Source of the DNA: a virus
Lineage: Duplodnaviria > Caudoviricetes
Virus record (IMG/VR): IMGVR_UViG_3300032006_000010
Coordinates: 1 to 54,395 of that record
Length of the DNA: 54,395 nucleotides
Reading direction: 5' to 3' (one strand)
Each line of letters opens with the position of its first letter. Within the stretch, counting starts at the first letter, position 1. This document shows, piece after piece, positions 1-54,395 of this stretch. A program made the position numbers and the translations under genes. A model generated the notes under the pieces. The model was not told the origin of the DNA. It saw only the letters and a program-made list of their open reading frames with translations, and searched no databases.

Positions 1-140
1 TAGTCTCAGTCCGGACCGTCGTCGTCTTGATATTTTCAAGGATTATGCATTACATCCTCATGTATCAGCAGACGGAGAACCATGCCTTGGTGGATTTTCA
101 CAACCTTGGAGTCAGTGTGTCAGTACAAATAATATTCCTT
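1..140. repeat. Terminal direct repeat, left copy (assembly circularisation overlap)
   Basis: 1-140 equals 54256-54395 except position 127 (a) vs 54382 (t), a synonymous ACA/ACT change. The repeat lies inside a continuous ORF, so it is an overlap and not a physical DTR. Confidence 0.95.
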
Positions 141-1249
141 CCCTAGTAAATGTAGCTCAAGCATTTCTTAATACTTGGACTCGTGGTGACCATTATTGGG
201 ATATAAATGGTTATTATAATAGCTGGAAGGCTGCTTATCCTGAAACTACTCATAGAAAAGAGTTTCCTTTTACTGAATGGTTAACACAAAGCTTCAAATG
301 GGACCATATGAAACGTAGAATAGGTATTGATGATAGAGCTAGATTATCATTCCGTGGTGCTTTCGAGTTTCCTAAGTTCTATTATAGTGAGGATTATAAG
401 GAAAAGAGACCAAAAGACCCGAATAAACATTGGAAGATGTTTGATTTATTCAATGGTGCTATGTTCTTTTATAGAACCAAGGAAGATACCGAGGATAAAT
501 TAAAAGAAACCCTTGTGAATCTATCAAAAATAGTAGGTGGCGCTCTTTGGAATATAAAAGAAAGCGTTGGAGCAGAAGTAGGAATTGAAACCAGACTTGT
601 AGATGGATTATTCGAAGATGTTCTTATGGAAAACGACTGGAGTAAATCTATTATAAAGGTTCCCGGTAGGGGTCCTAGGATAGAATATACTATAGCCTCC
701 GAGTTTAATGACCTTCATTATTGTTTAGACGGAGAAGCTAGAAAAAGAGCAGCTAATCTTGTAAACAATAACCCACTGACTTCTGATATGGTAAATGAAT
801 ATGCAAGAGCTATGAACCGTGCAGAACCTTGGGAATGTGGTGGATATTTAGAAAGGAATGATATTCTTGAATGTCTTTCCTATTATATGAGAAGGGGAAG
901 AACAAGAGCATACCCATATCTGCTTAGAGCCTTACGTAATATGATAAAGTTATTAGTAGGTTCGGATGTATGGAACAATGACCTCCTAATAGAAGGAGCT
1001 ACAGGTGTTAAATCTGCAGAAATTCTTTTAGAGGGTTTAATGATAATAAAGGATTTCACAGATGACGTAGATGAGTTCGATAGAGTCATTAGGAATCATT
1101 ATACTTATGAACTCTGCGATAGATATGAACAAATCCTTCGTAGACAAATCAAAGGAAGGATAACAGATGTCAAACGTAAGTACAGACCCATCATTCACAG
1201 TGCGACTACCGGAGCTGATAGTACAGAAAATCAATTATCTTTTGACTAG
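1..1249 (+). CDS. E2-like (ubiquitin-conjugating fold) protein, 3' portion; full gene is 53909-54255 joined to 1-1249, 531 aa
   Basis: Frame 2 is open from base 2 and in frame with the listed 308..1249 ORF. It encodes DYALHPHVSADGEPCLGGF (HPH at 53-61, Cys codon 83-85), matching the E2 signature HPN-x7-C-L. The long C-terminal region is not recognised. Confidence 0.8.
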   Translation, partial: SLSPDRRRLDIFKDYALHPHVSADGEPCLGGFSQPWSQCVSTNNIPSLVNVAQAFLNTWTRGDHYWDINGYYNSWKAAYPETTHRKEFPFTEWLTQSFKWDHMKRRIGIDDRARLSFRGAFEFPKFYYSEDYKEKRPKDPNKHWKMFDLFNGAMFFYRTKEDTEDKLKETLVNLSKIVGGALWNIKESVGAEVGIETRLVDGLFEDVLMENDWSKSIIKVPGRGPRIEYTIASEFNDLHYCLDGEARKRAANLVNNNPLTSDMVNEYARAMNRAEPWECGGYLERNDILECLSYYMRRGRTRAYPYLLRALRNMIKLLVGSDVWNNDLLIEGATGVKSAEILLEGLMIIKDFTDDVDEFDRVIRNHYTYELCDRYEQILRRQIKGRITDVKRKYRPIIHSATTGADSTENQLSFD

Positions 1250-1910
1250 ATTCAAGGATATTGAATGGTCAGGTCCAGCATGGTATAGTGTCAGGAAACA
1301 GGAGGATAATGGTTTTCCAATTGATGTCGAACTAGCTTATTTCAAACCAATCCATTTAGGTAATGGTGCTGAAACTGAGCTTGATGGCAATAAAATGGGG
1401 AAACTGTTACCACGGATTTATAAGAAAAGTCCGGACTTAAAGGACTGTTTTCTTGGCTTAATTCATAGTCATCATACTATGGGAGCATTTCTAAGCTCCA
1501 CAGATGAAAGCACAGCCTTAGAGCAAGCAGTATTTGATGGATTGTTCTTCTCAACAGTTGTAGCCTCTAGTAAGAGTCCATTTGCTACATGCGTCACCTA
1601 TAGAGACCAGTTTGGTTATTCTAATATTATAGAGGGTGAAGTAGAAACAGATGTACAATTACATGTTCCTAAAGAATGGAAACAGGAAGCTACACGTATT
1701 GAGAAGGCTAAGAAGAAGGAAGATAAGAAAGCATACAAATACACTCCAATGCGTACAGCTACAAATGAGCAGCTAACTATGGGGTATACTCGTCCAGAGT
1801 ACTATCATAATGGTTGGGGCTATCAACGTACAATCGAAGATGAACCAGAAACTAAAAAAAAAGTGACAGTGGGAACGAACCGGTTCAGCAAGTTGACAAA
1901 AAGCAGTTAG
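1167..1910 (+). CDS. JAB/MPN+ (JAMM) metallopeptidase, prokaryotic type
   Basis: N-terminal EWSG (catalytic Glu) and GLIHSHHTMGAFLSSTD = HxH-x7-S-x2-D; AAGGAAGGA upstream of the ATG. Confidence 0.9.
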   Translation: MSNVSTDPSFTVRLPELIVQKINYLLTRFKDIEWSGPAWYSVRKQEDNGFPIDVELAYFKPIHLGNGAETELDGNKMGKLLPRIYKKSPDLKDCFLGLIHSHHTMGAFLSSTDESTALEQAVFDGLFFSTVVASSKSPFATCVTYRDQFGYSNIIEGEVETDVQLHVPKEWKQEATRIEKAKKKEDKKAYKYTPMRTATNEQLTMGYTRPEYYHNGWGYQRTIEDEPETKKKVTVGTNRFSKLTKSS

Positions 1911-2292
1911 AGTGTATGGATGACCTTACTACTCAATTCTTAGATAGTGAGTTATCTTATCATGAATACCTTGAAAAAGTTAGGGACTTCTGCCCAGACA
2001 TAGACCCGTTTATGTACATGGATGACCCTAAAAATTGGACAGCTTAAAAGCTGACACATCATCTCAGAGACCCCATCCACAGCTACAATACAACTCTGAG
2101 ATACAGCTAAGGGTTCAGTTGTTTGTTTTAACAGTGAAAACTGGGGTTGGCAAACAGTGAATTAACACCACCTAGGACTAAGCCGTAATGGCTTCCCTAC
2201 GGAATGCTGAATCCTAAGATTTGAGGCATTTGGAGAGTGCAGACAGCCGCCAATGTAAGTCCTCAACTTTAACCGTTAACTAAGGAGGTAAA

Positions 2293-2550
2293 ATGACTAC
2301 TAAAACCTTACAGACTTTTAAGGAAATTCTAGACGATATGACAGAAGATGATTCAAATATAAAATATGAAATAACAAAAAATTCTTTAGACCTAAAAGTA
2401 AATGGCTGGACATATTCAATAGAAAAGAGCAGATGTTTAACAAGAGAAGATAGATGGGATTGGCTTGCTCACATGTCTGAAAAGAACTGGATTGATAACT
2501 ATACATTCATGGTAACATTTTTAAAGGCATGTAGAACTTGGGGTATATAA
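2293..2550 (+). CDS. Hypothetical protein (85 aa)
   Basis: Strong SD TAAGGAGGT; WLAHMSEKNW motif; TAATG overlap with the next ORF. Confidence 0.75.
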   Translation: MTTKTLQTFKEILDDMTEDDSNIKYEITKNSLDLKVNGWTYSIEKSRCLTREDRWDWLAHMSEKNWIDNYTFMVTFLKACRTWGI

Positions 2551-2705
2551 TGGAAAAATGGTCAAACGAACGTATCCATTATCAACCAAAAATAAGAAAA
2601 ATGGCTATTGAACATGCAATGGAGCGATACCGAGAATCGTTCTGGTATTATAGGCTCCTTAAGAAACTTCGTTTAATTAAGAGAGGAGACAACGATGAGA
2701 CATGA
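2550..2705 (+). CDS. Small basic hypothetical protein (51 aa, MEKWSNERIH...), not in ORF track
   Basis: Starts in a TAATG overlap, fills the gap and overlaps the ThiF start. Confidence 0.55.
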   Translation: MEKWSNERIHYQPKIRKMAIEHAMERYRESFWYYRLLKKLRLIKRGDNDET

Positions 2706-3480
2706 TTCTAGATTCTTAAGAAATAAAGACCTTATTGAACAAAGAAAACTTGACATGATAGGTATAGTAGGTCTTGGAGGCATAGGTTCGTTTCTTATAC
2801 AGTCGTTAGCAATAATGGGCTGGAGAGACTTATTCGGCTGGGATAATGATGTAATTGAAGCACATAATCTTAGTTCTACAGCATATCCTGTAAAATCAGT
2901 AGGCGATGATAAAAAAGACGCAGCCAAAGAGCTCTTTGCTAATTATAGTGAAGGGTGGCAAGGAATAGCAACAGCTGGAAATTTTACTGATGAGAATATA
3001 CCCTATCCAAAACAGATAGTATGTACCGATAATATGGAATCAAGAAAACTAGTGTATGAAAAATGGAAGAAACAATTAGAAAAGAGACATCCACGTGAGT
3101 TATTTAAGGATTCATTCTTTATAGACTTACGTATGGGTGCAACTAGTGTTGAGATGATAACCGTAACTCCAAATAATGATAATTATATGGACCATTGGTT
3201 ACCATCACACGACATTCCTCCCGCACCGTGTTCAATGAAACACACAGTATTTGCAGCTCAATATATTGCAGCACTTGGGATTTCTCAGGTGTATAATTTA
3301 GTTGCAGGTCTTGCATTTTATGACTACATTTGGACCAGCCTGAACCCAAATATGGTCAAATTTGGTACTTTAATAATTCCTAAAACAGAGGAGGTATTAA
3401 ATGATAGAAGTGAGGAAAGTAAGCACAGATTGGATGGCGATGCCATCCGGACTGACTTATCTCATTATCGGTCAGCCTAA
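2695..3480 (+). CDS. ThiF/MoeB/E1-family adenylyltransferase (E1-like activating enzyme)
   Basis: N-terminal RFLRN; GIVGLGGIGS nucleotide-binding loop; WDNDVIEAHNL; CTDNMESR; DLRMG; candidate catalytic Cys179 in PPAPC; SD GAGGAG. Confidence 0.92.
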   Translation: MRHDSRFLRNKDLIEQRKLDMIGIVGLGGIGSFLIQSLAIMGWRDLFGWDNDVIEAHNLSSTAYPVKSVGDDKKDAAKELFANYSEGWQGIATAGNFTDENIPYPKQIVCTDNMESRKLVYEKWKKQLEKRHPRELFKDSFFIDLRMGATSVEMITVTPNNDNYMDHWLPSHDIPPAPCSMKHTVFAAQYIAALGISQVYNLVAGLAFYDYIWTSLNPNMVKFGTLIIPKTEEVLNDRSEESKHRLDGDAIRTDLSHYRSA

Positions 3481-4261
3481 AACTGGTAAGACAACAGCAG
3501 CATCAAGATGGAGTACAAAAGGACAGGACGGTGTTATCGTTCTGGACACAGACTTAGGGTCTGACTTCGTTGATGGTGTTAATGCTGTTACAGTTACCTG
3601 TTTGAATACACCTGAACGTCCGTTATTGAAAGACGGAAAACAGGTTGTAGCTAACCGTAAAGCGCAATACGAAGTAATTCCACCGGAAGAACGGGGTTAT
3701 TCATATCGTTCAGGCGATATGAAGGGGACTCCTATGCCAGTTTACAGTCTAATAGAGTGTTATAACTGGCTAGCTTCCAAGTGGGATGAACTCCCATACG
3801 ATACTATAGTTATTGATACTATAAATGAGGTCAATCTTTGGATTGAAGCTTCAGTTATAAATGAACTAGGTATCACAGCTATGGGAGAAGGTCAGTGGGG
3901 AGCTGATTGGGGAAAAGCCAAGCGTAAGAACTTGGATATCATCAAGAAGTTCCAAGACCTCATAAAAAAGAAAGGCGGAAATCTGGTATTAATAAGCCAT
4001 GCTAAATCAACGGTAATGACCGATGGTAAAGCACAGTTGGCACCAGAGCTCCCACGTGGACTCGGATATGGTCTGGCTGCTAAAGCAGACGTAATCGGGT
4101 ATACTACGGCATCAAAAGAAGATGGTGAATATAATATCTCATTTGAAGCATATGATGAGAGAGTAGTTGGTAGCAGATTGCGACCTCTTGCTCAGAAAAT
4201 ATTACCTCTTAGTTATGATGCTATAACTAAAGAAATATTAAGTTATAAGGAGGAAGAATGA
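3401..4261 (+). CDS. AAA_24/Sak4-like P-loop NTPase (recombination/annealing protein)
   Basis: Walker A GQPKTGKT, Walker B IVIDT, LISH and DVIGY motifs; SD GGAGGT. Confidence 0.8.
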   Translation: MIEVRKVSTDWMAMPSGLTYLIIGQPKTGKTTAASRWSTKGQDGVIVLDTDLGSDFVDGVNAVTVTCLNTPERPLLKDGKQVVANRKAQYEVIPPEERGYSYRSGDMKGTPMPVYSLIECYNWLASKWDELPYDTIVIDTINEVNLWIEASVINELGITAMGEGQWGADWGKAKRKNLDIIKKFQDLIKKKGGNLVLISHAKSTVMTDGKAQLAPELPRGLGYGLAAKADVIGYTTASKEDGEYNISFEAYDERVVGSRLRPLAQKILPLSYDAITKEILSYKEEE

Positions 4262-4890
4262 GTACAGCTCGTTTTCGCCCAGCAGAACTTGAGAGTAAAC
4301 AGATAGGTTCTAAATTCTTAGGTTTCTGTAATGTTGGTATTATTGATTGGGAGGACAGAGCAGACCAGTATGACTGGGCTGATGTCTACCTAGTTGCAAC
4401 TGTAGTTCCAGAGGGTTCACAATACTCTCAGGAATTTAAGATTGCTGGGTCTTATGATAGAGACCATAAAAATAATATCACCACCTGTACATTATTAAAG
4501 AGACTTTATTGGCTCTTTGATGTATTAGGATTTGACGGTGGACCGGATATAAACGGTACTATGGTAGATGGAGAAGGTGAACCAATAGATTTGGTAACTT
4601 ATTTCTCTCAAAATCATGTCACAAATCCCTTAGAACCTAAACATGAGTACATATGTTACATTTATAAAGAAGCTGGTCGTAAAGACCCTTCTAAGGTGTA
4701 TTCTACTGTATTCCCGAAACTAGTACACAATACTCCATCCGGACTAAAGGACTTAGAAGGTTATATAGCTTTTATGAAGTCTAAGAATCTTATTAAGGAA
4801 GTATCTGAACTAGATATCGCAGCAAACGCAGACCCAACACCAGATAATGGTGTACCGGCACCTTCTTCTAAAGGTCCAGTAAGGTTCTAA
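4258..4890 (+). CDS. Putative single-stranded DNA-binding / replication accessory protein
   Basis: Lies between the AAA_24 gene and the primase-helicase; has a low-complexity Pro/Asp tail ending in Phe. Positional inference only. Confidence 0.45.
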   Translation: MSTARFRPAELESKQIGSKFLGFCNVGIIDWEDRADQYDWADVYLVATVVPEGSQYSQEFKIAGSYDRDHKNNITTCTLLKRLYWLFDVLGFDGGPDINGTMVDGEGEPIDLVTYFSQNHVTNPLEPKHEYICYIYKEAGRKDPSKVYSTVFPKLVHNTPSGLKDLEGYIAFMKSKNLIKEVSELDIAANADPTPDNGVPAPSSKGPVRF

Positions 4891-6674
4891 TGTTCGTTGA
4901 ATTGGCAATTGGGAGTCCCTCTAAACGGGGGACTCTCATTCCAGAAGAAGATATATGGGATATAGTCTATGAAAAAGGAGCAACTCAACCAGTATACAAA
5001 AGTGTTTACAGGTATGATGAAGATGCTCTTGAGTTTGTCAAGAAAAGTGGCAGTATAAAGAACTTCTTAGGAACCAGATATATTACAGAAGTTCCCATTG
5101 ACATAGATAAAGGTGACAATTCGGATGAACATACTCTAGAACAGACCAAACTTATAACTGACTTCTTATTTAAAGAATTAAGTTTAAAGGATGGTAATTA
5201 CGGTATCTATTATAGTGGCACAGGCTATCATATAGATATTAGTGCCAACTGTTTTATGTTTCCTCCGGGTCCAGAATTACCTTTTATTGTTAAACAAACC
5301 ATGATGACAATACTAAATGACTTTAGACCAGATTTATCTGTCTATACACGTACAGCAATCATTCGATTAGCCCACACTCTAAATATAAAATCACAACTAT
5401 ATAAAATCCCATTAACTATTGATGAGCTACATAGTTCTGTAGACAACATAGTGGCATTAGCTGCTGATAGAAGATTGGATTCAGGTGTGAAAGAATTATG
5501 GGGTGATGGCAGTCTTGAAGAACATGTCGTTAAAGAAGTACCCGAAGTAAAGAGTATGCAAAAAGTTTCTGAGCCTAATAATGTAGTTCCATGTATACAG
5601 ACTATGTATAGACGTGGTCCTGTTGAAGGCACAAGAAATAATACATTGTTAAGAATTGCATCTCATTTTAGAAGGCACGGACTACCAAGCGATGCAGCTA
5701 AGGCTGCCTTATTACATTGGAACGACAACAACCTTAATCCACAAGTGGTTATTGATAAGGTCGAATCAACATATAATCATGGATACAAGTATGGTTGTCA
5801 GGACGAATTGATGATGAAAGTGTGTGAACCAAAATGTATATATTATAAAAACAAAGATTACCTAGTAGATGTTATGACATCTGACGACTTACAACAAGAC
5901 CTAGAAGATAGGATAGAATCTGACTTCACAGGTAGAATGATAAATTTAGCTGAAATGTTCGGTTTTGTAAATAAGGACTGTTCTATTTATCCCGGTGAAT
6001 TGGTAACCATATTTGGTCCAACTGGAGCTAATAAGACAACCTTGGCACAAAATATAGCACTAGGCTACGATTTTATGAATGATGAAATAAGACCAGAGTG
6101 GCAAATGCCTACTTTATACTTATCTTTAGAGTTAAGTGGTTGGTATCTTCATCGAAGAAATCAACAGATTGTAAGTGGTATGAACAAGGATGATGTAACT
6201 ACTAATTATAAATATATCGGTAAAAACTATAATCAATTCTTAAAACATGTAAATGTACAGACTGTTGCTCCTAATACTGACTCTATTACCAAACAGATAA
6301 GAGAGCTTCAGCCACGTCTTGTAATTGTTGACTATATCGACTTAGTAGAAACCCCTAGAGGAATAAACGGTGAGTATGAATCAATAAGATACATTAGCCA
6401 TTATCTCTCCAACCTTGCTGTAAATAGTGACATAATTATCATTCAGGTTTCTCAAACTTCGAGAGAATACAGTAGAAACCAAATACTTGATATCTATGCT
6501 GGTAAAGGAAGTGGTGCGATAGAAAATGCATCAAGAAAGGTTCTTGGTATTAGTGGAATGCAAGATTCACCAGAAAAGAAGATATCTCTATTTAAGAACA
6601 GTGATGGTGACCTATTTGAAATAGACGTTAATTGGACACCATCATTTCGGTTACCCGTAAGGAGGAATCAATGA
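4890..6674 (+). CDS. AEP primase-polymerase fused to a PriCT-like region and an SF4/DnaB-like helicase
   Basis: IDID (DxD), YSGTGYH, RLAHTLN primase motifs; EGTRNNTL; Cys cluster; Walker A variant GPTGANKT; IVDYID; VSQTSR; GSGAIE. Confidence 0.85.
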   Translation: MFVELAIGSPSKRGTLIPEEDIWDIVYEKGATQPVYKSVYRYDEDALEFVKKSGSIKNFLGTRYITEVPIDIDKGDNSDEHTLEQTKLITDFLFKELSLKDGNYGIYYSGTGYHIDISANCFMFPPGPELPFIVKQTMMTILNDFRPDLSVYTRTAIIRLAHTLNIKSQLYKIPLTIDELHSSVDNIVALAADRRLDSGVKELWGDGSLEEHVVKEVPEVKSMQKVSEPNNVVPCIQTMYRRGPVEGTRNNTLLRIASHFRRHGLPSDAAKAALLHWNDNNLNPQVVIDKVESTYNHGYKYGCQDELMMKVCEPKCIYYKNKDYLVDVMTSDDLQQDLEDRIESDFTGRMINLAEMFGFVNKDCSIYPGELVTIFGPTGANKTTLAQNIALGYDFMNDEIRPEWQMPTLYLSLELSGWYLHRRNQQIVSGMNKDDVTTNYKYIGKNYNQFLKHVNVQTVAPNTDSITKQIRELQPRLVIVDYIDLVETPRGINGEYESIRYISHYLSNLAVNSDIIIIQVSQTSREYSRNQILDIYAGKGSGAIENASRKVLGISGMQDSPEKKISLFKNSDGDLFEIDVNWTPSFRLPVRRNQ

Positions 6675-6844
6675 AGAAGTATGTAGTTAAAACAGAAGTA
6701 ACTGCATCTGTGAAAATGGCTTTAGTAGAACTCGCTCAAAAGAACAAGCGGTCTCTAAAAAAGCAGCTTGAACATATGCTTGAATCTGTACTTATTGACA
6801 CTACAAGATTAGGAGGACATTTTGAAAAAACAGACAACTCGTGA
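6671..6844 (+). CDS. Small Arc/ribbon-helix-helix-like DNA-binding protein
   Basis: LVELAQKNKRSLKKQLEHML pattern; start moved to ATG 6671 after AAGGAGG. Confidence 0.55.
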   Translation: MKKYVVKTEVTASVKMALVELAQKNKRSLKKQLEHMLESVLIDTTRLGGHFEKTDNS

Positions 6845-7349
6845 GCTTGTAGGAGAGTATATAGACCTCGAAATTCAGGCGGAACATGCGTCTGCTGAAG
6901 AGATTATCAATATATCCGATAAACTAGACACTCTTAAAGGTACAATAAAACGTAAAGTTGATGGTATAGACTACTTTATGGTAGAACTAGACCGTAAACT
7001 TCACCTTATTGATGCAGAAGTAGAGTCTATCAAGAAAGAGGAGGCTCGTCTAAGAGTAAGACGTCGTGCAACAGAATCATTAAAGAAATACTTTAACGGA
7101 GTTCTTATACCTATGGTAGTAGATGAAGTTGGAATAAACGGAGTCTATGAAACTGATACAGCGAGATATAAACTGTATGAAACATGGGGACCGGTAGTAG
7201 TTATGGACGAAGAAGAAGTTCCTGATGATTTTAAGAAGGTTGTTATGACAGAATCAATTGACAAAAAGAAAGCTCGTGAAACCTTGTCTAAGGGTGCTAA
7301 AATACCGGGACTTCATATTGAAAAAGTCAAGAGGGTAAAGCGCTCATGA
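6822..7349 (+). CDS. Siphovirus Gp157-family protein
   Basis: Coiled-coil N-terminus then VVVMDEEEVPDDF...IDKKK...LSKGAKIPG, typical of the family. Confidence 0.75.
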   Translation: MKKQTTRELVGEYIDLEIQAEHASAEEIINISDKLDTLKGTIKRKVDGIDYFMVELDRKLHLIDAEVESIKKEEARLRVRRRATESLKKYFNGVLIPMVVDEVGINGVYETDTARYKLYETWGPVVVMDEEEVPDDFKKVVMTESIDKKKARETLSKGAKIPGLHIEKVKRVKRS

Positions 7350-7570
7350 AACAAATGAATATAATACCATTTGTTCACATATCTTTACCTTATGGTGATG
7401 ATTATAGAGGAGCTTTCATTACATTGTTCAATATATTCCAGTTTGGAGTAGTAGTGGATAATGGATTTGTCGATTTATCACTATCTCTATGGAAATTAGG
7501 GGTTCATTTACACTTTGTAATTGAGGAGGAAAATAGATGCCTAGAAATAAGAAAAAGCAAAAAGAAATAA
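7346..7570 (+). CDS. Hypothetical hydrophobic beta-rich protein
   Basis: ATGA overlap with the previous gene. Confidence 0.55.
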   Translation: MKQMNIIPFVHISLPYGDDYRGAFITLFNIFQFGVVVDNGFVDLSLSLWKLGVHLHFVIEEENRCLEIRKSKKK

Positions 7571-7770
7571 TATTAGAGCTATTGCAGGGAGGTGTTAGTG
7601 TAACACCTATGTTGGCTTTAAATAGATGTGGTTGTTTCAGACTTGCAGCTATAGTACATCAACTGCGAGGCGAGGGACACGAAATAGATACCCATTACGT
7701 AAAAAGCCATACCGGGAATAAGTATGCAGAATATAAACTGGTTAGTTCCCAACTTGCCAGTGCACTGTAG
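7537..7770 (+). CDS. Winged helix-turn-helix protein
   Basis: QKEIILELL...VTPMLAL...GCFRLAAIVHQLR.EGHEI...YAEY, a common phage HTH pattern; SD GAGGAGG. Confidence 0.75.
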   Translation: MPRNKKKQKEIILELLQGGVSVTPMLALNRCGCFRLAAIVHQLRGEGHEIDTHYVKSHTGNKYAEYKLVSSQLASAL

Positions 7771-7777
7771 GGCTTAT

Positions 7778-7809
7778 TGGGGAGGAGTTTGTGGAAATTC
7801 TCCTCCCCA
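7778..7809 (+). promoter_or_regulatory. Intergenic GC-rich hairpin
   Basis: TGGGGAGGAG / CTCCTCCCCA 10-bp perfect stem just upstream of the next SD; no U-tract. Confidence 0.5.
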
Positions 7810-7832
7810 TTCCCATAGAAAGGAGGTCTTTA

Positions 7833-8147
7833 ATGGCAAAATCTAAGCCTAAGAAAGTATATAAAGTCAGAGAGATGAATGATAGAATAAAGAACCTAAA
7901 TAATTATATTGGTAAAACCCAGATAGTAATGTTTTATAAATGGATGCTCGATGAAGGAAAAATAAGCAAAGACGGAGCTGCAGCAAAACGGTTAGAAGAG
8001 TTGCAGTTGGAAAGTAAACGTGATAATATTCTAAACTCAAAACATATTAATAAACCCACGAAGGATATTCTACTGAACAATCTTGATAAAGAAGGAGTCG
8101 GAGATGCAAGAACCTCAGGATGGCGCAATAAAATTAGACAAAAATAA
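7833..8147 (+). CDS. Hypothetical basic protein
   Basis: Start moved to ATG 7833 after AAGGAGGT. Confidence 0.65.
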   Translation: MAKSKPKKVYKVREMNDRIKNLNNYIGKTQIVMFYKWMLDEGKISKDGAAAKRLEELQLESKRDNILNSKHINKPTKDILLNNLDKEGVGDARTSGWRNKIRQK

Positions 8148-8568
8148 ATTTAAAGATGTACTATATCCTATACACAAAACCTATTGGCAAAAAGCTTACA
8201 AAAAGCTATCAGCTAAGATGAGCACATTGTACAGTAGTTTAAAAAGGAGGAGTGAGGATTATTCAGTCGAATTTAATATAGAACGAAACGATATACGTTC
8301 CATGTTCTATGATACTTATGGTAGTGAATGTAAATATTGCAATAGACAATTAAATTACCGCAATATAGCTTGTGACCACATTATTCCTCTTAGTAAAGAA
8401 GGTCCAACAAACAAAAAAAATCTGCAGCTTATTTGTAAAGCTTGCAACACTAGAAAAGGTCCTCTTGATGAGGATGACTTTGATGTGCTTATTCAGTTAG
8501 TACAGGAGCTTCCTGACGAAATTAGCACATATGTAATGAAGAAGCTCGCAAAAGGAGGTCGTTACTAA
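8104..8568 (+). CDS. HNH endonuclease
   Basis: CKYC...DHIIPLSKEG...NLQLICKACNTRKG; start moved to ATG 8104 after AAGGAG. Confidence 0.9.
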   Translation: MQEPQDGAIKLDKNKFKDVLYPIHKTYWQKAYKKLSAKMSTLYSSLKRRSEDYSVEFNIERNDIRSMFYDTYGSECKYCNRQLNYRNIACDHIIPLSKEGPTNKKNLQLICKACNTRKGPLDEDDFDVLIQLVQELPDEISTYVMKKLAKGGRY

Positions 8569-8569
8569 T

Positions 8570-8827
8570 ATGAGTAATTGGCGATTTGAAACAGGAGTAC
8601 CAATACCACCTGTCAATACTAGACATACAGGCGCTTATCGTTCTAAATATATGTTTATTACGGAGCTAAATGTTGGTCAATCTGTATTTGTTCCTGAAAC
8701 TAAATTCAAGCCACAATTGGTTAATCAAGCAACAAACCGATTTTCAAAAAAGCTTGATAGAAAGTTCGTAACCAGACGTAGAACCGAAGATGGTAAATAT
8801 GGAATCCGGGTATGGAGAACTCGATAG
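8570..8827 (+). CDS. Small phage protein, possibly DNA-binding
   Basis: GVPIP...SKY...LNVGQSVFVP...GIRVWR motif, common in phages. Confidence 0.7.
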   Translation: MSNWRFETGVPIPPVNTRHTGAYRSKYMFITELNVGQSVFVPETKFKPQLVNQATNRFSKKLDRKFVTRRRTEDGKYGIRVWRTR

Positions 8828-9021
8828 AGTCTGTTCCAGAACGTAGACTTACAGCTACTATAGAAGAAATAAGGCTTATTTTATCAGCTTTACATGTTCT
8901 ATATGAGCGTTCTTATCATGAAAATGACATGAACCTAGCTAAGAGACTTATGCGGTTAATAAACCTCATAAAAGAAAAGTCTAAGTGGACCAAAGAAGAC
9001 GAACTCACTCTGATTAATTAA
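8812..9021 (+). CDS. Hypothetical helical protein
   Basis: ORF overlapping the previous gene in the same operon. Confidence 0.55.
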   Translation: MENSIESVPERRLTATIEEIRLILSALHVLYERSYHENDMNLAKRLMRLINLIKEKSKWTKEDELTLIN

Positions 9022-9133
9022 CAATAGTAAGGGGAGTATAAAGCTTGTGTTGGCGCATGGCATGGTGAATACACACTAAAGTATGTGGGTGTGCACCTGA
9101 TAATCATACTCCCCTTATTTAGAAGGAGGTATA

Positions 9134-9439
9134 ATGAGGGAACGAGATAATCTTATAAAGAAAAGAGTAGACCGTGAGGATTATCGAATAGGTTGGAAGG
9201 ATAATAAAATGGAAGTAACAGATGGCAATGTAGGTATAGGAACTGTTGAAGCACCTACTTTTTATGACACAGTAAAATCAATTCTTGAACCTTATGTAGG
9301 GCAGCAACTAAATTTCGATGAAGAATGGCTTGAGATATCAGGTAAGTTAACATCAGCAATACTTAATACTTATGAAGTAAAGGTTAAAGAGTTACTTGAA
9401 GAAACTTTTACCAAAGACAGGAAAACAAAACATGAGTAA
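9134..9439 (+). CDS. Hypothetical protein carrying one GNVGIGT motif
   Basis: SD AAGGAGGT. Confidence 0.65.
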   Translation: MRERDNLIKKRVDREDYRIGWKDNKMEVTDGNVGIGTVEAPTFYDTVKSILEPYVGQQLNFDEEWLEISGKLTSAILNTYEVKVKELLEETFTKDRKTKHE

Positions 9440-9638
9440 AGGGGCTTTACAAAGTATAGCTAGAAGAGAATGCGCTAACTATCATGATACCAAGTGTTTA
9501 GGGATAATGATGCAATCAGAAAAAACTGATAAAAATACAAAATTATATATGTGGAAGGATGATGATATGGCAGATAAGCCCTGTTCAGTAGAAAAGGGCT
9601 GTGGTTATTTCGATATTATCGTGACACCCGGACTCTAA
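9432..9638 (+). CDS. Small Cys-containing hypothetical protein
   Basis: ECANY...C...PC...CGYF; ATG 9432 overlaps the previous gene. Confidence 0.6.
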   Translation: MSKGALQSIARRECANYHDTKCLGIMMQSEKTDKNTKLYMWKDDDMADKPCSVEKGCGYFDIIVTPGL

Positions 9639-9667
9639 GTCCATGCCATAGCTAAGTCACGCAGAGA

Positions 9668-9694
9668 GGGGGGGCAATAAGCCCCCCTTTTTTT
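9668..9694 (+). terminator. Rho-independent terminator ending the + arm
   Basis: GGGGGGC-AATAA-GCCCCCC followed by T7, at the convergence of the two arms. Confidence 0.85.
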
Positions 9695-9822
9695 AATTGC
9701 TAGTGAAAGGAAGCGGCAATGTAGGCATAGGGACGACTACGGTTTAAAAACAGCCAGATAATATGCAACAGATAACATTATACCAGCAGTTCCTAACATA
9801 ACCCACCCAATATCAACACAAA

Positions 9823-10002
9823 TCACAAATCTTCCCTTGTTGGCTTAAACCACCACCAACCATTGCCATTTCTTTTAAAACACTGTAATCTGTCTTTTTT
9901 CCATTCAGAATCATATGGTGCATCTTTCTTGTATTTCCATCCACTTTTCCATTGTTTCCAATCATCACATCTACGACTCTCTCTACTTACTACTTGACCC
10001 AT
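9823..10002 (-). CDS. Trp/Lys-rich small protein (59 aa, MGQVVSRESRRCDDWKQW...), not in ORF track
   Basis: SD TAAGGAG at 10008-10014; open to TGA. Confidence 0.55.
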   Translation of the reverse strand: MGQVVSRESRRCDDWKQWKSGWKYKKDAPYDSEWKKDRLQCFKRNGNGWWWFKPTREDL

Positions 10003-10207
10003 TATCCCTCCTTATAGTTAATAGGGCGCAGGAATGATACAGGGAGGATTCTCGTCGGTGTAATCCTTAAACACAGCATACTCGTGTCACCCCACGCCCT
10101 AAACTCAGAAAATTAGTTTGAAAATTAGTATAAAATCAAAATGCAGTTTTTTTAGGGTTTTTCCCAAATTTCTCAACTTTTCTCTGCCAATTAGGTTGAG
10201 AATCGAA

Positions 10208-11713
10208 TTATTCATCACCAAGGGCATAAACAACTGCTCCCCCACTTACTAAAGATGCAGCTCTTGTTGCGTAGAACTCAGCCTTATCTGCTAGTGGTAT
10301 GTCTTCCTTTAAAGCTTTAGTGAATACTTTCTCACCCTCGTCTAAAATTCTTCTATCAGCCTGAGACACAGAACCCCTCATACCTATCTTTTTTAGCTCA
10401 AAATCCTCAGCAGTCTCTTTTACAGTTTCTTTACGAATTGCACTAGTACTATGTCTCTGGGTCTTCTTTAAATTCTCTTTACCTAGTTCTTTTAATACCT
10501 TAGGTATGTCCTTTGTGGTATACTGACTAACATTTATTGTATCCTGACCTAGGCTGACTCCAAAAAGGTCCCTCTTGTCCGTAGCAAAGTAAGATACCTT
10601 GCCCGGTTTTCTAGGGTCAAAAATGAGACTTCCGTTATACCCTCCCCAGTTAAAGTTACTTTTTATACTTGGACTATACATCACCTGAACCCTACCGTCA
10701 GATAGCTTTTTAACATTACCAAGCTTAGACTGTCTAGCAAAACTAACAACATCGTCAGCTGTAAATTTACCAGTACCCAATCTTTTAAATAGATTATATG
10801 CTCGTCTATCGAACTGCATACCACGCATAACATCCTGTACTGGGTGACTTGATATTTGTAAATAGTTTGTAGCCCCACCAAGCTTTATACCTTGAGCTCC
10901 TACAGCATTAGCCATAACCTCTTCTCCTACTGAAGATATAAGCTTTTTCTCACTAACTGGTTTAACAAACTTATCAAAGTATTTAGCTACAAAGCTTTCC
11001 GGGACTTCTTTACCAAATAAAACTAAATTACTCTGGCTTGTAATCTCTTGGTGATGTAGCTCTTTTTGTGCGTCACGAACTGGTTTTGTTATATCCTTTA
11101 TCTTCTTTTTGTCTGCTTTTAGTGCTTCAGCAGCATCTTTCTTAGATAGTTTAGCATAGCTAGCTTGTTTCTCTGCAATCTTATCTAAATTAAGAGCTGC
11201 GTTATGTTCTATTGCCTGTACATTCCTAACCATTTCTACATCTTTTTGTCCCATACCAGACTTTCTTGAAGCATATCCTACATGGGGATTAAAAAAACGT
11301 TTAGCTATTCTTGGTAAAGCATCTTTTATTCCTTTAGCTACAGCAAGTTGTGGCGCAAAAACACCGGAGCCATAAAAACCGGGTAAATAATTAGGGATTT
11401 CAGATACAGCTGAGTGCCTATACCTACCGCCTGTAGCCTTGCCTGCAGCCTTCCTTATTATTTGAGATGTAACCTTTGGAGCTACAGCCATAGCGCCCAA
11501 CACAAGACCTCCTTGACCAACAACTTTTGCAGCATCTACTAAAGTCTCTGTTTCTAAGGCACCTTTCTTATGAGCTATAGATGCTCCAGCAGTACCAAGT
11601 ATAGTAGCACCTACTAATAGTTCTTTCTCCTGACCTTGTAAGGACTGACCAGCAGTCTTTACTCCTTTATAACCAGCTTCCTTAGCTAATTTTATTAGTG
11701 CTCTTGGGTTCAC
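10208..11713 (-). CDS. Basic Ala/Gly/Lys-rich protein with hydrophobic segments; possible virion/ejection protein
   Basis: 501-aa ORF, GAGGAG before a GTG start; composition resembles the ejection proteins. Confidence 0.6.
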   Translation of the reverse strand: MNPRALIKLAKEAGYKGVKTAGQSLQGQEKELLVGATILGTAGASIAHKKGALETETLVDAAKVVGQGGLVLGAMAVAPKVTSQIIRKAAGKATGGRYRHSAVSEIPNYLPGFYGSGVFAPQLAVAKGIKDALPRIAKRFFNPHVGYASRKSGMGQKDVEMVRNVQAIEHNAALNLDKIAEKQASYAKLSKKDAAEALKADKKKIKDITKPVRDAQKELHHQEITSQSNLVLFGKEVPESFVAKYFDKFVKPVSEKKLISSVGEEVMANAVGAQGIKLGGATNYLQISSHPVQDVMRGMQFDRRAYNLFKRLGTGKFTADDVVSFARQSKLGNVKKLSDGRVQVMYSPSIKSNFNWGGYNGSLIFDPRKPGKVSYFATDKRDLFGVSLGQDTINVSQYTTKDIPKVLKELGKENLKKTQRHSTSAIRKETVKETAEDFELKKIGMRGSVSQADRRILDEGEKVFTKALKEDIPLADKAEFYATRAASLVSGGAVVYALGDE

Positions 11714-11957
11714 TCAACCACTCCTCATTATATTCGTCAGCAGTTGTAGGTTCTTGCTCAACCTTCTTACAACCACAATTAGTATGACTATCTTTATATA
11801 AAATTCTATACATATCACCAGCTATCCATCTTACAGCAGACTCAGATGCTAGATTAGCCGTTGAATACTGCCTAAGAATGCGTCTAAACTCACGCTCGTA
11901 ATCATTATTATCCTTAAGAATAGTAAAATTAGACGTATGTTGGATAACCTTAGTCAT
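11682..11957 (-). CDS. Hypothetical protein
   Basis: Likely start ATG 11957 after GGGAG; NLASESA motif. Confidence 0.55.
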   Translation of the reverse strand: MTKVIQHTSNFTILKDNNDYEREFRRILRQYSTANLASESAVRWIAGDMYRILYKDSHTNCGCKKVEQEPTTADEYNEEWLSEPKSTNKIS

Positions 11958-12123
11958 CACTCCCTTCTGAGCTTGCATTTTCACTGGGTAAATAATCCAT
12001 TGGTTCCCCAGTTGAGGTTGTCTTCACCATATTCTTTATCATCTTATCTTTACAATCATCACACATACCATCAGAGTTCATAGTAGGACTATCACAATCG
12101 TGACACATAAATGGTGTAGGCAT
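11950..12123 (-). CDS. Small Zn-finger-like protein (57 aa, CHDC...CDDC), not in ORF track
   Basis: TAATG-coupled start; two CxxC pairs. Confidence 0.55.
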   Translation of the reverse strand: MPTPFMCHDCDSPTMNSDGMCDDCKDKMIKNMVKTTSTGEPMDYLPSENASSEGSDD

Positions 12124-12233
12124 TATTTAAACCTACTATCTATCCAGCACTTACCATAGTACATTAAACCTATCCAAACAGATATTTCAATCACCTCAAT
12201 ATACCCAAGCTCGTTTAATACTTCTATGTCCAT
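12123..12233 (-). CDS. Small hydrophobic protein (36 aa), not in ORF track
   Basis: TAATG overlaps at both ends. Confidence 0.45.
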   Translation of the reverse strand: MDIEVLNELGYIEVIEISVWIGLMYYGKCWIDSRFK

Positions 12234-12403
12234 TATTTTCTAAACATCTTTACTACCGCAATCTTTAGTGCTGCACAAACAATAATGATTAAGAGTACTG
12301 TAGCAATATCAACAAAATGGTTACCCGAATCAGATTCAATGGTTCCATAAGGAGTTTCTATTGAAATCTTTTCTTGACGTTCTCTTACTGCTGTCTTCTG
12401 CAT
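12233..12403 (-). CDS. Small single-TM protein (56 aa), not in ORF track
   Basis: TAATG overlap with the 2908-aa gene; IATVLLIIIVCAAL hydrophobic helix. Confidence 0.5.
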   Translation of the reverse strand: MQKTAVRERQEKISIETPYGTIESDSGNHFVDIATVLLIIIVCAALKIAVVKMFRK

Positions 12404-15400
12404 TAGTACAAAAACCTTCCTCCTAAATGAGTAGCCGGGTCATCCTTTACCATCTTAGAGAACTGCATTACAGGAAGACCTGTAAACTTAGTTATTGCGT
12501 AATATGGATTCTCTATAGCACCGCCCGGTCCAACTACATCTCTTATTAATCTACCAAATGGAGGCATGGTCCATAGATAATAACCAGTAAGCTTATCAGA
12601 ATCACCAGTTACCAGCCACTTAAACATAGGTGGCAGCAATCGTAACGCAGGTGGTGTAACAGCTTGAAATGGTCCTATTATAGAGCCATAGAACGCTCGT
12701 TCTTTCTCTTTCTCATCGCCCATTAGGAAATCAGCAGTATCTTGGAACCAGTTATACGGAGCTGGTAAAGCATTCTCAAAGAGACTGTACATAAACAGGC
12801 TTGATAATGACATCATAAATAAGTCAGCCTGAGCCATTCTCTTGTAGCGTTCAAACTCCTTGGTCCCCGGTTCCCAACCGTATATATGCGCTTGCCTTAT
12901 TGTGTCGTTTCTAAAACGTACACTATTCCAACTCCATAGCTGGAACCTTGAAAACACCCTACCCAGAGTACTGTTAGCCCACATCGGTCTAAACGGTGAG
13001 CTGTATAAAAATTGTGTGCCCTTAACACCACGCTTAGCCATTTCAATAAGAAATGGATTATCAAAATCTTTTATAGCACCGCCAAACTGTTCACGTGCCT
13101 GTAAATAGTGAGCCATAAAGGCATCACGTCTCAACATCCGTTCTGGTATACGCATAAAAGAAGCAGCAAAGTTCCAAATACTGTCAGTAACACCATGCTT
13201 TTTTCTTAATGCATTCAAACTAGTGTCTGAAAAATCAGGGTCTTTCTTTATCTTAGCAGTGGCTTCACGTAAAAAACTTTCAAACTTCTTAGACTTTATC
13301 TTTGGGTTAAGACCAGCTTCATAAATTAGAAACTCTTCTATAACTCCTTGTTTCTGTATCCAGCGTTCGACATCCTTCATACTTTCCCACTTTGGGTTGA
13401 TGTTTGTTTTTAAATAATCAAAGTTCCTTCCTTTACGTAAATTACCATAACCAGCACTAATCCAAGTGTGAACTGTACCACCATAAAGATTTGCTATAGA
13501 ACTCTTAGGATGAGCAAGTAGGGAAGCTAACTGCCACTTTGCTTCTAAGGAACCCCATCCTTGCATTTGACTATACTCTACTCCACTTAATTCATCAATA
13601 GTTGTCTGGTCTAAGTCCCACTCCTCTAGCCTTTTACGACCAATACCTAAACGTTTCCTTATATAGTCAATCCTTTTCTTTGCCTGACTATCTGCTAACC
13701 ATTTATATGGAGTTCCTTTTATCTTCATACGGGGGTCATTCATTACCTTCTCTGGTATCTGAGTAGGGTAACCCATAGCAGACTGAGTATATAGCTTAAA
13801 GAAATTAGTCCAATCGTTAGTAAGCTTTGCGTCCTTAGTCTGTTTGTAGAAACGCTCGTTAAAATTATTCATAGTTATTCTACTTGCCAGCTGCATTGCT
13901 TGTTTATAAAATGTATCAACAGAGTTTTTCATATAAGATTCGTAAGCTTCTGGGTCCCTAGACCAACCACCTATATGAGCAGAACGACTGAACTGATTAC
14001 CAACCTTCTTTAGGTCAGACATTAGGATGTTCTTAGCCTTATTAGACCTTCCGGATGCATATTCTTTCATTACTTTCTGTACAACATCAAAATTATCTGT
14101 CATTTCATCCCTAGCCATGAAATCTCCAGTAAGCTGTTTATAATGATAGAATATTTTACGAGCCTCTGCCTGCTTCTCTTCTTTGGTGTAGTTAGGGTCT
14201 GAAAAAAGATTTTTTATTGCTCCTCTTAATCGTATATCCACCTTCTTCCTATCAAATGATACATGGGGATAATAAATATCAGATGGGAACTCCCCCGTCA
14301 CATCAAAAGGAGTAATCTCAAGCTTCTTAGATACCTTTGCCCATTCCTCTGCTGTCATTAGTTTCCTAGGCGTCATACTTAATAAAATCCTTTTAGTAAT
14401 CTGCCTAAGTCCATCTATACCGAACTTTTCAATTGGTATCTGCTCATTATTCTTAGCTTTCTTAGTGATATAGGCATAGAACTCTTTTCTTAGTTTCTGA
14501 AGCGACTGAAAGTTCTCCCTTCCGTCCTTTGTCCTTCCTTTGGCTAACCAACTCTCAACATAGTCTGGGTCACCACGCATCCACTTATAAGTTGCTTCAT
14601 TCTGCTTCGTAAGGATGTCGTTTATAGAGCGTATAATTTCATCCCCTGACATCAGCCTTGTTCCGCCTTCCATAGGGACACGATAAGTTTTACCCTTTAA
14701 TCTCTCATAAGAATCCTTCACCTCATTCCAATGGCTCTCATAAGACATCTCCTGCATTGTAAGCTTATGATTATTATCCTTATACTTTCTCCTAAGAACC
14801 CTTGGTATAATTCTTCTCTCTCTCATAGCAACGGCTATATCATATAAAACATCACCATCCTCAACGGCTCTTATAAATGGATTTAATTTTTCCCTAAACC
14901 TTTCTTTCTCTTCCTCGTTTTTCTGCATAGATAGTTCCTGATGTTTATAAGCCCATTGCTGTATCTCTCCAAGGGTACTAGTAGGTCTAACAGTCCTACC
15001 ACTTATAGTATTACCAAGTCTATCTTTGTATGGACCAACATCTTCTACCCACTGTACCATACCGGGATGCCTCATAAGGTCCCTATCTACAGCTTTAGGA
15101 AACATCCAGTAGTATGCTCTACGTATTTTAGGTCCCTTATCCTTACCAAGCATCCAATCAACTGTTTTCTTAAACCAAGTACCATCACGCATTTCATTAA
15201 AATATCTATCTAAAGTTTTTAGGTCATATTTTGTAGCTTGATTTATATTCTTACCAAAGAGACCACGAAACAGTCCGTTTAAATTTCGTGTATCAAGATT
15301 GTGATAGTGTTCAAGGTGTCCTTTAAGACTATGGTATATCTCCCTAAGCTCTGGGTCTTTAACTTTACCTCTATTAACGCCTACAAACGGAGCAATATCA

Positions 15401-18400
15401 TCAAGATACGTTCTATCTTTTTCTGAAAGGTCGGACGACTCTATTATCTCTCCCTTTATAAGATTACCCTCATCATCTTTGACGCTCTTAATTTTTTCTC
15501 TACCCTTATACTCGCCAATTATTAGTTCCTGTTCTTCCTTTGAGAGGTCAGTCTTTGTCTTACTTAAAAGAGCATCGTAATCACTAAAGAACTTTTTAAG
15601 ATTACTATCCTTAACAGCTTTAGAGTTCATAGCAGAGCGAACAAGAGAAGTGTTTTGCACCTGCTTCTCTAGCATATCGACAACTTTCCAATCAGCTGCT
15701 TTCTTACCTTTCTTCTTTTCAAGGCGCATCTTCATTTCTTGTACAGCCTTAGGATAACCACGTTGATATGTACCCATTAATAATATATCAAACAAATCCT
15801 TCTCTGCATTACTCTGATAACCCTTCTTAACTGTTCTAATAGCAGAGTCAATCTGTATCTGGTCAAGCTTAGCTGTACCAGTATCTTCTATACCAAAATT
15901 TTCACGCATCATTTCATTAACCTTAGAAGCCTCTTCATTCTGAGTAAAGGCAGAATCCTTTAAAGTATCGTCTCTATCACGCCTTCTCCTAGCCATGTGT
16001 ACACCCATATTCTTTATCTCATTAGCGTCTGCGTGTATCTTTGAGATGCGCTCTGGTACTATACCATGCTTACCTACAATATCTGTGATAGATTTGAGTG
16101 AAGCCATTGTGCTCATATCATTAACTAAGAAATCTTCTCCCTGCAAAACAAGTTTCTCTAGATAGCCTCTCCTGTAATCATAGCTACCATAATTAATAGG
16201 TCTCCACTTGCCATCAATATTACCCATAACAAGTCTCTCTTCACCAGTTGGCTTGTGAACATAGGTTTCATTCAATAGCCTTCTAAAGGCTTCCTCGTCA
16301 CGAGCAATTGTTTCTAATCCTTCCCTAGTATACAATCTATTAGAGTATATCCTATCAATAAACTTATTCCAAGGAGCCGCCAATGTAGTTCTGCCTAAGA
16401 TGTCATTCAGCCAGTCCTCTCTTTCGGTCATATTTTGGTGGGTATCATAAAGAGCCTTTACTCTTTTATAATCTGTGTGTCTAAATAAATTATCAGACCA
16501 GTTTACATCTCTCAAACTTTCAGACAATAGAGGCATAAGGGTATTACGTGAACCTTCTGGTAGAAACTTCATAGCTTCTAGACCAGCAGATATGTCAGCA
16601 TAAGACCATCTCCTAGCTTCAGTATAATTCTTACCATATAATAAACTGTTAGTCCTAAAGAACATCCTGTGTAAACCCTTACCCTTTAACCAATCAAGCT
16701 TACCATCTTGAAGTTTCTTAGTAAGAGAAGGATTAGGCTTCGATACCTTACCTTTAATACTTCTTATCTCATAATTGAATAGTGTATCAAGAACCTTAGA
16801 AGAAAATACATCTATCCCTTTCAAGCCAGCTTCATCCATTGGGTCAGAACCAAGTGCAACAGTAGCACGAGCCATTTCTCTAAAGCGCTGTAAATCTTCT
16901 TCCCCTGTCTTAGCCTTAAAAACTATACGGTAACGCCTATTCCCCATAATAAATGGTATACTATATTGCCCCCTACCAAGCCATACAGTACCAGTAGCTA
17001 CTTCTCCGTTCTTATTCCTTACCTCGCTGCCCTTTACCTCTAGAATTATATCTTTCATGGCTACGTTTTCACCCGTATGTCCACGTATTGCGTTATATGC
17101 GCCGATTACAGCAGCCCTATTAGTAACAGCAAAACCAAGCATATCACGACCACTTGCAGCCCCCTCACTCATAAAGCCCCTCCAATAAGGACTGTACTGT
17201 GAGCCCGGATGTAGTCCTTCTTGCTGTATCTCCTTACTTCTAACAGCAAGCTGTTCACCATAGGTCTGTCCTGTCTTTGGGTCTATAGCTTCTTTGTTAT
17301 GTTTCTCTGCATTAGTCTTAGAGTCAACATATTCATCTTTCTGTGAATGGTACATCTCTCTCCATGACTGTTTAAAACCGCTTTTGTCTCCACCAAAAAA
17401 GATAAAGGCTTTATCCCCATCTAAATCAGCCCCTCCCAGAGCTTTCATGGTTCTTGGATGCAAGAGTACCCCGTACCCCTTAACCCCCGTAAAACCGGCA
17501 AATTTGAGCGAATGAGCACCACTTATGGAGTCCATAGGAACTCTCATGGCTGCAGCATGCAGTATTTGAGCTACTTTATCCTTATTTGCCTTGTATTTAC
17601 CAGCATTAAAGTCTTCCCAAACGTTTTCCAAGGTTTCTCTACCTTTTATAATAAGAGGGTCCTTTATACGAAGCTTCTTAAATCCTTCGTCCAGATAGAA
17701 TATATCATCAGTATCACGCAACCTAGAGATATCTGAGTCCTTCATTCTCATACCTATATCCCAAGGGCGCATACGTGCTGTAGCTGAATTATACATTCTA
17801 GGTCTAGTAAGTTGTGTAACCACATAGTTACGCATTGCTGCCATGCGGTAATCACGTGAAAACTTATGAAGATAAGCTCCAATAGAGCCTTCAGGGAATA
17901 CACGATTTAATCTTTGAACAATGCTTTCAAACTCAGCATTTACTTCACGCTCCTGTTGAATCTCAGACCTTGACAGTTCACCCTCTTCAGCCAATGCTTC
18001 AACATACTCATTATTAAGCTTGAGTATTTTCTCATAAGCCTTAGATGCAAACTTCTCATGCTTTGGGTCTCTCATCATTTCAAGAAGCTTAGGAATACTA
18101 ATATCCTCTAGATTGTTAATTGCCCTATTAAGATTAGCGTTGCTAGGGTCATCCTTATAGGCTTTAAGCATTTCATTAGCCTCAGGTATACCCTTAAAAG
18201 CCCTGTTAGAAAGAGTTTCATACATATCTTGGATAACCTCAGGCTTTACATCTTTATAACCATAAGAACTAAGTGTAGTAAACATCTGTTTAGGTAATCT
18301 CTGGGGTTTTATATACTTATCACTGGTAATTTCAGACATAATAGTCCTAAAACTACTGATAGGAAGCTCGTACCCTTCACCATTAAACCCTATCTTCCCC

Positions 18401-21129
18401 TTATTATCAATAAAAAGGTCCCCAGATTGTCTTGTACCCATCTGTTTAGCTGCCGATTCGGGTATAAGCATGTGTAAATCGTTCTCTTTCATATACTTAG
18501 CGAGCTCAGCTGAAGGAGCATGCATCATATACTTACCAAGTACAGCTCCATATTCTGCGTTAGGCGCTACAATAAAGGACTTGTTTACATTACCACTAGT
18601 TGGCAATCCTTTATCAACATTATGAGCATCAATAATCTCTTCCCTAGCTATAATAGCACCATCAGTCATCTCTGTATATTCATCAGCCTTAGACTTTAGA
18701 GTTATTTTCTTCTGGTCATAATACCCATCTGCGTCCTTGAAAAACCCTACCCGGTAATTCCTTCCACCAATAACGTTAACACCCCTATCTTTTAAATAGG
18801 TGAAAACGAAATTAGGATTAGCTGATAGACCTGTATTAAACCAAATCTGCGCTCTTTTATTATAAGCCTTAGCATTATTAATCATACCCTTAGCAAGAAC
18901 CTTGCCCATATTAAGTTCTATCTCTTTTGGCTTAGTCCCAGAACTAAAACCATTAAAGGTCATGTCGTACAAAACATTAGACACATACATTTGTCTGTAT
19001 CTATCTGCTGCATTCTTTAGGTTGGGGTATCTTTCTTTAAATTTCTCTAGTCCAGCACGATAATTTTTCTTTACTCCCTTTATACCGTTCTTTCTCATGG
19101 CTCTCTGTATACTATTTAGAACCTTCTTGCTTTCCTTAGGCTTGGCTGCCACCCTAGGATGTTTTCTTACAAAATACATCTTCTTATTATCACCCTTACC
19201 ACCCATATAATAGTAACCCTGTTTCCACATAGAGTCCATTAATCTGTTGTAAGCCTTGTCAATTTTTATACGAGCTTCAGAGCGAGCAATATTTTTTAAT
19301 TCTGTAGGCGTAAAGTCCTGATATTTATCTGACTTAGATTTCTTTATCCTTATTAATTCGTCCCTAGCTAAGCCTTCATGCACACGTGTTAAATCATACT
19401 CCTTATTACCCCATATCATATGGTCAAGTACTCTAAAGAAGCCCTCTTCTGGTCTAGGAGGCTCCTTAAATACAGAAACATGCTCAGCGTCATATCTATC
19501 TTCTACTACAAGTCGCTCCTGTGAGAGGTCTTTCTTATTACCCACAGCATTAGTCTTACCCTTAAGTATGCCAACTTTACCGTCAACCAATGAAATCTGG
19601 TCGACCCATTCCTTTTTCCTAGTGCTTTCCGCCCAGCGTCTCCACCAACCTGATTGCTCTTCATTTAATGTCACCCCATACTTCTTTTCAATGAACTTGG
19701 TTATCTTTTCTTCAGCACCTAAGGTTGGTTTACCATCTTTATGATGCTTTGTCCACTCAGAATATATTTCATCAGCAACTTTAATCTTTTTTATATCAGG
19801 ATTTTTAGAGGTCTCCCAAGCTTCTTTTAGATTCTGTTCAACATATCCACCTCTACCAGCTACTCTACCCGGTATATCACCAAGTTTGGCAATGTGCATA
19901 TCTAAATCATGTGGGTCTTCAAACCTTGGGTCATCTTTATAAGCATCTCTATAGGATTTTAAGTCTTCCTTATTTAAACCAAACGATACTTCTCCAGTAT
20001 TCGTGTCAATGTCAGTCTTTCCTTGGTACTCCTTAGCTAGTTTGTCTATGTCCTTTATATCAATACCCTTACCACGCATTAGGTCATAGACAACATACTG
20101 TGATTCTTCTGGACCAAAGAAGTGTTTGAAATCATTCTTAACAATACCCTGCATCTCTGGAGTTAAAGTATCCCACTTAGGATTAAGCTCAGGGTCTGGT
20201 CCATGATTACCCTTGAAGGATTCGTTTAAAAACTGTCTACTAGCTCTAGTTTGATAGGGTGTTTCCTTGAAACCGAAAAAAGCACCAAGAGCATAAGCAT
20301 ATACTTGTTCTTCTGTAGTAGCATTTTGTGCTGTTGCTGGTAATCCAGTAAAAGCAGCACCAGCCATAGTTCTAGCTGTAAGGTCAGCTATCTGCCCGGG
20401 CTCCAACTTCTTTAGATTAGGACTACCATTTGGCTTTAACTGGTCTGCTGATAATCTTTTTCCAAAACCGGGAAGATTACCTATACCTCTAAAAGCACCA
20501 CCTGCTACTGCTCCAAAACCAGCACTATGAAATACCTCATCAACTCCATGAGTCCAACTTGATACCCCACTAGCTACACCAAGATGGAAAGCTCCAGAAG
20601 CCATATCTCTTAATACTCCACCCTCTGTAATAAAATTTGGTAGGTCTTTTAAGAAAGGTTGAGCAACCTTACTCACTTTCCTAGAAGCCATATCAGCGGC
20701 TTTCATAGGAACACTCTTCCCTTTTATACCTCTCAGAGTTCCAGCTAGTTTAACTGCACCAAGTGCTTTAAGTATACGAGCACCCGGCATGTAACCAACG
20801 AAGCCAGCAAGATGCCCAAGGTTTCTTGCAATTCCCTCGGCTGTGTCTCTAGGCTCACTACCGACTCCTAATTTTTCAGGCGGAAGTGTGGTAAATCCTT
20901 CCCACCACCCAGAGCCAAATTGTTTTATTGTCTTAAAAAGGAAACTGTCTTGGTGTTCCTTTGTCCTTGCAAAGGGAATAGCATAATGAGCTGCATGGTC
21001 TTCGAGGGTCTGTATATCATCATCCTTACCGTCAAACTGATAAGGTCTAAGACGATACTCAGTTATGAGATTGTCTATATCTTCCCGACTGTGCTTAGGT
21101 TGCCAGTCGGTACTCAACGGACCTGCCAA
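12403..21129 (-). CDS. Giant internal virion protein with a two-barrel (DPBB) RNA polymerase catalytic motif; putative virion RNAP
   Basis: MRVPMD...LHPRTMKALGGADLDGDKAF (DxDGD at 17413-17427); Gly/Ala-rich N-terminus; located at the end of the ejection protein cluster. Confidence 0.75.
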   Translation of the reverse strand: MAGPLSTDWQPKHSREDIDNLITEYRLRPYQFDGKDDDIQTLEDHAAHYAIPFARTKEHQDSFLFKTIKQFGSGWWEGFTTLPPEKLGVGSEPRDTAEGIARNLGHLAGFVGYMPGARILKALGAVKLAGTLRGIKGKSVPMKAADMASRKVSKVAQPFLKDLPNFITEGGVLRDMASGAFHLGVASGVSSWTHGVDEVFHSAGFGAVAGGAFRGIGNLPGFGKRLSADQLKPNGSPNLKKLEPGQIADLTARTMAGAAFTGLPATAQNATTEEQVYAYALGAFFGFKETPYQTRASRQFLNESFKGNHGPDPELNPKWDTLTPEMQGIVKNDFKHFFGPEESQYVVYDLMRGKGIDIKDIDKLAKEYQGKTDIDTNTGEVSFGLNKEDLKSYRDAYKDDPRFEDPHDLDMHIAKLGDIPGRVAGRGGYVEQNLKEAWETSKNPDIKKIKVADEIYSEWTKHHKDGKPTLGAEEKITKFIEKKYGVTLNEEQSGWWRRWAESTRKKEWVDQISLVDGKVGILKGKTNAVGNKKDLSQERLVVEDRYDAEHVSVFKEPPRPEEGFFRVLDHMIWGNKEYDLTRVHEGLARDELIRIKKSKSDKYQDFTPTELKNIARSEARIKIDKAYNRLMDSMWKQGYYYMGGKGDNKKMYFVRKHPRVAAKPKESKKVLNSIQRAMRKNGIKGVKKNYRAGLEKFKERYPNLKNAADRYRQMYVSNVLYDMTFNGFSSGTKPKEIELNMGKVLAKGMINNAKAYNKRAQIWFNTGLSANPNFVFTYLKDRGVNVIGGRNYRVGFFKDADGYYDQKKITLKSKADEYTEMTDGAIIAREEIIDAHNVDKGLPTSGNVNKSFIVAPNAEYGAVLGKYMMHAPSAELAKYMKENDLHMLIPESAAKQMGTRQSGDLFIDNKGKIGFNGEGYELPISSFRTIMSEITSDKYIKPQRLPKQMFTTLSSYGYKDVKPEVIQDMYETLSNRAFKGIPEANEMLKAYKDDPSNANLNRAINNLEDISIPKLLEMMRDPKHEKFASKAYEKILKLNNEYVEALAEEGELSRSEIQQEREVNAEFESIVQRLNRVFPEGSIGAYLHKFSRDYRMAAMRNYVVTQLTRPRMYNSATARMRPWDIGMRMKDSDISRLRDTDDIFYLDEGFKKLRIKDPLIIKGRETLENVWEDFNAGKYKANKDKVAQILHAAAMRVPMDSISGAHSLKFAGFTGVKGYGVLLHPRTMKALGGADLDGDKAFIFFGGDKSGFKQSWREMYHSQKDEYVDSKTNAEKHNKEAIDPKTGQTYGEQLAVRSKEIQQEGLHPGSQYSPYWRGFMSEGAASGRDMLGFAVTNRAAVIGAYNAIRGHTGENVAMKDIILEVKGSEVRNKNGEVATGTVWLGRGQYSIPFIMGNRRYRIVFKAKTGEEDLQRFREMARATVALGSDPMDEAGLKGIDVFSSKVLDTLFNYEIRSIKGKVSKPNPSLTKKLQDGKLDWLKGKGLHRMFFRTNSLLYGKNYTEARRWSYADISAGLEAMKFLPEGSRNTLMPLLSESLRDVNWSDNLFRHTDYKRVKALYDTHQNMTEREDWLNDILGRTTLAAPWNKFIDRIYSNRLYTREGLETIARDEEAFRRLLNETYVHKPTGEERLVMGNIDGKWRPINYGSYDYRRGYLEKLVLQGEDFLVNDMSTMASLKSITDIVGKHGIVPERISKIHADANEIKNMGVHMARRRRDRDDTLKDSAFTQNEEASKVNEMMRENFGIEDTGTAKLDQIQIDSAIRTVKKGYQSNAEKDLFDILLMGTYQRGYPKAVQEMKMRLEKKKGKKAADWKVVDMLEKQVQNTSLVRSAMNSKAVKDSNLKKFFSDYDALLSKTKTDLSKEEQELIIGEYKGREKIKSVKDDEGNLIKGEIIESSDLSEKDRTYLDDIAPFVGVNRGKVKDPELREIYHSLKGHLEHYHNLDTRNLNGLFRGLFGKNINQATKYDLKTLDRYFNEMRDGTWFKKTVDWMLGKDKGPKIRRAYYWMFPKAVDRDLMRHPGMVQWVEDVGPYKDRLGNTISGRTVRPTSTLGEIQQWAYKHQELSMQKNEEEKERFREKLNPFIRAVEDGDVLYDIAVAMRERRIIPRVLRRKYKDNNHKLTMQEMSYESHWNEVKDSYERLKGKTYRVPMEGGTRLMSGDEIIRSINDILTKQNEATYKWMRGDPDYVESWLAKGRTKDGRENFQSLQKLRKEFYAYITKKAKNNEQIPIEKFGIDGLRQITKRILLSMTPRKLMTAEEWAKVSKKLEITPFDVTGEFPSDIYYPHVSFDRKKVDIRLRGAIKNLFSDPNYTKEEKQAEARKIFYHYKQLTGDFMARDEMTDNFDVVQKVMKEYASGRSNKAKNILMSDLKKVGNQFSRSAHIGGWSRDPEAYESYMKNSVDTFYKQAMQLASRITMNNFNERFYKQTKDAKLTNDWTNFFKLYTQSAMGYPTQIPEKVMNDPRMKIKGTPYKWLADSQAKKRIDYIRKRLGIGRKRLEEWDLDQTTIDELSGVEYSQMQGWGSLEAKWQLASLLAHPKSSIANLYGGTVHTWISAGYGNLRKGRNFDYLKTNINPKWESMKDVERWIQKQGVIEEFLIYEAGLNPKIKSKKFESFLREATAKIKKDPDFSDTSLNALRKKHGVTDSIWNFAASFMRIPERMLRRDAFMAHYLQAREQFGGAIKDFDNPFLIEMAKRGVKGTQFLYSSPFRPMWANSTLGRVFSRFQLWSWNSVRFRNDTIRQAHIYGWEPGTKEFERYKRMAQADLFMMSLSSLFMYSLFENALPAPYNWFQDTADFLMGDEKEKERAFYGSIIGPFQAVTPPALRLLPPMFKWLVTGDSDKLTGYYLWTMPPFGRLIRDVVGPGGAIENPYYAITKFTGLPVMQFSKMVKDDPATHLGGRFLY

Positions 21130-21141
21130 ATTAGCCTCCGC

Positions 21142-22746
21142 TTAATCTACTTCGTTTAAAATGTTATATATTGTATAAACATCACCAGCTAAAAGAGCAC
21201 CAGTAAGAGCTATTCCTACTGGACCACTCATGCCTGTAGCTAATCCACCTAAGACCCCCTTAGCCGCCAGTCTAGCAGCAAGCTTTGGCCCTCCTTTAGC
21301 AGCTACCTTTTTAAGAACGTATGGAGCTCCTTTTTTCTTAACTACATCAGATATCTTTTGATAAACATGTGGAGCTGCAAGAAATCCAGCAGTACCTGCG
21401 GGTACACCAGCGATTTCTCCAGCCTTTCGTGCTGTTTCATCACTAGCTCCCATTATACCTGCTGCCCCGCTAACGCCAACCTCTGTAAGAGCTTGTAAAC
21501 CTAGACCAGCGCCCATTCCAACGCCTATACTCTTCATTAAGCCCATGCCTTTTAGGGGACCAAGGTTAAGCTTCTTACTATTAACAGCATGCATTAGAGA
21601 ACTACCACGAGTACCTAATCGTTTTATCCCTTCATAAACATTCTTAGTGGTAATGTTTTGTCCTTGAGACCTGAGTGATTTTATGACACCCATTAGTTGG
21701 TCACCAGTAGACTGTGTCAGTTTACCATCTTTTACCAAGCTACCTACTGCTTTCTGTACATTCTTTATCTGGTTAGGGTTTACTACGTCATCAACAACAT
21801 TCCAGCTAGCTATTTGATTCCACTGTTGAGGTGCTCCTTTTCCTATCGACTGAGCTTTAGTGGCTAACGAAGCAGCAGAGGATGGAATCTGAAGTGGTGG
21901 TTTACCACCCAATCTACCTGCACTAGCAGCAGATTTAACTGCCCCAGAACCAATGCCTATAGGACTACCAGCACCAATCTGTTGTTGTAATGGAAGTTTA
22001 CCAATAGGACCAGAAAGAGAACCTCCACCTCCGCCTTTTTTAGCAGCTTCACTAATAAGTTTAGCGGCTGATTTTGCCCTCCCTCTTTTTATGAGAGCAG
22101 CGGCTCCACCAAGAGCAGCAGCTCCACCAGCTACGGCAGCAGCGCCACCAAGAAGCGGGTTTTCTTCAGCAACTCTTCCACCCCATTCTCCCCAAGACAT
22201 GAACCTTTCTGGGTCGTAATATTGATTAAGTGCACCAAGTGTCTGGTCGTCCAGAGAACCCATTAAGCTTTGCCTAGCTGCTGGGTCCATAGAGGTAAGC
22301 GTATTCGTCACATGTTTACTCCATGCTCTTTCGCCATACTTAGCCGGGTCCCGCATAAGATTACGCTTAATACCGTCTAGTTCTGACTGTTTACCGGCTT
22401 GCCAGTATTGTTCAAACGCTTGCATATTACCACCAACGTTCTCTTTCCAATTCTTTAAAGCTTCAGACCTTTTACCTTCACCTAGAAACTTAAAACTTGC
22501 TGGGTTTAAAATATCGGCTTTCCTACCATCGGGATAGTTACTAAAAAGAAAGTTTTCAGCTCTCTTATTAATATAGTAATCCTTCTCAGCTCTCTGTAAA
22601 CCCTTTATCTGATACCTTCCAAGAGCCTGTTGCAAAGCAACCTGACTATTTTTCCGCATCTTATCCTGCCAAGACTCCTGTCTTTGGACAGAACCTACAG
22701 GGTTATATGAGGGAGTTGATAGGTTTAGAGGTTTAATTTCGGGCAT
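21142..22746 (-). CDS. Putative DNA ejection / internal virion protein
   Basis: Gly/Ala-rich, several hydrophobic segments, directly upstream of the giant gene. Confidence 0.6.
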   Translation of the reverse strand: MPEIKPLNLSTPSYNPVGSVQRQESWQDKMRKNSQVALQQALGRYQIKGLQRAEKDYYINKRAENFLFSNYPDGRKADILNPASFKFLGEGKRSEALKNWKENVGGNMQAFEQYWQAGKQSELDGIKRNLMRDPAKYGERAWSKHVTNTLTSMDPAARQSLMGSLDDQTLGALNQYYDPERFMSWGEWGGRVAEENPLLGGAAAVAGGAAALGGAAALIKRGRAKSAAKLISEAAKKGGGGGSLSGPIGKLPLQQQIGAGSPIGIGSGAVKSAASAGRLGGKPPLQIPSSAASLATKAQSIGKGAPQQWNQIASWNVVDDVVNPNQIKNVQKAVGSLVKDGKLTQSTGDQLMGVIKSLRSQGQNITTKNVYEGIKRLGTRGSSLMHAVNSKKLNLGPLKGMGLMKSIGVGMGAGLGLQALTEVGVSGAAGIMGASDETARKAGEIAGVPAGTAGFLAAPHVYQKISDVVKKKGAPYVLKKVAAKGGPKLAARLAAKGVLGGLATGMSGPVGIALTGALLAGDVYTIYNILNEVD

Positions 22747-22747
22747 C

Positions 22748-24307
22748 TTAGTACCTCCTCTTTTTCATAAAATCAAACATTCGTCTTGAGTTATTACCAG
22801 AAACCATACCGCCCTCTTGATAATGGTTTAATGATATCATATTATCAAGATTAGAGTGTGCATAGTCACCGTTTTGGTAAGCCCTTCCTATAAGGCCACC
22901 ACCTGCTTTTTCCTCAACTTCTTCTGGGTTTAACGAATAATCTATATCAGAACCATACCAAGGGCTTCTAGGGTCTGGGTTTATCCCTCCTGATAAATTT
23001 AAATTCTGATTAGTAGCAGTACTAGACGCAGGCACATCTGCAACAGGTTCTTCTAAAACAACCTCATTCCTATCTGCAATCTCCTTAGATATATCTTTAA
23101 GACCTCCTCCCCATATACTTTTATCTGTAATATCCTCCATAGCTTCTTCACGGGACAGCCCCATCTCTTCGGCATAATCGCCTACTTCATCATCAGGTCC
23201 TAGTATTGGACCCTTCTTAACATTTTCTGCAACTGGAGTATCTGAATCTACTTTCCTAGAAGGAGCCACATCCCCTAGAGCTGGAGTGTCATCGCCCTTA
23301 TATCTTCCATAACCTTTTAGGTTACCCCTACCTTGTCCGGGGGCAGCAAATTCGCTCATAAGACTACTAAGCATACCTAAGCCTTTTCCAGCTCTCTGAT
23401 ATAGGCTTCCTTTTTCCTTACCAGTTAAAACATCCTGATAGTTCTCAGCCTTACCAGCGCCTAAATATTTATGAAGATTTCCGAGTCCCTCTTTCGCATC
23501 AATACCAGCCTGTATAGCAGGAAACTGTACATTTTGTTCTAAGAAATGACCAGCCTTCTCACCAAAGCCTCTTAAGCTTTCCTTTAGTCCCATCTTTTGT
23601 GGAGCTTCTGGTGCAAGAGGATTATAATCTTCACTCGCTTTAAAAATACCATGAGGGTCATAGGTTTCAGAGCCAGCTTCTGGTTCTACTTCTTCAGAAG
23701 GTATTGGTGCAGAACCGTACTTCTGAGAAAAGAATAGCTCTTCTTCACTAGGTGAATCCACAACAGTTTCATCTTGTTTTTTAAATTTACTCAGCAGCTT
23801 ACTTCCTAGGCTATCCTTCATATAGTCGGGGGTAGGTGCTTCCTTCATATATTTTGAGGTTATACTTGGTTCACCAAAGGCTTCCTGATAGTCTTCTTCA
23901 TCAGAGGTACCAGCACTCATCGCAAAGTCACTAGGTCTACCAGCCCAATCTTGAAAATCAGATTCATCACTAGCTTGAGGTCTTAACTTTTTATCAGATA
24001 TATCCTTTACAGCCATCTTTCTAGCTGCAGGAGTCATGTTTCGTAAATCAAAATCACCAGCATTAGTTAGTCCAGCAGGGGCTTTAAACTTGTCGAACAT
24101 TGATTTAACAAAGCCTCCAAAAGCATAGCCATCCACCTTTCCACCTTGAGCATACCTAGGGGCTATCTCATAGTTCAACTTATCTAGATACTCCTTCATT
24201 CCGGGTATAGCAAGAACATTTCTATTCATTACATACTCTCCCTGCTCAAGTTTACCATCTATCGTATCTCCCGGATAAGGGCTATTACTTCCATATTGTT
24301 TAGCCAA
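22748..24307 (-). CDS. Putative internal virion protein, acidic and low-complexity, with xxxGG repeats
   Basis: DTIDGKLEQGEYVMN motif; YAQGG, YAFGG, KAGGG, YQEGG. Confidence 0.6.
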   Translation of the reverse strand: MAKQYGSNSPYPGDTIDGKLEQGEYVMNRNVLAIPGMKEYLDKLNYEIAPRYAQGGKVDGYAFGGFVKSMFDKFKAPAGLTNAGDFDLRNMTPAARKMAVKDISDKKLRPQASDESDFQDWAGRPSDFAMSAGTSDEEDYQEAFGEPSITSKYMKEAPTPDYMKDSLGSKLLSKFKKQDETVVDSPSEEELFFSQKYGSAPIPSEEVEPEAGSETYDPHGIFKASEDYNPLAPEAPQKMGLKESLRGFGEKAGHFLEQNVQFPAIQAGIDAKEGLGNLHKYLGAGKAENYQDVLTGKEKGSLYQRAGKGLGMLSSLMSEFAAPGQGRGNLKGYGRYKGDDTPALGDVAPSRKVDSDTPVAENVKKGPILGPDDEVGDYAEEMGLSREEAMEDITDKSIWGGGLKDISKEIADRNEVVLEEPVADVPASSTATNQNLNLSGGINPDPRSPWYGSDIDYSLNPEEVEEKAGGGLIGRAYQNGDYAHSNLDNMISLNHYQEGGMVSGNNSRRMFDFMKKRRY

Positions 24308-24962
24308 CTAACTCACCTCCCATACGTGTACGAATATTCATTGGTCCTTTTGGTCCCATAATCATACTAAGCATTCCCCCGCTACCATCTATATACCCGC
24401 CTTCTTGAGCACCCATCATCATTGTAGGTGGCATACCAAAAGCCATCTGTCCCAAGCCTCCAAGCATACCAAGCGTCTGCCCCATAGCATTTGAGTCTAT
24501 CTGGGCATTAGCAAGTCTCTGATTCTGCATAGCATTCATCCTACCACCCCTTAATTGCCCTATGTTAGCCATAGCACCACTCATCATTCCAGCGCCACCA
24601 GCATACTGTTGCTGAAGATAGTTATTAAAAGCATCCATAGAGCCAGCAGTAGCCTTATTACTAAGGTCTCCCATTTGTTGAGTTAAAGCACCAGAAGCAC
24701 CCCCCCCTTGCATAGCTGCAAGACGCTGCATATTTCTAAACATCTGCGACTGACCTTCAGCAGACTGTTGCCCAAACCTTCTATAAGCACCCATATTCTT
24801 TGCAGAATAGGGGTCCATCATCTCTTTACCTTGGTCCTGTAGCCAACTATAATCTTCTTGGAGACCACCATAGGCTTCATCCCATTCACTGCCTATAGTT
24901 TTTGGTTTAACCTTTTGGTTTTGACCAGTTAATTTCTTCCAGCCTTCGCTTAACCAACTCAT
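24300..24962 (-). CDS. Putative pilot/ejection protein
   Basis: Gln/Gly/Met/Ala-rich helical composition. Confidence 0.6.
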   Translation of the reverse strand: MSWLSEGWKKLTGQNQKVKPKTIGSEWDEAYGGLQEDYSWLQDQGKEMMDPYSAKNMGAYRRFGQQSAEGQSQMFRNMQRLAAMQGGGASGALTQQMGDLSNKATAGSMDAFNNYLQQQYAGGAGMMSGAMANIGQLRGGRMNAMQNQRLANAQIDSNAMGQTLGMLGGLGQMAFGMPPTMMMGAQEGGYIDGSGGMLSMIMGPKGPMNIRTRMGGELVG

Positions 24963-25010
24963 AATATCACCTTTTTATCCTTATTAATTTAACCTAAACC
25001 TTTACTTTAA

Positions 25011-25409
25011 TCAATTCTCATAATTTACGCTTACATAAGCCATAGGGGTTACATTTGCTATGTTTTCTGGCGAAAAATTAGCTGTGCTAACATACTCTCC
25101 CCAAATTTTCTTACGACCTTCTATTGTAATTGGCTGTATACCTGACCATATAACCGAATCTCCATCCATACAATAAGCGTGGAAATAAGCCTCAAACTCG
25201 CCTTCGTCCATTAAATATATATAATAAGTAAAGACAGGACGCCATGAATTAGTGTTTTCTGCCTGCTCTGCATCAGCATAGAAATATATAGGTACTTTAT
25301 TTTCTGCATCAATTAAATTTCGCTCAATGGTCATATAATCATCTCCACATGACCAAGCATAAAAAGTGAATAAGCCAGCTAATAATAATCCTGATATTAG
25401 ATTGCTCAT
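25011..25409 (-). CDS. Putative lipoprotein
   Basis: Hydrophobic signal peptide ending AWS-C followed by acidic GDD. Confidence 0.55.
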   Translation of the reverse strand: MSNLISGLLLAGLFTFYAWSCGDDYMTIERNLIDAENKVPIYFYADAEQAENTNSWRPVFTYYIYLMDEGEFEAYFHAYCMDGDSVIWSGIQPITIEGRKKIWGEYVSTANFSPENIANVTPMAYVSVNYEN

Positions 25410-25711
25410 TTTTTTTCCCTTAATGTGAACCCACTAGCAGAAGAGCCATCGCTCCTAATCCAACCATCATTAGTCTTTATCTCTAAAAAGTAAACCTTTT
25501 TATCCTTCACAACCCTAAATGCCCCAGATTCAGAAGTATCCTCAGGTTCCTCTACCTGTCCAGTAGGTATGTCTACTTTCTTAGCAATCTTAGAAATAGT
25601 ATACTCTAAATCAGAGTATCCACGACTATTATCGCTATTATCTCCATAATGATTAACACGTTGCCCCGTGCTTCTTACTACTGGATTAATTATTTTTCTC
25701 TTAATAGCCAT
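25406..25711 (-). CDS. Hypothetical virion-associated protein
   Basis: Translationally coupled to the 1219-aa tail gene. Confidence 0.6.
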   Translation of the reverse strand: MAIKRKIINPVVRSTGQRVNHYGDNSDNSRGYSDLEYTISKIAKKVDIPTGQVEEPEDTSESGAFRVVKDKKVYFLEIKTNDGWIRSDGSSASGFTLREKK

Positions 25712-28700
25712 TACTTTATACTCTTAGGCTTGTATACAACTCCCATAGAATAACCCCTAGCATCGCTAGCCGTAGCATCGTTCTCACCTGTAGCTTTCAT
25801 CTGTATCCAATGATTTTTATTATCAGCAGCTATAACCTTCTTTATAGTATTATTATCACCACTAGAGGAAGAACTTATATCTGTACCATTTTGCCAAGAA
25901 GTTCCATCTACTTTATAATATAGTCGTGTCCTAGGAAGGGCGTTACTATTGTTATCAATACTTGCATCAAGCTTGACATTTCTAAGCTTCTTATCCTGTG
26001 TATCGCTACCAAGGGTCAACTTTTTAGATACAAATGTCCAATTACGTTTATTAGGTCCACTAAGATACTTACATATTGTTCCGTCACTAAGTAGCAATAG
26101 GGAATGCCCATCACTAGTATAAGCACTGTCCATAACCTTGCCCGGAGTTTCCCATAGGTCCCACCTATTGTCCTGAGTATTATAAGCCCAGCACCTATTG
26201 TCGGTGTTAGTAAAGAATATAAGATAAGACTTTCTTCTAGAATCGTAACCAATAACAGAAGATTCCTTAACACTATCACTCAAACCAAGCCACCCATGAG
26301 AATCGGCTTCTAACATAGGAGTACCAACCTTCTTTATCTGCGGAGAAGCTAGATATGCATTTGTTTTATCAACCCAAAATAACCCATATGAAGTACTATA
26401 AACGCTTTTCTGCCCCATGCATCCAACGCCTTTTAAAGTATCCTCTATATACATAGACTCAGGATTTATGACAGCCATTTGCGTTGCTCCAAATACGTAG
26501 ACCTTACCCATAAACCCCGCTAATGCAGTAGGTACAAATGGCAACTGTAAAAAATCCTTAGACCAATCGAATATGGAATACTTACCCGGCTGAGAACGGA
26601 ATATAAAGTTTTCTGAATCCTCAAACTGAGTATGATTACAATTCCCAACAAATAAATAACCATTTTGTTCGGTGCTTACGGAGTAGTTCAGTGGTAGTGA
26701 GTGGATACCTTCAGATACCCCATTTATACTTCCATAAGAACCCTCTGAATAACCACTATCAATAACAGTATACTCCCATATTTGAGAAGTGCTATTCCAG
26801 TTAAATTTTACCAAGTCAATCTCTTTGACAAACCTATATAAACCATCTGGTTCAGTATCTGTTTCCAATATACTATCTGCTCTATAAAGAACTATACTTT
26901 TAACCCTTCTTGGGAGTTCTGCGCTAGCATCAATCCTTATGTTAAAGGTTATTGGTTGAGACATAACACTACCACCATCTGCAAAAGTTACATCAGCACC
27001 CATTAAAGCATTTTCTTGATAACCATCATAGACCAGAGCAACCTTGTAAAAAACCTTCTTCACAGTATCTGAACCAACCCAATTATCTGCACCAGTTTTT
27101 GCTGGAGCAGTAAATGTTAACCAATCTGTCAAGTCACCGAGTAAATTTGTAGGCTCAGTGTCTGTATCAGTCCAAGTATTACCCGCATCGGTTGCATGTT
27201 GTACTTTTATATATTTCCTAATTGTAGAGTCTGAGTATTCAGAATCATGCGGACTCATAGCAAATACCTTACTAAAAGTATTTGGTAGTCTTGGGGTTTC
27301 TATTCCGGGCCCTATAATAAAAGGATAGTCTCCCAATCTCCACCTTCTGCCGTCTCTCCAACTACCAGACCCAAGATATACGCTTTTACTATTAGGTTGG
27401 TCGTCATACTCAGCACCTATACTACCAGCTTCACCATATTTTGTGTAAACCCAAGACCTAGGATTGGGAAATATGTGAGGAAAAGTAGTTGCAATCCAAT
27501 GAGTCTGTTCCATAGACTCTTGTAACGGAGTATGGAAAGTCCTAACCCTTCTAGTGCCTGCATCTATATACATTAGCCAACTACGCATACCCGGAGAAGA
27601 ACCTTGTGAAGTTGGCATAACAACAAACTTTCTATTAACACCGCAATTAGGAGTGTTAGCTGGTGGCATATAACGATTACATATTGCTCCTCCTAACCAA
27701 TCAAACTTATCGAAAGGACTTCCTCCGGGGTAATCACGCCATGCATTATTAGAGTCGCTTGAACTGCTTATATTGTCTCGTATATGCATCAACATTGGTT
27801 GAGAAGCAACGCCAGTGGCATCTAATGGAATATTGAAGGTCGCCCAATTAACTACCCAATACGCTTTACCAGACGCAGATGTTGAATCCTGATAAACTGG
27901 ACCAAAGTAAGTATCAGCGTTTAAATCATATAACTCTTCCCATTCAGTCGCTTCAAGCAACTGACCAGTAAACATGACTGTTGGGTTTATAGTAGTTGTA
28001 TCTGTTCCATCAAGACACCCAAATACTAGATTACAATCTGCTACATGCTTCCACTTATTTTCATAGCCGTTAGTAGTTTCGGCTATATGTGTAGAGTTAT
28101 ATTGAGCGCTAGATTTCTTTAAGTAAACAAATTTTCCTGCTGCTCCGTCTTCTCCATCCCAATTAATTTTAGGAGATATTGAAACATAGGACGTTGCTGC
28201 TATTTCTCCAGCATCAGAAAGGTCATCTACGTTCTCATACTTGAACAATGGATAACTTAGTTCACCTATAGCACTAGCGGTACTAGTTGAAACAACCAAA
28301 TGAAAATCTCCAGTAGTATAATGAGTTGTGGCATGGTACTTAGTTGGAACAATTAAAAAGTCTGTAAATTTTTCCATAGCCTGTTGTTCTGGTGCATTAA
28401 GATGGATAATCTTATCTCTGTTAGCACCTTCACCTTCAACGCTACCATCATTCATACTCCAAAACTCTATGCTATTTATATATTCCTTTCCAGAAACATT
28501 CTGACCAGCGCATAAAACAGCTACACCCTTAAGTTCTCCATTTGCTGTACTAATACCAGTATCTCGTTGAGCATAATCAGGTCTAACACGTAAAGGCTGA
28601 CTTAAGCATTCAAACTTAAAAAGCTTATCATCGTCTATATTCATTACATATAGATGACTATCACCCTCCTTTATACCAATTATCAATTTAGAGCCCCCAC

Positions 28701-29370
28701 CACCATAACCATCACTTGACATTAATACAAAATCAGTGAAAGCATCTGCTTCAATAGCATCTTCTGCTTCAACAAGGTCTATCGCCTCCTGAACGATAAA
28801 CTCTGGCTTGGTAATTGTACCACTTAACCCATTGTGCGATACATATCCTGCCCACTTAGGCTTATTATTCCTGCCTGTTGCTATATATAATTCTTTATTC
28901 TTATTCTGTATATCAATACTATCAGAAGGACCAATATTAAATCTAGTATCTAACTTCTTTGGAGCTGAAGATTCATAATCCTCTATAACTCCAACCTCTC
29001 CAGACCCCTTACTAACAATAACTAAATCTTTTCTATCTGCGTGTTCTATAATACCCATATCAGTAAAAGCAGATGTTGTTTCAGATATCTTAAAATTAGG
29101 ATAAGCTATGAATGTCCAAGTATCACCATCGTTATAATCAGTTTTAGAGCCTGCAGTAAACTTTACCTTCACTCCATCACTAAGTGTTACATCGTCATCT
29201 AAAGTAATTCCAGAAACATTTGTTGCAGAACTCCAAGAGGCTCCAGCTAAACGTTTCTTCCACTGAAAAGAATCACCATCTTCATCTGTAATCTTAACAA
29301 AGAAGACAGTCTGTTTCGTTCCTGTAAAGGTTCCGCTTACAACTAGTTTATCTTCAGTATTAGTAGGCAT
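25711..29370 (-). CDS. Putative tail nozzle / stabilisation (beta-propeller-rich) protein
   Basis: Beta-rich; C-terminal GYLFVGN, GVGC, YN...RW, SKKL.LG....K motifs typical of podoviral tail tubular/nozzle proteins. Confidence 0.6.
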   Translation of the reverse strand: MPTNTEDKLVVSGTFTGTKQTVFFVKITDEDGDSFQWKKRLAGASWSSATNVSGITLDDDVTLSDGVKVKFTAGSKTDYNDGDTWTFIAYPNFKISETTSAFTDMGIIEHADRKDLVIVSKGSGEVGVIEDYESSAPKKLDTRFNIGPSDSIDIQNKNKELYIATGRNNKPKWAGYVSHNGLSGTITKPEFIVQEAIDLVEAEDAIEADAFTDFVLMSSDGYGGGGSKLIIGIKEGDSHLYVMNIDDDKLFKFECLSQPLRVRPDYAQRDTGISTANGELKGVAVLCAGQNVSGKEYINSIEFWSMNDGSVEGEGANRDKIIHLNAPEQQAMEKFTDFLIVPTKYHATTHYTTGDFHLVVSTSTASAIGELSYPLFKYENVDDLSDAGEIAATSYVSISPKINWDGEDGAAGKFVYLKKSSAQYNSTHIAETTNGYENKWKHVADCNLVFGCLDGTDTTTINPTVMFTGQLLEATEWEELYDLNADTYFGPVYQDSTSASGKAYWVVNWATFNIPLDATGVASQPMLMHIRDNISSSSDSNNAWRDYPGGSPFDKFDWLGGAICNRYMPPANTPNCGVNRKFVVMPTSQGSSPGMRSWLMYIDAGTRRVRTFHTPLQESMEQTHWIATTFPHIFPNPRSWVYTKYGEAGSIGAEYDDQPNSKSVYLGSGSWRDGRRWRLGDYPFIIGPGIETPRLPNTFSKVFAMSPHDSEYSDSTIRKYIKVQHATDAGNTWTDTDTEPTNLLGDLTDWLTFTAPAKTGADNWVGSDTVKKVFYKVALVYDGYQENALMGADVTFADGGSVMSQPITFNIRIDASAELPRRVKSIVLYRADSILETDTEPDGLYRFVKEIDLVKFNWNSTSQIWEYTVIDSGYSEGSYGSINGVSEGIHSLPLNYSVSTEQNGYLFVGNCNHTQFEDSENFIFRSQPGKYSIFDWSKDFLQLPFVPTALAGFMGKVYVFGATQMAVINPESMYIEDTLKGVGCMGQKSVYSTSYGLFWVDKTNAYLASPQIKKVGTPMLEADSHGWLGLSDSVKESSVIGYDSRRKSYLIFFTNTDNRCWAYNTQDNRWDLWETPGKVMDSAYTSDGHSLLLLSDGTICKYLSGPNKRNWTFVSKKLTLGSDTQDKKLRNVKLDASIDNNSNALPRTRLYYKVDGTSWQNGTDISSSSSGDNNTIKKVIAADNKNHWIQMKATGENDATASDARGYSMGVVYKPKSIK

Positions 29371-29621
29371 TATGCTTCTGGCTCCCCAGATGTTCCACTA
29401 CTAGTCCCACCTTGTTTGTATACTAAGTCACTATAATCAAGGGATGAAAATCCATTACCCTTTAATAGTAAATCATCAGGTATAGCTCTAAGTTCCCCTC
29501 TTCCAAGAGAATCAAGGTTTAAAGCATCAGTAGCAGCATTATCAGGGATATCTCTAGAATCAGTTGGATGAGATACAATCCCAAAATTAAAGTTCCTTAT
29601 TTCAAAATTCTGTTTAGGCAT
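29370..29621 (-). CDS. Short protein resembling the N-terminus of tail nozzle proteins
   Basis: MPKQNFEIRNFNFGI...RDIPDNAATDALNLD...GEL. Confidence 0.5.
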   Translation of the reverse strand: MPKQNFEIRNFNFGIVSHPTDSRDIPDNAATDALNLDSLGRGELRAIPDDLLLKGNGFSSLDYSDLVYKQGGTSSGTSGEPEA

Positions 29622-29626
29622 ATTTA

Positions 29627-30172
29627 TTATCCCGGAAACTTAGATTTCTTTGGTTTTAAATTAGCTCTAATTCTTCCAGAGCCATCATATTTAGATTTTG
29701 TTCCGTGTAAATATTCATCATAAAATCTTTTTCTAGTCGCTTTTTTTTGTGCGACTGTTCCACTTTTAAGATATGAATTTTTTATACTATCTAATTCATA
29801 TGCTTTTGGGACTTGAGATTTATATCTTGCTTCACCTATCTTAAGTTGAGGGTGACCTTTTTTTCCGTATTCAATCCCCCTTGCTCCCTTTGGCAACATA
29901 AATGAACTCCAGTCTTTATTTACATATTCATTTTTAATAGCTTGTTCTATAGGAGAAAGATTCGTTCTTTTACCTGTTATAAGCAATCTTTCGCTAGCCA
30001 TTTTATTCATTACTTTTGGAGAAAACCCAGTTCCTTGAGAAATTAAATTTAATTTTCTTAAATTTTCTGGATTCTGATTACCATACAATCTGCGAAAAGC
30101 CTCAGCAGTTCTAGGTCCCCATCTAAGAAATATGTTTTGACCAATTTTATATATTTTGTAAGGATTAGGCAT
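29627..30172 (-). CDS. Highly basic hypothetical protein
   Basis: 181-aa Lys/Arg-rich ORF, visibly AT-rich DNA. Confidence 0.6.
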   Translation of the reverse strand: MPNPYKIYKIGQNIFLRWGPRTAEAFRRLYGNQNPENLRKLNLISQGTGFSPKVMNKMASERLLITGKRTNLSPIEQAIKNEYVNKDWSSFMLPKGARGIEYGKKGHPQLKIGEARYKSQVPKAYELDSIKNSYLKSGTVAQKKATRKRFYDEYLHGTKSKYDGSGRIRANLKPKKSKFPG

Positions 30173-30959
30173 TTCCGTCTATAACCTTTCCCCACAAAGA
30201 GGTGACACCATCAATAATATTAACAATATGTACAGTGAAATTTCCCGATTGAAAGTAGTCAACAACTGCAAAGGCATGTGCCCAATTACTTTTTCTTCTA
30301 CCCATAAAATTATTCGCCTCATGCGACATATCCTTTAAGCATCCAATTGACCACGCAGATTTCGGTCCATCCATCTGTGTCGCAGTGGTTTGCTGAAGGT
30401 CGTGATGGTGACCATACATAACGTTGCATCCAAGCCGCAATAAGTGATTGCGAGTATGCTGTATCCCAGCGTAGTGGTTCCCGTGATAATACCATAACTT
30501 ACCTATCTTAACATACTCTCCGTTGGGGTGGTATTCATATCCACGTTGTTCAAGAAGTAGAGCGTCTTTAACTCGTAGCCCCTGTAAATAGGGGTTTTCT
30601 TCAGAAAAACTGTTGAGCCACATTTCGTGGTTTCCTTCACAAAAATGTCTTTCTTTGACTCCAGCTTTGTCGAGGGCTCTGTCAATGTAGTCCATTCCTT
30701 CATTTATTTTACCTAAATCCTCATAAACCTTTGGGAGTTGGTACTCAAGCGGTGGTCTCCTTTTTCGTTTCCACTGCCAATGAGAAACCGACTCGAACTC
30801 TCCCACATCCCCGAGGTCAATATAGAAGTCTGGTTTAATAATCTTAATTGCCTTGCATACGGCATTGATTGCCGGTTGGTCGTGCAAAGGGAAATGCTTG
30901 TCTGGTGTAATGATTCCACGTTTAGTTACTCCAACATCTAATTTGGTACTTGCTCCCAT
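30165..30959 (-). CDS. Calcineurin-like metallophosphoesterase
   Basis: PDKH, LGD, EGNHE, HG, GHHH motifs. Confidence 0.88.
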   Translation of the reverse strand: MGASTKLDVGVTKRGIITPDKHFPLHDQPAINAVCKAIKIIKPDFYIDLGDVGEFESVSHWQWKRKRRPPLEYQLPKVYEDLGKINEGMDYIDRALDKAGVKERHFCEGNHEMWLNSFSEENPYLQGLRVKDALLLEQRGYEYHPNGEYVKIGKLWYYHGNHYAGIQHTRNHLLRLGCNVMYGHHHDLQQTTATQMDGPKSAWSIGCLKDMSHEANNFMGRRKSNWAHAFAVVDYFQSGNFTVHIVNIIDGVTSLWGKVIDGNA

Positions 30960-31243
30960 ATTCTATCCAATCCTTCTAAGTCAACGAATAAGTCTACTGT
31001 CTTATCCAAATGTTTAACAGTCGTCTTCTTAGTAAATCGCAACATTCTTTCACCACAGTGATTACACTCCCAAAACAACGGACCATCATATGCAGCAAGT
31101 ATCTCAATACCCTGCACACTCCCACCAGTGCAACAATAAGGGCACTTGTGTGGTGGGTGTTCTCTCCATCTTTTAGTACCCTTAATTGACAATCCGTCAA
31201 ATAGGTTTATACCTGTTGGCTCCTTCTGTACCATCCGTACCAA
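30938..31243 (-). CDS. Zn-ribbon protein
   Basis: CPYC...WECNHC; start uncertain. Confidence 0.65.
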   Translation of the reverse strand: MVRMVQKEPTGINLFDGLSIKGTKRWREHPPHKCPYCCTGGSVQGIEILAAYDGPLFWECNHCGERMLRFTKKTTVKHLDKTVDLFVDLEGLDRIWEQVPN

Positions 31244-31683
31244 TATTTCTCCATCTTCGGTTTTCTTTTTACTAAGTTAGCATAATACTTCACTCTATAA
31301 CTACGTAGTCTCTCCGGTTCCAAACCAGACTTCTCAGCCATCGCTATTGTATTAGGTCCAATACGACCATCAACAACAGTAAACCATCCTTTTGCTGAGA
31401 TAGCTTCCTGCAATATCTTAACAGCTCTACTTCTACCCATATTAACAACCATGTCAAAATAGATAAGTTGTAAATTATCAGGTATATGGCTCACTCTAGC
31501 CTTTACCCAGTAGTCATTAAAATATATCTCAGCTGCATCATCCTGAGTAAGGTTTTTTATGTCTAGGTCTGGATATGCCCTTTTAGAGATTCCCATATTG
31601 GTTTCTCCTCCGGGGTCATTCTTATCGTTTACATAACCACCTTCGTGCTTCAATACAACTGAAACTGCTTCAGTGAAGTCCAA
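31207..31683 (-). CDS. Endolysin, glycosyl hydrolase family 108 with peptidoglycan-binding C-terminus
   Basis: HEGGYVND..DPGGETNMGI, FDMVVNMG, VDGRIGPNT, GWYRR; real start probably TTG 31683 after AAGGA. Confidence 0.92.
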   Translation of the reverse strand: MDFTEAVSVVLKHEGGYVNDKNDPGGETNMGISKRAYPDLDIKNLTQDDAAEIYFNDYWVKARVSHIPDNLQLIYFDMVVNMGRSRAVKILQEAISAKGWFTVVDGRIGPNTIAMAEKSGLEPERLRSYRVKYYANLVKRKPKMEKYWYGWYRRSQQV

Positions 31684-31684
31684 A

Positions 31685-31915
31685 TTAATCTTTTCCTTTG
31701 AACATTCCAGCAAGGATATCAGTAACAACATCAACAACCTTTTCAAAGAATATTTGCTCCTTATCTTCCGATACGAAGGGAATATCAATTTTCTTGTTAA
31801 TTGCAGTTGCAATTTTATCTGACATCTCATCAGAGGCAAGCTTACTCATCATGTCATCTTTCATTTGGTCTGCTTGCGACTCCGCCATTTCAATAAACAT
31901 CTTTTTAATATCCAT
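31685..31915 (-). CDS. Hypothetical lysis-region protein
   Basis: INKKIDIPFVSEDKE; SD AAGGA. Confidence 0.65.
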   Translation of the reverse strand: MDIKKMFIEMAESQADQMKDDMMSKLASDEMSDKIATAINKKIDIPFVSEDKEQIFFEKVVDVVTDILAGMFKGKD

Positions 31916-32062
31916 TTATGAGTCCTTTCTTATTTTTGTTATTTTATAAGCTAGGTAGACTATCGTCATAACAGCCACCATGCATTGTAAAGCAAGGCTA
32001 ACCTCTGTTAGAGATAAGCCATAATTAGCTAGACTGACGCATGCTACTTTGCAACTATCCAT
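31916..32062 (-). CDS. Small holin-like membrane protein (48 aa), not in ORF track
   Basis: MDSCKV...LALQCMVAVMTIVYLAYKITKIRK: hydrophobic core with basic tail, next to the endolysin. Confidence 0.5.
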   Translation of the reverse strand: MDSCKVACVSLANYGLSLTEVSLALQCMVAVMTIVYLAYKITKIRKDS

Positions 32063-32063
32063 C

Positions 32064-32384
32064 TCACGACCTTCCATTTATCCTTGATACTGCGCCTTTA
32101 ATTTCCATTAAGACATCAGATATATCATTCATTTCCTTCACCATATTTTCATGTCTTCTATCACGGGTCTCGTCAGAGCGATTCCATCTTTCTATCAGCT
32201 TTATAATCATGCCTTCCATATTCTCCATAGTTTCAGACTGACCCTTATTTTCAACCATAAGGTCTCCTATATCATCAGCATTCTTATGAGAACTTTTAGT
32301 TATATGATACACCATATAGACACACATTGCCCCAACAATTCCAACCATTCCTGTCTGACTGTATATTTCAAGAAATTCCGTCAT
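32064..32384 (-). CDS. Holin-like protein (N-terminal TM + coiled coil)
   Basis: GMVGIVGAMCVYMVY helix; lysis cassette context. Confidence 0.55.
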   Translation of the reverse strand: MTEFLEIYSQTGMVGIVGAMCVYMVYHITKSSHKNADDIGDLMVENKGQSETMENMEGMIIKLIERWNRSDETRDRRHENMVKEMNDISDVLMEIKGAVSRINGRS

Positions 32385-32418
32385 TTAGTCCTGCCATAGC
32401 TAAGCGACACCTCTGGGA

Positions 32419-32790
32419 TTACTTTTCAGCAATAAGCCATTCGAGAGCCATCATATCACGAGCCGTCAGGTTTGCACCATTTAGCTCAGACAGTTTTATT
32501 TTCCGCACTTTGACATCTACCTTCTCCTCTAGCATAGAGATAAGTTCCGTTTGGAACTTTTCTGCTGTACCATTAGCAAAGTTGTATTGAATCTGCCCAT
32601 TCTCTTCGTCTGAATCAACTTTTTCGCCAAACTTTTCGAGCAGTTCCTGTCGAACTTTTTCGTACGTTTCAAAATGTGGAGACAGCTCTTTACTCAACCT
32701 ACCCAATCTAAAAGCAGTTCTTGCTTTCAGAGGAGCGTCGAGTAACTTATTAATCGCTTCAATACCAGCGACTATTTCGCCTAAGACCAT
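32419..32790 (-). CDS. Hypothetical helical protein, tail-fibre-associated
   Basis: SD AAGGAG; position after the fibre genes. Confidence 0.65.
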   Translation of the reverse strand: MVLGEIVAGIEAINKLLDAPLKARTAFRLGRLSKELSPHFETYEKVRQELLEKFGEKVDSDEENGQIQYNFANGTAEKFQTELISMLEEKVDVKVRKIKLSELNGANLTARDMMALEWLIAEK

Positions 32791-32809
32791 AGTCTTTCTC
32801 CTTTTTTAG

Positions 32810-33049
32810 TTATTCTTTTTCGGCAGCGGCTTTAACCTTTGCCATTTCTGCGACAATCTCAGCAATGCGGTCATCACAAGATGCTTTTTGAGCTTCTTGA
32901 CTTGCTTTTTGCTGCTCCAACTGTCTGTAAGTCATATTAGACTTTACCTTTGGTGGTTGTGATTCTTTCTCAACAGCCACATCCTTCCAAGCATCAGCTG
33001 CTGGAGATTCAACCGCAGGAGCTGCTACTTTTGTATATTTATCAGCCAT
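32810..33049 (-). CDS. Small coiled-coil protein
   Basis: SD TAGGAG. Confidence 0.6.
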   Translation of the reverse strand: MADKYTKVAAPAVESPAADAWKDVAVEKESQPPKVKSNMTYRQLEQQKASQEAQKASCDDRIAEIVAEMAKVKAAAEKE

Positions 33050-33064
33050 TTGTTTCTCCTATTA

Positions 33065-33319
33065 TTATTCGGCAATACTGCCATTTTCGTTCCAATCCTC
33101 TGCTCCAAGTAACTCTCTAATTTCAGAGTGACTCCTCACAGCTTCTTTAGTAGTAAGAGAATTTACCGAATCTGGCATATCTCCGTCATACTTAATAAAA
33201 GTTTTTTCACCATTAAGTGATAATCGTAGTGTATCAGCACTATTTTCTAACACCTCATCATACTCTATACTATCTTTTTCAGATACATTAAACACTACAT
33301 ATTTTCTATTTTCACTCAT
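33065..33319 (-). CDS. Small tail-fibre-associated protein
   Basis: YVVFNVSE...VLENSADTLRLS..GEKTFIK; follows the LamG gene. Confidence 0.6.
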   Translation of the reverse strand: MSENRKYVVFNVSEKDSIEYDEVLENSADTLRLSLNGEKTFIKYDGDMPDSVNSLTTKEAVRSHSEIRELLGAEDWNENGSIAE

Positions 33320-33321
33320 AA

Positions 33322-34128
33322 CTAATCAAAATAAGTTTTATCATTAGAGTATATCGTATTTACTTCACTTGAAGTCAGCGCCCTATCCCATATAATAAAC
33401 TTTCCTATTTGCCCATTCCAGCACTCACCAGCTAGTTGTTGACAGCCTAAATAAATCTTTTTACCACTAATAGACCTACCGTCACTAGTTGTTTGGTCTA
33501 GCGCTCCATCTTCATAAATCTTTAAATCTGAACCATCATATGTAAAAGTTATGTTTTGCCAATCACTTTGGTCTAAGGAAATACCTGCGATATCAGACCA
33601 AGCTCCGTCATAGAACCTTGCTTTATCGCCCGAAGTCTCAGCAAACTCAAACTGATAACTGTCCATACCAAATATTCTTTCATAATTTCCTCCTTGTGTT
33701 CCTGTATGATTTACCCATACAGCAATAGTCCAAGCACTGCCCGGAGAAATAGTGTCGTCTGTCACAATATAATCATTAGTACCATCAAATTCGTAATGTG
33801 CAGGTTCGCTTGAAGTATATGAAGTTCCATTATTAACAGACATATTTGTATCATTACCATATACTGATTTCCAATTACTACTATTACCAGACCTAGCATC
33901 CCAAAAATCTACTATAGAAGCAGATTGGACACTTACAGATGGGTAATGTTGGTACCCATGCCATTCACTCATTGAGTGAGGTGCACCACCACTGTGCTCA
34001 GCAGAATGATTTAGCGTGCCATAATCTCCATCCTCAGCCTTTTTTAACTGTATAGTAGCAGTAGAACTGCGACGTAGCTCAGTATTTATCTGAGACATAG
34101 AGATTGTTCCACTAGCTGGCAGCGCCAC
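33322..34128 (-). CDS. Tail adhesin with LamG/concanavalin A-like domain
   Basis: MALPASGTISMSQINTEL fibre-tip adhesin-like N-terminus; FDGTNDY, WQNITFTYDG, WDRALTSSEV. Confidence 0.8.
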   Translation of the reverse strand: MALPASGTISMSQINTELRRSSTATIQLKKAEDGDYGTLNHSAEHSGGAPHSMSEWHGYQHYPSVSVQSASIVDFWDARSGNSSNWKSVYGNDTNMSVNNGTSYTSSEPAHYEFDGTNDYIVTDDTISPGSAWTIAVWVNHTGTQGGNYERIFGMDSYQFEFAETSGDKARFYDGAWSDIAGISLDQSDWQNITFTYDGSDLKIYEDGALDQTTSDGRSISGKKIYLGCQQLAGECWNGQIGKFIIWDRALTSSEVNTIYSNDKTYFD

Positions 34129-37100
34129 GTAGCACCTCCACTTCTTGCTTTAATTCTTTTATAGCCTCTATTAAATAACTCGTCAAGTTACCATAAGAAA
34201 CAGATTTATATTCACCATCGTGTACTAACTCTGGAGCAATAGATTCTAATTCGTCAGCTAAGACACCTGCACCGCTTTTACCATCTTTAATTCTGTCAAA
34301 TGTTACTCCACGCATTTTTACTACTTTGTCTAATGCTGAATCAATAGTATTGATATTTTCTTTAAGTCTAATATCAGAGTATGCAGTTACATCGCCAGCA
34401 AATGTGGCTGAACCATCAGAATTAAAAGTTTGCTTTGCACCATTGCCATTATATTCATATATAAAAGTATCAGATGCACCTCCTGTATTAAAAATTATAT
34501 TACTGCCTGTTCCTCTAATATTATGAAAAGCATTAGATGATGCAGAACCCCCTCCATATACACCACCCTTACTACTAAATACTATTCTGAAGTCTGCATC
34601 GGTAGAACCCAAATGAACCATATCGCCTTGAGTTACTATATCACCAGCAATTGTGGTGTCGCCATTTCCTTTTACACTAAATAAATCTGTTCCTACTGAA
34701 TAATCTCTAATATGCAAAGCTGACCTAGTACCACTAGCGGCATGAATGTATACTCCAAATCCATCTGAAGAAGTATTTTCAATCATTGCAGCATATTTAT
34801 CAGTACCAGATGCACCTTTAATATGCATTAATTGATTTGTTAAACTCGGACTACCACCACCTAAAGCTATTTTCCCACCAAATGTGGCGTTTCCAGATGT
34901 GTCTAATTCTAAATACTTTGTGTCACCTGTTCCTGTTCCCGATGTGCCATAAAATGCAAATGCTCCCTTTGTACTACTATCTACACCATAAGAGAAAAAG
35001 TCTGACCTACCTGTGTCCCCTCCTTGATGCCAAATTGCCAATGACTGTAGGCTATCACCTGCATTTTTCTGTTGTCTAAATGTTCCAACTACACATAATG
35101 GTTCAGCAAGAGTTGAGCCATTTACTGCAACATTACCAGTAAATGTGGCGTTGTCACCTAGCGTAAAGACATTATTCCCACCTGTCCAAAAGTTTAGATG
35201 GTCTGCACTAGCTGAGTTTATATAAGTATTAGACCCACCATCATAATAAATACTTTTACCTTGGTCTACCCAGATATTATCACTTGAAGATAGATTCCCA
35301 GTGACATCAACATTGCCAGTGAAATTAGCGTTACCTGCTGAATCAAATGTAGTCGTTACTGTAGCAGTTGCACCTGTCCCTCCAGTCATAAATTGAATAG
35401 CACCAGTTCTATTAAATTGAATACCACAGGACTCTTCACCAGTATTAAATCTTGCAATAGCACCACCCGAGCCTGTAATTAAATTTGAACCAATCAACAA
35501 TGAAGTACCAGAAGCATCCTCATAAGTAGATAAAGCGGCATCTCCAGTGACACCAGCCGCATTTTGAAATCTTATTTTTGGTGTATTAGAATCAGATGCA
35601 TCAAAACTGAGTAATCCCTCTGGAGCCGTTATCCCAATACCGACATTGCCAGTTGTAAAGCAATTTACACTCCCACGAAATTCTAATGGGATATTTGCAC
35701 TATTAGCATCATTAGTACCCATTATACATACACCAGTAGCAATATCGCCACCACCAGCAAAAGAAATATTTCTATTTGTAGCTGTTTTAACGGTCAACTC
35801 TGTTTGAGGACTAGTTGTCCCGATACCAACTTTGCCATCTGGAGTAACCCTCATTGATTCATCAGGGTCTCCAGAAGCGCTGGTTTTAATTATAAATTCA
35901 TTGTTAGCCCAGACTGCTACATAATAATGATGTATATCCATATAAGAAGTACCATTTGTATGTGATACTCTCAATTGTGGTGCGGATGCAGTGTTTATTC
36001 GAACTTGTCCAGCAAATGTGGCGTTTTGAGAGTCATCCAATGTTAAAGCTAGTGTTTTTGTCCCCAACTTATCGTCATTGGTTTTATCAGTATAAAAGTT
36101 GATTGCACTATATCCAGTAAGATTTAAGTAATGGTCATGTGAAACTGTTTTAGACCATATACCCTGATTATCATTTCCACCAATAGAAATAGCACCTGCT
36201 CCTCCTACTGCATTGCCACTTCTAACATTTAAAGAGGCTGAATTAGCAACAGACTCATCAAAAGAACTTTTCTTTATTACTGCTTGCCAAGTAACGCCTG
36301 ACAAACCGTGATTTCCTATATCAACCCTCCCTGTAAATGTAGCGTTTTGTGAACTGTCAAGAGTTAATGCAAGGGATGGGGCTCCAGTACTTCCTGACTT
36401 AGTATAAAAAGCTAAATCTCCAAGATTGTTAGAACCTCTATCTATATGAACTATCGCACCGCCAATATGGTCTGCTCCATCATTTGCAAAGGCAATACCA
36501 GTACCTTGACCTGTTGTATATGGTTGACGAATAACTATTGCATAATCATCAGCATCGCCTAAATCTCCGACTGCATTTAAAGCAGAAGAATTTATATCAA
36601 CATTTCCACCCGATACTGAAATATCACCAGCAAATGTGGCTGTTCCAGTTCCAAATGTTACCGCATGATTAGCTGGTGCAATTTGAAGGACATTACCAGA
36701 AGACAATTTTAGCAATTCCCTCTGAGTTCCACCTGAGTCTTCAGCTTGTAAAGCCTGAGCATTGTTCATCTTTATATACCCAGCAGTTCTAAAACCAGTG
36801 GATGAATACACATCACCAGTGAATGCAGCTGAATTATCTGATGCAGTAAGAGTAAAAAGTTTAGTAGAACCATTATCATCTGATATATAAAACTTACCAG
36901 CGTCCCATGCAGTCATTCTCCATGTTGTTACTGTGCCATTTGTATTAGCAATTTTTAATGTGCCTTCCGTAGCAGAAATATTTACATCCCCAAAAAAAGC
37001 AGTGCTTAAATCGTTATTGAATTCTACAACTCTTGCATCTGTACTTGTCCACCTTTCAAGAGCAATGCTTGGAGTGGTGGTAGTTGCTCCATCAGGATTC

Positions 37101-39922
37101 ATTCTAAAAGTCCAACACCCATCATCTTCAGCATCATTAGTCCTAAAGCTAACATCTGCCGTACCACTTGTGCTTGTTCTGTCTATGCTTACTCTTGGAG
37201 AATGATTAGCTGACCTTACATGGAGAGGTTGAGATGGTGTATGCGTTCCACCTACTGCAACATTCCCAGCAAATGTGGCTGTCTTGTCAATAGCAAGATG
37301 TAATACATCTACTCCACCTGCTCTAAACTGAAGAGGTTCAACGGCTATACCTGCGGTAGCTGCATTATCTATCTCCCCAATATATAAAGCAGTGCCATCT
37401 CTATATATTAATCTTTGCGCACCCGTATCCAAAACATTGCCAGATGATGGCAATACAACCTTACCGGCAAATGTGGCATTACCATCTATATCGACTAAGA
37501 AATTATCTGTGAATCCTCCTGAACTACCATAACCTTCTGCTTTAATTAAATATCTACCTGTTTGTCCAGCATCATTGCTTTTACATTTTATATGAAGTCC
37601 TTGAGCAGTTCCATTATCATTATAAAAATATCCAGTAAAAGCACCTGAATCTTTTATAACTTGAAGTGCTGTTGTATTAGCACTCATATTAAACTCTGCT
37701 ATTGCGGTTGCAAAATCCGAATCACCTATTTTTAAATTGTTCATGTTTTGCCCGAACCCAAGCCAAGCGGATGCACCTGATGACCTTGTACCAATATTAA
37801 ATTTAGTATTCGTTCCAAACCTTATATCCCCATTAACTGTCAATACATCACTAGAAGCATTACCAAGAGTAGTATTTCCATTTACTTGGAGAGCAGAGTA
37901 TAATGTAGCATCGCCTTCAATTCCGACATCCCCAGCAAATGTAGCGTTTCCTCCATCTGCAATAACCAACTGTGAAGCAACTCCCTCTTCATTGATAAAG
38001 AAACGATTATTACTTGCATCATAACCCATTGCCCATTGGTCTGAACCGCCCTCTTTAAAAAGCATCGTTGAATAAGTTGTACCATCTACAGAAATTTTTG
38101 CTTCACCACTACTTTTCTTAACGTGTAATAGTTCAGCTGGACTCGATGTACCTATACCGACATTGCCACTTTGGTCAATGACCATATTTTGATTTAAATC
38201 ACCATCAGATGCTCTCGTCCAAAATCCCATTTCACTAACATAATTAGCATTTGTAGATTTTCTTACAGTAATCCTGCCTACACCTGCATTTGTGGTGGTG
38301 CTTGCCTGTTGCCCAGCATAAAAGAATAAACTTGCAAAACTCCCTACTTCATTGTTCGCACTATTGTGAATTACCAATTCGCCATCAGTATATGGCGCAT
38401 AAGAATTTAGATTACTAACATCGTTTGAAGTCCCTAACGTAGCACTACGAGTAAATTTTACAGTAGCATTTTTATTAAATGTAGCTTCCTGATTATATGT
38501 TGTACCACCATCTGCGATGACGATAGCATCGTCATCTCCGTCTGTTCCTAAATAAAGATTACCAGTAGATTTTACAGTACCATTAGCTGTGTCAAGTGTA
38601 ACATTCCCAGCGAAGGTAGCGTTACCTGAAGTGGGTGCTAATTTTAATTGACCACCAGAACTACCTAATCCATCTCCATAATTAAAAACAAGAGCATTAT
38701 CAGTATTATCCCTTCCAATAGACCAGCGAACTGATGATGCATTTTTAAATTGTAGATAACCATCTCCACCTCCTGAATCTATTGTTATATTTCCACCAGA
38801 AGGTTTGTCAATAAGTATATCACCAGCAAATGTAATGCTTCCATCGTGGTCAAAAATATGCTGTTTTCCACCATCGCTTAATTCAAATATTATGTCATCT
38901 CCAGCACTAGAACCTTCGTGTTTTAATCTTAAACTGCCACCCGTACTTTTTAGAATATATTGATTACCCGATTTAGTGAAACTGTGATTTCCTGCACTCT
39001 GTGTAATATTTCCAGTAAATGCGGCGATTTGACCATTTATTTCTTGTATAGTTGCAACACCAGTAACCTCTAAATCTCCATCTGTTTCAATGTTAGAAGC
39101 AAACACATCACCATCTACATTAAGTTCATACTGTGCGCTTTGTGTCGAAGATGCCCCAATATTTAATCTAGAAATACCAGATACTGAGCCCTCATGATTA
39201 GTGGTTGACTGAGGCAAGAAGTCAGATGTCCAACGAGCAATGCCTTTAGAAATACGAAATTCATCAAGATAACCTTTTAAATAATTTATATTATTATCAT
39301 CACCAATTTTCAAATCATTAGCAGTGGCTGTAATTGCACAAACTGCTGCACCTGAATTTATACGTACACCATTCTTGAAAGCATAAGCCTTGTCATTATC
39401 CGCATCAAATACTAATGCTATATGTTGCCATACATTATCTGAGAGGCTAACCCCGGTCTCCCATTCAGAACCAGCAGAAGCTACATTTACCCCACCCCAA
39501 AAAAGATTACCTGTGCTTTGTTGATAGTATAAATAATGGTCACCAGCATTTGCTGAATTATCACCAGTTCCCCAAGAAGAAAATATAGTAGGATTACCAG
39601 AAGAAGCAGTAGGATAAATCCAAAAATCTACAGTAAAATTATCACTATTTGTAAAATTATGCTCTGCACTATCTGGGATAGTTAGAAAGTCGCCAGAACC
39701 ATCAAAATAAATAGAGGTTTTACCAAAACGTTTTTTATCTGTTTCATGGTGAACATTACCTGTAGGGGTAATAGTATGCTCAGAAGGACTGGAATCAGTA
39801 AAAGTAGTGCTACCATCATCAGTATCTGAGTGGATTAATATCTTGGTAAAAGAATCTGGAAGTATCCCACCACCACCAGCAGCTGAATCGCCCTCCATCA
39901 GTATTTTTTTCCAAGTAGCCAT
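34112..39922 (-). CDS. Long tail fibre: N-terminal LamG, ATFAG/GNVGIG repeat shaft, C-terminal peptidase S74 intramolecular chaperone
   Basis: SIYFDGSGD...GYLDEFRISKG; many GNATFAG repeats; YSDIRLKENI...GVLADELE...LIEAIKEL. Confidence 0.9.
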   Translation of the reverse strand: MATWKKILMEGDSAAGGGGILPDSFTKILIHSDTDDGSTTFTDSSPSEHTITPTGNVHHETDKKRFGKTSIYFDGSGDFLTIPDSAEHNFTNSDNFTVDFWIYPTASSGNPTIFSSWGTGDNSANAGDHYLYYQQSTGNLFWGGVNVASAGSEWETGVSLSDNVWQHIALVFDADNDKAYAFKNGVRINSGAAVCAITATANDLKIGDDNNINYLKGYLDEFRISKGIARWTSDFLPQSTTNHEGSVSGISRLNIGASSTQSAQYELNVDGDVFASNIETDGDLEVTGVATIQEINGQIAAFTGNITQSAGNHSFTKSGNQYILKSTGGSLRLKHEGSSAGDDIIFELSDGGKQHIFDHDGSITFAGDILIDKPSGGNITIDSGGGDGYLQFKNASSVRWSIGRDNTDNALVFNYGDGLGSSGGQLKLAPTSGNATFAGNVTLDTANGTVKSTGNLYLGTDGDDDAIVIADGGTTYNQEATFNKNATVKFTRSATLGTSNDVSNLNSYAPYTDGELVIHNSANNEVGSFASLFFYAGQQASTTTNAGVGRITVRKSTNANYVSEMGFWTRASDGDLNQNMVIDQSGNVGIGTSSPAELLHVKKSSGEAKISVDGTTYSTMLFKEGGSDQWAMGYDASNNRFFINEEGVASQLVIADGGNATFAGDVGIEGDATLYSALQVNGNTTLGNASSDVLTVNGDIRFGTNTKFNIGTRSSGASAWLGFGQNMNNLKIGDSDFATAIAEFNMSANTTALQVIKDSGAFTGYFYNDNGTAQGLHIKCKSNDAGQTGRYLIKAEGYGSSGGFTDNFLVDIDGNATFAGKVVLPSSGNVLDTGAQRLIYRDGTALYIGEIDNAATAGIAVEPLQFRAGGVDVLHLAIDKTATFAGNVAVGGTHTPSQPLHVRSANHSPRVSIDRTSTSGTADVSFRTNDAEDDGCWTFRMNPDGATTTTPSIALERWTSTDARVVEFNNDLSTAFFGDVNISATEGTLKIANTNGTVTTWRMTAWDAGKFYISDDNGSTKLFTLTASDNSAAFTGDVYSSTGFRTAGYIKMNNAQALQAEDSGGTQRELLKLSSGNVLQIAPANHAVTFGTGTATFAGDISVSGGNVDINSSALNAVGDLGDADDYAIVIRQPYTTGQGTGIAFANDGADHIGGAIVHIDRGSNNLGDLAFYTKSGSTGAPSLALTLDSSQNATFTGRVDIGNHGLSGVTWQAVIKKSSFDESVANSASLNVRSGNAVGGAGAISIGGNDNQGIWSKTVSHDHYLNLTGYSAINFYTDKTNDDKLGTKTLALTLDDSQNATFAGQVRINTASAPQLRVSHTNGTSYMDIHHYYVAVWANNEFIIKTSASGDPDESMRVTPDGKVGIGTTSPQTELTVKTATNRNISFAGGGDIATGVCIMGTNDANSANIPLEFRGSVNCFTTGNVGIGITAPEGLLSFDASDSNTPKIRFQNAAGVTGDAALSTYEDASGTSLLIGSNLITGSGGAIARFNTGEESCGIQFNRTGAIQFMTGGTGATATVTTTFDSAGNANFTGNVDVTGNLSSSDNIWVDQGKSIYYDGGSNTYINSASADHLNFWTGGNNVFTLGDNATFTGNVAVNGSTLAEPLCVVGTFRQQKNAGDSLQSLAIWHQGGDTGRSDFFSYGVDSSTKGAFAFYGTSGTGTGDTKYLELDTSGNATFGGKIALGGGSPSLTNQLMHIKGASGTDKYAAMIENTSSDGFGVYIHAASGTRSALHIRDYSVGTDLFSVKGNGDTTIAGDIVTQGDMVHLGSTDADFRIVFSSKGGVYGGGSASSNAFHNIRGTGSNIIFNTGGASDTFIYEYNGNGAKQTFNSDGSATFAGDVTAYSDIRLKENINTIDSALDKVVKMRGVTFDRIKDGKSGAGVLADELESIAPELVHDGEYKSVSYGNLTSYLIEAIKELKQEVEVLRGAAS

Positions 39923-40071
39923 TACTTAGCGTTTTCCTTTTCTACCTGCTTTGAGAAATAATTACCAACTTTCTTTAGGATACTAGAGACCATAGGAGCG
40001 TCCTTTCCTTTTATAGTAATATTTTCAAGCGCCTGTAATATTACAGCAATCTCATCACTCGTCAGTCTCAC
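39922..40071 (-). CDS. Small fibre-associated protein (49 aa, MRLTSDEIAVILQALENITIKGKD...), not in ORF track
   Basis: GTG start after GGGAG; TAATG overlap with the fibre gene; resembles the 40055-40252 product. Confidence 0.55.
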   Translation of the reverse strand: MRLTSDEIAVILQALENITIKGKDAPMVSSILKKVGNYFSKQVEKENAK

Positions 40072-40252
40072 CTAAGTACTCCCTATGAATATTTGCAAGT
40101 TTATCCATCACAGTACTGGCTATTTGCAATTCAGAGCCATCAAAAGTGCTCCGTAAAATAAGTTTTAGTAAAAAATCAGTATCTTTTACACCAAGTCTAA
40201 TTGTTTTTTGTAACGCCTGACTTTGCCCCGACTGAGCTAATACTTTGCTCAT
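40055..40252 (-). CDS. Small fibre-associated protein
   Basis: TAATG coupling with the upstream gene. Confidence 0.55.
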   Translation of the reverse strand: MSKVLAQSGQSQALQKTIRLGVKDTDFLLKLILRSTFDGSELQIASTVMDKLANIHREYLGETDE

Positions 40253-41424
40253 TAGTAGACTCTAATATAAAGAGCATCATCATTAGTATTGTAACAGAAA
40301 GAACCCGGACCTTGAGAATTACCATTAGGCGCACCAGCGTCAGACTTAAAATCCATGATAGCTATTGGAGAAGAAGCCGCATTAGATGTCCTAGCGTTTT
40401 TTAATCCCCAACCAGTAAGACCATCAGCAGCACCAGAGCCATCTCCATTACCACCTCCTTGGGCTTTGGTCCATTTTATAGAGGGATAATTAGCTACAGT
40501 CGAAGTATGCTCTACCTCTATTCCGGCACCATCAGCAGTATCAACTGTAGGAGATGCTACATTCGCAATTTTTATTACTGCATCCTGTACATCTAAATTA
40601 GTAGTATTGATAGTTGTAGTCGTACCAGTAACAGTTAAATCTGCTATAGTAGCCGTTCCAGCGACATCTAAATCACCACTCATAGTAACCTTTTCGGCAT
40701 CAGTTTGAGTATCGAATACAAGCAAACCAGCTTTACCAGCAGTATCAAAAGACAGGGCAGTAGCACTATTATCATCCAAATCCCAATCTATTGAATCTAG
40801 AGTAGTGTTCACATCTGACCTGAGTTTCACACCTGACGCAGTACCTTGAAATAGTACTTCGCCAGCATCTATAGTTATTGACCCTCCAGTTGCATTACCA
40901 ATTAGAGTTATTAAATCCATTTGGCTGTTTTCAGTGCCACTGCTAGTGCCACTTTGGTTTGATACTCCAATATTCAATCTCCCGGGCACAGCATTACCAG
41001 TACTGGCACCACCATAAATATTTGTAGTTTGACCAGCTACGTTAGTGCCTACTGGAGTGCGAGGCTTCATAGTTAGTGGTTTTCCTATTGTAGTGGTTAG
41101 GTTACCAGTATCTAAATCAACGTCACCCCTCATAATAGTCTTTCTTCCAGCATTACTAGTCTGGTCCGTATGACCAATAAGTATCTCAGAGCCGGTTAGG
41201 TTAGCTAATCTATCAAGACCGTTCTGGTTAGAAATCTCGATAGTTACCGCAGCATCTGCGTGTGTAATTGACGAATAAGTACCCTCTGTTAATCTAGCGG
41301 GTTCATATCTATCTTGGTCGTTATTATAGATAAGAAGTTGCCCAGATGCATCACCATCTGCATGGACATCAGCAAGTTTGCTAATCTTGTCCTGTTCGCT
41401 TATTATCTGTTTCCAAGTTGCCAT
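40252..41424 (-). CDS. Second tail fibre / spike-like protein
   Basis: LTVTGTTTTINTTNLDVQD fibre motif; MATWK N-terminus shared with the long fibre; SD AAGGAG. Confidence 0.7.
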   Translation of the reverse strand: MATWKQIISEQDKISKLADVHADGDASGQLLIYNNDQDRYEPARLTEGTYSSITHADAAVTIEISNQNGLDRLANLTGSEILIGHTDQTSNAGRKTIMRGDVDLDTGNLTTTIGKPLTMKPRTPVGTNVAGQTTNIYGGASTGNAVPGRLNIGVSNQSGTSSGTENSQMDLITLIGNATGGSITIDAGEVLFQGTASGVKLRSDVNTTLDSIDWDLDDNSATALSFDTAGKAGLLVFDTQTDAEKVTMSGDLDVAGTATIADLTVTGTTTTINTTNLDVQDAVIKIANVASPTVDTADGAGIEVEHTSTVANYPSIKWTKAQGGGNGDGSGAADGLTGWGLKNARTSNAASSPIAIMDFKSDAGAPNGNSQGPGSFCYNTNDDALYIRVY

Positions 41425-41439
41425 ACTATTTCTCCTTTA

Positions 41440-41802
41440 TTAAATGGCTACATAAAGACTTCCGTTTATCATCGAGATATCACCAACACTTGGCGAACTC
41501 GGCTCGGAAGACTTATCAGCGAGATTTAGTGTACCCGCTACCGTTACAGTTAAATCTCCAGCAACCTGAAGACTATTTTTTCCTATCCATAATGGGCTGC
41601 CTACGCCATCCCCATCGAATACTCTTTTGACACTTTCAGTGAGACCCTCATTAACCGTCCCACCTACTACTGTCAGTAAATCTTTTTGTATTACATCAAC
41701 GGTCCCATCGTCTCTTTTAAACTTCCCTGAGACATCATCGTAAAAAACCAGTTTAGTATAAACGTCTTTTACCTTATTCGGACCTGAAAGTGAACCTGCC
41801 AT
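41440..41802 (-). CDS. Putative tail/fibre docking structural protein
   Basis: DGDG..SPL motif; position between neck and fibre genes. Confidence 0.55.
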   Translation of the reverse strand: MAGSLSGPNKVKDVYTKLVFYDDVSGKFKRDDGTVDVIQKDLLTVVGGTVNEGLTESVKRVFDGDGVGSPLWIGKNSLQVAGDLTVTVAGTLNLADKSSEPSSPSVGDISMINGSLYVAI

Positions 41803-42080
41803 TATTGTACCCTCGTGTAAGTTGGTGCTACCGTATTAATCTTTGTCATAACCGATGCTACTGGCTTATCAATCCTTGTAACTGTTGATATTGCTGGCTT
41901 TGAGACTCTTAAGTACGCCCCGGATGAGATATCATCGAATGATATATTTATCTGGTCAAAGGAAAAAGAGATAGCATTAAAAAATCTATTTCCAATTCCA
42001 GCAAATGAGTTCACATCATCAGAAAGTGTACTGAATGATGGTGAAGCTACTGAAAGCCTAGTAAAAGTTGTAGCTGCCAT
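41802..42080 (-). CDS. Hypothetical structural protein
   Basis: TAATG-coupled at both ends. Confidence 0.55.
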   Translation of the reverse strand: MAATTFTRLSVASPSFSTLSDDVNSFAGIGNRFFNAISFSFDQINISFDDISSGAYLRVSKPAISTVTRIDKPVASVMTKINTVAPTYTRVQ

Positions 42081-42547
42081 TAAAACTCCATTGGTTTAGA
42101 CATTATCTGTGAACCATCTCTCCCTCTGGATGAATATCTCTTCGCATCCCTGAGCGACATATCATATTTTGCATCAAAGTACTGAGCTAATTTAATAGTT
42201 TCTACTGACTTTTCATAACCCCTTGCTATTGCCCTATTTATAATAGCTTCGTGAAACTGAGCCGGAATTTCAGCGACCTGATTATCAAAATCGGCAACCG
42301 CTAATTGAACGCTACTATCTAGGTTTACACCGAGATAAACATCATTAGCTTCAAAACCATCTCTTTCAGGTGTTTCACCCGGCATGAGAAACTTATCAGG
42401 ACGCTGTATATAAAATATGGTAACCTTTGTTCCAGCAACACTTGGTGATGTAAATAAATCTGTATCAGCGCTGTAATAACCAAGATGTAAAGCATCTCTT
42501 TCCAGCCACCAAAGCCACTGACTAATATTTAAACTCTGTCGTTCCAT
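42080..42547 (-). CDS. Head-tail adaptor-like protein (C-terminal half)
   Basis: EIPAQFHEAII..AIA.GY pattern seen in podoviral adaptors. Confidence 0.55.
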   Translation of the reverse strand: MERQSLNISQWLWWLERDALHLGYYSADTDLFTSPSVAGTKVTIFYIQRPDKFLMPGETPERDGFEANDVYLGVNLDSSVQLAVADFDNQVAEIPAQFHEAIINRAIARGYEKSVETIKLAQYFDAKYDMSLRDAKRYSSRGRDGSQIMSKPMEF

Positions 42548-42810
42548 TAGGTTAAATCTCTTTTCTTAGGTCTTCCAATAAGTTTCTTTATCTGAGAACC
42601 ATCGTAATCAACATGCTTTATCTTAATGATATGGTCCTTTAACTGATAGACTCTCTGGTCCACTACAGTATCAAATTGGTCAGCAGATTCGATAAGCTCT
42701 GCATGAAACCCCATATCATTCATTGCATCATTCAAAGCATGCACTATCTCGGTCAAACCCATCTCTGGATGATGCTGACGAACTCTCTCAACCATCTCTT
42801 TTAACTTCAT
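42547..42810 (-). CDS. Head-tail adaptor-like protein (N-terminal half)
   Basis: MKLKEMVERVR...LNDA...TVVDQRVYQL pattern. Confidence 0.55.
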   Translation of the reverse strand: MKLKEMVERVRQHHPEMGLTEIVHALNDAMNDMGFHAELIESADQFDTVVDQRVYQLKDHIIKIKHVDYDGSQIKKLIGRPKKRDLT

Positions 42811-43787
42811 ACTCTTGTCGCCTTCTGTGTATCATCAACATAATTACCAACATGTGCTTGTAAAAACTTTTTCATATCTTTCTCAACACTAGCCAACTGC
42901 TGTCCGAGCAATTGAAACTCCTGCATCAACTTAGCAAGTGTCTTATCATCAACTGTCATATCTTTCTGATGCTCGGCTATATACAACTGAGCCCTAGACA
43001 GTTCCTGTTGTGCGGTCTGAAGATTTGCTGTTACCATCTCATTGTCTTCATCTACTAACCAGTAAACAGCGCTAAGAGCATCATTAGAACCTTCTGATAG
43101 GGTTCCAACTATCAGTTTCCTTGCATTTTCTACAGCAACACCAAAAGCTGACGAATCAAAATCAGCGGCAGCATAATCTGGGAGACTAGCACGAATTGCG
43201 TTTAACTTCTCCTGTAAAATAGCCCTAGCCGCTGCCATTACTACATAATCTTTCCATACTAGTGGGAAAGCCTCTGAAGCTGCAGTAGTCGCACCTCCAA
43301 GAGTAAGTGCAGCATCTGTTATTGTCTCCGCATCCTCATCTATTACCTTACCACTTGAATTTACTACATGAAAAATATTTACCCTTCTTTTAGAATCATC
43401 AGAAGATGGTAGGTCAGGGTAGACCTCTAAATTTGATTCCATATCAACAGAATAAGATGGAGACAGCTCTGTTGCATAATGTATACTGCCAGAATCCTGT
43501 GCATCATGCCGTATTTCCTCTGGAACCTGAACTACTCTATAGGTTCTTTCTGTACTTGCAATTCTTTCAATTCTTATTATTTCAAAAACATGTTTTGCCC
43601 TGATATTAAGCGGAGATACATTCATCTGGGTAATACATGTATGCTTACGTGAAAACTCAGGTAGTTTTTCAGGCGCCATCTGACGAACTAATCCAAGAAC
43701 CTCATCTACTGCCTTTTTCAAGGCTATACCAAGATTCTCAGAACCTATAGTTCCGCAGTAGGTTACCATTTTATTACTAAATGCCAT
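42807..43787 (-). CDS. Putative neck/adaptor protein with coiled coil
   Basis: First gene after the capsid gene; LEVYP and FP...YVVMAAA motifs. Confidence 0.55.
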   Translation of the reverse strand: MAFSNKMVTYCGTIGSENLGIALKKAVDEVLGLVRQMAPEKLPEFSRKHTCITQMNVSPLNIRAKHVFEIIRIERIASTERTYRVVQVPEEIRHDAQDSGSIHYATELSPSYSVDMESNLEVYPDLPSSDDSKRRVNIFHVVNSSGKVIDEDAETITDAALTLGGATTAASEAFPLVWKDYVVMAAARAILQEKLNAIRASLPDYAAADFDSSAFGVAVENARKLIVGTLSEGSNDALSAVYWLVDEDNEMVTANLQTAQQELSRAQLYIAEHQKDMTVDDKTLAKLMQEFQLLGQQLASVEKDMKKFLQAHVGNYVDDTQKATRV

Positions 43788-43800
43788 ATTTTCTCCCGAA

Positions 43801-43825
43801 TTAGGGGCTCAAAAAGAGCCCCTAA
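43801..43825 (-). terminator. Hairpin after the major capsid gene (weak terminator or mRNA stabiliser)
   Basis: TTAGGGGCTC / GAGCCCCTAA perfect 10-bp stem; poor U-tract on the - strand. Confidence 0.6.
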
Positions 43826-43837
43826 AACATTAGGTAT

Positions 43838-45178
43838 TTACGCAACCCATTTCATAATAGCGTGAGTTTCTGGTAGACTGATTTCCAAACCGGCTTCGGT
43901 TAGAATCATATCTTTCCGTCCATCAACATTATTATTCTGCACATTTGTTACAATATGCGTGTCACGTGAGACACCATTCCCAGCGAGAGGACGATACTTA
44001 ACATTAGCTAAATCAATAGCCATTGCTATATCTTCATCCTGTCCCCGAAACAGAGGTTCAGCAACAAAGTGAAGGTTACCAAAAATGGTATTAACTCTAG
44101 TCACTGCGTGACCAAAGGAACCTTTTATGTTTTGAACATCTAGCTTATATGAAGAAGAAGTGACGGAGTTCTTTAATAGACCATCTCCACTTAACTTCTG
44201 CAACCAAGCCAAAATCTTGCGTGAAGCAAGTACTAGCTTGTCGCCACTGTTTCCGGATTCAGGTGCAAAGAAGTCCTTCATTGCATCGATAAAAGTGTCA
44301 TAGGTTGAGGATGAATAGTCAAAATTCATTATTGTACCATTCGCCTCAGTGTAGGGTACTATACCATGAGAGTACCGTAAGGGTGCATTGTCAGTAGCAG
44401 CATCATCGGAAGCACCAACACCAAACAACATAGCGTGTTCAATGTCCATTTTGTGTTCCATGAGCTTATCTGCCCACACTCTACGATATTCATCAGGGCG
44501 CCCACGATAGCGGGTTGCCAGAGCTGTACCAGAGAATAACTGGATTGCTGTCTTAAATATCTGACAGTATCCTTCTCTTGAATACAGTTCGTCTTTCCAG
44601 CCTTCTGGGTCAGTTCCACCTTCACCCCATGCACTACCGATAACCTGACCTTGAGTACCTACTTCTACATCACCCTCTGCAACAGCTTCTAGAGCTGTAC
44701 AAACGATTGAAGTATAAGTAGCAGCAGTAGAACCATTAAAAGCAGCAGCAACACCATCGCCTGCTGTGACAGAAGTAATTCTAAGGGCTTTTTGCCCTAT
44801 CCTTACTACTTGTCCAACAAGTAAGTATTGCGGTGCAGCTGTATCTGTTCCACCACCTGCGGTCAAGTCATTACCATATTTGTCATAATCACTTACGACT
44901 TTATATGTTTCACTTTCTCCGGCAGCTTTTGCGCCTCCATCTGTCTTAGAAATAAAGTTACGACGTTGCCATTGATGACGTTGTTCAAGAAACTTGAATA
45001 CGGGGTCATCAGTAGCTTCTTTCGCTACTTTAGATAGATAGACGAAGAACGGCGATTGCTGAGGAGCCAGTTCAGAGACTCTTTCACCAAAATTATAAAC
45101 TCGACGGGAGTCGTTGATGCTTACAGAGGCTAAAGAGCCTGCTGCATCACCTGTGCTTACTGACCAACTATTAGCCAT
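43838..45178 (-). CDS. Major capsid protein (SU10/DUF5309-like HK97 fold)
   Basis: YCQIFKT, KLMEHKMDIEHAMLFG, ILTEAGLE...PETHA; follows the scaffold gene; SD GGAG. Confidence 0.88.
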   Translation of the reverse strand: MANSWSVSTGDAAGSLASVSINDSRRVYNFGERVSELAPQQSPFFVYLSKVAKEATDDPVFKFLEQRHQWQRRNFISKTDGGAKAAGESETYKVVSDYDKYGNDLTAGGGTDTAAPQYLLVGQVVRIGQKALRITSVTAGDGVAAAFNGSTAATYTSIVCTALEAVAEGDVEVGTQGQVIGSAWGEGGTDPEGWKDELYSREGYCQIFKTAIQLFSGTALATRYRGRPDEYRRVWADKLMEHKMDIEHAMLFGVGASDDAATDNAPLRYSHGIVPYTEANGTIMNFDYSSSTYDTFIDAMKDFFAPESGNSGDKLVLASRKILAWLQKLSGDGLLKNSVTSSSYKLDVQNIKGSFGHAVTRVNTIFGNLHFVAEPLFRGQDEDIAMAIDLANVKYRPLAGNGVSRDTHIVTNVQNNNVDGRKDMILTEAGLEISLPETHAIMKWVA

Positions 45179-45201
45179 AGCGTTTTACTCCTTTCCTCAG
45201 A

Positions 45202-46200
45202 TTAACTCCAAGGATTTCGTTTTTTATAATCGTTCAACATTGAATCCATCATGGAAGTTGATTCATCTGTAGCGCCAGCTTGCGTCTGACCGGGAACTAC
45301 GCCCATAGGGCTTGGGACCGATTGTGCTCTTTTTCGTTGCTCAAAACTCTCATTAGAGGGCGTTTGAGCAGCTACTGGAGGTGCATTAGTCGGACTCATG
45401 TTCCCGCCATTCTGCATTCTGTACAGTTGAAACAAATTGTCCACAGTAATATTCTCCGGATTATCCATTACCTCAACGAATTTCTGAATTTCTTCAGGCG
45501 TAGCCTGATATTGTTCAGTTAGATGAGTAGACATCTTTTGCATATTACTATTATATGCTTCCCTTTCCGCCTGTTGCTTTAGAATAGAATCACGTTCCTT
45601 CTTCAATTTGCCTTTTTCCTCTTCCATCACTGCAACGGTATATTGAGAATGCAGACGATTATACTCGTCCATATTGTCTCTCCATTCGTCCATTGAATCC
45701 AAGTATTTAGCTGAATCAGAACTATTATCATCATAAGCATCTGCCCTATTGAAACCCGAAGGTTTCTTAGGTTTTTCTGGCGGGGGAGGAAACTGTTCCA
45801 TTGCGGATTCCTCTTTTTCCGTCACCTGAGGCTGTTGTGCCTGTTGAGTTTCGACTGTATTAAGCTTATCCTTAAGAGCCGCTATCTCATTACGAGCCTT
45901 ATCAGTCTCAGATTGCCAGTATTGATAACGCTTGATATCATTATCAACATCAGTAGGTTCTGCCGTTGCTTGCTGAGGTACTTCATCCACGGGTTCCATA
46001 GGAACTGGTGAAGGTTCAGCCGACACAGGTTGCTCTTGAGCTTCCTTGTTGACACGGAAAAATTCATCTACCAAACCAGAGTTTCCTTCCAATAGTGGGT
46101 CGACTTGCGACTCACTCTCAGGTATCATTCCTACTGGTTCATTAACTTGCGGTTGTTCTGTGATTTCCTGAACTTCAGGGGTAACCAAAGGTTCTGCCAT
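45202..46200 (-). CDS. Capsid scaffolding protein
   Basis: Acidic, Pro/Gln-rich, coiled coil, YWQSETDK; between portal and capsid genes. Confidence 0.75.
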   Translation of the reverse strand: MAEPLVTPEVQEITEQPQVNEPVGMIPESESQVDPLLEGNSGLVDEFFRVNKEAQEQPVSAEPSPVPMEPVDEVPQQATAEPTDVDNDIKRYQYWQSETDKARNEIAALKDKLNTVETQQAQQPQVTEKEESAMEQFPPPPEKPKKPSGFNRADAYDDNSSDSAKYLDSMDEWRDNMDEYNRLHSQYTVAVMEEEKGKLKKERDSILKQQAEREAYNSNMQKMSTHLTEQYQATPEEIQKFVEVMDNPENITVDNLFQLYRMQNGGNMSPTNAPPVAAQTPSNESFEQRKRAQSVPSPMGVVPGQTQAGATDESTSMMDSMLNDYKKRNPWS

Positions 46201-46232
46201 AAGTTATAACTCCTTATTCATGCAAGCACCCA

Positions 46233-48404
46233 TTAGGACTTGGATGGTTTTGCGTTTTGTTTTGATGAGCGTACGGCTTCCCGTACCTCGCTCTTTACTT
46301 GTCCTAGAGCATCATCAAGGCGTTTCTCGAATAATCTGCCTGAGGCTTTGCCTTGGGTTGAGACTTTATCGAGGTCTGCTTTGAATTTTTCAAGTTCAGC
46401 TCTTTGTTTAGCATGATATACTTCTCTTTCACGAGTCTGCATATCACCCTTGAGCTTTTTAATTTCTTCGCTAGCCTGCTCCAGCTCGCCCTGAAGTTTA
46501 CCTACTATATCGGTGCGAGTTAATACACCTTCCATATCGAAAACTTCAGTTTTCTTTAAAACTTCTTGCTTATCAATAATACCCTTTTCGTAAGCATCCA
46601 TATACATTTCAAGCTGGGCAAAACGATTAGTGGGTAATGTAGAACCAGTGATTACAACTACATCGAATGCTCCTCTTGAAATATCGTTAATAACATTTAA
46701 TTCTCCGCTTTTATCATCATAAAGCTTTTTATTTATAGCATACTCAGTGATACTATTATTAGGCTGTACAATTCTTACAACTTTTTCGGCTTGGTACAAC
46801 TGTTGCATAATAGGTATGGCTACACGAGCTATGCGGACTAGTCCACTTTCAATATCCTGAAGCTTGGACTTTATCTTACGCTGACCAAACTCATCAAGAG
46901 AAACTGTAGCCTTATAAGTATGTGGTGCCGCTTCAGAATTTCCCTGCATTAATTCATATAAACCAAGAGCATGGTCAATATCTGTTTTTGCGACCTGCTC
47001 ATTCTGATATAATGTATTAGGTAAAGGAGTTGGCTGAATAGGCTGTGGAGCACCTTGGTCCATATCAACTTCTATTGCAACTCCGGGTTGTGCCCATCTA
47101 TTCTCAAAATCCTGCATATCAACGGAACCAGATGGAATTAATATCTTAGTATTAGTAGATGTGGTAGCATGAGCAACAATCAGAGACCGTGTCTTGTTTA
47201 TATACTCCTGTAAGTCCTTTACCATCCTAACATCAGAAACCGGGTAGGGTGTTCTATTGTGTATATTCATGAAGAACACGATAGGATAGTTTTCAACGGG
47301 CAATATGCGAGAGTACAAGTATTGGTCTCCCATGATGACGCACATTTTTACCCTTTGGACCGGAACAGACACGGTCTCGATTAAACCTTCTTCAACCAAA
47401 TCAGCATGAGAGAGCTCTTCTATCTGTGGCATTGGAGGTGCGTCCATCTCATCTTCCATCTCAGCAGCCTGAACACCTTGCTCATACTTCATCATTAGCT
47501 GGTCAATAATACCCTTAGCTTTCTCAGCATTTGTAATTACCTGACCATTAACTCTAATTGCTGGTCTAGCCATGTATTCAGACATTTCTTCTTCCAGCAT
47601 AACCTCTTCGGTCTTATCAACGTTATTCTTGATATGAAAACGCTTTACCCAAATTTTGTAGTAACGTTCATAACCCCTAATATACTCACTGTTTTCTCCC
47701 CAAGAAGCGTCAGTCTTTGTCTGAGTATCCTCTGGAAAGACAATACCCTTATCATCAACACGGGAAGTTGTAGGTCTATCTGTATCTAGGTCACTAGTAG
47801 CATTTTTTATTGCATCCTTATACATGGGATACATCTGCATTGCCTGCTCTTTTGTGAATAAGCGTGAAACAATAATATTCTCAGCGTCATCTCCCAGCTT
47901 TTCACGACTATTGGGGTCAATATAAACATCGAGAGGGTCTACGTCCTTTATACAGACTTCACCCCTGCCATAATCTTTCAAGGGGTCAATATATACCATC
48001 ATAGCGCCCATACCCATTACATAGTAATCGTCTATTACATTACGGAGAGCCTGATTTCCGTCTGATACATACCACATGTATTCGAGTAATCCATTGAAAA
48101 CCTGTGCTACTTTATTATCGCTGTCTTCTCGAGGAGATACCCTGAATTGTGGTTTGCCTGAAGTGAGGAGAGCCTTTGCGGCCTCCACTGCGGGGTGGAT
48201 ACGGTTTACTACGAGGGGTGCTTGACCCCTCTCAAGTAAAATTCTTTGCTGTTCAGCAGTCCACTGTCTGCCTAATCTAAATTCTTTGTCTTCCTGAGCC
48301 TGTAAAGCCCAAACATCACGCTTTTGAGAATACGATTTCCATATCTTATGCGTGGTGTCTACTATATCTTCAGGAACTTCGGTTTCTTTTTCGATATACG
48401 CCAT
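46233..48404 (-). CDS. Portal protein (P22-like)
   Basis: F..G.QW......L..RGQAPLVVNRI, YIDPNSR, KDLQEYINK; directly after TerL. Confidence 0.9.
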   Translation of the reverse strand: MAYIEKETEVPEDIVDTTHKIWKSYSQKRDVWALQAQEDKEFRLGRQWTAEQQRILLERGQAPLVVNRIHPAVEAAKALLTSGKPQFRVSPREDSDNKVAQVFNGLLEYMWYVSDGNQALRNVIDDYYVMGMGAMMVYIDPLKDYGRGEVCIKDVDPLDVYIDPNSREKLGDDAENIIVSRLFTKEQAMQMYPMYKDAIKNATSDLDTDRPTTSRVDDKGIVFPEDTQTKTDASWGENSEYIRGYERYYKIWVKRFHIKNNVDKTEEVMLEEEMSEYMARPAIRVNGQVITNAEKAKGIIDQLMMKYEQGVQAAEMEDEMDAPPMPQIEELSHADLVEEGLIETVSVPVQRVKMCVIMGDQYLYSRILPVENYPIVFFMNIHNRTPYPVSDVRMVKDLQEYINKTRSLIVAHATTSTNTKILIPSGSVDMQDFENRWAQPGVAIEVDMDQGAPQPIQPTPLPNTLYQNEQVAKTDIDHALGLYELMQGNSEAAPHTYKATVSLDEFGQRKIKSKLQDIESGLVRIARVAIPIMQQLYQAEKVVRIVQPNNSITEYAINKKLYDDKSGELNVINDISRGAFDVVVITGSTLPTNRFAQLEMYMDAYEKGIIDKQEVLKKTEVFDMEGVLTRTDIVGKLQGELEQASEEIKKLKGDMQTREREVYHAKQRAELEKFKADLDKVSTQGKASGRLFEKRLDDALGQVKSEVREAVRSSKQNAKPSKS

Positions 48405-48419
48405 CGTATTAATTTAATA

Positions 48420-49934
48420 CTATAATGTCATCCAATCAAGTATCTTTCTAGCTTTATTTACCCCGCTTGGGTCAATGTATTTCTTTTGCCTACAAGCCTT
48501 AATTCCATCCATTGCGTAATATACAGCATCCAGTATATCATCATGTTTACCCCTTGGATAGGATAAAAACTCCTGTTGGGCTATAATATCCTCTGGTCTG
48601 AAGTAAAACTCTCCTCTAGCAAGTGGGGCTACCAAGGAAAGCAGTCTCTCGGACTTTCTTTGTCTCGGTTTTATGCCCTTTTCCAGCCCGGGTATATACA
48701 GGGACTGTTCAAGCATCATTTTTCGTACGCTAGCCCGGAGAGCTTCTTGGTAGCCCACCGTCTCTATTTTCATCCTTTTTGGATGATACTTCTTAAAAAT
48801 CTTGACGATAGTCTCTGGCTGTATTGCCGGGTCAATCTTATCACGGAGAATATCGATAATATACTTATTATTATCATTGTCAACACCCACAGTAGCAACA
48901 GCAAAGAAATCGCTACGACTAGATAGACTACTAGCAGGGTCAATGCCGCAATAGATGTCAACAGGCTTACGCTCCTCCTCGCCATCAATTGTCCGAACGA
49001 GAAGATTCTGACCGTCGACTCTCTTATAACTGTAATGATGAAGTTTAATGTATTCCGGTTTAAAGGGTGCATTGTCTGGAGATTGCGCTTCATTCATATA
49101 CTCCTGATAAAAACCATTTAGATTGCCAACAGATTCAAATTCTGCCTTAATCTGTAGAATTCTCTCCTTAGGAAAACGCTCATGCCATATACTACGACCT
49201 TTTTCATCGTATATAGCATACCAAAGAACATTCCATGCCGGAGATTCCCTAGCCCAATATAAGAAACAATCTTCAGAGATGACGGTTCCAATAAGTATTA
49301 TTCGACCATCATCGGACAAAGACGGGATAACGGCTTCGGTCATCCATTTTCTATTCTTAGCCCTGCCTTCCTGAGTGGAGGCATTTAATTCTGACTCATA
49401 ATCATCTACGATAATGAGATTAGGACGAGTATCACCTTCAAGAAACCCACGAACACGCTGACCAGTACCGACAGCCACAATACGTGCCCCATTAGCCAGA
49501 ACAATATCATTATTAGTCCATCTTTTTGCCGTCGTGGGTCCATAATCACCAAACATCGCCTTGAAATTCGCACTATTCTGGAGATGATACTTGATTCTAG
49601 AGAGGAAGTTAATGCTTTGTGACTGTGATTCCGAGATAATAACGATAAAAAGGTCCCTGTCTGATGGTTTAAAAGCGATTTTGTGGAGGGGTAGTATTAA
49701 GGAGGTCACTGTACTCTTCGCTGTCCCCCTAGGGGCTGCGATAAGTACTCGCTTTATAGTGTCATCAGACAGGGATTTATAAATTTCGTAGTGAAAAGGT
49801 GGTACATCACGGCTTAAAGCCGTAGGAAACATGGTTTTTCCGAATAAACCAATATTTTTCCTTAATTTCTTTAGGGCATTCTCTTCAGCCCATCGAGATT
49901 CAAAATCTTCAGTCTGTTTCTTCTTCTTTACCAT
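48420..49934 (-). CDS. terL: Terminase large subunit
   Basis: Walker A APRGTAKST, Walker B IIVDD, FYQEYMN, nuclease GIDPA and HDDILDA; start moved to ATG 49934 after AAGGAG. Confidence 0.93.
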   Translation of the reverse strand: MVKKKKQTEDFESRWAEENALKKLRKNIGLFGKTMFPTALSRDVPPFHYEIYKSLSDDTIKRVLIAAPRGTAKSTVTSLILPLHKIAFKPSDRDLFIVIISESQSQSINFLSRIKYHLQNSANFKAMFGDYGPTTAKRWTNNDIVLANGARIVAVGTGQRVRGFLEGDTRPNLIIVDDYESELNASTQEGRAKNRKWMTEAVIPSLSDDGRIILIGTVISEDCFLYWARESPAWNVLWYAIYDEKGRSIWHERFPKERILQIKAEFESVGNLNGFYQEYMNEAQSPDNAPFKPEYIKLHHYSYKRVDGQNLLVRTIDGEEERKPVDIYCGIDPASSLSSRSDFFAVATVGVDNDNNKYIIDILRDKIDPAIQPETIVKIFKKYHPKRMKIETVGYQEALRASVRKMMLEQSLYIPGLEKGIKPRQRKSERLLSLVAPLARGEFYFRPEDIIAQQEFLSYPRGKHDDILDAVYYAMDGIKACRQKKYIDPSGVNKARKILDWMTL

Positions 49935-50691
49935 TAGATACTGGCTCCTTGACACTTCTGGTGGCAATTAGCTTATTCTCTTCCTCATTTATATTATCTA
50001 TCAGCTTTTTCGTCTGTACAGCCTCTATCCTATCCGTTGTAGTCACTGTTTCCTTGTCTTTCATGCCATGAATCTCAAAACCATCGTTAACAAAGCCACG
50101 AATAGCGTTAACATCCTTCTTTTCCTTAGCCATATCAACGCCATCCTTCATAAGATTAATAAAATAATCTACATCAAGCATATTGTCATCTAATAATTTC
50201 TGTGCTTCGTCTCTTTTCATAGACCTAAAGTTCTCCGTTCTCATGTGTCGCCTTAATTTGCGACGTTTTCCTGCACTAACACTACCAAAAACCTTATCTA
50301 TAGCGATATCACGGTCATCTGAGATAGCTGCCCATAGTGCTAAATCCTTATAATCCTTACTATTACAGCGTACATCAAGCCATTTCTTACCAGAAAAGGT
50401 ATTATTAGCTACCCTTCCACCAGCACAGAACTTCTTATTTGGATATCTAGCATCCCACATAATATAACCAAAAGGCATGCGGTAGTAATAAGAAGGTCTA
50501 CCACTAGTATCAAGATACTCCTTCTTTTTTATTACCTTCGCTACCCAGCCGTCGTCTGTGACCGCCCAGTCTCCTGCGTCGCACTTTTGCCAGCCTTTGA
50601 ATGGTATTCCTTCTTTTTCTGCTTCTTCCTGTAGATATATCGGGTATTCCGTGACCCCCTTATCCCTATGGTTAATGGTTACTGTGTACAT
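49909..50691 (-). CDS. Putative terminase small subunit / DNA-binding protein
   Basis: Immediately upstream of and overlapping terL; positional inference. Confidence 0.5.
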   Translation of the reverse strand: MYTVTINHRDKGVTEYPIYLQEEAEKEGIPFKGWQKCDAGDWAVTDDGWVAKVIKKKEYLDTSGRPSYYYRMPFGYIMWDARYPNKKFCAGGRVANNTFSGKKWLDVRCNSKDYKDLALWAAISDDRDIAIDKVFGSVSAGKRRKLRRHMRTENFRSMKRDEAQKLLDDNMLDVDYFINLMKDGVDMAKEKKDVNAIRGFVNDGFEIHGMKDKETVTTTDRIEAVQTKKLIDNINEEENKLIATRSVKEPVSNGKEEETD

Positions 50692-51215
50692 AAATCAGGG
50701 TATAATCCACCTCATAAAAGAAAAACTACCAGTTTTGTGCTCCTTACTTAAGTCACCCGTCATCTGCGGTGTCACCCCTTAATAATTAAATCAACTACTA
50801 AAAAAAGTAAAAAAACTTAAACCCAGTTTACAAAAAAAACAATAGCTATTATTTACTTTATCGCAGAAGCGTTAAGTTTCAATATAGATGCACTTAGGTG
50901 GTGGCACCTAGTTTTGTTCAAAAGCCATATATTAAGTAGGGTTGCAAATCCAACCAAAAATTACCGTAGAATGGGAGTACGTGGTATACATTGCACCGTA
51001 CCCGTGCGTTTTTCACGGCACGGGGGTCCCTGCCCAGTTGAAACAGAACCGCTGGTTCTATTCCATCTGGTCACCCCCATCCCGCACACCGCACGTGTAC
51101 TGGCGCCCAGCCCCTGCTAGCCACTGCGTGGCAGATACGTACCCTATGCCTTTAGGCATAGCTACGTAGCCATTGAGCAATAACCCCTCAACCTTTCACG
51201 AAAGGCATCAGTCTT

Positions 51216-51557
51216 ATGGCATCAAAGAAAGTATCGATACGAGTATCGAACACTTTCCGTGGCTCCGTAGACCGACACGGTGAGTTCGTTAGGGAAGAAG
51301 ACCGAAACGGTCGTTGGATTGCATCCAACAACCTGCGTATCATATCTGATACGTCGGCTTCTTTACCCGCCGTCCTCACTGCCAAGCGTATCACGTCACT
51401 TGTAAAGCAGAAGCCTGCTCTACAAGTAACTGATGGTACGGACTATCAGCTTACCAACAAGGTAGACCTTGATGGTGACGCTGAGCGTGGCTTAGACCCT
51501 GCTACCGCATGGTATTACGCCCCGCAAAGTCCTCCCGTTACGCTTGACATCGGCTAG
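51216..51557 (+). CDS. First gene of the early arm, hypothetical
   Basis: 113-aa ORF in a locally GC-rich region; GAAAGG upstream. Confidence 0.6.
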   Translation: MASKKVSIRVSNTFRGSVDRHGEFVREEDRNGRWIASNNLRIISDTSASLPAVLTAKRITSLVKQKPALQVTDGTDYQLTNKVDLDGDAERGLDPATAWYYAPQSPPVTLDIG

Positions 51558-51691
51558 GACACGGTAGTGCATTGCGTGCTATTGGCACGTACGCATTGCA
51601 TGCTCAAACCTGTGCTTCCCCCTACACACAGTAGGGGGGACACACACAGGTCTTATTTTATCACACCCGTGAAAGGAATCAGCAATAGCTG

Positions 51692-51787
51692 ATGTATTCA
51701 ATATTTCGTAATTTCAGTAAGCTATGGTACTGCATAGTGAGTCCGGATGGTAACCCAATCGACGTAGACAACCAGACCAAAGGTTAA
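51692..51787 (+). CDS. Possible 31-aa peptide (MYSIFRNFSKLW...)
   Basis: GAAAGGA SD separated from the ATG by the hairpin ATCAGC-AATA-GCTGAT. Confidence 0.3.
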   Translation: MYSIFRNFSKLWYCIVSPDGNPIDVDNQTKG

Positions 51788-51809
51788 CACAGTTGATTAA
51801 ATCCCAAAC

Positions 51810-52840
51810 AGTAAGAGAGTAGCCCCAGCCTTAAGCTGGGGCGCTCTCGTATTCGTTACTTGTAATGAGGTCACAATTAAGTAGCTTCTTTTGTGGTTGG
51901 TTGAGGTGCTGAGGTGCAAATCCTCACGTGTAATTACAAGTAAGTATTTATCAGTCTACAGCCCTAGACGTGGGGCGGTCGTCATGGCGGCTGGGAACTA
52001 CAAAATATGGTGGTGATGTTAACAAGACCGTTCCCAACGTAGGCTGATTCTTTATTTAACCGGGGGAAGAGCGTGGACAGATGATATGTCCTGTGTCAGC
52101 AAGCACTGAATCTTCCCCTTTTTATTTTATTTAGTGAACCAAATCTAAACAGTGGCTACTGATTTCTAGAATCACACGAGTGCACATCGTGCCGGCTGAC
52201 GAGGCTGGGTAGTCCAGAACTTTATTTATTTATTGGGTGTTCTATAGTTGCAAATATAGAGCATTTTAGCAGTGTGACTGAGTGCGTTCTCGAGTTGAGG
52301 CGTAAGGTACATTCCAAGGAAGTATGTTCCGCATCGAAGTAAGTACTTAGATGAACCGAATAAGTATCGGTGGGGTGGTCAGTTGGTAAAGTTGGTGTTT
52401 CCCTCGAGAAGGGGCACTAATTAGAAAAGAAGGATTCTTCTTGCTCTGTTTACAGGCGGCTGAAAGGCTAATCCTGTGACTATGTAGACTGGTAGCTAGC
52501 CTTAAGATGGGGCTCCAGTATCATTACATGCTATAGTAGCAGCATTGACGAGGTGTACGCCTAAAGCGGAACCCAGAGATGAACCAACGACAGTTGGGTA
52601 ATGAGTGCAGAGTATCTATACTATCTTCCAAAAACACGAGGTCCTTGTATCCTCGTCATTGCTACCAAATTTATACCAAGGCTGTGGTCCAAAGTCCTGA
52701 GAGACTAGTACGGATAAACTCAGAGAGACCTGAGAATTGGGCGAGTAGTGCACCTCCACCCTAATAACAAACTCCACGGCCTTAAATGGGGTAGTATGCT
52801 GATGTAAGTCTTCCAATGGATGCATTCAGTGTACTGCCAA
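51810..52840 (+). ncRNA. Tandem array of structured RNA modules or one large ncRNA, family unassigned
   Basis: No credible ORF; more than 10 consecutive stem-closed domains separated by T-rich linkers; mismatches read as G-U pairs on the + strand. Confidence 0.6.
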
Positions 52841-52862
52841 GATATCGTGAAAGGAGGCTAAA

Positions 52863-53003
52863 ATGCCGACAGAACAAATAAACATAGTAGATAAGTATAA
52901 TAAGGAATTAGACGATTGTATTAATTCACAAATAGATGCAGATAAAATAGATGATTTTGATGCAAAAGTTCAGTGTGAAGAAATATTAGTCGAATCATTC
53001 TAA
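52863..53003 (+). CDS. Small acidic protein (46 aa), not in ORF track
   Basis: SD AAGGAGG; 13 D/E vs 4 K; TAATG overlap with the next gene. Confidence 0.6.
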   Translation: MPTEQINIVDKYNKELDDCINSQIDADKIDDFDAKVQCEEILVESF

Positions 53004-53260
53004 TGAATCCGGTTCCAACAGGCGGAGACCCAGCAAATCTGGAGTGTTCTAAATGTGGTTCAAGCAACACAGAGTTCGAAGAATACATGTCAACAGGGTA
53101 TGCAGCTCATCATCCTTATTGGATTAGGCGTAACAATCCCGTAGAAGTATCCGAATATGGCATTAAATGCCAAGATTGCGACCACGAAGAAGACCCTGAT
53201 ACGTTGGGTCTGCGCTTTGAACCAAATGACCCAGATGATGGAAACTGGGTAGGAAGGTAA
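53003..53260 (+). CDS. Zn-ribbon protein
   Basis: CSKC...CQDC. Confidence 0.7.
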   Translation: MNPVPTGGDPANLECSKCGSSNTEFEEYMSTGYAAHHPYWIRRNNPVEVSEYGIKCQDCDHEEDPDTLGLRFEPNDPDDGNWVGR

Positions 53261-53262
53261 AC

Positions 53263-53379
53263 ATGACAAAATACATACAGTTCTTAGAAAATGTTCTTGT
53301 AGTCTTTTTCTGTAGTCTTCTAACAGTAAGCATTATCTGGGGTGCAGCCAATATAGTTTGGCTTTTATGTAAGAATTAA
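53263..53379 (+). CDS. Small membrane peptide (38 aa), not in ORF track
   Basis: AGGAAGGT upstream; hydrophobic VLVVFFCSLLTVSIIWG. Confidence 0.5.
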   Translation: MTKYIQFLENVLVVFFCSLLTVSIIWGAANIVWLLCKN

Positions 53380-53399
53380 ACCCTAAAAAGGAGACGTAG

Positions 53400-53591
53400 A
53401 TGAAAATACTCTACAGAGCATGGAGGCGGTTCACCAGCCTCTTTAAACCTTGGAAAAAAGGTCAGAGAGCTATCTGGTATCAATTAAGATGGCTTAAAAA
53501 TAGTGTGAATGAAATAAACCTCGACTTGGAGGCGGTAAGGGCAAAGTTGGAATCAAAGCCTAAACGTGGACGTCCCAAGAAGAGTTCTTAA
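53400..53591 (+). CDS. Small basic protein with C-terminal KRGRPKK (AT-hook-like)
   Basis: SD AAGGAG. Confidence 0.6.
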   Translation: MKILYRAWRRFTSLFKPWKKGQRAIWYQLRWLKNSVNEINLDLEAVRAKLESKPKRGRPKKSS

Positions 53592-53619
53592 AACCACGTA
53601 GACGTACTAAGGAGACCAT

Positions 53620-53823
53620 ATGGCTAAAGTACTAGTACAGACCTTTGGTGGCGTTGTCAAGACAATGGAAGCTGAAAATCCTGCTGCATTAGCAGAGCAA
53701 TTAGGCTTGGCATTGGACAATTCCACAATTAACGTCAATGCTAAAGCGGCTGAAGCAACGACTACGTTGCGAGATGACGATTTCGTTGCATTTGTGACGG
53801 ATAAAGTCCAGTCGGGTAAGTAG
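53620..53823 (+). CDS. Ubiquitin-like beta-grasp protein (ThiS/MoaD/Ubl), C-terminus -VQSGK
   Basis: 67 aa; INVN...TTLRDDDFVAFV matches the ThiS/MoaD pattern xVN...L.DGD.V; penultimate Gly; SD TAAGGAG; directly upstream of the E2-like gene. Confidence 0.8.
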   Translation: MAKVLVQTFGGVVKTMEAENPAALAEQLGLALDNSTINVNAKAAEATTTLRDDDFVAFVTDKVQSGK

Positions 53824-53835
53824 GGACAAAGAGAT

Positions 53836-53895
53836 TCGGTTACTGGCGTGACTTTGGGAACGGAACTATTCCGACCTATGAGTTGCGCCATCCGA
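53836..53895 (+). promoter_or_regulatory. Long interrupted hairpin between Ubl and E2 genes
   Basis: TCGG/CCGA, TGGCGTGACT/AGTTGCGCCA, CGGAA-CTA-TTCCG; ends just before the E2 SD. Confidence 0.6.
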
Positions 53896-53908
53896 TGAAA
53901 GGAGAAAT

Positions 53909-54395
53909 ATGTCTGAAGATAATCTATATAAAACAACCTTTGTTAAAAAGTGGCTAAAATCAAATATAAATTATCATAATCAAGTTCACATGTCGAATGA
54001 AGAATTGACTAATACAGCCCAACATTTTGTGGAAAAACTAGATATTCATGATTGTAGTATAAATCCCGGCTCATCTCATATGAATTTTAGAGTTCGTGTA
54101 GGTAGACCAAAGTTCAGGGGCAGTGGAAACTATATACTACCTAAACATTCTCTAGTTTTTAATACCTATGAACCTTCAAAGGTTAGAATCGTTATGGACG
54201 GTTCAATGGAGCCAGAATGGTGGGGAGACCATGAAGCATACATAATGGAAAGAAATAGTCTCAGTCCGGACCGTCGTCGTCTTGATATTTTCAAGGATTA
54301 TGCATTACATCCTCATGTATCAGCAGACGGAGAACCATGCCTTGGTGGATTTTCACAACCTTGGAGTCAGTGTGTCAGTACTAATAATATTCCTT
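53909..54395 (+). CDS. E2-like protein, 5' portion (continues across the junction), not in ORF track
   Basis: AAGGAG then ATG 53909 (MSEDNLYKTT...); open to the window end and includes HPHVSADGEPCL. Confidence 0.8.
   Translation, partial: MSEDNLYKTTFVKKWLKSNINYHNQVHMSNEELTNTAQHFVEKLDIHDCSINPGSSHMNFRVRVGRPKFRGSGNYILPKHSLVFNTYEPSKVRIVMDGSMEPEWWGDHEAYIMERNSLSPDRRRLDIFKDYALHPHVSADGEPCLGGFSQPWSQCVSTNNIP
54256..54395. repeat. Terminal direct repeat, right copy
   Basis: 139/140 identical to 1-140. Confidence 0.95.

What the first reader, a model, noticed from the sequence alone, without database searches (positions are those of the whole stretch)
1..3480. Phage-encoded ubiquitin-like conjugation pathway (Ubl - E2 - JAB - E1) spanning the genome junction
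Seen: after joining the ends, four co-directional early genes lie within ~4.1 kb. They are a beta-grasp Ubl (53620-53823), an E2-like protein with HPHVSADGEPC (53909 through 1249), a JAB with E...HSHxxxxxxxSxxD (1167-1910) and a ThiF/E1 with GxGxxG, DNMESR and candidate Cys179 (2695-3480). Known: this set mirrors eukaryotic ubiquitination and bacterial systems such as CBASS Cap2/Cap3, Bil and PRTRC-type cassettes, several of which are anti-phage. An E2 plus the absence of ThiG, MoaE or cysteine-synthase genes argues against sulfur transfer. Inference: this phage conjugates its own Ubl to host or phage proteins early in infection, for host takeover or counter-defence. The E1 gene overlaps the replication module, so the system looks integrated into the core early operon.
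Basis: partly seen in the sequence, partly recalled or inferred. Interest (0 to 1): 0.96.

Follow-up and report, generated by a model that had tools for sequence, protein, structure and literature searches.

The report
Phage-encoded ubiquitin-like conjugation gene cassette
A marine tailed phage carries, beside its DNA-replication genes, a conserved set of four genes that look like a complete ubiquitin-style protein-tagging machine (tag, activating enzyme, carrier enzyme, trimming protease), a toolkit so far studied mainly in bacteria that use it against phages.

Summary
The window is a circularly closed 54.3-kb tailed-phage genome (140-bp end overlap). Across the junction lie four genes. (1) A 67-aa protein modelled as a beta-grasp, whose best structural matches are ubiquitin, SUMO and TtuB; it ends in a conserved Ser-Gly followed by a variable tail. 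(2) A 531-aa protein whose N-terminal domain matches E2 enzymes best by structure (modest Z 5.7). A sequence profile aligns it only to E2 active sites, with an invariant HPH-x7-Cys144. (3) A JAMM/JAB protease with a complete, invariant metal motif. (4) A 261-aa ThiF/E1 with invariant ATP-site residues and Cys179. The same order, Ubl-E2-JAB-E1 followed by Sak4 and primase-helicase, recurs in 95 distinct IMG/VR viral contigs, and catalytic residues stay invariant while the E2-like protein drops to about 15% identity. No relative was found in cellular genomes. Conjugation itself, its targets and its timing are untested, and an E1:Ubl co-fold gave no verdict. Corrections: the JAB gene is split at an A9 run, and a clamp-binding-like tail on the E2-like protein is probably a by-product of gene overlap. 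Verdict: a new, virus-encoded variant of prokaryotic Ubl-conjugation systems, worth bench testing.

The parts
53620..53823 (+). Ubl: 67-aa beta-grasp protein ending ...KVQSG-K. Gly66 is the predicted reactive C-terminus and Lys67 a removable tail.
   Evidence: AlphaFold2 model: pLDDT 89.3, strand-strand-helix-strand-strand-strand. Foldseek against the PDB gives 16 matches at E<=0.001, all ubiquitin, SUMO, TtuB or Caldiarchaeum ubiquitin. Pfam ThiS E=0.012, below its cut-off. All 70 of 70 HMM-detected homologues in viral contigs end in SG plus a variable tail; 64 of the 70 tails are 0-3 residues.
53909..54394 (+). E2-like protein, residues 1-162 (N-terminal helices, beta-sheet, HPH-x7-Cys144 loop). 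This end copy carries the Cys144 codon at 54338-54340.
   Evidence: ORF open at the window end. It is part of the 531-aa P0001. Model pLDDT 86.7.
2..1249 (+). E2-like protein, residues 117-531 plus the stop codon. The UBC-like domain runs to about residue 230 (nt 343), with the Cys144 codon at 83-85. A fast-evolving helical C-terminal domain covers residues 231-517 (nt 344-1204). A disordered tail covers residues 518-531 (nt 1205-1246) and overlaps the JAB gene.
   Evidence: VIA-align top rows for model residues 21-217 are E2 enzymes (3bzh_A: Z 5.7, rmsd 4.6, 118 aligned). The N-domain profile hits only E2s in the PDB (UBE2W, E=0.013). H134, P135, H136, P143, C144 are invariant in 42 of 42. 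Median identity to the window protein is 34% for the N-domain and 14% for the C-domain.
1167..1910 (+). JAB/JAMM metalloprotease (247 aa as read). Predicted to trim the Ubl tail and to reverse conjugates.
   Evidence: Pfam Prok-JAB E=5.7e-4, 20.2 bits against a cut-off of 25. The family profile's best PDB hits are Rpn11-like proteins, E=0.096, aligned on the HxH...S..D motif. E33, H100, H102, S110, D113 are invariant in 87 of 87.
1854..1862 (+). A9 homopolymer at which the JAB reading frame is broken relative to most relatives. A -1 shift here joins 1167-1910 to 1916-2047.
   Evidence: Sequence and run positions. Contigs of three DNA runs from three studies cover it with no inserted or deleted letters, though they may include the source sample.
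1916..2047 (+). 43-aa ORF: the detached C-terminal piece of JAB (...YHEYLEKVRDFCPDIDPFMYMD...).
   Evidence: Fused to JAB in 12 of 13 relatives aligned. It is separate only here and in L023, which has an A10 run at the same place.
2293..2705 (+). Two small accessory ORFs (85 aa and 55 aa) in the variable spacer between JAB and E1. Not part of the conserved core.
   Evidence: No Pfam match; only weak PHROG matches of unknown function. In the more distant contigs JAB and E1 abut or overlap.
2695..3480 (+). E1: 261-aa ThiF-type adenylating enzyme with a single adenylation domain. The candidate catalytic Cys179 codon is at 3229-3231.
   Evidence: Pfam ThiF E=4.2e-12, 46.2 bits against a cut-off of 28.1. 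It hits 23 PADLOC CBASS 'E1-E2' models, best E=8.4e-8. G26, G28, G29, D50, D52, N58, D112, R117, R146 are invariant in 86 of 86 and C179 in 85 of 86.
3401..4261 (+). Sak4-like ATPase, the first gene of the replication/recombination module. It overlaps the E1 gene by 80 nt. Listed as context.
   Evidence: phrog_124 E=4.6e-26 and AAA_24 E=3e-20. A Sak4-like gene follows E1 in 77 of 77 loci with enough downstream sequence.

Best explanation
The four genes encode a self-contained ubiquitin-like conjugation pathway that belongs to the phage.

Proposed steps:
1. The Ubl is made as a precursor ending ...Ser-Gly66-Lys67.
2. The JAMM protease removes what follows Gly66.
3. The small ThiF-type E1, probably a homodimer like ThiF and MoeB, adenylates Gly66 with ATP and may take it as a thioester on Cys179.
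4. The Ubl passes to Cys144 of the E2-like protein.
5. That protein's fast-evolving 300-residue helical C-terminal domain acts as a built-in substrate selector, doing the job of an E3, and the Ubl is transferred to an amine on a target protein.
6. The JAMM protease can also reverse the mark.

The cassette is always fixed directly upstream of Sak4, an unannotated 210-aa ORF and the primase-helicase. No DNA polymerase was recognised among the proteins scanned. I therefore think the targets are most likely host or phage proteins that matter during genome replication or host takeover.

Shown here: folds, motifs, their conservation, and synteny. Inferred: every chemical step, the E3-like role of the C-terminal domain, and the targets.
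For: Ubl.
- Confident beta-grasp model. All 16 Foldseek matches at E<=0.001 are ubiquitin, SUMO, TtuB or archaeal ubiquitin.
- The C-terminus is conserved ...KV[TQH]SG, followed by tails of unrelated sequence. Of 70 tails, 4 have length 0, 45 length 1, 14 length 2 and 7 are longer.
- This is the pattern that BilC-type DUBs process in Bil systems (PMC10557695, passages).

E2-like protein.
- VIA-align compared the model with 48,161 chains. Of the 50 rows listed, 18 are E2 enzymes or E2 fusions and 8 more are RWD, UEV or FANCL domains. That is 26 of the 31 rows that cover the N-domain.
- The N-domain profile gives only 3 PDB hits at E<=10, and all are E2s. The alignment puts HPH-x7-Cys144 on the UBE2W/UBC HP[HN]-x7-Cys segment, which I take from recall to hold the catalytic cysteine, and Trp152-Ser on the E2 W-S-P motif.
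- ESM Atlas: 28 of 30 named neighbours are viral clusters in which 14-19% of members carry Prok-E2_D. This is a lead only.
- Cys144 is invariant.

E1: above the Pfam ThiF threshold. The ATP-site residues and Cys179 are invariant.

JAB: full JAMM motif, invariant in 87 of 87.

Synteny.
- 98 IMG/VR loci (95 distinct contigs) keep the order Ubl-E2-JAB-E1.
- 64 loci show all four genes by HMM.
- In every locus with a part missing, the contig or locus ends there. The exception is 11 loci in which a second Ubl family (...[NS][KH]KSG plus 0-3 residues) occupies the Ubl slot.

Rates of change, from 23 related loci: the Ubl is the most conserved protein of the cassette (79-85% identity in 18 of the 19 loci that have it). 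The E2-like protein is the least conserved (25-30%). JAB is 53-68% and E1 54-61% identical.
Against: No chemistry was tested. The fold match to E2 is modest: Z 5.7, below the Z 8 that the tool treats as clearly above common arrangements. Foldseek on the full-length model found no E2. No Pfam E2 family matches any of the 42 family members at E<=1, and PF14460 was not found in three related records. Ubl and JAB are below Pfam's curated cut-offs. The E1 has no ubiquitin-fold domain or other recognisable E2-docking element, and whether Cys179 sits in the crossover loop was not checked structurally. Structural matches of the Ubl include the sulfur carrier TtuB. The best PDB sequence hit of the E1 is PaaA, which is not a ubiquitin E1. 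crAss001 and Fpv1 carry the JAB-E1 pair without a detectable E2-like protein or Ubl, so the pair can exist without them or with partners too diverged to detect.
Confidence: 0.7

Rival explanations
1. Sulfur-carrier pathway. The E1 adenylates the Ubl, which is then thiocarboxylated like ThiS, MoaD or TtuB and donates sulfur, for example to a nucleotide, tRNA or DNA modification useful to the phage. The JAB only matures the carrier. The 531-aa protein is a sulfur relay or something unrelated to E2.
For: The E1 is ThiF/MoeB-like in size and in its best family names. TtuB is among the best structural matches of the Ubl. JAB plus a ThiS/MoaD-like protein plus an E1 also occur in sulfur-assimilation operons (PMC1779556, passages). 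The JAB-E1 pair occurs without a detectable E2 in crAss001 and Fpv1.
Against: None of the 30 window proteins scanned with Pfam is a rhodanese, cysteine desulfurase, TtuA/ThiI-type, ThiG, MoaE or cysteine synthase. The 531-aa protein is always present between Ubl and JAB and carries an E2-type HPH-x7-Cys site that never varies. The Ubl ends in Ser-Gly, not the Gly-Gly I recall for ThiS and MoaD. All NCBIfam ThiF/MoeB matches are far below their cut-offs.
Confidence: 0.08
2. Anti-defence decoy or eraser. The system's main job is to interfere with host Ubl-based immunity (Bil, type II CBASS, Bub). The JAB strips host-made conjugates from phage proteins or from cGAS-like enzymes, and the phage Ubl, E1 and E2-like protein compete with or mis-load the host machinery rather than tag targets of their own.
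For: The known bacterial E1/E2/JAB systems act in phage defence, and Bil tags a phage tail protein (PMC11601603, Introduction). The phage E1 resembles the E1 domain of CBASS Cap2 most among defence models. The E2-like C-terminal domain evolves very fast, as expected in an arms race.
Against: The cassette is a fixed core part of the replication module in 95 distinct contigs, not a variable accessory gene as I recall for many anti-defence genes. A simple eraser would need only the JAB. Invariant catalytic residues in all three enzymes argue that the full cascade is used. Nothing is known about the hosts or their defences.
Confidence: 0.12
3. The E1-like enzyme activates something other than the 67-aa protein, for example a peptide or small-molecule carboxylate as PaaA and MccB do, and the neighbouring genes are linked only loosely.
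For: The best PDB sequence hit of the E1 is PaaA (E=9.7e-4). The E1:Ubl co-fold job produced no verdict, so binding is not shown.
Against: Gene order is strict and the four genes are co-conserved over 95 distinct contigs. The Ubl has the conserved C-terminal Gly with a variable removable tail. No biosynthetic partner genes were seen.
Confidence: 0.04

Closest known systems
Bil (BilABCD, bacterial ISG15-like) systems; class 6d operons of Iyer et al. 2006
   Same: Four separate genes for Ubl, E2, JAB-type DUB and E1. The Ubl has a C-terminal Gly followed by residues that the DUB must remove. The cascade is a cysteine relay (PMC10557695, passages; PMC1779556, passages).
   Different: Bil is bacterial and defends against phages; this cassette sits in a phage replication module. 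BilD is a large E1 with inactive and active adenylation domains plus a CYS domain; this E1 is 261 aa with one adenylation domain. BilB has a CEHH-type site, and class 6d E2s lack the classical histidine; this protein keeps a eukaryote-like HPH-x7-Cys and adds a 300-aa helical domain. No PADLOC model other than CBASS E1-E2 matched at E<=1e-3.
Type II CBASS Cap2 (E2-E1 fusion) and Cap3 (JAB)
   Same: A ThiF-type single adenylation domain. It is the best defence-model match of the phage E1 (23 PADLOC 'E1-E2' models, best E=8.4e-8). The E2-like region gives a weak hit on the E2 part of one such model (E=0.043). A JAB acts as the antagonist or processing enzyme.
   Different: Cap2 fuses E2 and E1 and conjugates the C-terminus of a CD-NTase, not a free Ubl (PMC11601603, Introduction). 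Here E2 and E1 are separate genes, a dedicated Ubl is present, and no nucleotidyltransferase was seen among the proteins scanned.
Eukaryotic E2 enzymes, especially UBE2W
   Same: Best structural matches and the only sequence-profile matches in the PDB. They share an HP[HN]-x7-Cys-Leu ... Trp-Ser signature, and UBE2W itself has HPH.
   Different: About 14-16% identity over the aligned part. There are two extra N-terminal helices, a long insert before the HPH loop, a 300-aa C-terminal domain, and no Pfam UQ_con match.
JAB-ThiF gene pair of crAss-like phages (crAss001 gp77-gp76) and Flavobacterium psychrophilum phages (Fpv1 gp56/gp54-gp53)
   Same: Homologous JAB (E=1e-88 and 4e-14 against the family profile, which includes the crAss001 sequence; tblastn with the window JAB alone gives 1.2e-08) and E1 (27-32% identity). 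The two genes are adjacent, in the same order, and inside the replication module. The records annotate them as 'metalloprotease' and 'thiamine biosynthesis protein ThiF'.
   Different: No E2-like or Ubl homologue was detected in those genomes with the family profiles at E<=1. The gene upstream of each JAB is not E2-like. The crAss001 E1 has an extra N-terminal stretch of about 150 aa.
ThiS/MoaD-ThiF/MoeB sulfur-carrier pairs
   Same: E1 family and size, and a small beta-grasp partner with a C-terminal Gly.
   Different: An E2-like protein with an invariant Cys is present. Sulfur-transfer partner enzymes are absent among the proteins scanned. The Ubl ends in Ser-Gly with a removable tail.

Membership tests
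E2/UBC superfamily | UBC-like alpha/beta fold (N-terminal helix, four-stranded sheet, active-site loop, C-terminal helices) | tested here: met
   Model pLDDT 86.7. In VIA-align against 48,161 chains the best rows for residues 21-217 are E2s: 3bzh_A (Z 5.7, rmsd 4.6, 118 aligned), 8a58_A (Z 5.6) and 5a31_Q (Z 5.6). Of the 31 listed rows that cover the N-domain, 26 are E2, UEV, RWD or FANCL. Caveats: Z is below 8, the search used the full 531-aa model, and Foldseek found no E2.
E2/UBC superfamily | HPN-type motif followed by the catalytic Cys at fixed spacing | tested here: met
   The profile of 13 N-domains gives only 3 PDB hits at E<=10, all E2s: UBE2W E=0.013 and 0.014, and a UBC core protein E=1.7. 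HPH-x7-C144-L and W152-S align to the E2 HP[HN]-x7-C-L and W-S-P. C144 is present in 94 of 95 contigs and HPH in 93 of 95; the rest are gaps.
E2/UBC superfamily | Match to a curated E2 family model (Pfam UQ_con or Prok-E2_A to E) | tested here: not met
   No Pfam family for the window protein. No E2 family for any of the 42 members at E<=1. PF14460 was absent from three related records. The ESM Atlas neighbours that carry Prok-E2_D in 14-19% of members are a lead only.
E2/UBC superfamily | Forms a Ubl thioester on the catalytic Cys | not testable with these tools
   Needs biochemistry.
ThiF/MoeB/E1 adenylating enzymes | Pfam ThiF domain above the curated cut-off, with the nucleotide-binding GxGxxG and the Asp and Arg of the ATP/Mg site | tested here: met
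   PF00899: 46.2 bits against 28.1. G26, G28, G29, D50, D52, N58, D112, R117 and R146 are invariant in 86 of 86.
ThiF/MoeB/E1 adenylating enzymes | Catalytic Cys in the crossover loop, needed for an E1-type thioester | tested here: inconclusive
   Cys179 is present in 85 of 86 contigs and also in crAss001 gp76. Its structural position was not modelled.
JAMM/MPN+ metalloproteases | E ... HxH-x7-S-x2-D metal and catalytic motif | tested here: met
   E33, H100, H102, S110 and D113 are invariant in 87 of 87. The profile aligns on this motif with Rpn11-like proteins (E=0.096).
JAMM/MPN+ metalloproteases | Pfam Prok-JAB above the curated cut-off | tested here: not met
   20.2 bits against 25, E=5.7e-4.
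Ubiquitin-like beta-grasp modifiers | Beta-grasp fold | tested here: met
   pLDDT 89.3. The 16 Foldseek PDB matches at E<=0.001 are all ubiquitin, SUMO, TtuB or archaeal ubiquitin, with TM 0.56-0.66 normalised to the query.
Ubiquitin-like beta-grasp modifiers | Conserved C-terminal Gly, free or followed by a removable tail | tested here: met
   70 of 70 homologues in viral contigs end in SG plus a tail. Tail lengths: 0 in 4, 1 in 45, 2 in 14, 3 or more in 7. Tail residues are unrelated between lineages.
Ubiquitin-like beta-grasp modifiers | Pfam ThiS or ubiquitin model above the cut-off | tested here: not met
   ThiS 16.6 bits against 22.5, E=0.012. The family profile against PDB sequences gave no Ubl at E<=10.
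Bil (BilABCD) | Large E1 with an inactive adenylation domain, an active adenylation domain and a CYS domain (features taken from PMC10557695, passages) | tested here: not met
   The E1 is 261 aa with one ThiF domain.
Bil (BilABCD) | E2 with the CEHH-type conserved residues (a His after the Cys) | tested here: not met
   The conserved site is HPH before the Cys. Across 42 members the only residues among C, H and K conserved in more than 80% are H134, H136 and C144.
Type II CBASS (Cap2/Cap3) | E2-E1 fusion protein next to a CD-NTase | tested here: not met
   E2 and E1 are separate genes 1.4 kb apart. No nucleotidyltransferase is among the 30 proteins scanned. Only the E1 domain resembles Cap2 models.
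ThiS/MoaD sulfur-carrier systems | Partner sulfur-transfer or product-forming enzyme in the same genome | tested here: not met
   None among the 30 window proteins scanned with Pfam. Small ORFs and several structural-module ORFs were not scanned.

The most novel reading that the evidence does not exclude
Phages use ubiquitin-style tagging as a weapon of their own. The 531-aa protein would be a fused E2-E3 whose hypervariable helical domain picks host proteins, such as replisome, repair or defence factors. It would mark them with a highly conserved phage Ubl at the time the phage takes over replication. Ubl conjugation would then be used on both sides of the phage-bacterium conflict. This viral lineage also keeps the eukaryote-like HPH-x7-Cys E2 active site that, in the passages read here, the bacterial BilB and class 6d E2s do not show.
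Probability: 0.4. Interest if true: 0.9.

Novelty: new variant of a known kind. Interest (0 to 1): 0.8.

Why it matters
The prokaryotic E1/E2/JAB/Ubl systems characterised so far (type II CBASS, Bil, Bub) are bacterial and act against phages or in stress responses (PMC11601603, Introduction).

This is a complete cassette carried as a fixed core module by a whole lineage of marine phages. It comprises 95 distinct viral contigs. The E2-like family has 86 representative clusters. No cellular relative was found in two pattern scans of 185,579 species genomes.

If it conjugates, it would show that viruses of bacteria deploy ubiquitin-like tagging themselves. It would also supply a minimal E1 (261 aa) and an E2 with a built-in specificity domain for mechanistic study. 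Finally, it would add a viral branch to the question of where the eukaryotic E2 active site came from.

It also re-labels genes currently annotated as 'thiamine biosynthesis protein' and 'metalloprotease' in cultured crAss-like and Flavobacterium phages. Those phages offer tractable systems for the JAB-E1 half.

Tried and rejected
1. Co-fold of E1 (alignment A4) with Ubl (alignment A3). No verdict: score 0.15 against a mark of 0.32, and the controls were not run. This is neither support nor evidence against binding.

2. Foldseek of the full-length E2-like model against the PDB. No match at E<=0.001; the rows are dominated by helical proteins. VIA-align was used instead.

3. Curated family searches for the E2-like protein. 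Pfam, PHROGs, NCBIfam and PADLOC gave nothing at E<=0.01 for the E2-like protein; its only rows were a chance-level NCBIfam match (E=0.09) and the PADLOC E1-E2 hit at E=0.043. Pfam on all 42 members gave no E2 family. PF14460 was not found in crAss001 or in two related viral records.

4. Ten distant family members of 461-655 aa were suspected to be Cap2-like E2-E1 fusions. They had no PADLOC or Pfam match, so they are not Cap2.

5. Other sequence searches against the PDB.
- The Ubl profile found no Ubl.
- The full-length E2-like profile gave only a chance-level UBE2W hit (E=1.5) until the N-domain was searched alone.
- The single JAB sequence gave nothing relevant.

6. Clamp-binding tail idea.
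- 51 of 67 family members of at least 440 aa carry a Q-x-x-L-x-F-type motif in their last 14 residues. This compares with 2 of 194 other ORFs and a mean of 1.7 of 67 shuffled tails. The motif resembles the beta-clamp consensus QLxLF (PMC4549789, passages).
- I wrote the patterns after seeing the tails.
- In each of the 27 lineages examined, the tail codons are the +1 frame of the conserved JAB N-terminal helix K-[IVY]-x-[YF]-[LF]-L. That helix is conserved in crAss001 without any overlap.
- Fpv1 gp57, which is not E2-like, ends in the same ...DSEQNQVPL.
- I now rate the motif as most likely a by-product of overlapping genes. About 0.1 that it is a real docking motif.

7. Weak UBA-like rows for model residues 290-500 (Z about 5, 44-56 residues aligned). 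Too weak to claim. ESM Atlas gave no usable hit for residues 231-531.

8. crAss001 gp78 and Fpv1 gp57 as hidden E2-like proteins. Rejected by profile comparison and by the lack of an H-P-[HN]...C motif.

9. Promoter and terminator scans. No better than shuffles, so nothing is said about timing.

10. RNA evidence. One metatranscriptome run has two short contigs over 3245-3499 only, one of which runs on into unlike sequence. This does not show transcription of the cassette.

11. Rfam on the whole window: no family.

12. Single-protein scan of viral contigs with the 415-aa piece: no relative. The alignment-based scans were needed.

13. Literature. Eight searches found no paper describing an E1/E2/JAB/Ubl cassette in a lytic phage or the crAss ThiF-JAB pair. 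The library lacks most subscription journals, and supplements were closed. Operon lists in the supplements of PMC10557695 and PMC11601596 could bear on novelty.

Full report
WHAT THE WINDOW IS

The first and last 140 bases are the same apart from one mismatch at position 127. The contig is therefore a closed circle, or terminally redundant genome, of 54,255 unique bases at 39.4% G+C.

It is a tailed phage. PHROGs finds a portal (E=1.6e-80), a large terminase (5.8e-94), a major head protein (2.8e-23) and a tail fibre on the minus strand. Pfam finds a GH108 endolysin.

The plus strand carries a short block that runs from about 52.9 kb through the junction to about 9.6 kb. It holds a Sak4-like ATPase, a primase-helicase, Gp157 and an HNH endonuclease. 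No DNA polymerase or sliding clamp was recognised among the 30 proteins scanned with Pfam.

Near-identical DNA is present in many marine plankton and seawater metagenome runs. Sixteen rows hold at least half of the sampled words, and some may be the source sample.

THE OBSERVATION

The two halves of the junction gene belong to one 531-aa protein that exists as such in the protein collection (P0001, 100% identity). In its numbering the motif HPHVSADGEPC is 134-144. From 53620 to 3480 across the junction is 4,116 bp.

Two details were missed.
- The 43-aa ORF 1916-2047 is the C-terminal piece of the JAB gene (see 'Seen in passing').
- Two small non-conserved ORFs lie between JAB and E1.

THE UBL

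The 67-aa protein only grazes Pfam ThiS (E=0.012), and its family profile finds no Ubl in PDB sequences. With a 29-sequence alignment it nevertheless folds confidently (pLDDT 89.3) as strand-strand-helix-strand-strand-strand with a loose C-terminal tail. Foldseek returns 16 PDB matches at E<=0.001: ubiquitin, SUMO, the sulfur carrier TtuB and Caldiarchaeum ubiquitin.

The C-terminus is the most telling feature. In relatives the sequence is conserved up to ...KV[T/Q/H]-S-G. After that come nothing, or K, S, C, Q, R, LA, LV, SK, or longer unrelated strings. In the viral contigs 70 of 70 HMM-detected homologues end in SG plus a tail. The tail has length 0 in 4, 1 in 45, 2 in 14, and 3 to 25 in 7.

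This is the signature of a Ubl precursor whose reactive glycine is exposed by a protease. It is what was shown for BilA and the JAB-type BilC (PMC10557695, passages).

The Ubl is also the slowest-evolving protein of the cassette. In 18 of 19 first-set loci that have it, it is 79-85% identical, where the neighbouring enzymes are 53-68% identical.

THE E2-LIKE PROTEIN

No curated library recognises it. A profile search of 1.84 billion representatives found 86 clusters at E<=0.001. Most are 440-670 aa long, and the distant ones share only the region around residues 130-200.

In 42 members down to 15% identity, the residues H134, P135, H136, P143, C144, G146, T176 and D179 never change.

The AlphaFold2 model is confident (pLDDT 86.7, pTM 0.77). 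Its parts are:
- two N-terminal helices;
- a beta-sheet (residues 46-96);
- a helix (105-115);
- a long loop carrying HPH...Cys144;
- further helices to about residue 225;
- an all-helical domain from about 238 to 509;
- a disordered tail (518-531).

Foldseek on the whole model found nothing. VIA-align compared the model with each of 48,161 chains and put E2 enzymes at the top for residues 21-217. The best are UBE2E1 (3bzh_A: Z 5.7, rmsd 4.6 A, 118 residues), UBE2W (Z 5.6) and UbcH10 (Z 5.6). Of the 50 rows listed, 18 are E2s or E2 fusions. Eight more are RWD, UEV or FANCL domains, which I recall as UBC-like folds. Together that is 26 of the 31 rows that cover the N-domain. The Z values are modest and the tool warns that Z under 8 can be a common arrangement.

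Independent sequence evidence closes much of that gap. A profile of 13 N-domains searched against all PDB sequences gives three hits at E<=10, and all three are E2s. The alignment puts HPH-x7-Cys144-Leu on UBE2W's HPH-x7-Cys-Leu and Trp152-Ser on the E2 Trp-Ser-Pro (E=0.013).

The ESM Atlas adds a lead. 28 of 30 named neighbours of residues 1-230 are viral clusters in which 14-19% of members carry Pfam Prok-E2_D.

I conclude that residues of about 40-225 form a diverged UBC domain with Cys144 as the catalytic cysteine (about 0.85).

The C-terminal domain has no recognisable relative. It evolves much faster than the N-domain: median identity to the window protein is 14% against 34% over 41 members. 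That is the basis for proposing it as the specificity element.

THE JAB AND THE E1

The JAB is just under Pfam's Prok-JAB cut-off. Its profile aligns with archaeal Rpn11-like proteins on the metal motif (E=0.096). E33, H100, H102, S110 and D113 are invariant in 87 of 87 viral contigs.

The E1 passes Pfam ThiF (46.2 bits against 28.1). It hits 23 PADLOC models of the CBASS E2-E1 protein on their E1 part (best E=8.4e-8). Among solved structures it hits PaaA and the NEDD8 E1.

It is only 261 aa, with a single adenylation domain and no ubiquitin-fold domain. G26, G28, G29, D50, D52, N58, D112, R117 and R146 are invariant in 86 of 86, and Cys179 in 85 of 86. Cys179 is also kept in crAss001 gp76.

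CONSERVATION OF THE CASSETTE

Three alignment-driven scans of IMG/VR returned 98 loci. Three of them repeat contigs already held, so 95 are distinct, and several are near-identical to each other. I built HMMs from my alignments and searched all ORFs of these loci:
- 64 loci have Ubl, E2-like, JAB and E1 in that order on one strand;
- 25 have E2-like, JAB and E1;
- 7 have Ubl and E2-like;
- 1 has Ubl, E2-like and JAB;
- 1 has E2-like only.

Every missing downstream gene coincides with the end of the contig or locus. Of the 26 loci without an HMM-detected Ubl (the 25 above plus the E2-like-only locus L077), 15 begin inside or within about 210 nt of the E2-like gene. In the other 11 the slot is filled by a 77-101-aa ORF of a second family ending in ...[N/S]-[K/H]-K-S-G plus 0-3 residues. 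That family resembles the first only weakly, over the last strand.

So 83 of 83 informative loci have a small SG-ended ORF directly upstream of the E2-like gene.

A Sak4-like gene follows E1 in 77 of 77 loci with at least 1,500 nt of room. A primase-helicase follows in 76 of 77. The cassette is thus a fixed part of the replication module of one broad marine phage lineage.

Two pattern scans of one genome for each of 185,579 prokaryote species found no relative of the E2-like protein. Sensitivity there is limited to the patterns used.

MECHANISM AND RIVALS

The simplest reading is a JAB-matured, E1-activated, E2-carried Ubl that is attached to proteins, with the E2's own C-terminal domain choosing them (confidence 0.70).

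The sulfur-carrier reading (0.08) is weakened by three things: the invariant E2-type site, the absence of any sulfur-transfer partner among 30 scanned proteins, and the Ser-Gly end.

The anti-defence reading (0.12) shares the same chemistry but puts the purpose in disarming host Ubl systems. It fits the fast-evolving domain but not the fixed, core position of the cassette.

The remaining reading, an unrelated substrate for the E1, is unlikely (0.04). About 0.06 is left for something not considered.

What is tagged and when are open. The position next to Sak4 and the primase-helicase, and the lack of a recognised polymerase, make replication-linked targets my first guess. This is inference only.

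COMPARISON WITH KNOWN SYSTEMS

It works like Bil (separate Ubl, E2, JAB and E1, and a processed Ubl), but it fails Bil's defining features. The E1 architecture, the E2 conserved residues and the genomic setting all differ.

It shares the small E1 with CBASS Cap2 but is neither fused nor linked to a CD-NTase.

Its E2 site is closer to eukaryotic E2s, and to UBE2W in particular, than to the bacterial E2s as described in the passages I read.

The JAB-E1 pair extends to cultured crAss-like phages and to Flavobacterium psychrophilum phages, again inside replication modules. There the genes are annotated as 'metalloprotease' and 'thiamine biosynthesis protein'. Neither the Ubl nor the E2-like protein was detectable in those genomes.

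Eight literature searches found no description of such a phage cassette. Subscription journals and supplements were out of reach, so prior mention cannot be excluded.

SEEN IN PASSING

(a) Split JAB gene.
- The JAB frame breaks at an A9 run (1854-1862). A -1 shift there restores the roughly 290-aa form found in 12 of 13 relatives.
- The only other split relative, L023, has an A10 run at the same place. Ten of the 11 fused relatives checked have in-frame A6-A9 runs.
- Contigs of three DNA runs from three studies show no inserted or deleted letters there. An isolated assembly error is therefore unlikely, and slippage during transcription or translation is possible.

(b) Overlap of the E2-like gene with JAB.
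- The E2-like gene overlaps JAB by 83 nt. Its tail carries a Q-x-x-L-x-F-like motif in 51 of 67 members and looks like a beta-clamp-binding motif (PMC4549789, passages).
- The same nucleotides encode the conserved first helix of JAB in the +1 frame in each of the 27 lineages examined.
- An unrelated upstream protein in Fpv1 has the same tail.
- The motif is therefore probably a by-product of the overlap.

WHAT I DID NOT SEE

The E1:Ubl complex job gave no verdict.

Noticed in passing
window 1854-1862, with 1167-1910 and 1916-2047: The JAB gene is split at an A9 run, and a -1 shift fuses the two ORFs into the roughly 290-aa form seen in 12 of 13 relatives. The only other split relative (L023) has an A10 run at the same spot. 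Three DNA assemblies from three studies show no inserted or deleted letters there. Possible readings: programmed or transcriptional slippage, or a real frameshift.
   Followed up: partly
window 1167-1249 (E2-like residues 518-531 over JAB residues 1-27): The conserved disordered tail of the E2-like protein (...DSxENQLSFD; in other lineages QSELF, QGQLF, QVHLSFE) resembles a beta-clamp-binding motif. In each of the 27 lineages examined it is encoded by the +1 frame of the conserved JAB N-terminal helix K-[IVY]-x-[YF]-[LF]-L. It is probably an overprinting by-product. A synonymous-rate test is needed.
   Followed up: yes
L001 (crAss001 gp77-gp76); L025, L027, L028 (Flavobacterium phage Fpv1 gp56, gp54, gp53): Cultured crAss-like and F. 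psychrophilum phages carry homologues of the JAB and E1 side by side in their replication modules, annotated as 'metalloprotease' and 'thiamine biosynthesis protein ThiF'. No E2-like or Ubl homologue was detected. In Fpv1 the JAB similarity is in two pieces on either side of an oppositely oriented 'endonuclease' gene (gp55).
   Followed up: partly
L072, L073, L075, L077-L084, directly upstream of the E2-like gene: A second, barely related family of small proteins (77-101 aa) ending ...[N/S][K/H]KSG plus 0-3 residues fills the Ubl slot in 11 loci.
   Followed up: partly
window 53003-53260 and 53400-53591: Two small ORFs are conserved just upstream of the Ubl in most related loci. One is an 85-aa protein with two CxxC pairs, zinc-ribbon-like by eye. 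The other is a basic 63-aa protein ending in KRGRPKK, AT-hook-like by eye. Neither has a Pfam match.
   Followed up: no
window 49781-49858: ARAGORN calls a tRNA-Leu(taa) on the plus strand. It lies inside the large-terminase ORF (48420-49967, minus strand), and Rfam reports no tRNA at gathering score. It is probably a false call.
   Followed up: partly
window 50692-52862: About 2.2 kb between the minus-strand structural block and the plus-strand block has no ORF of 120 aa or more and no Rfam match. It is possibly a regulatory or origin region.
   Followed up: no
window 12403-21129 (-) and 25711-29370 (-): Very large ORFs of 2,908 aa and 1,219 aa have no PHROG match at E<=1e-5 or Pfam match at E<=1e-3.
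   Followed up: no
window 2048-2292: A 245-nt stretch without an ORF lies between the JAB tail piece and the next gene. It has no Rfam match. The spacer between JAB and E1 varies in length among relatives and is absent in the distant lineages.
   Followed up: no
window 4258-4890: A 210-aa ORF between Sak4 and the primase-helicase is conserved in relatives (58-66% identity) but has no family match. From its position it may be a single-strand DNA-binding partner of Sak4. This is a guess.
   Followed up: no

What the first reader, a model, noticed from the sequence alone, without database searches (positions are those of the whole stretch)
51600..52840. ~1.2 kb array of back-to-back structured RNA domains at the start of the early arm
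Seen: successive closed domains, including TTACTTGTAAT/ATTACAAGTAA (51856-51943), ATCAGTCTAC/GTAGGCTGAT (51950-52048), GGGGAAGA/TCTTCCCC three-way junction (52063-52118), a four-way cloverleaf (52153-52216), GTGTTCTATA/TATAGAGCAT (52237-52264), TGACGAGG/CCTCGTCA (52546-52658) and GTAGTATGCTGA/TCAGTGTACTGC (52791-52837), often separated by TTTATTT linkers. G-U pairs indicate selection on + strand RNA. This is a large investment in an otherwise tightly packed genome. Inference: a new large ncRNA (compare GOLLD/ROOL classes) or a polycistron of 60-120-nt sRNAs released at U-rich linkers, perhaps decoys for host defence or RNA-binding proteins.
Basis: partly seen in the sequence, partly recalled or inferred. 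Interest (0 to 1): 0.78.

Follow-up and report, generated by a model that had tools for sequence, protein, structure and literature searches.

The report
Novel 430-nt structured phage RNA
Part of this gene-free stretch of a marine phage genome encodes an intricately folded RNA of about 430 bases that matches no known RNA family and turns up in ocean RNA samples, while the rest is a patchwork of stem-loop cassettes that come and go between close relatives.

Summary
Window 51558-52862 is a mosaic.

- **Upstream end:** the terminator of a real 113-aa gene, then a conserved early promoter/RBS element and a 31-codon ORF.
- **Middle:** five closed stem-loop modules. Three end in U-runs like terminators. 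Relatives about 91% identical gain and lose them as cassettes; one relative carries a conserved 66-aa early gene there.
- **52235-52664:** a genuine ~430-nt structured RNA on the + strand.

Homologues of the RNA occur in three lineages of this phage group. A roughly 200-nt minimal form sits inside the tRNA array of an unrelated phage, next to RNA ligase and polynucleotide kinase genes.

The consensus fold has 110 pairs: 93.9% of cells are paired (38-43% in slid controls) and 46 pairs show compensatory changes (6-14 in controls). A long-range helix joins the two ends.

Contigs of 412-444 nt from metatranscriptomes of four studies cover just this RNA. Two start at 52235; none lies on 51555-52234.

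Rfam 15 gives no match at E≤10. Function is unknown. My best guess is a stable trans-acting RNA of the ROOL/GOLLD or T4 species I/II kind, possibly dimerising through a palindromic apical loop.

The parts
51216..51557 (+). Conserved 113-aa gene (no family) that bounds the non-coding stretch on its upstream side
   Evidence: tblastn finds it in 23 of 80 related loci at 28-94% aa identity. No Pfam or PHROG match.
51608..51661 (+). GC-rich hairpin plus U-run: intrinsic terminator of the 113-aa gene
   Evidence: Fold -27.1 kcal/mol, z -6.2. Kept in L082. GC-rich inverted repeats stand at the same place in the three other relatives looked at (L009, L018, L044; read by eye).
51653..51691 (+). Conserved early promoter / 5'UTR / RBS element (core TTTTATCACACCC at 51656-51668, AAAGGA RBS)
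   Evidence: The core is a single copy just downstream of the 113-aa gene in 12 further loci, not counting L001, which is the window itself. In L018 and L044 it is followed by an RBS and the ATG of a short ORF. Its function as a promoter is inferred.
51692..51787 (+). 31-codon ORF behind that RBS (uncertain gene)
   Evidence: Open in the window and in L004/L082, but most of the differences between them change the amino acid. No more distant homologue.
51815..51848 (+). Strong hairpin
   Evidence: z -7.2. L099 keeps it through an A-U to G-U change.
51856..51943 (+). Closed module with an 11-bp closing helix; a cassette
   Evidence: z -2.0. Present in L099, absent from L082/L004. No RNA contig lies on it.
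51950..52048 (+). Four-way-junction module; a cassette seen only in the window
   Evidence: z -3.5. Absent from both L099 and L082.
52062..52135 (+). Three-way-junction stem (GGGGAAGA/TCTTCCCC) followed by a long U-run: terminator-like module
   Evidence: z -2.3. Present in the window, L082 and L099, with compensatory changes in the inner hairpin. L099 has a second, similar module after its inserted gene.
52153..52234 (+). Cloverleaf-shaped four-way junction; its last hairpin (52205-52217) plus the U-rich linker is terminator-like
   Evidence: z -1.6. Terminator scan hit. The two substitutions in L099 keep pairing. Not a tRNA by ARAGORN or Rfam.
52235..52664 (+). The ~430-nt structured RNA: P0 hairpin plus a multi-domain body closed by helix P1
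   Evidence: Homologues. Covariation. RNA contigs of 412-444 nt from four studies, two of them starting at 52235. No Rfam match.
52237..52265 (+). P0 hairpin with a self-complementary apical loop (UUGCAA)
   Evidence: Stem kept with different sequences in four lineages. The loop centre is UGCA in the window, L099, L106 and L105, and UCGA within AUCGAU in L100, L103 and L104.
52267..52276 (+). P1, 5' strand of the closing helix (pairs with 52654-52664)
   Evidence: 10 pairs, 100% of cells paired, four consecutive pairs with compensatory changes (helix 2).
52277..52377 (+). 5' domain: an invariant internal-loop hairpin (GUGACUGAGUGC ... GUAAGGUA) and a three-way junction
   Evidence: Model R1. 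On the 8-sequence alignment 99.6% of 257 cells are paired and 21 of 35 pairs show changes on both sides. Also present in L105.
52443..52613 (+). Central/3' domain closed by helix 12; absent from the minimal L105 form
   Evidence: Helices 12-18. L105 has about 37 nt here instead.
52639..52664 (+). Terminal hairpin and the 3' strand of P1
   Evidence: Hairpin kept as GAGG/CCUC, CAGG/CCUG, UGGG/CCCA and GGGGA/UCCCC in four lineages.
52665..52862 (+). 199-nt spacer with hairpin 52790-52838 and RBS AGGAGG 52852-52857 before the first early ORF (ATG 52863)
   Evidence: z -1.9 and -2.5. Of four L099 substitutions in the hairpin, two keep pairing and two break it. In L100, L103 and L104 this spacer is only about 30-40 nt.

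Best explanation
The 1.3-kb ORF-poor stretch is the plastic head of the phage's early arm, not a single RNA. It holds three kinds of element.

(i) The terminator of the upstream 113-aa gene, followed by a conserved early promoter/RBS element and a tiny ORF.

(ii) A run of self-contained stem-loop modules. Three are followed by U-runs like intrinsic terminators. They behave as cassettes that are gained and lost by recombination between close relatives.

(iii) At 52235-52664, a gene for a previously uncatalogued, stable, highly structured RNA.

**Shown:**
- The RNA is read from the + strand.
- Its 5' end is at or near G52235, right after the U-rich linker.
- It folds into an apical-palindrome hairpin (P0) and a body closed by a long-range helix (P1). 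The body contains an invariant 5' domain and a large central domain that can be dispensed with.
- It is found as discrete ~400-nt molecules in marine metatranscriptomes.

**Inferred:**
- It has its own sigma-70-type start. An AT-rich -10-like hexamer lies 6-7 nt upstream in each lineage.
- It accumulates early in infection and acts in trans as an RNA scaffold or sponge, rather than as a leader.
- Because its minimal form is embedded in a tRNA array beside RNA ligase 1 and polynucleotide kinase in another phage, its target is probably in tRNA/translation or RNA-repair biology.
- The self-complementary P0 loop may let it dimerise by loop-loop kissing.
For: **Anatomy of the region.**
- The 113-aa ORF is real: 23 of 80 loci.
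- The TTTTATCACACCC element is single-copy after that gene in 12 further loci. In two of the three inspected it is followed by an RBS and ATG.
- Against relatives about 91% identical, L099 lacks 51951-52052 and carries about 300 nt more between 52118 and 52144. That insert encodes a 66-aa protein found in 8 other loci.
- L082 lacks 51815-52051.

**Homologues of the RNA.**
- Block 52262-52672 is the only part of the finding with homologues outside near-identical relatives: 3 of 80 loci by nhmmer.
- 8 of the 9 metagenome loci fetched by a motif scan carry it.
- No reading frame is kept.

**Covariation.**
- RNAalifold predicts 110 pairs, 46 of them with compensatory changes.
- 93.9% of 656 cells are paired, against 38-43% when partners are slid.
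- 46 pairs have changes on both sides, against 6-14 in slid controls, and 0 of 500 shuffles reach the observed value.
- For the 5' domain with 8 sequences, 99.6% of cells are paired and 21 of 35 pairs are compensatory, against 3-7 in controls.

**Strand.** G-U content, and the X17 contig, which lies on + with a cDNA-adapter loose end before 52235 and an A-run after 52634.

**Expression.**
- 4 of 4 RNA runs from four studies carry contigs on the RNA: 52235-52634, 52235-52637, 52273-52586, and 421-431-nt contigs that match the window only over 52266-52312 and 52423-52451 and run on into unlike sequence, which I read as variant copies of the RNA.
- 0 of 4 have any cover on 51555-52193.
- The five substitutions in the contigs that fall in stems all keep pairing. 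They include a U-A to C-G double change at 52340/52345.

**Context in L105.** RNA ligase (phrog_562), polynucleotide kinase (phrog_505), tRNA-Glu, the RNA, then further tRNAs.

**No known family.** Rfam 15 at gathering score and at E≤10.
Against: - **Few lineages.** Only three well-separated lineages, plus one distant and one truncated sequence, carry the covariation. Shared ancestry inflates shuffle tests. The 8-sequence alignment was fitted to the model.
- **3' end not mapped.** The two full-length RNA contigs stop at 52634-52637, before the terminal hairpin and the P1 3' strand. This may be oligo-dT priming on the genomic A5 run, but that is my inference.
- **Possible read-through.** One X16 contig bridges 52570-52691 and runs on, and low cover continues into the early genes. 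Read-through, and hence a leader role, is therefore possible.
- **Limits of contigs.** They are assemblies, not reads. Depth cannot rank genes, and DNA carry-over cannot be formally excluded.
- **Promoter only inferred.** No good -35 element is evident.
- **Weak link to function.** The tie to RNA-repair genes rests on a single contig, and the window's own phage has no Pnk or Rnl.
- **Ambiguous palindrome.** A palindromic loop is also what a perfect DNA palindrome would give.
- **Upstream modules.** Nothing supports any function for them beyond their shape.
Confidence: 0.72

Rival explanations
1. The ~430-nt element is a cis-acting 5' leader of the early operon (a riboswitch, a protein-binding element or an attenuator). 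The RNA seen in metatranscriptomes is the nuclease-resistant leader fragment.
For: In L100, L103 and L104 the P1 3' strand ends only about 30-40 nt before the RBS and ATG of the first early gene. No compact terminator follows P1. An X16 contig bridges the 3' end, and low cover continues into the early genes.
Against: In L105 the homologous core lies between tRNA genes, with no protein gene downstream to regulate. In the window and in L106, 183-199 nt of unrelated sequence separate it from the first gene. I saw no conserved alternative pairing with an RBS or a terminator. No known riboswitch model matches.
Confidence: 0.15
2. One reading: the whole of 51600-52840 is one large RNA, or a polycistronic precursor cut at U-rich linkers into 60-120-nt sRNAs that act as decoys.
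For: All modules are closed structures on the + strand separated by U-rich linkers. A conserved promoter-like element sits at the upstream end. Substitutions in four modules mostly keep pairing. The 5' end of the proven RNA abuts such a linker.
Against: Modules are individually present or absent in relatives about 91% identical, and a protein gene sits among them in L099. Three modules end in terminator-like U-runs that would break up a long transcript. No module other than the 430-nt RNA has a homologue outside near-identical relatives. Domain z-scores are mostly modest.
Confidence: 0.07
3. The conserved element acts at the DNA level or as a replication primer. It would be an origin region at the junction of the divergent late and early arms, with hairpins as protein-binding or cruciform sites and the RNA as an R-loop primer.
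For: It sits between the divergently transcribed arms. P0 is a near-perfect DNA palindrome. The primase-helicase gene is in the same arm.
Against: Conserved G-U pairs are mismatches in DNA and on the other strand. Helices covary while their sequences diverge. The L105 copy lies inside a tRNA array. No iterons were found. GC skew changes sign around 50900-51900 rather than at the RNA itself.
Confidence: 0.04
4. The modules are a decayed tRNA island, and the large RNA is a tRNA- or tmRNA-like derivative.
For: Two modules are four-way junctions. The L105 homologue is in a tRNA array. ARAGORN at an 80% threshold reports two weak tRNA-like folds.
Against: ARAGORN at default and -ps settings, and the Rfam tRNA and tmRNA models at E≤10, find nothing. 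The relaxed hit at 52583-52667 uses an acceptor stem that conflicts with the covariation-supported P1. The terminal loop is 9-10 nt in the long forms and does not match the T-loop pattern as I recall it.
Confidence: 0.02

Closest known systems
ROOL and GOLLD large ornate RNAs
   Same: Both are phage- or prophage-encoded, several hundred nucleotides long, multi-domain and of unknown function, and are often found near tRNA islands (PMC12286853, passages read). The minimal form of this RNA sits in a phage tRNA array. GOLLD likewise has a conserved part and a variable part. ROOL and GOLLD self-assemble, and this RNA has a self-complementary apical loop that could mediate self-association.
   Different: No match to either Rfam model at E≤10. 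It is smaller: about 430 nt, or about 200 nt in the minimal form. I saw no shared sequence motifs. Oligomerisation is untested. In the window it lies at the head of the early operon, not beside tRNAs.
Phage T4 species I and II stable RNAs of the tRNA gene cluster
   Same: These are small stable RNAs co-transcribed with phage tRNAs in a single precursor (PMC2330249, passages read); that their role is still unknown is recalled, not read there. The L105 homologue lies between tRNA-Glu and the next tRNA, only a few nucleotides from each.
   Different: blastn against 50,697 GenBank phage records, which I take to include T4-type phages, found no similarity. I made no structural comparison. The long form is three to four times larger (sizes recalled) and is not in a tRNA cluster in the window.
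PeSL composite promoter-terminator cassettes of T4-type phages
   Same: This comparison concerns the upstream modules only. Both are stem-loop terminators plus AT-rich sequence that flank variable early genes and coincide with insertion/deletion boundaries between close relatives (PMC2839356 and PMC4122927, listings and abstract starts seen). In L099 a gene is bracketed by two similar GGGGGAAG...CTTCCCC modules.
   Different: This is a different phage group with different sequences. Promoter activity is not shown. Several modules are branched junctions of 60-100 nt rather than simple hairpins.
Bacterial Y RNA / YrlA encoded beside RNA-repair genes
   Same: Both are structured ncRNAs closed by a 5'/3' helix and encoded next to RNA ligase-type repair genes (recalled from memory). 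In L105 the RNA is 2-3 genes from Rnl1 and Pnk.
   Different: No Rfam match. No Ro60 or RtcB gene was seen. The association rests on a single contig.

Membership tests
GOLLD RNA | Scores against the Rfam GOLLD covariance model; typical length above 800 nt with a conserved 3' region | tested here: not met
   No Rfam family matched at gathering score or at E≤10 on 50600-53000 and 52230-52675. The element is about 430 nt.
ROOL RNA | Scores against the Rfam ROOL covariance model | tested here: not met
   no match.
ROOL/GOLLD-like behaviour (not membership) | Homo-oligomeric RNA-only assembly | not testable with these tools
   The only lead is the self-complementary P0 loop, kept as UUGCAA or UGCA in four sequences and AUCGAU in three.
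tRNA / tRNA-like | Cloverleaf recognised by ARAGORN or the Rfam tRNA model | tested here: not met
   ARAGORN at default and -ps settings finds 0 genes in 51558-52870. The Rfam tRNA model finds none at E≤10. Two hits appear only at the 80% threshold, and one of them conflicts with P1.
tmRNA | tRNA-like domain plus a tag reading frame, detected by ARAGORN or the Rfam tmRNA models | tested here: not met
   (-m -ps80: 0 genes).
Group I / group II introns, RNase P, 6S, HEARO and other large Rfam RNAs | Match to the family's covariance model | tested here: not met
   Searches ran all 4227 models with no match. Rfam models can miss divergent members.
Intrinsic (Rho-independent) terminator (for 51608-51661, 52062-52135, 52205-52234) | GC-rich hairpin directly followed by a U-run | tested here: met
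   Fold plus sequence. 52205-52217 was also found by the consensus scan. That scan overall was not enriched: 4 sites against 2.1±1.6 expected. Termination activity is untested.
PeSL-type mobile promoter-terminator cassette | Stem-loop plus early promoter at the borders of indels between close relatives | tested here: inconclusive
   Indel borders coincide with module borders in L099 and L082. The sigma-70 scan found no + strand promoter in the region.
Structured non-coding RNA gene (generic) | Conservation without a reading frame, compensatory base changes, and transcription | tested here: met
   tblastx shows no preferred frame. Covariation. RNA contigs from four studies.
T4 species I/II-type stable RNA | Encoded within, and co-transcribed with, a phage tRNA cluster | tested here: inconclusive
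   The location criterion is met for L105 only. Co-transcription and processing are untested. The window has no tRNA cluster.

The most novel reading that the evidence does not exclude
This is a new class of ornate phage RNA: a core of about 200 nt with an optional insert domain of about 230 nt. It is made in quantity in the ocean. It self-associates through the self-complementary P0 apical loop, as ROOL, GOLLD and OLE assemble. It serves the phage in tRNA/translation or RNA-repair warfare with the host, for example as a decoy or scaffold against tRNA-targeting defence nucleases.
Probability: 0.2. Interest if true: 0.85.

Novelty: new variant of a known kind. Interest (0 to 1): 0.72.

Why it matters
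Large, intricately folded bacterial and phage RNAs without a known job are rare, and each new class (OLE, GOLLD, ROOL, raiA) has opened a line of structural and functional work.

This one comes with unusually complete computational support for a metagenomic element:
- covariation across a long-range closing helix and most sub-helices;
- a defined 5' end;
- expression in four independent marine metatranscriptome studies;
- a natural minimal version that marks out the essential core.

Two features give concrete, testable leads on function for a class of RNAs where such leads are usually missing. One is its position in one phage, inside a tRNA array beside tRNA-repair enzymes. The other is the palindromic apical loop kept through sequence change.

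The rest of the region is a clear example of cassette-wise turnover at the head of a phage early operon.

Tried and rejected
**Searches for more relatives**
- GenBank phages (50,697 records), blastn distant mode: no match for 50700-52860 or for L105:1000-2400.
- IMG/VR motif scans. The 5' motif found only the three contigs already known. A 3'-domain motif gave 6 new loci, none matching model R1, so they are chance hits.
- GTDB genome contigs: one hit, in a Cytophagales MAG, at 11 bits and E 0.16. I take it as chance.
- Relatives of the L105 Pnk gene: one locus, no R1 match with filters off.
- L102 from the metagenome scan did not match R1.
- R1 with filters off found nothing in the ~1.1-kb gaps of L088 and L089 or in L094.

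**Coding potential**
- 11 + strand ORFs of 18 codons or more in 51558-52870 were searched by tblastn. None is conserved beyond near-identical relatives or beyond what nucleotide identity explains.

**tRNA or tmRNA**
- Rejected; see the membership tests.

**RNA contigs**
- There is no cover on 51555-52234 in any of the four runs, and only thin cover on 52691-53300, in X16. By the tool's own warning, a hole in contig cover proves nothing, so I do not use it against transcription of the upstream modules.
- The stop of the X17 and X18 contigs at 52634-52637 is not taken as the 3' end.

**Motifs**
- CCTTAARNTGGGG: 2 matches against 0.53 expected, with 11 of 100 shuffles reaching that number.
- KTGCAAAT: 7 matches against 6 expected.
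- TTTATTTWA: 3 matches against 4.25 expected.
- None is enriched window-wide.
- The sigma-70 scan found no + strand promoter in 50500-53100.

**Upstream conserved block 50940-51135**
- RNAalifold on a rough 30-sequence alignment gave no consensus structure (the script ended in an error after printing this).

- An 11-sequence protein alignment was too divergent for locus finding, so I used a 6-sequence one.

**Literature**
- Searches turned up no description of this RNA.
- PMC10690425 predicted 8,495 candidate structured RNAs from IMG/VR intergenic regions.
Full report
**Setting.** The window is a complete 54.4-kb virus record.
- A late arm lies on the - strand (10208-50691; large terminase 48420-49967).
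- An early/replication arm lies on the + strand. It starts at 52863 and continues at the left end of the window, with a Sak4-like annealing protein, a primase-helicase, a Gam-like protein and endonuclease VII.
- No cultured phage is close: the best terminase identity is 27%.
- 406 IMG/VR contigs encode a related terminase. I kept 80 of them as loci.

**The observation.**
- Folded one by one, the domains are closed structures, with z-scores from -1.6 to -7.2 against dinucleotide shuffles.
- In 150-nt sliding windows the finding region scores only +0.3 to -4.3. The strongest signal in the neighbourhood lies inside a coding gene.
- Rfam 15 finds nothing at gathering score in the whole window, nor at E≤10 in 50600-53000 apart from a 19-nt chance hit to an archaeal snoRNA model.

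**What bounds the region.**
- ORF 51216-51557 (113 aa) is a real gene. tblastn finds it in 23 of 80 loci at 28-94% identity.
- A strong hairpin plus U-run follows it (51608-51661, z -6.2).
- Next comes a motif, TTTTATCACACCC (51656-51668), which occurs once, at the same position, in 12 further loci.
- In two of the three relatives I inspected, this motif is followed by an AAAGGA ribosome-binding site and the ATG of a short ORF.
- I therefore read it as the early promoter/5'UTR. This is an inference.
- In the window it precedes a 31-codon ORF that is open only in near-identical relatives and changes mostly non-synonymously.

**The upstream modules are cassettes.** Two relatives about 91% identical to the window differ from it by whole modules.
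- L082/L004 lacks 51815-52051.
- L099 lacks 51951-52052.
- L099 carries about 300 nt more between 52118 and 52144.
- That insert is an RBS, a 66-aa basic protein and a second GGGGGAAG...CTTCCCC stem resembling the one at 52062-52119.
- The protein is conserved in 8 other loci but absent from the window.
- The few substitutions inside shared modules mostly keep pairing.
- No module has a homologue outside near-identical relatives.
- Three modules end in U-runs like intrinsic terminators.
- This is the behaviour described for promoter-terminator cassettes in the hyperplastic regions of T4-type phages (PMC2839356 and PMC4122927, listings and abstract starts seen). Promoter activity is not shown here.

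**The real RNA: homologues.**
- Block 52262-52672 is the one part with more distant homologues: L075/L076 (71% identity) and L053.
- tblastx shows equal, stop-ridden similarity in all frames.
- A motif scan of JGI metagenome contigs returned 9 loci, 8 of which carry the element.
- Six distinct full-length sequences fall into three lineages: the window with L099 (92.7% identical), L106 (66%), and L100/L103/L104 (52%).

**The real RNA: covariation.**
- RNAalifold predicts 110 pairs, 46 of them with compensatory changes.
- Counting that structure gives 93.9% of 656 cells paired, against 38-43% when partners are slid by 1-3 columns.
- 46 pairs change on both sides, against 6-14 in slid controls. 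0 of 500 shuffles reach the observed values on four of five measures, and 6 of 500 on the fifth.
- Most telling is helix P1 (52267-76 with 52654-64), which joins the two ends. It has 10 pairs, all cells paired, and four consecutive positions that covary among the three lineages.

**The real RNA: architecture** (coordinates).
- A 5' hairpin, P0.
- An invariant internal-loop hairpin.
- A three-way junction.
- A central domain closed by helix 12.
- A terminal hairpin next to the P1 3' strand.
- Two sub-structures (52332-70 and 52543-97) repeat the same 'CAU...AUGAAC + hairpin' pattern.

**The real RNA: strand.** 108 paired cells are G-U and five pairs are G-U in all six sequences. Pairing falls to 78.5% if the fold is read on the other strand.

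**Expression.** An index search with 51200-53300 found six RNA runs that each hold a small share of the words. I laid four of them, from four studies.
- **X17:** one 444-nt contig covers 52235-52634. It lies on the + strand. A loose end before 52235 I recognise from memory as a template-switching cDNA oligo, and 17 A's follow 52634.
- **X18:** one 412-nt contig covers 52235-52637 at depth 37.7.
- **X15:** four contigs cover 52273-52586.
- **X16:** contigs of 421 and 431 nt match the window only over 52266-52312 and 52423-52451 and run on into unlike sequence. I read them as variant copies of the RNA.
- None of the four runs has a contig on 51555-52193.
- The orf113 region is seen once at depth 2.4 (X15), and the early genes only in X16 at depth 2-3.
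- Contigs cannot rank expression, and holes in their cover prove nothing. Still, four studies assembling RNA-sized pieces of just this element, two with the same start, make a discrete + strand transcript the simplest reading.
- Five substitutions in those contigs fall in stems, and all five keep pairing. 52340 with 52345 is a U-A to C-G double change.
- The 3' end is open. The contigs stop at a genomic A5 run, which may reflect oligo-dT priming (my inference), while covariation requires the RNA to reach 52664.

**A minimal form elsewhere.** A covariance model of the 5' domain (R1) also finds L105, an unrelated metagenomic phage contig, at 40 bits and E about 1e-7 to 1e-9.
- There, P0 with the same UUGCAA loop, a six-pair P1, the 5' domain and a terminal hairpin make up about 200 nt. 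The central domain is absent.
- The P1 pairing in L105 was worked out by eye from a single sequence.
- With L105 and the truncated L101 added, the 5' domain shows 99.6% of 257 cells paired and 21 of 35 pairs with changes on both sides, against 3-7 in slid controls. This alignment was fitted to the model.
- In L105 the RNA lies between tRNA-Glu and four further tRNAs.
- Two small ORFs upstream are a polynucleotide kinase (phrog_505, E 1e-83) and an RNA ligase 1 (phrog_562, E 1e-67). From memory, this is the pair that repairs nuclease-cut tRNA in T4.

**How it probably works.**
- *Shown:* a conserved, covarying, transcribed, closed multi-domain RNA on the + strand.
- *Inferred, own start:* it has its own start at G52235, with an AT-rich -10-like hexamer 6-7 nt upstream in each lineage.
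- *Inferred, trans action:* it acts in trans, because the core also occurs among tRNAs with no gene to regulate.
- *Inferred, target:* its partners lie in tRNA, translation or RNA-repair biology. This rests on a single context.
- *Inferred, self-association:* it may dimerise. The centre of the P0 loop stays self-complementary while changing sequence: UUGCAA or UGCA in the window, L099, L106 and L105, and AUCGAU in L100, L103 and L104. The loose end of one X16 contig holds a different 10-letter palindrome at the same place.
- In the window and in L099 the bases flanking that centre do not pair. This argues against the centre being a mere extension of the stem. A perfect DNA palindrome would look similar, however.

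**Comparison with what is known.**
- ROOL and GOLLD are encoded in phages and prophages, often near tRNA islands. They have no known function and assemble into RNA-only cages (PMC12286853, passages read).
- T4 makes species I and II RNAs from its tRNA-cluster precursor (PMC2330249, passages read).
- This RNA works, or at least sits, like these, but it is a member of none of them. It fails every Rfam model and has no blastn similarity to any GenBank phage.
- I found no description of it in five literature searches.
- I could not check the supplementary lists of an IMG/VR-wide screen for candidate structured RNAs (PMC10690425).

**Limits.**
- There are few independent lineages.
- The evidence from RNA libraries is assemblies rather than reads.
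- The 3' end is unmapped and the host is unknown.
- There is no functional evidence.
- The upstream modules remain shapes with no demonstrated role.

Noticed in passing
window 50940-51135: A conserved non-coding block upstream of the 113-aa gene, found by nhmmer in 51 of 80 related loci. It has near-invariant stretches (ending in a TAGAAT -10-like hexamer, a GTAC...GTAC inverted repeat, GTTGA and CCCCTGCT) separated by variable hairpins. It is probably the promoter and structured leader of the 113-aa gene, or another RNA. RNAalifold on a rough 30-sequence alignment gave no consensus.
   Followed up: partly
window 51216-51557: The 113-aa gene has no Pfam or PHROG family but is conserved across the phage group. 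Its mRNA region has the most extreme fold z-scores in the neighbourhood: -5 to -7.6 on both strands.
   Followed up: partly
L099:4489-4689 (- strand): A 66-aa basic early protein, bracketed by two similar terminator-like stems. It is conserved in 8 other related loci (47-85% identity) but missing from the window between 52118 and 52144.
   Followed up: partly
L088:4355-5458, L089:4355-5452: Sister lineages have ORF-poor gaps of about 1.1 kb at the same position (after the 113-aa gene homologue). These do not contain the RNA (R1 with filters off found nothing) and share only short blocks with each other. They may hold a different non-coding element.
   Followed up: partly
L105:1-4328: An unrelated phage contig carrying RNA ligase 1, polynucleotide kinase and an array of at least six tRNA genes, with the minimal form of the RNA embedded in the array.
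   Followed up: partly
window 49781-49858 (+): ARAGORN calls a tRNA-Leu(taa) on the strand opposite to, and inside, the terminase gene. The Rfam tRNA model does not report it at gathering score. Probably a false positive.
   Followed up: no
window 51828-51841, 52498-52512, 52779-52792: Three near-copies of GCCTTAA..TGGGG within 1 kb. One lies inside the RNA, where it is conserved in relatives. The motif is not significantly enriched window-wide.
   Followed up: partly
window 52332-52370 and 52543-52597: Two parts of the RNA share the same sequence-structure pattern: a hairpin closed by CAU/AUG, then GAAC, then a second hairpin. This suggests an internal duplication or a recurring tertiary module.
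   Followed up: no
window 12403-21129 (-) and 25711-29370 (-): Giant ORFs of 2908 aa and 1219 aa in the late arm with no PHROG match.
   Followed up: no

Follow-up and report, generated by a model that had tools for sequence, protein, structure and literature searches.

Ubls that are synthesized with a removable cap belong to the textbook biology of eukaryotes: the last unit of polyubiquitin carries a one-residue cap, and UFM1, SUMO and NEDD8 have tails. In bacteria, all of the Ubl-conjugation systems described to date, namely Bil, Bub and Type II CBASS, are, to our knowledge, host defences against phages.

Published accounts describe how several such Ubls are matured. In the Bil system, BilC cuts BilA between Gly97 and Ala98, such that a single residue is removed, and the same enzyme also deconjugates; overhangs of 2–9 aa follow the Gly in 12 BilA homologues. 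Similarly, BubCD cleaves BubAB after G229. The pro-ubiquitin of the archaeon Caldiarchaeum subterraneum is refractory to its own E1 until Rpn11 has removed a 9-aa propeptide, and the precursors of eukaryotic Ubls show a short variable cap beyond the reactive Gly, and head-to-tail repeats that are cut at the Gly. A search of open-access papers and bioRxiv returned no account of a cassette of this kind (Ubl/E1/E2/JAB) encoded by a phage; the nearest match in the literature was a preprint on Asgard viruses, and this involves E1-like genes only.

In the locus described here, the whole cascade is phage-borne and is conserved over dozens of related viral contigs. The window (the entire stretch of DNA that was analysed, 54,395 nucleotides) is a complete virus record, in which bases 1–140 repeat bases 54256–54395, and its genes include those for a large terminase (E 5.8e-94), a portal (E 1.6e-80) and a major head protein (E 2.8e-23); the Ubl gene, therefore, belongs to a tailed phage. 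When the ends of the record are joined, a cassette is seen to run across them in the order Ubl, E2-like protein, JAB peptidase, variable small gene and ThiF-type E1 (Table 1). The genes are co-directional, and the Ubl, the E2-like protein, the JAB and the E1 are encoded by separate ORFs, the start of the JAB gene overlapping the end of the E2-like gene by 83 nt. Beyond the E1 gene lie replication genes, namely AAA_24, a primase/DnaB-like helicase and others. In total, 35 viral loci encode a relative of the Ubl, and the order Ubl, E2 motif, JAMM motif and E1 is found in 30 of them; the other five end at contig ends within the cassette. A comparable layout is seen in a divergent viral contig (L038), which encodes a Ubl (ending GG+RK), a 547-aa protein, a JAB and an E1.

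Table 1. Features of the cassette in the window, listed in their order across the joined ends of the record; the last line gives residue numbers of the Ubl.
Feature	Position	Strand	Basis or remark
Shine–Dalgarno-like AAGGAG	53609-53614	+	5 nt upstream of Ubl ATG
Ubl precursor gene	53620..53823	+	ATG start, 67 aa, TAG stop
Predicted mature part of Ubl, codons 1-66	53620-53817	+	Ends Ser65-Gly66
Ser65 codon TCG	53812-53814	+	Sequence
Gly66 codon GGT	53815-53817	+	Sequence
Lys67 codon AAG (putative cap)	53818-53820	+	Sequence
Ubl stop TAG	53821-53823	+	Sequence
Stable RNA hairpin in Ubl-E2 spacer (85 nt)	53836..53895	+	-28.2 kcal/mol, z -3.2
E2-like protein, N-terminal 162 codons	53909..54395	+	ORF open at 3' end of record
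E2-like protein, continuation	1..1249	+	Frame of ORF 2..1249
JAMM/JAB metallopeptidase, 247 aa	1167..1910	+	Prok-JAB match, motif
43-aa ORF, different frame	1916..2047	+	Matches, by eye, C-terminal module fused to JAB in longer relatives
85-aa ORF, variable slot between JAB and E1	2293..2550	+	
ThiF/MoeB-type E1, 261 aa, single adenylation domain	2695..3480	+	Pfam ThiF
Ubl strands 2-7, 13-18, 35-39, 55-60; helix 21-28	Residues		AlphaFold2 model

The Ubl gene is a real conserved gene rather than a chance ORF, because it has relatives in the protein database (31 of 31 candidates at E ≤ 0.01, with identities of 49–97%) and in the 35 viral loci, and because its product gives a confident AlphaFold2 model. 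The latter, calculated from a 32-row alignment, has a mean pLDDT of 89.2 and displays a β-grasp fold with elements in the order strand, strand, helix, strand, strand; residues 61–67 have a mean pLDDT of 60 and form a floppy tail. A Foldseek search with this model gave nine matches at E ≤ 0.001, led by ubiquitin (2zcb_B; E 5e-4) and TtuB, and these also included SUMO2 and the Caldiarchaeum ubiquitin (6fj7). In VIA-align, the top match was TtuB (Z 8.2, rmsd 1.6, 59 aligned), followed by MoaD (Z 7.8), SAMP1 (Z 7.7) and CysO (Z 7.6) and, further down, by ISG15 (Z 6.9) and BubA (Z 6.5). The nearest folds of the predicted structure are, thus, those of sulfur carriers (TtuB, MoaD and CysO). At the level of sequence, the Ubl missed the cut-off of Pfam ThiS (PF02597; 16.6 versus 22.5 bits, E 0.012), PADLOC and PHROGs gave nothing, a profile built from the Ubl alignment drew chance-level rows alone from the PDB, and a tblastn search of 50,697 GenBank phage records found no match. 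Longer, fused relatives of the Ubl were absent at E ≤ 0.001 from a search that constitutes weak evidence on this point.

A first-pass annotation, made from the sequence of the window alone, had described the product as a Ubl that ends in -Ser-Gly-Lys and had assigned it a JAB and an E1 as partners, and this description stands: the reading frame closes with ...FVTDKVQSGK and TAG, the β-grasp model finds ubiquitin, TtuB, MoaD and SAMP1 as structural matches, and both enzymes are encoded nearby, the JAB with an intact motif, as is the E2-like protein.

The E1 scores 46.2 bits against Pfam ThiF (cut-off 28.1), and this single match spans residues 22–122, with no second domain. Gly26, Gly28, Gly29, Gly31, Asp50, Asp52, Asn58 and Lys73 are invariant in 16 of 16 sequences, including that of L038, and the same holds for Asp112, Arg117, Asp144, Arg146, Pro178 and Cys179. 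The GxGGxG nucleotide-binding motif and the acidic residues are, therefore, conserved, and Cys179 is a candidate for the catalytic Cys. Matches to PaaA and to the catalytic subunit of the NEDD8 E1 (E about 1e-3) involve the N-terminal part alone, and Cap2-type models in PADLOC touch only the nucleotide-binding stretch (residues 19–79; E 8.4e-8). In PHROGs, the E1, the JAB and the 85-aa ORF match families of unknown function alone.

The E2-like protein comprises 531 aa in total if the 140 nt common to both ends are included a single time, and a 415-aa stretch of the window's copy shares 80% identity with residues 117–531 of a 531-aa relative (P0066). Its motif, HPH...PCLGG, contains a candidate catalytic Cys, Cys144; His134, Pro135, His136, Pro143, Cys144, Leu145, Gly146, Gly147 and Trp152 are invariant in 32 rows, and the family profile aligns the HPH, the Cys and the Trp to the active-site stretch of human UBE2W, albeit marginally (2mt6_A; E 0.051). 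A model of P0066, which served as a stand-in for the window's protein by virtue of the 80% identity, has a pLDDT of 84.3. In a wide VIA search with this model, 38 of the 50 matches listed are, by their titles, E2, UEV or RWD chains, and these cover model residues of about 4–219; the best Z scores are 5.5–5.6 (for example, 3bzh_A, with an rmsd of 4.9 over 128 aligned), and BubB is also among the matches (Z 4.1). Foldseek against the PDB gave nothing at E ≤ 0.001, with E2 enzymes appearing among the weak rows alone. Pfam, PHROGs and PADLOC have no family for the E2-like protein, and a tblastn search with P0066 of the same 50,697 GenBank phage records found no match. An ESM Atlas search with the C-terminal part yielded no usable match; a single unnamed viral protein from BFVD (E 6.7e-4, TM below 0.3) was set aside as uninformative. 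We take the protein to be a putative E2-like domain, for which the fold evidence by itself is moderate, followed by a C-terminal extension of roughly 300 aa that is predicted to be mostly helical; speculatively, this C-terminal half could be the part that chooses targets.

The E2-like protein bears directly on what the Ubl might be for. Sulfur carriers provide the closest folds (Z 7.6–8.2), and TtuB, SAMP1, MoaD and CysO share with the phage Ubl a small size and an E1 of the ThiF/MoeB type; JAMM enzymes act on some of this group and, in other pathways, uncap sulfur carriers (CysO/Mec+ and QbsE/QbsD), which also counts towards such an identity, as does the weak match of the Ubl to ThiS. Conceivably, then, the Ubl could be a carrier of the ThiS/MoaD/TtuB/CysO kind, whose Gly66 would, after uncapping, be adenylated by the E1 and converted to a thiocarboxylate for use in thiolation, rather than be joined to proteins as a tag. 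We consider this unlikely, however. The TtuB, SAMP1, MoaD and CysO systems are linked to enzymes of sulfur transfer and are not known to include an E2-like component, whereas in the phage cassette the gene that separates the Ubl from the JAB encodes an E2-like protein in which HPH...C is invariant, as is seen in all 30 of the loci that extend far enough, and no sulfurtransferase, rhodanese or TtuA/MoaE/ThiG-like family was detected among the 10 neighbour ORFs scanned. Moreover, TtuB and SAMP also modify proteins, so the fold is not decisive.

The C-terminus of the Ubl was examined in a pooled set of 66 sequences, made up of the window's own, 34 complete genes from the viral loci and 31 database proteins; 59 of these are in register, and they reduce to 45 unique sequences. 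Several of the database relatives come from Tara-labelled sources. Three of the 66 have a one-residue insertion, yet still end SG+C, and four of the 31 database relatives (P0013, P0015, P0026 and P0031) are without the SG end and look truncated or frameshifted. Lys62, Val63, Ser65 and Gly66 are invariant in all 45 unique in-register sequences, whereas 10 alternatives are seen at position 67 (stop 13, S 10, C 7, L 5, K 3, Q 3, N, R, I and A; n = 45), with an entropy of 2.78 bits versus a mean of 0.75 for the body; the sole body position that matches it in variability is 49. In 13 of the 45 there is no cap at all, and the tails found are 0, 1, 2, 3, 9 or 24 residues long, with those of 9 and 24 aa occurring in database relatives.

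The same pattern is seen among close neighbours. The SG is kept in 34 of 34 complete viral-locus genes, which have no tail (8), C (10), LA (7), LV (3), S (2), SK (2), N (1) or R (1), and of the 43 pairs with Ubl bodies that are at least 95% identical, 26 have differing tails. The 66-aa body encoded by L010, for instance, is 100% identical to those of L009 and L012, but is followed by SK rather than LA, and a one-base difference separates L024 (TGA; no tail) from L019, L022 and L023 (TTA; tail LV). All eight uncapped loci use TGA as the stop, and all 10 Cys caps are encoded by TGT or TGC, such that a single substitution separates the two conditions. The Lys67 cap is not a lone sequencing error: P0001 (12 member sequences) and P0002 (3 member sequences), which are distinct clusters in the database, have an SGK end as well.

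More distant relatives were sought with a Ubl profile among 1.84 billion representatives. This gave 37 matches, and the 32 small proteins among them were examined. A Gly is present at the end of the fold in 31 of the 32, and the ends that precede the tail are SG, GG, AG, KG or EG; Ser65 is, therefore, invariant only within the close family. According to the first-pass annotation, the Ser-Gly end could serve to keep the Ubl orthogonal to the ThiS/MoaD of the host. Three of the 31 stop at the fold-end Gly and 28 have some tail, four of the distant relatives ending SG+K in the manner of the window's Ubl. Two proteins, P0076 and P0082, are head-to-tail di-Ubls that mimic polyubiquitin: the junction lies exactly at the Gly, and the last unit of each has a one-residue cap. 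A further protein, P0100, consists of four tandem units. For P0076, one viral locus was found, and it encodes a mono-Ubl; for P0082, the search for a viral locus returned none. Of the five large profile matches, four (P0072, P0096, P0103 and P0106) were discounted, as they look like artefacts of repeats or of low complexity.

The first-pass annotation had suggested asking whether homologues conserve the Gly and vary after it; the Gly proves to be invariant and the residue that follows to be free. An abrupt change from an invariant KVxSG to residues that drift freely is, as far as alignments can tell, the signature of a reactive terminal Gly with a propeptide that would be removed. Given the invariance of the Gly, the variability of the tails and the joining of di-Ubls at this residue, Gly66, rather than Lys67, is very probably the reactive end of the protein, and Lys67 would be a disposable cap. 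It could be countered that the C-termini of small proteins often drift, that the variable end is simply unconstrained, and that the full-length Ubl is active as it stands or acts non-covalently, with processing unneeded. This strikes us as scarcely credible: the drift sets in exactly after the KVxSG in 45 of 45 sequences and nowhere earlier, the tandem di-Ubls are joined at that very Gly, the Ubl is accompanied by an intact E1, E2-like protein and JAB, and known E1s act on a free terminal Gly carboxylate.

It had also been proposed in the first-pass annotation that the cap provides a control switch, and this part of the proposal is weakened, as 13 of 45 unique relatives are uncapped, the cap drifts among phages that are nearly identical, and retention of the JAB does not depend on it. 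A regulated licensing switch would entail an inert, stored Ubl, for which the JAB acts as a timed trigger of conjugation. In the wider family, a capped state does, indeed, predominate (of the 31 distant relatives with an end Gly, 28 are tailed), and the Caldiarchaeum precursor is described as inert until it is cut. Nevertheless, we regard such a switch as highly improbable for the phage Ubl, in which the identity and the length of the cap vary on identical bodies, one base toggles between cap and no cap, and the genes for the Ubl and the JAB belong to a single cluster with one direction of transcription, where separate timing is not evident. Because it is often absent, is unconstrained in sequence and length, and flips by single substitutions, the cap looks like neutral drift, tolerated thanks to a trimming enzyme that is always present, rather than a tuned switch.

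The enzyme that would perform the trimming is presumably the JAB of the cassette. Although it misses the cut-off of Pfam Prok-JAB (PF14464; 20.2 versus 25 bits, E 5.7e-4), as illustrated also by the 21.1 bits of its homologue from L005, all 19 of the sequences compared retain Glu71, His100, His102, Ser110 and Asp113, the residues of the E...HxHx7SxxD motif. In the PDB profile search, the sole solved chain touched by the JAB profile is the Caldiarchaeum Rpn11-like 6fjv_A, over the HxH...S..D stretch and at a non-significant level (E 0.78). A PADLOC row for DpdE was at chance level (E 0.053) and was rejected. Prediction of a complex of JAB residues 1–175 with Zn and the Ubl gave scores of 0.84, 0.84 and 0.86, but one control with an unrelated 64-residue partner reached 0.79, and the prediction was given no weight in either direction. 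By analogy with characterized systems, the cassette JAB most likely cuts the cap off the Ubl; as the first-pass annotation had supposed, the trimming of a short cap by a JAB/JAMM enzyme has direct precedent in the cut made by BilC at Gly97|Ala98 of BilA and in the removal of the 9-aa propeptide by the Caldiarchaeum Rpn11.

Cap removal would not, however, account for the conservation of the JAB. It is retained in all 30 of the loci that extend far enough to reveal it, and uncapped Ubls (8 of 34 complete loci) are no exception. Since the JAB is kept in these cases, its conserved job appears to be something other than cap removal, and most plausibly deconjugation. The same observation lends itself to an alternative, in which the JAB is a deconjugating isopeptidase only and the cap is taken off by another activity, such as a host carboxypeptidase or an aminopeptidase-like enzyme; tails of one and two residues would be within reach of exopeptidases. 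This alternative seems improbable to us, as tails of 9 and 24 aa and the junctions of di-Ubls call for endopeptidase cleavage directly beyond the Gly, and JAMM enzymes are the ones that cut after Gly in Bil and in Caldiarchaeum. In addition, each locus of sufficient length encodes, two genes downstream from the Ubl, a dedicated peptidase whose motif is intact.

Taken as a whole, the chain from Ubl precursor through to conjugate has, in our estimation, a reasonable, if far from assured, probability of being correct as follows. The cassette JAMM/JAB would cut the peptide bond between Gly66 and Lys67 and, to judge from the conserved residues, the ThiF-type E1 would adenylate Gly66 and probably load the Ubl on to Cys179. 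The large E2-like protein would then accept the Ubl on its invariant Cys and transfer it to a target protein. Most likely, the JAB also strips the Ubl from targets, and this deconjugating role would explain its retention alongside uncapped Ubls.

Functionally, the cassette is closest to Bil. Both have separate genes for the Ubl, E2, JAB and E1 in one operon, and both have a Ubl with a conserved Gly and a short overhang in many members. They differ in that Bil resides in bacterial defence islands, whereas the cassette is phage-borne (30 of 35 related viral loci); the Bil E1 is a tandem-domain protein, whereas that of the cassette has 261 aa and one ThiF domain; and, unlike its Bil counterpart, the E2-like protein extends to 531 aa owing to a large additional region that is mostly helical, the Ubl being a single 66-aa β-grasp. 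PDB profile searches with the Ubl, the E2-like protein and the JAB found no sequence-level match to solved Bil chains.

Comparable mixtures of likeness and difference are seen with the other systems. Bub (6E/DUF6527) and Type II CBASS, with Cap2 and Cap3, combine Ubl-type conjugation in bacteria with maturation by a peptidase, as proposed for the cassette. However, Bub employs fusions of Ubl with E2 and of peptidase with E1, the latter without a catalytic Cys, whereas the cassette proteins are unfused and Cys179 of the E1 is invariant; and CBASS has an E2–E1 fusion that conjugates a CD-NTase, whereas the E2-like protein and the E1 of the cassette are separate. A CD-NTase was not found among the 10 neighbour ORFs scanned. 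In Caldiarchaeum, a propeptide after the Gly is cut by a JAMM enzyme before the ubiquitin is passed to E2, as proposed here, but the system is archaeal and cellular, with a Gly-Gly end, a 9-aa propeptide and a RING-type E3. Eukaryotic precursors, for their part, are mostly processed by Cys proteases, and the penultimate residue of the phage Ubl is Ser.

Capping is, therefore, ordinary, being known from bacterial Bil, archaea and eukaryotes, and the cap alone adds a new member rather than a new idea. The more interesting part is the architecture of the cassette, which is distinct from those of Bil, Bub and CBASS and has components that are unusually small (the Ubl and the E1) and unusually large (the E2). 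Tentatively, and with slightly less than even confidence, we suggest that a lineage of uncultured tailed phages carries a full Ubl cascade as a conserved component of its early/replication block and, in the course of infection, attaches the Ubl to proteins of the host or of the phage itself. Unlike Bil, Bub and CBASS, this cascade would combine a Ubl of 66 aa plus cap, a JAMM enzyme for both maturation and deconjugation, a minimal E1 of the ThiF type and a giant E2 that includes its own target-binding region. If this is true, ubiquitin-type conjugation would be serving a bacterial virus, not opposing it. Should conjugation occur, the cassette would provide a compact, self-contained system for the study of E1–E2 chemistry, and would raise the question of whether the phage gains counter-defence, the take-over of host proteins or virion maturation. 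The natural tails of 0–24 residues on near-identical bodies constitute a panel of substrates for probing the specificity of the JAB.

Two further features of the cassette lie between its conserved genes. The 85-aa ORF in the variable slot has no similarity to the 145-aa ORF that fills the same slot in L005. In the spacer between the Ubl and E2-like genes, no terminator-like site is listed at the stable RNA hairpin, and an Rfam search of the whole window gave no family. Hairpins were found at the same place in all four of the other loci that were folded (z −2.9 to −4.8), with differing sequences; possibly, the spacer hairpin sets the ratio of Ubl to enzyme expression or the stability of the mRNA.

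Among the related loci, the codon that follows Gly66, the conserved end glycine of the ubiquitin-like protein (Ubl), is the stop TGA in every uncapped gene (8/8), and TGT or TGC in all 10 of the genes in which a cysteine caps the glycine. These codons suggest that stop and Cys interchange repeatedly at this position through single base changes. Distant relatives of Ubl found by profile search include head-to-tail di-Ubl and four-unit poly-Ubl proteins (P0076, P0082 and P0100); as in polyubiquitin genes, the units are arranged in tandem, and each of them ends at the conserved Gly.

A stable hairpin is predicted in the interval between the Ubl and E2 genes, and one directly follows the Ubl stop codon in all four of the other loci that were folded (L005, L010, L019 and L029). 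Across these five hairpins, the position is constant and the sequences are unlike; since most of them lack a T-run, the element may act in mRNA stability or partial termination, thereby setting the Ubl:enzyme ratio. Further along the cassette, the 3' end of the E2 gene overlaps the start of the JAB gene in a different frame, as it also does in close relatives (by 71–104 nt). Alignments of the relatives show conservation of the motif at the C-terminus of E2 as well as of the N-terminus of JAB, and the overlap is therefore a dual-coding stretch. The protein in the E2 position of L038, a distant viral contig, has an N-terminal half that appears by eye to be rich in repeats.

Longer relatives of JAB, that of L005 among them, carry a conserved module as a C-terminal fusion, and a 43-aa ORF downstream of the window's JAB gene resembles this module; the short form of JAB is also found in L028, L029, L032 and L037. 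The content of the slot between JAB and E1 differs by phage: the window has an 85-aa ORF there, most relatives have one of 145 aa, and BLASTP found no similarity between the 85-aa ORF and the 145-aa ORF of L005. The slot could hold a variable adaptor or target-related gene.

Coordinates of features in the window and in related loci
Feature	Location	Strand	Remarks
E2/JAB gene overlap	window 1167-1249		83 nt, different frames
Variable slot, JAB to E1	window 1910-2695		
Counterpart of the slot	L005 8989-9426		
43-aa ORF	window 1916-2047	+	directly 3' of JAB stop, different frame from JAB
tRNA-Leu(TAA)	window 49781-49858	+	ARAGORN call
Ubl-E2 hairpin	window 53836-53895	+	RNA folding
547-aa protein, E2 position	L038 6288-7931		distant viral cassette

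The first 140 bases of the window (1-140) are repeated at 54256-54395 with 99% identity, and the phage genome, as assembled, is therefore circularly permuted or terminally redundant; the ends of the window cut the E2-like gene in two. The ~2 kb that separate the structural genes from the early gene block (about 50700-52860) contain short ORFs only, and an Rfam scan gave no match there; this stretch may have a regulatory role or contain an origin. The tRNA-Leu(TAA) call falls within the terminase ORF of the opposite strand, and is possibly a false positive.
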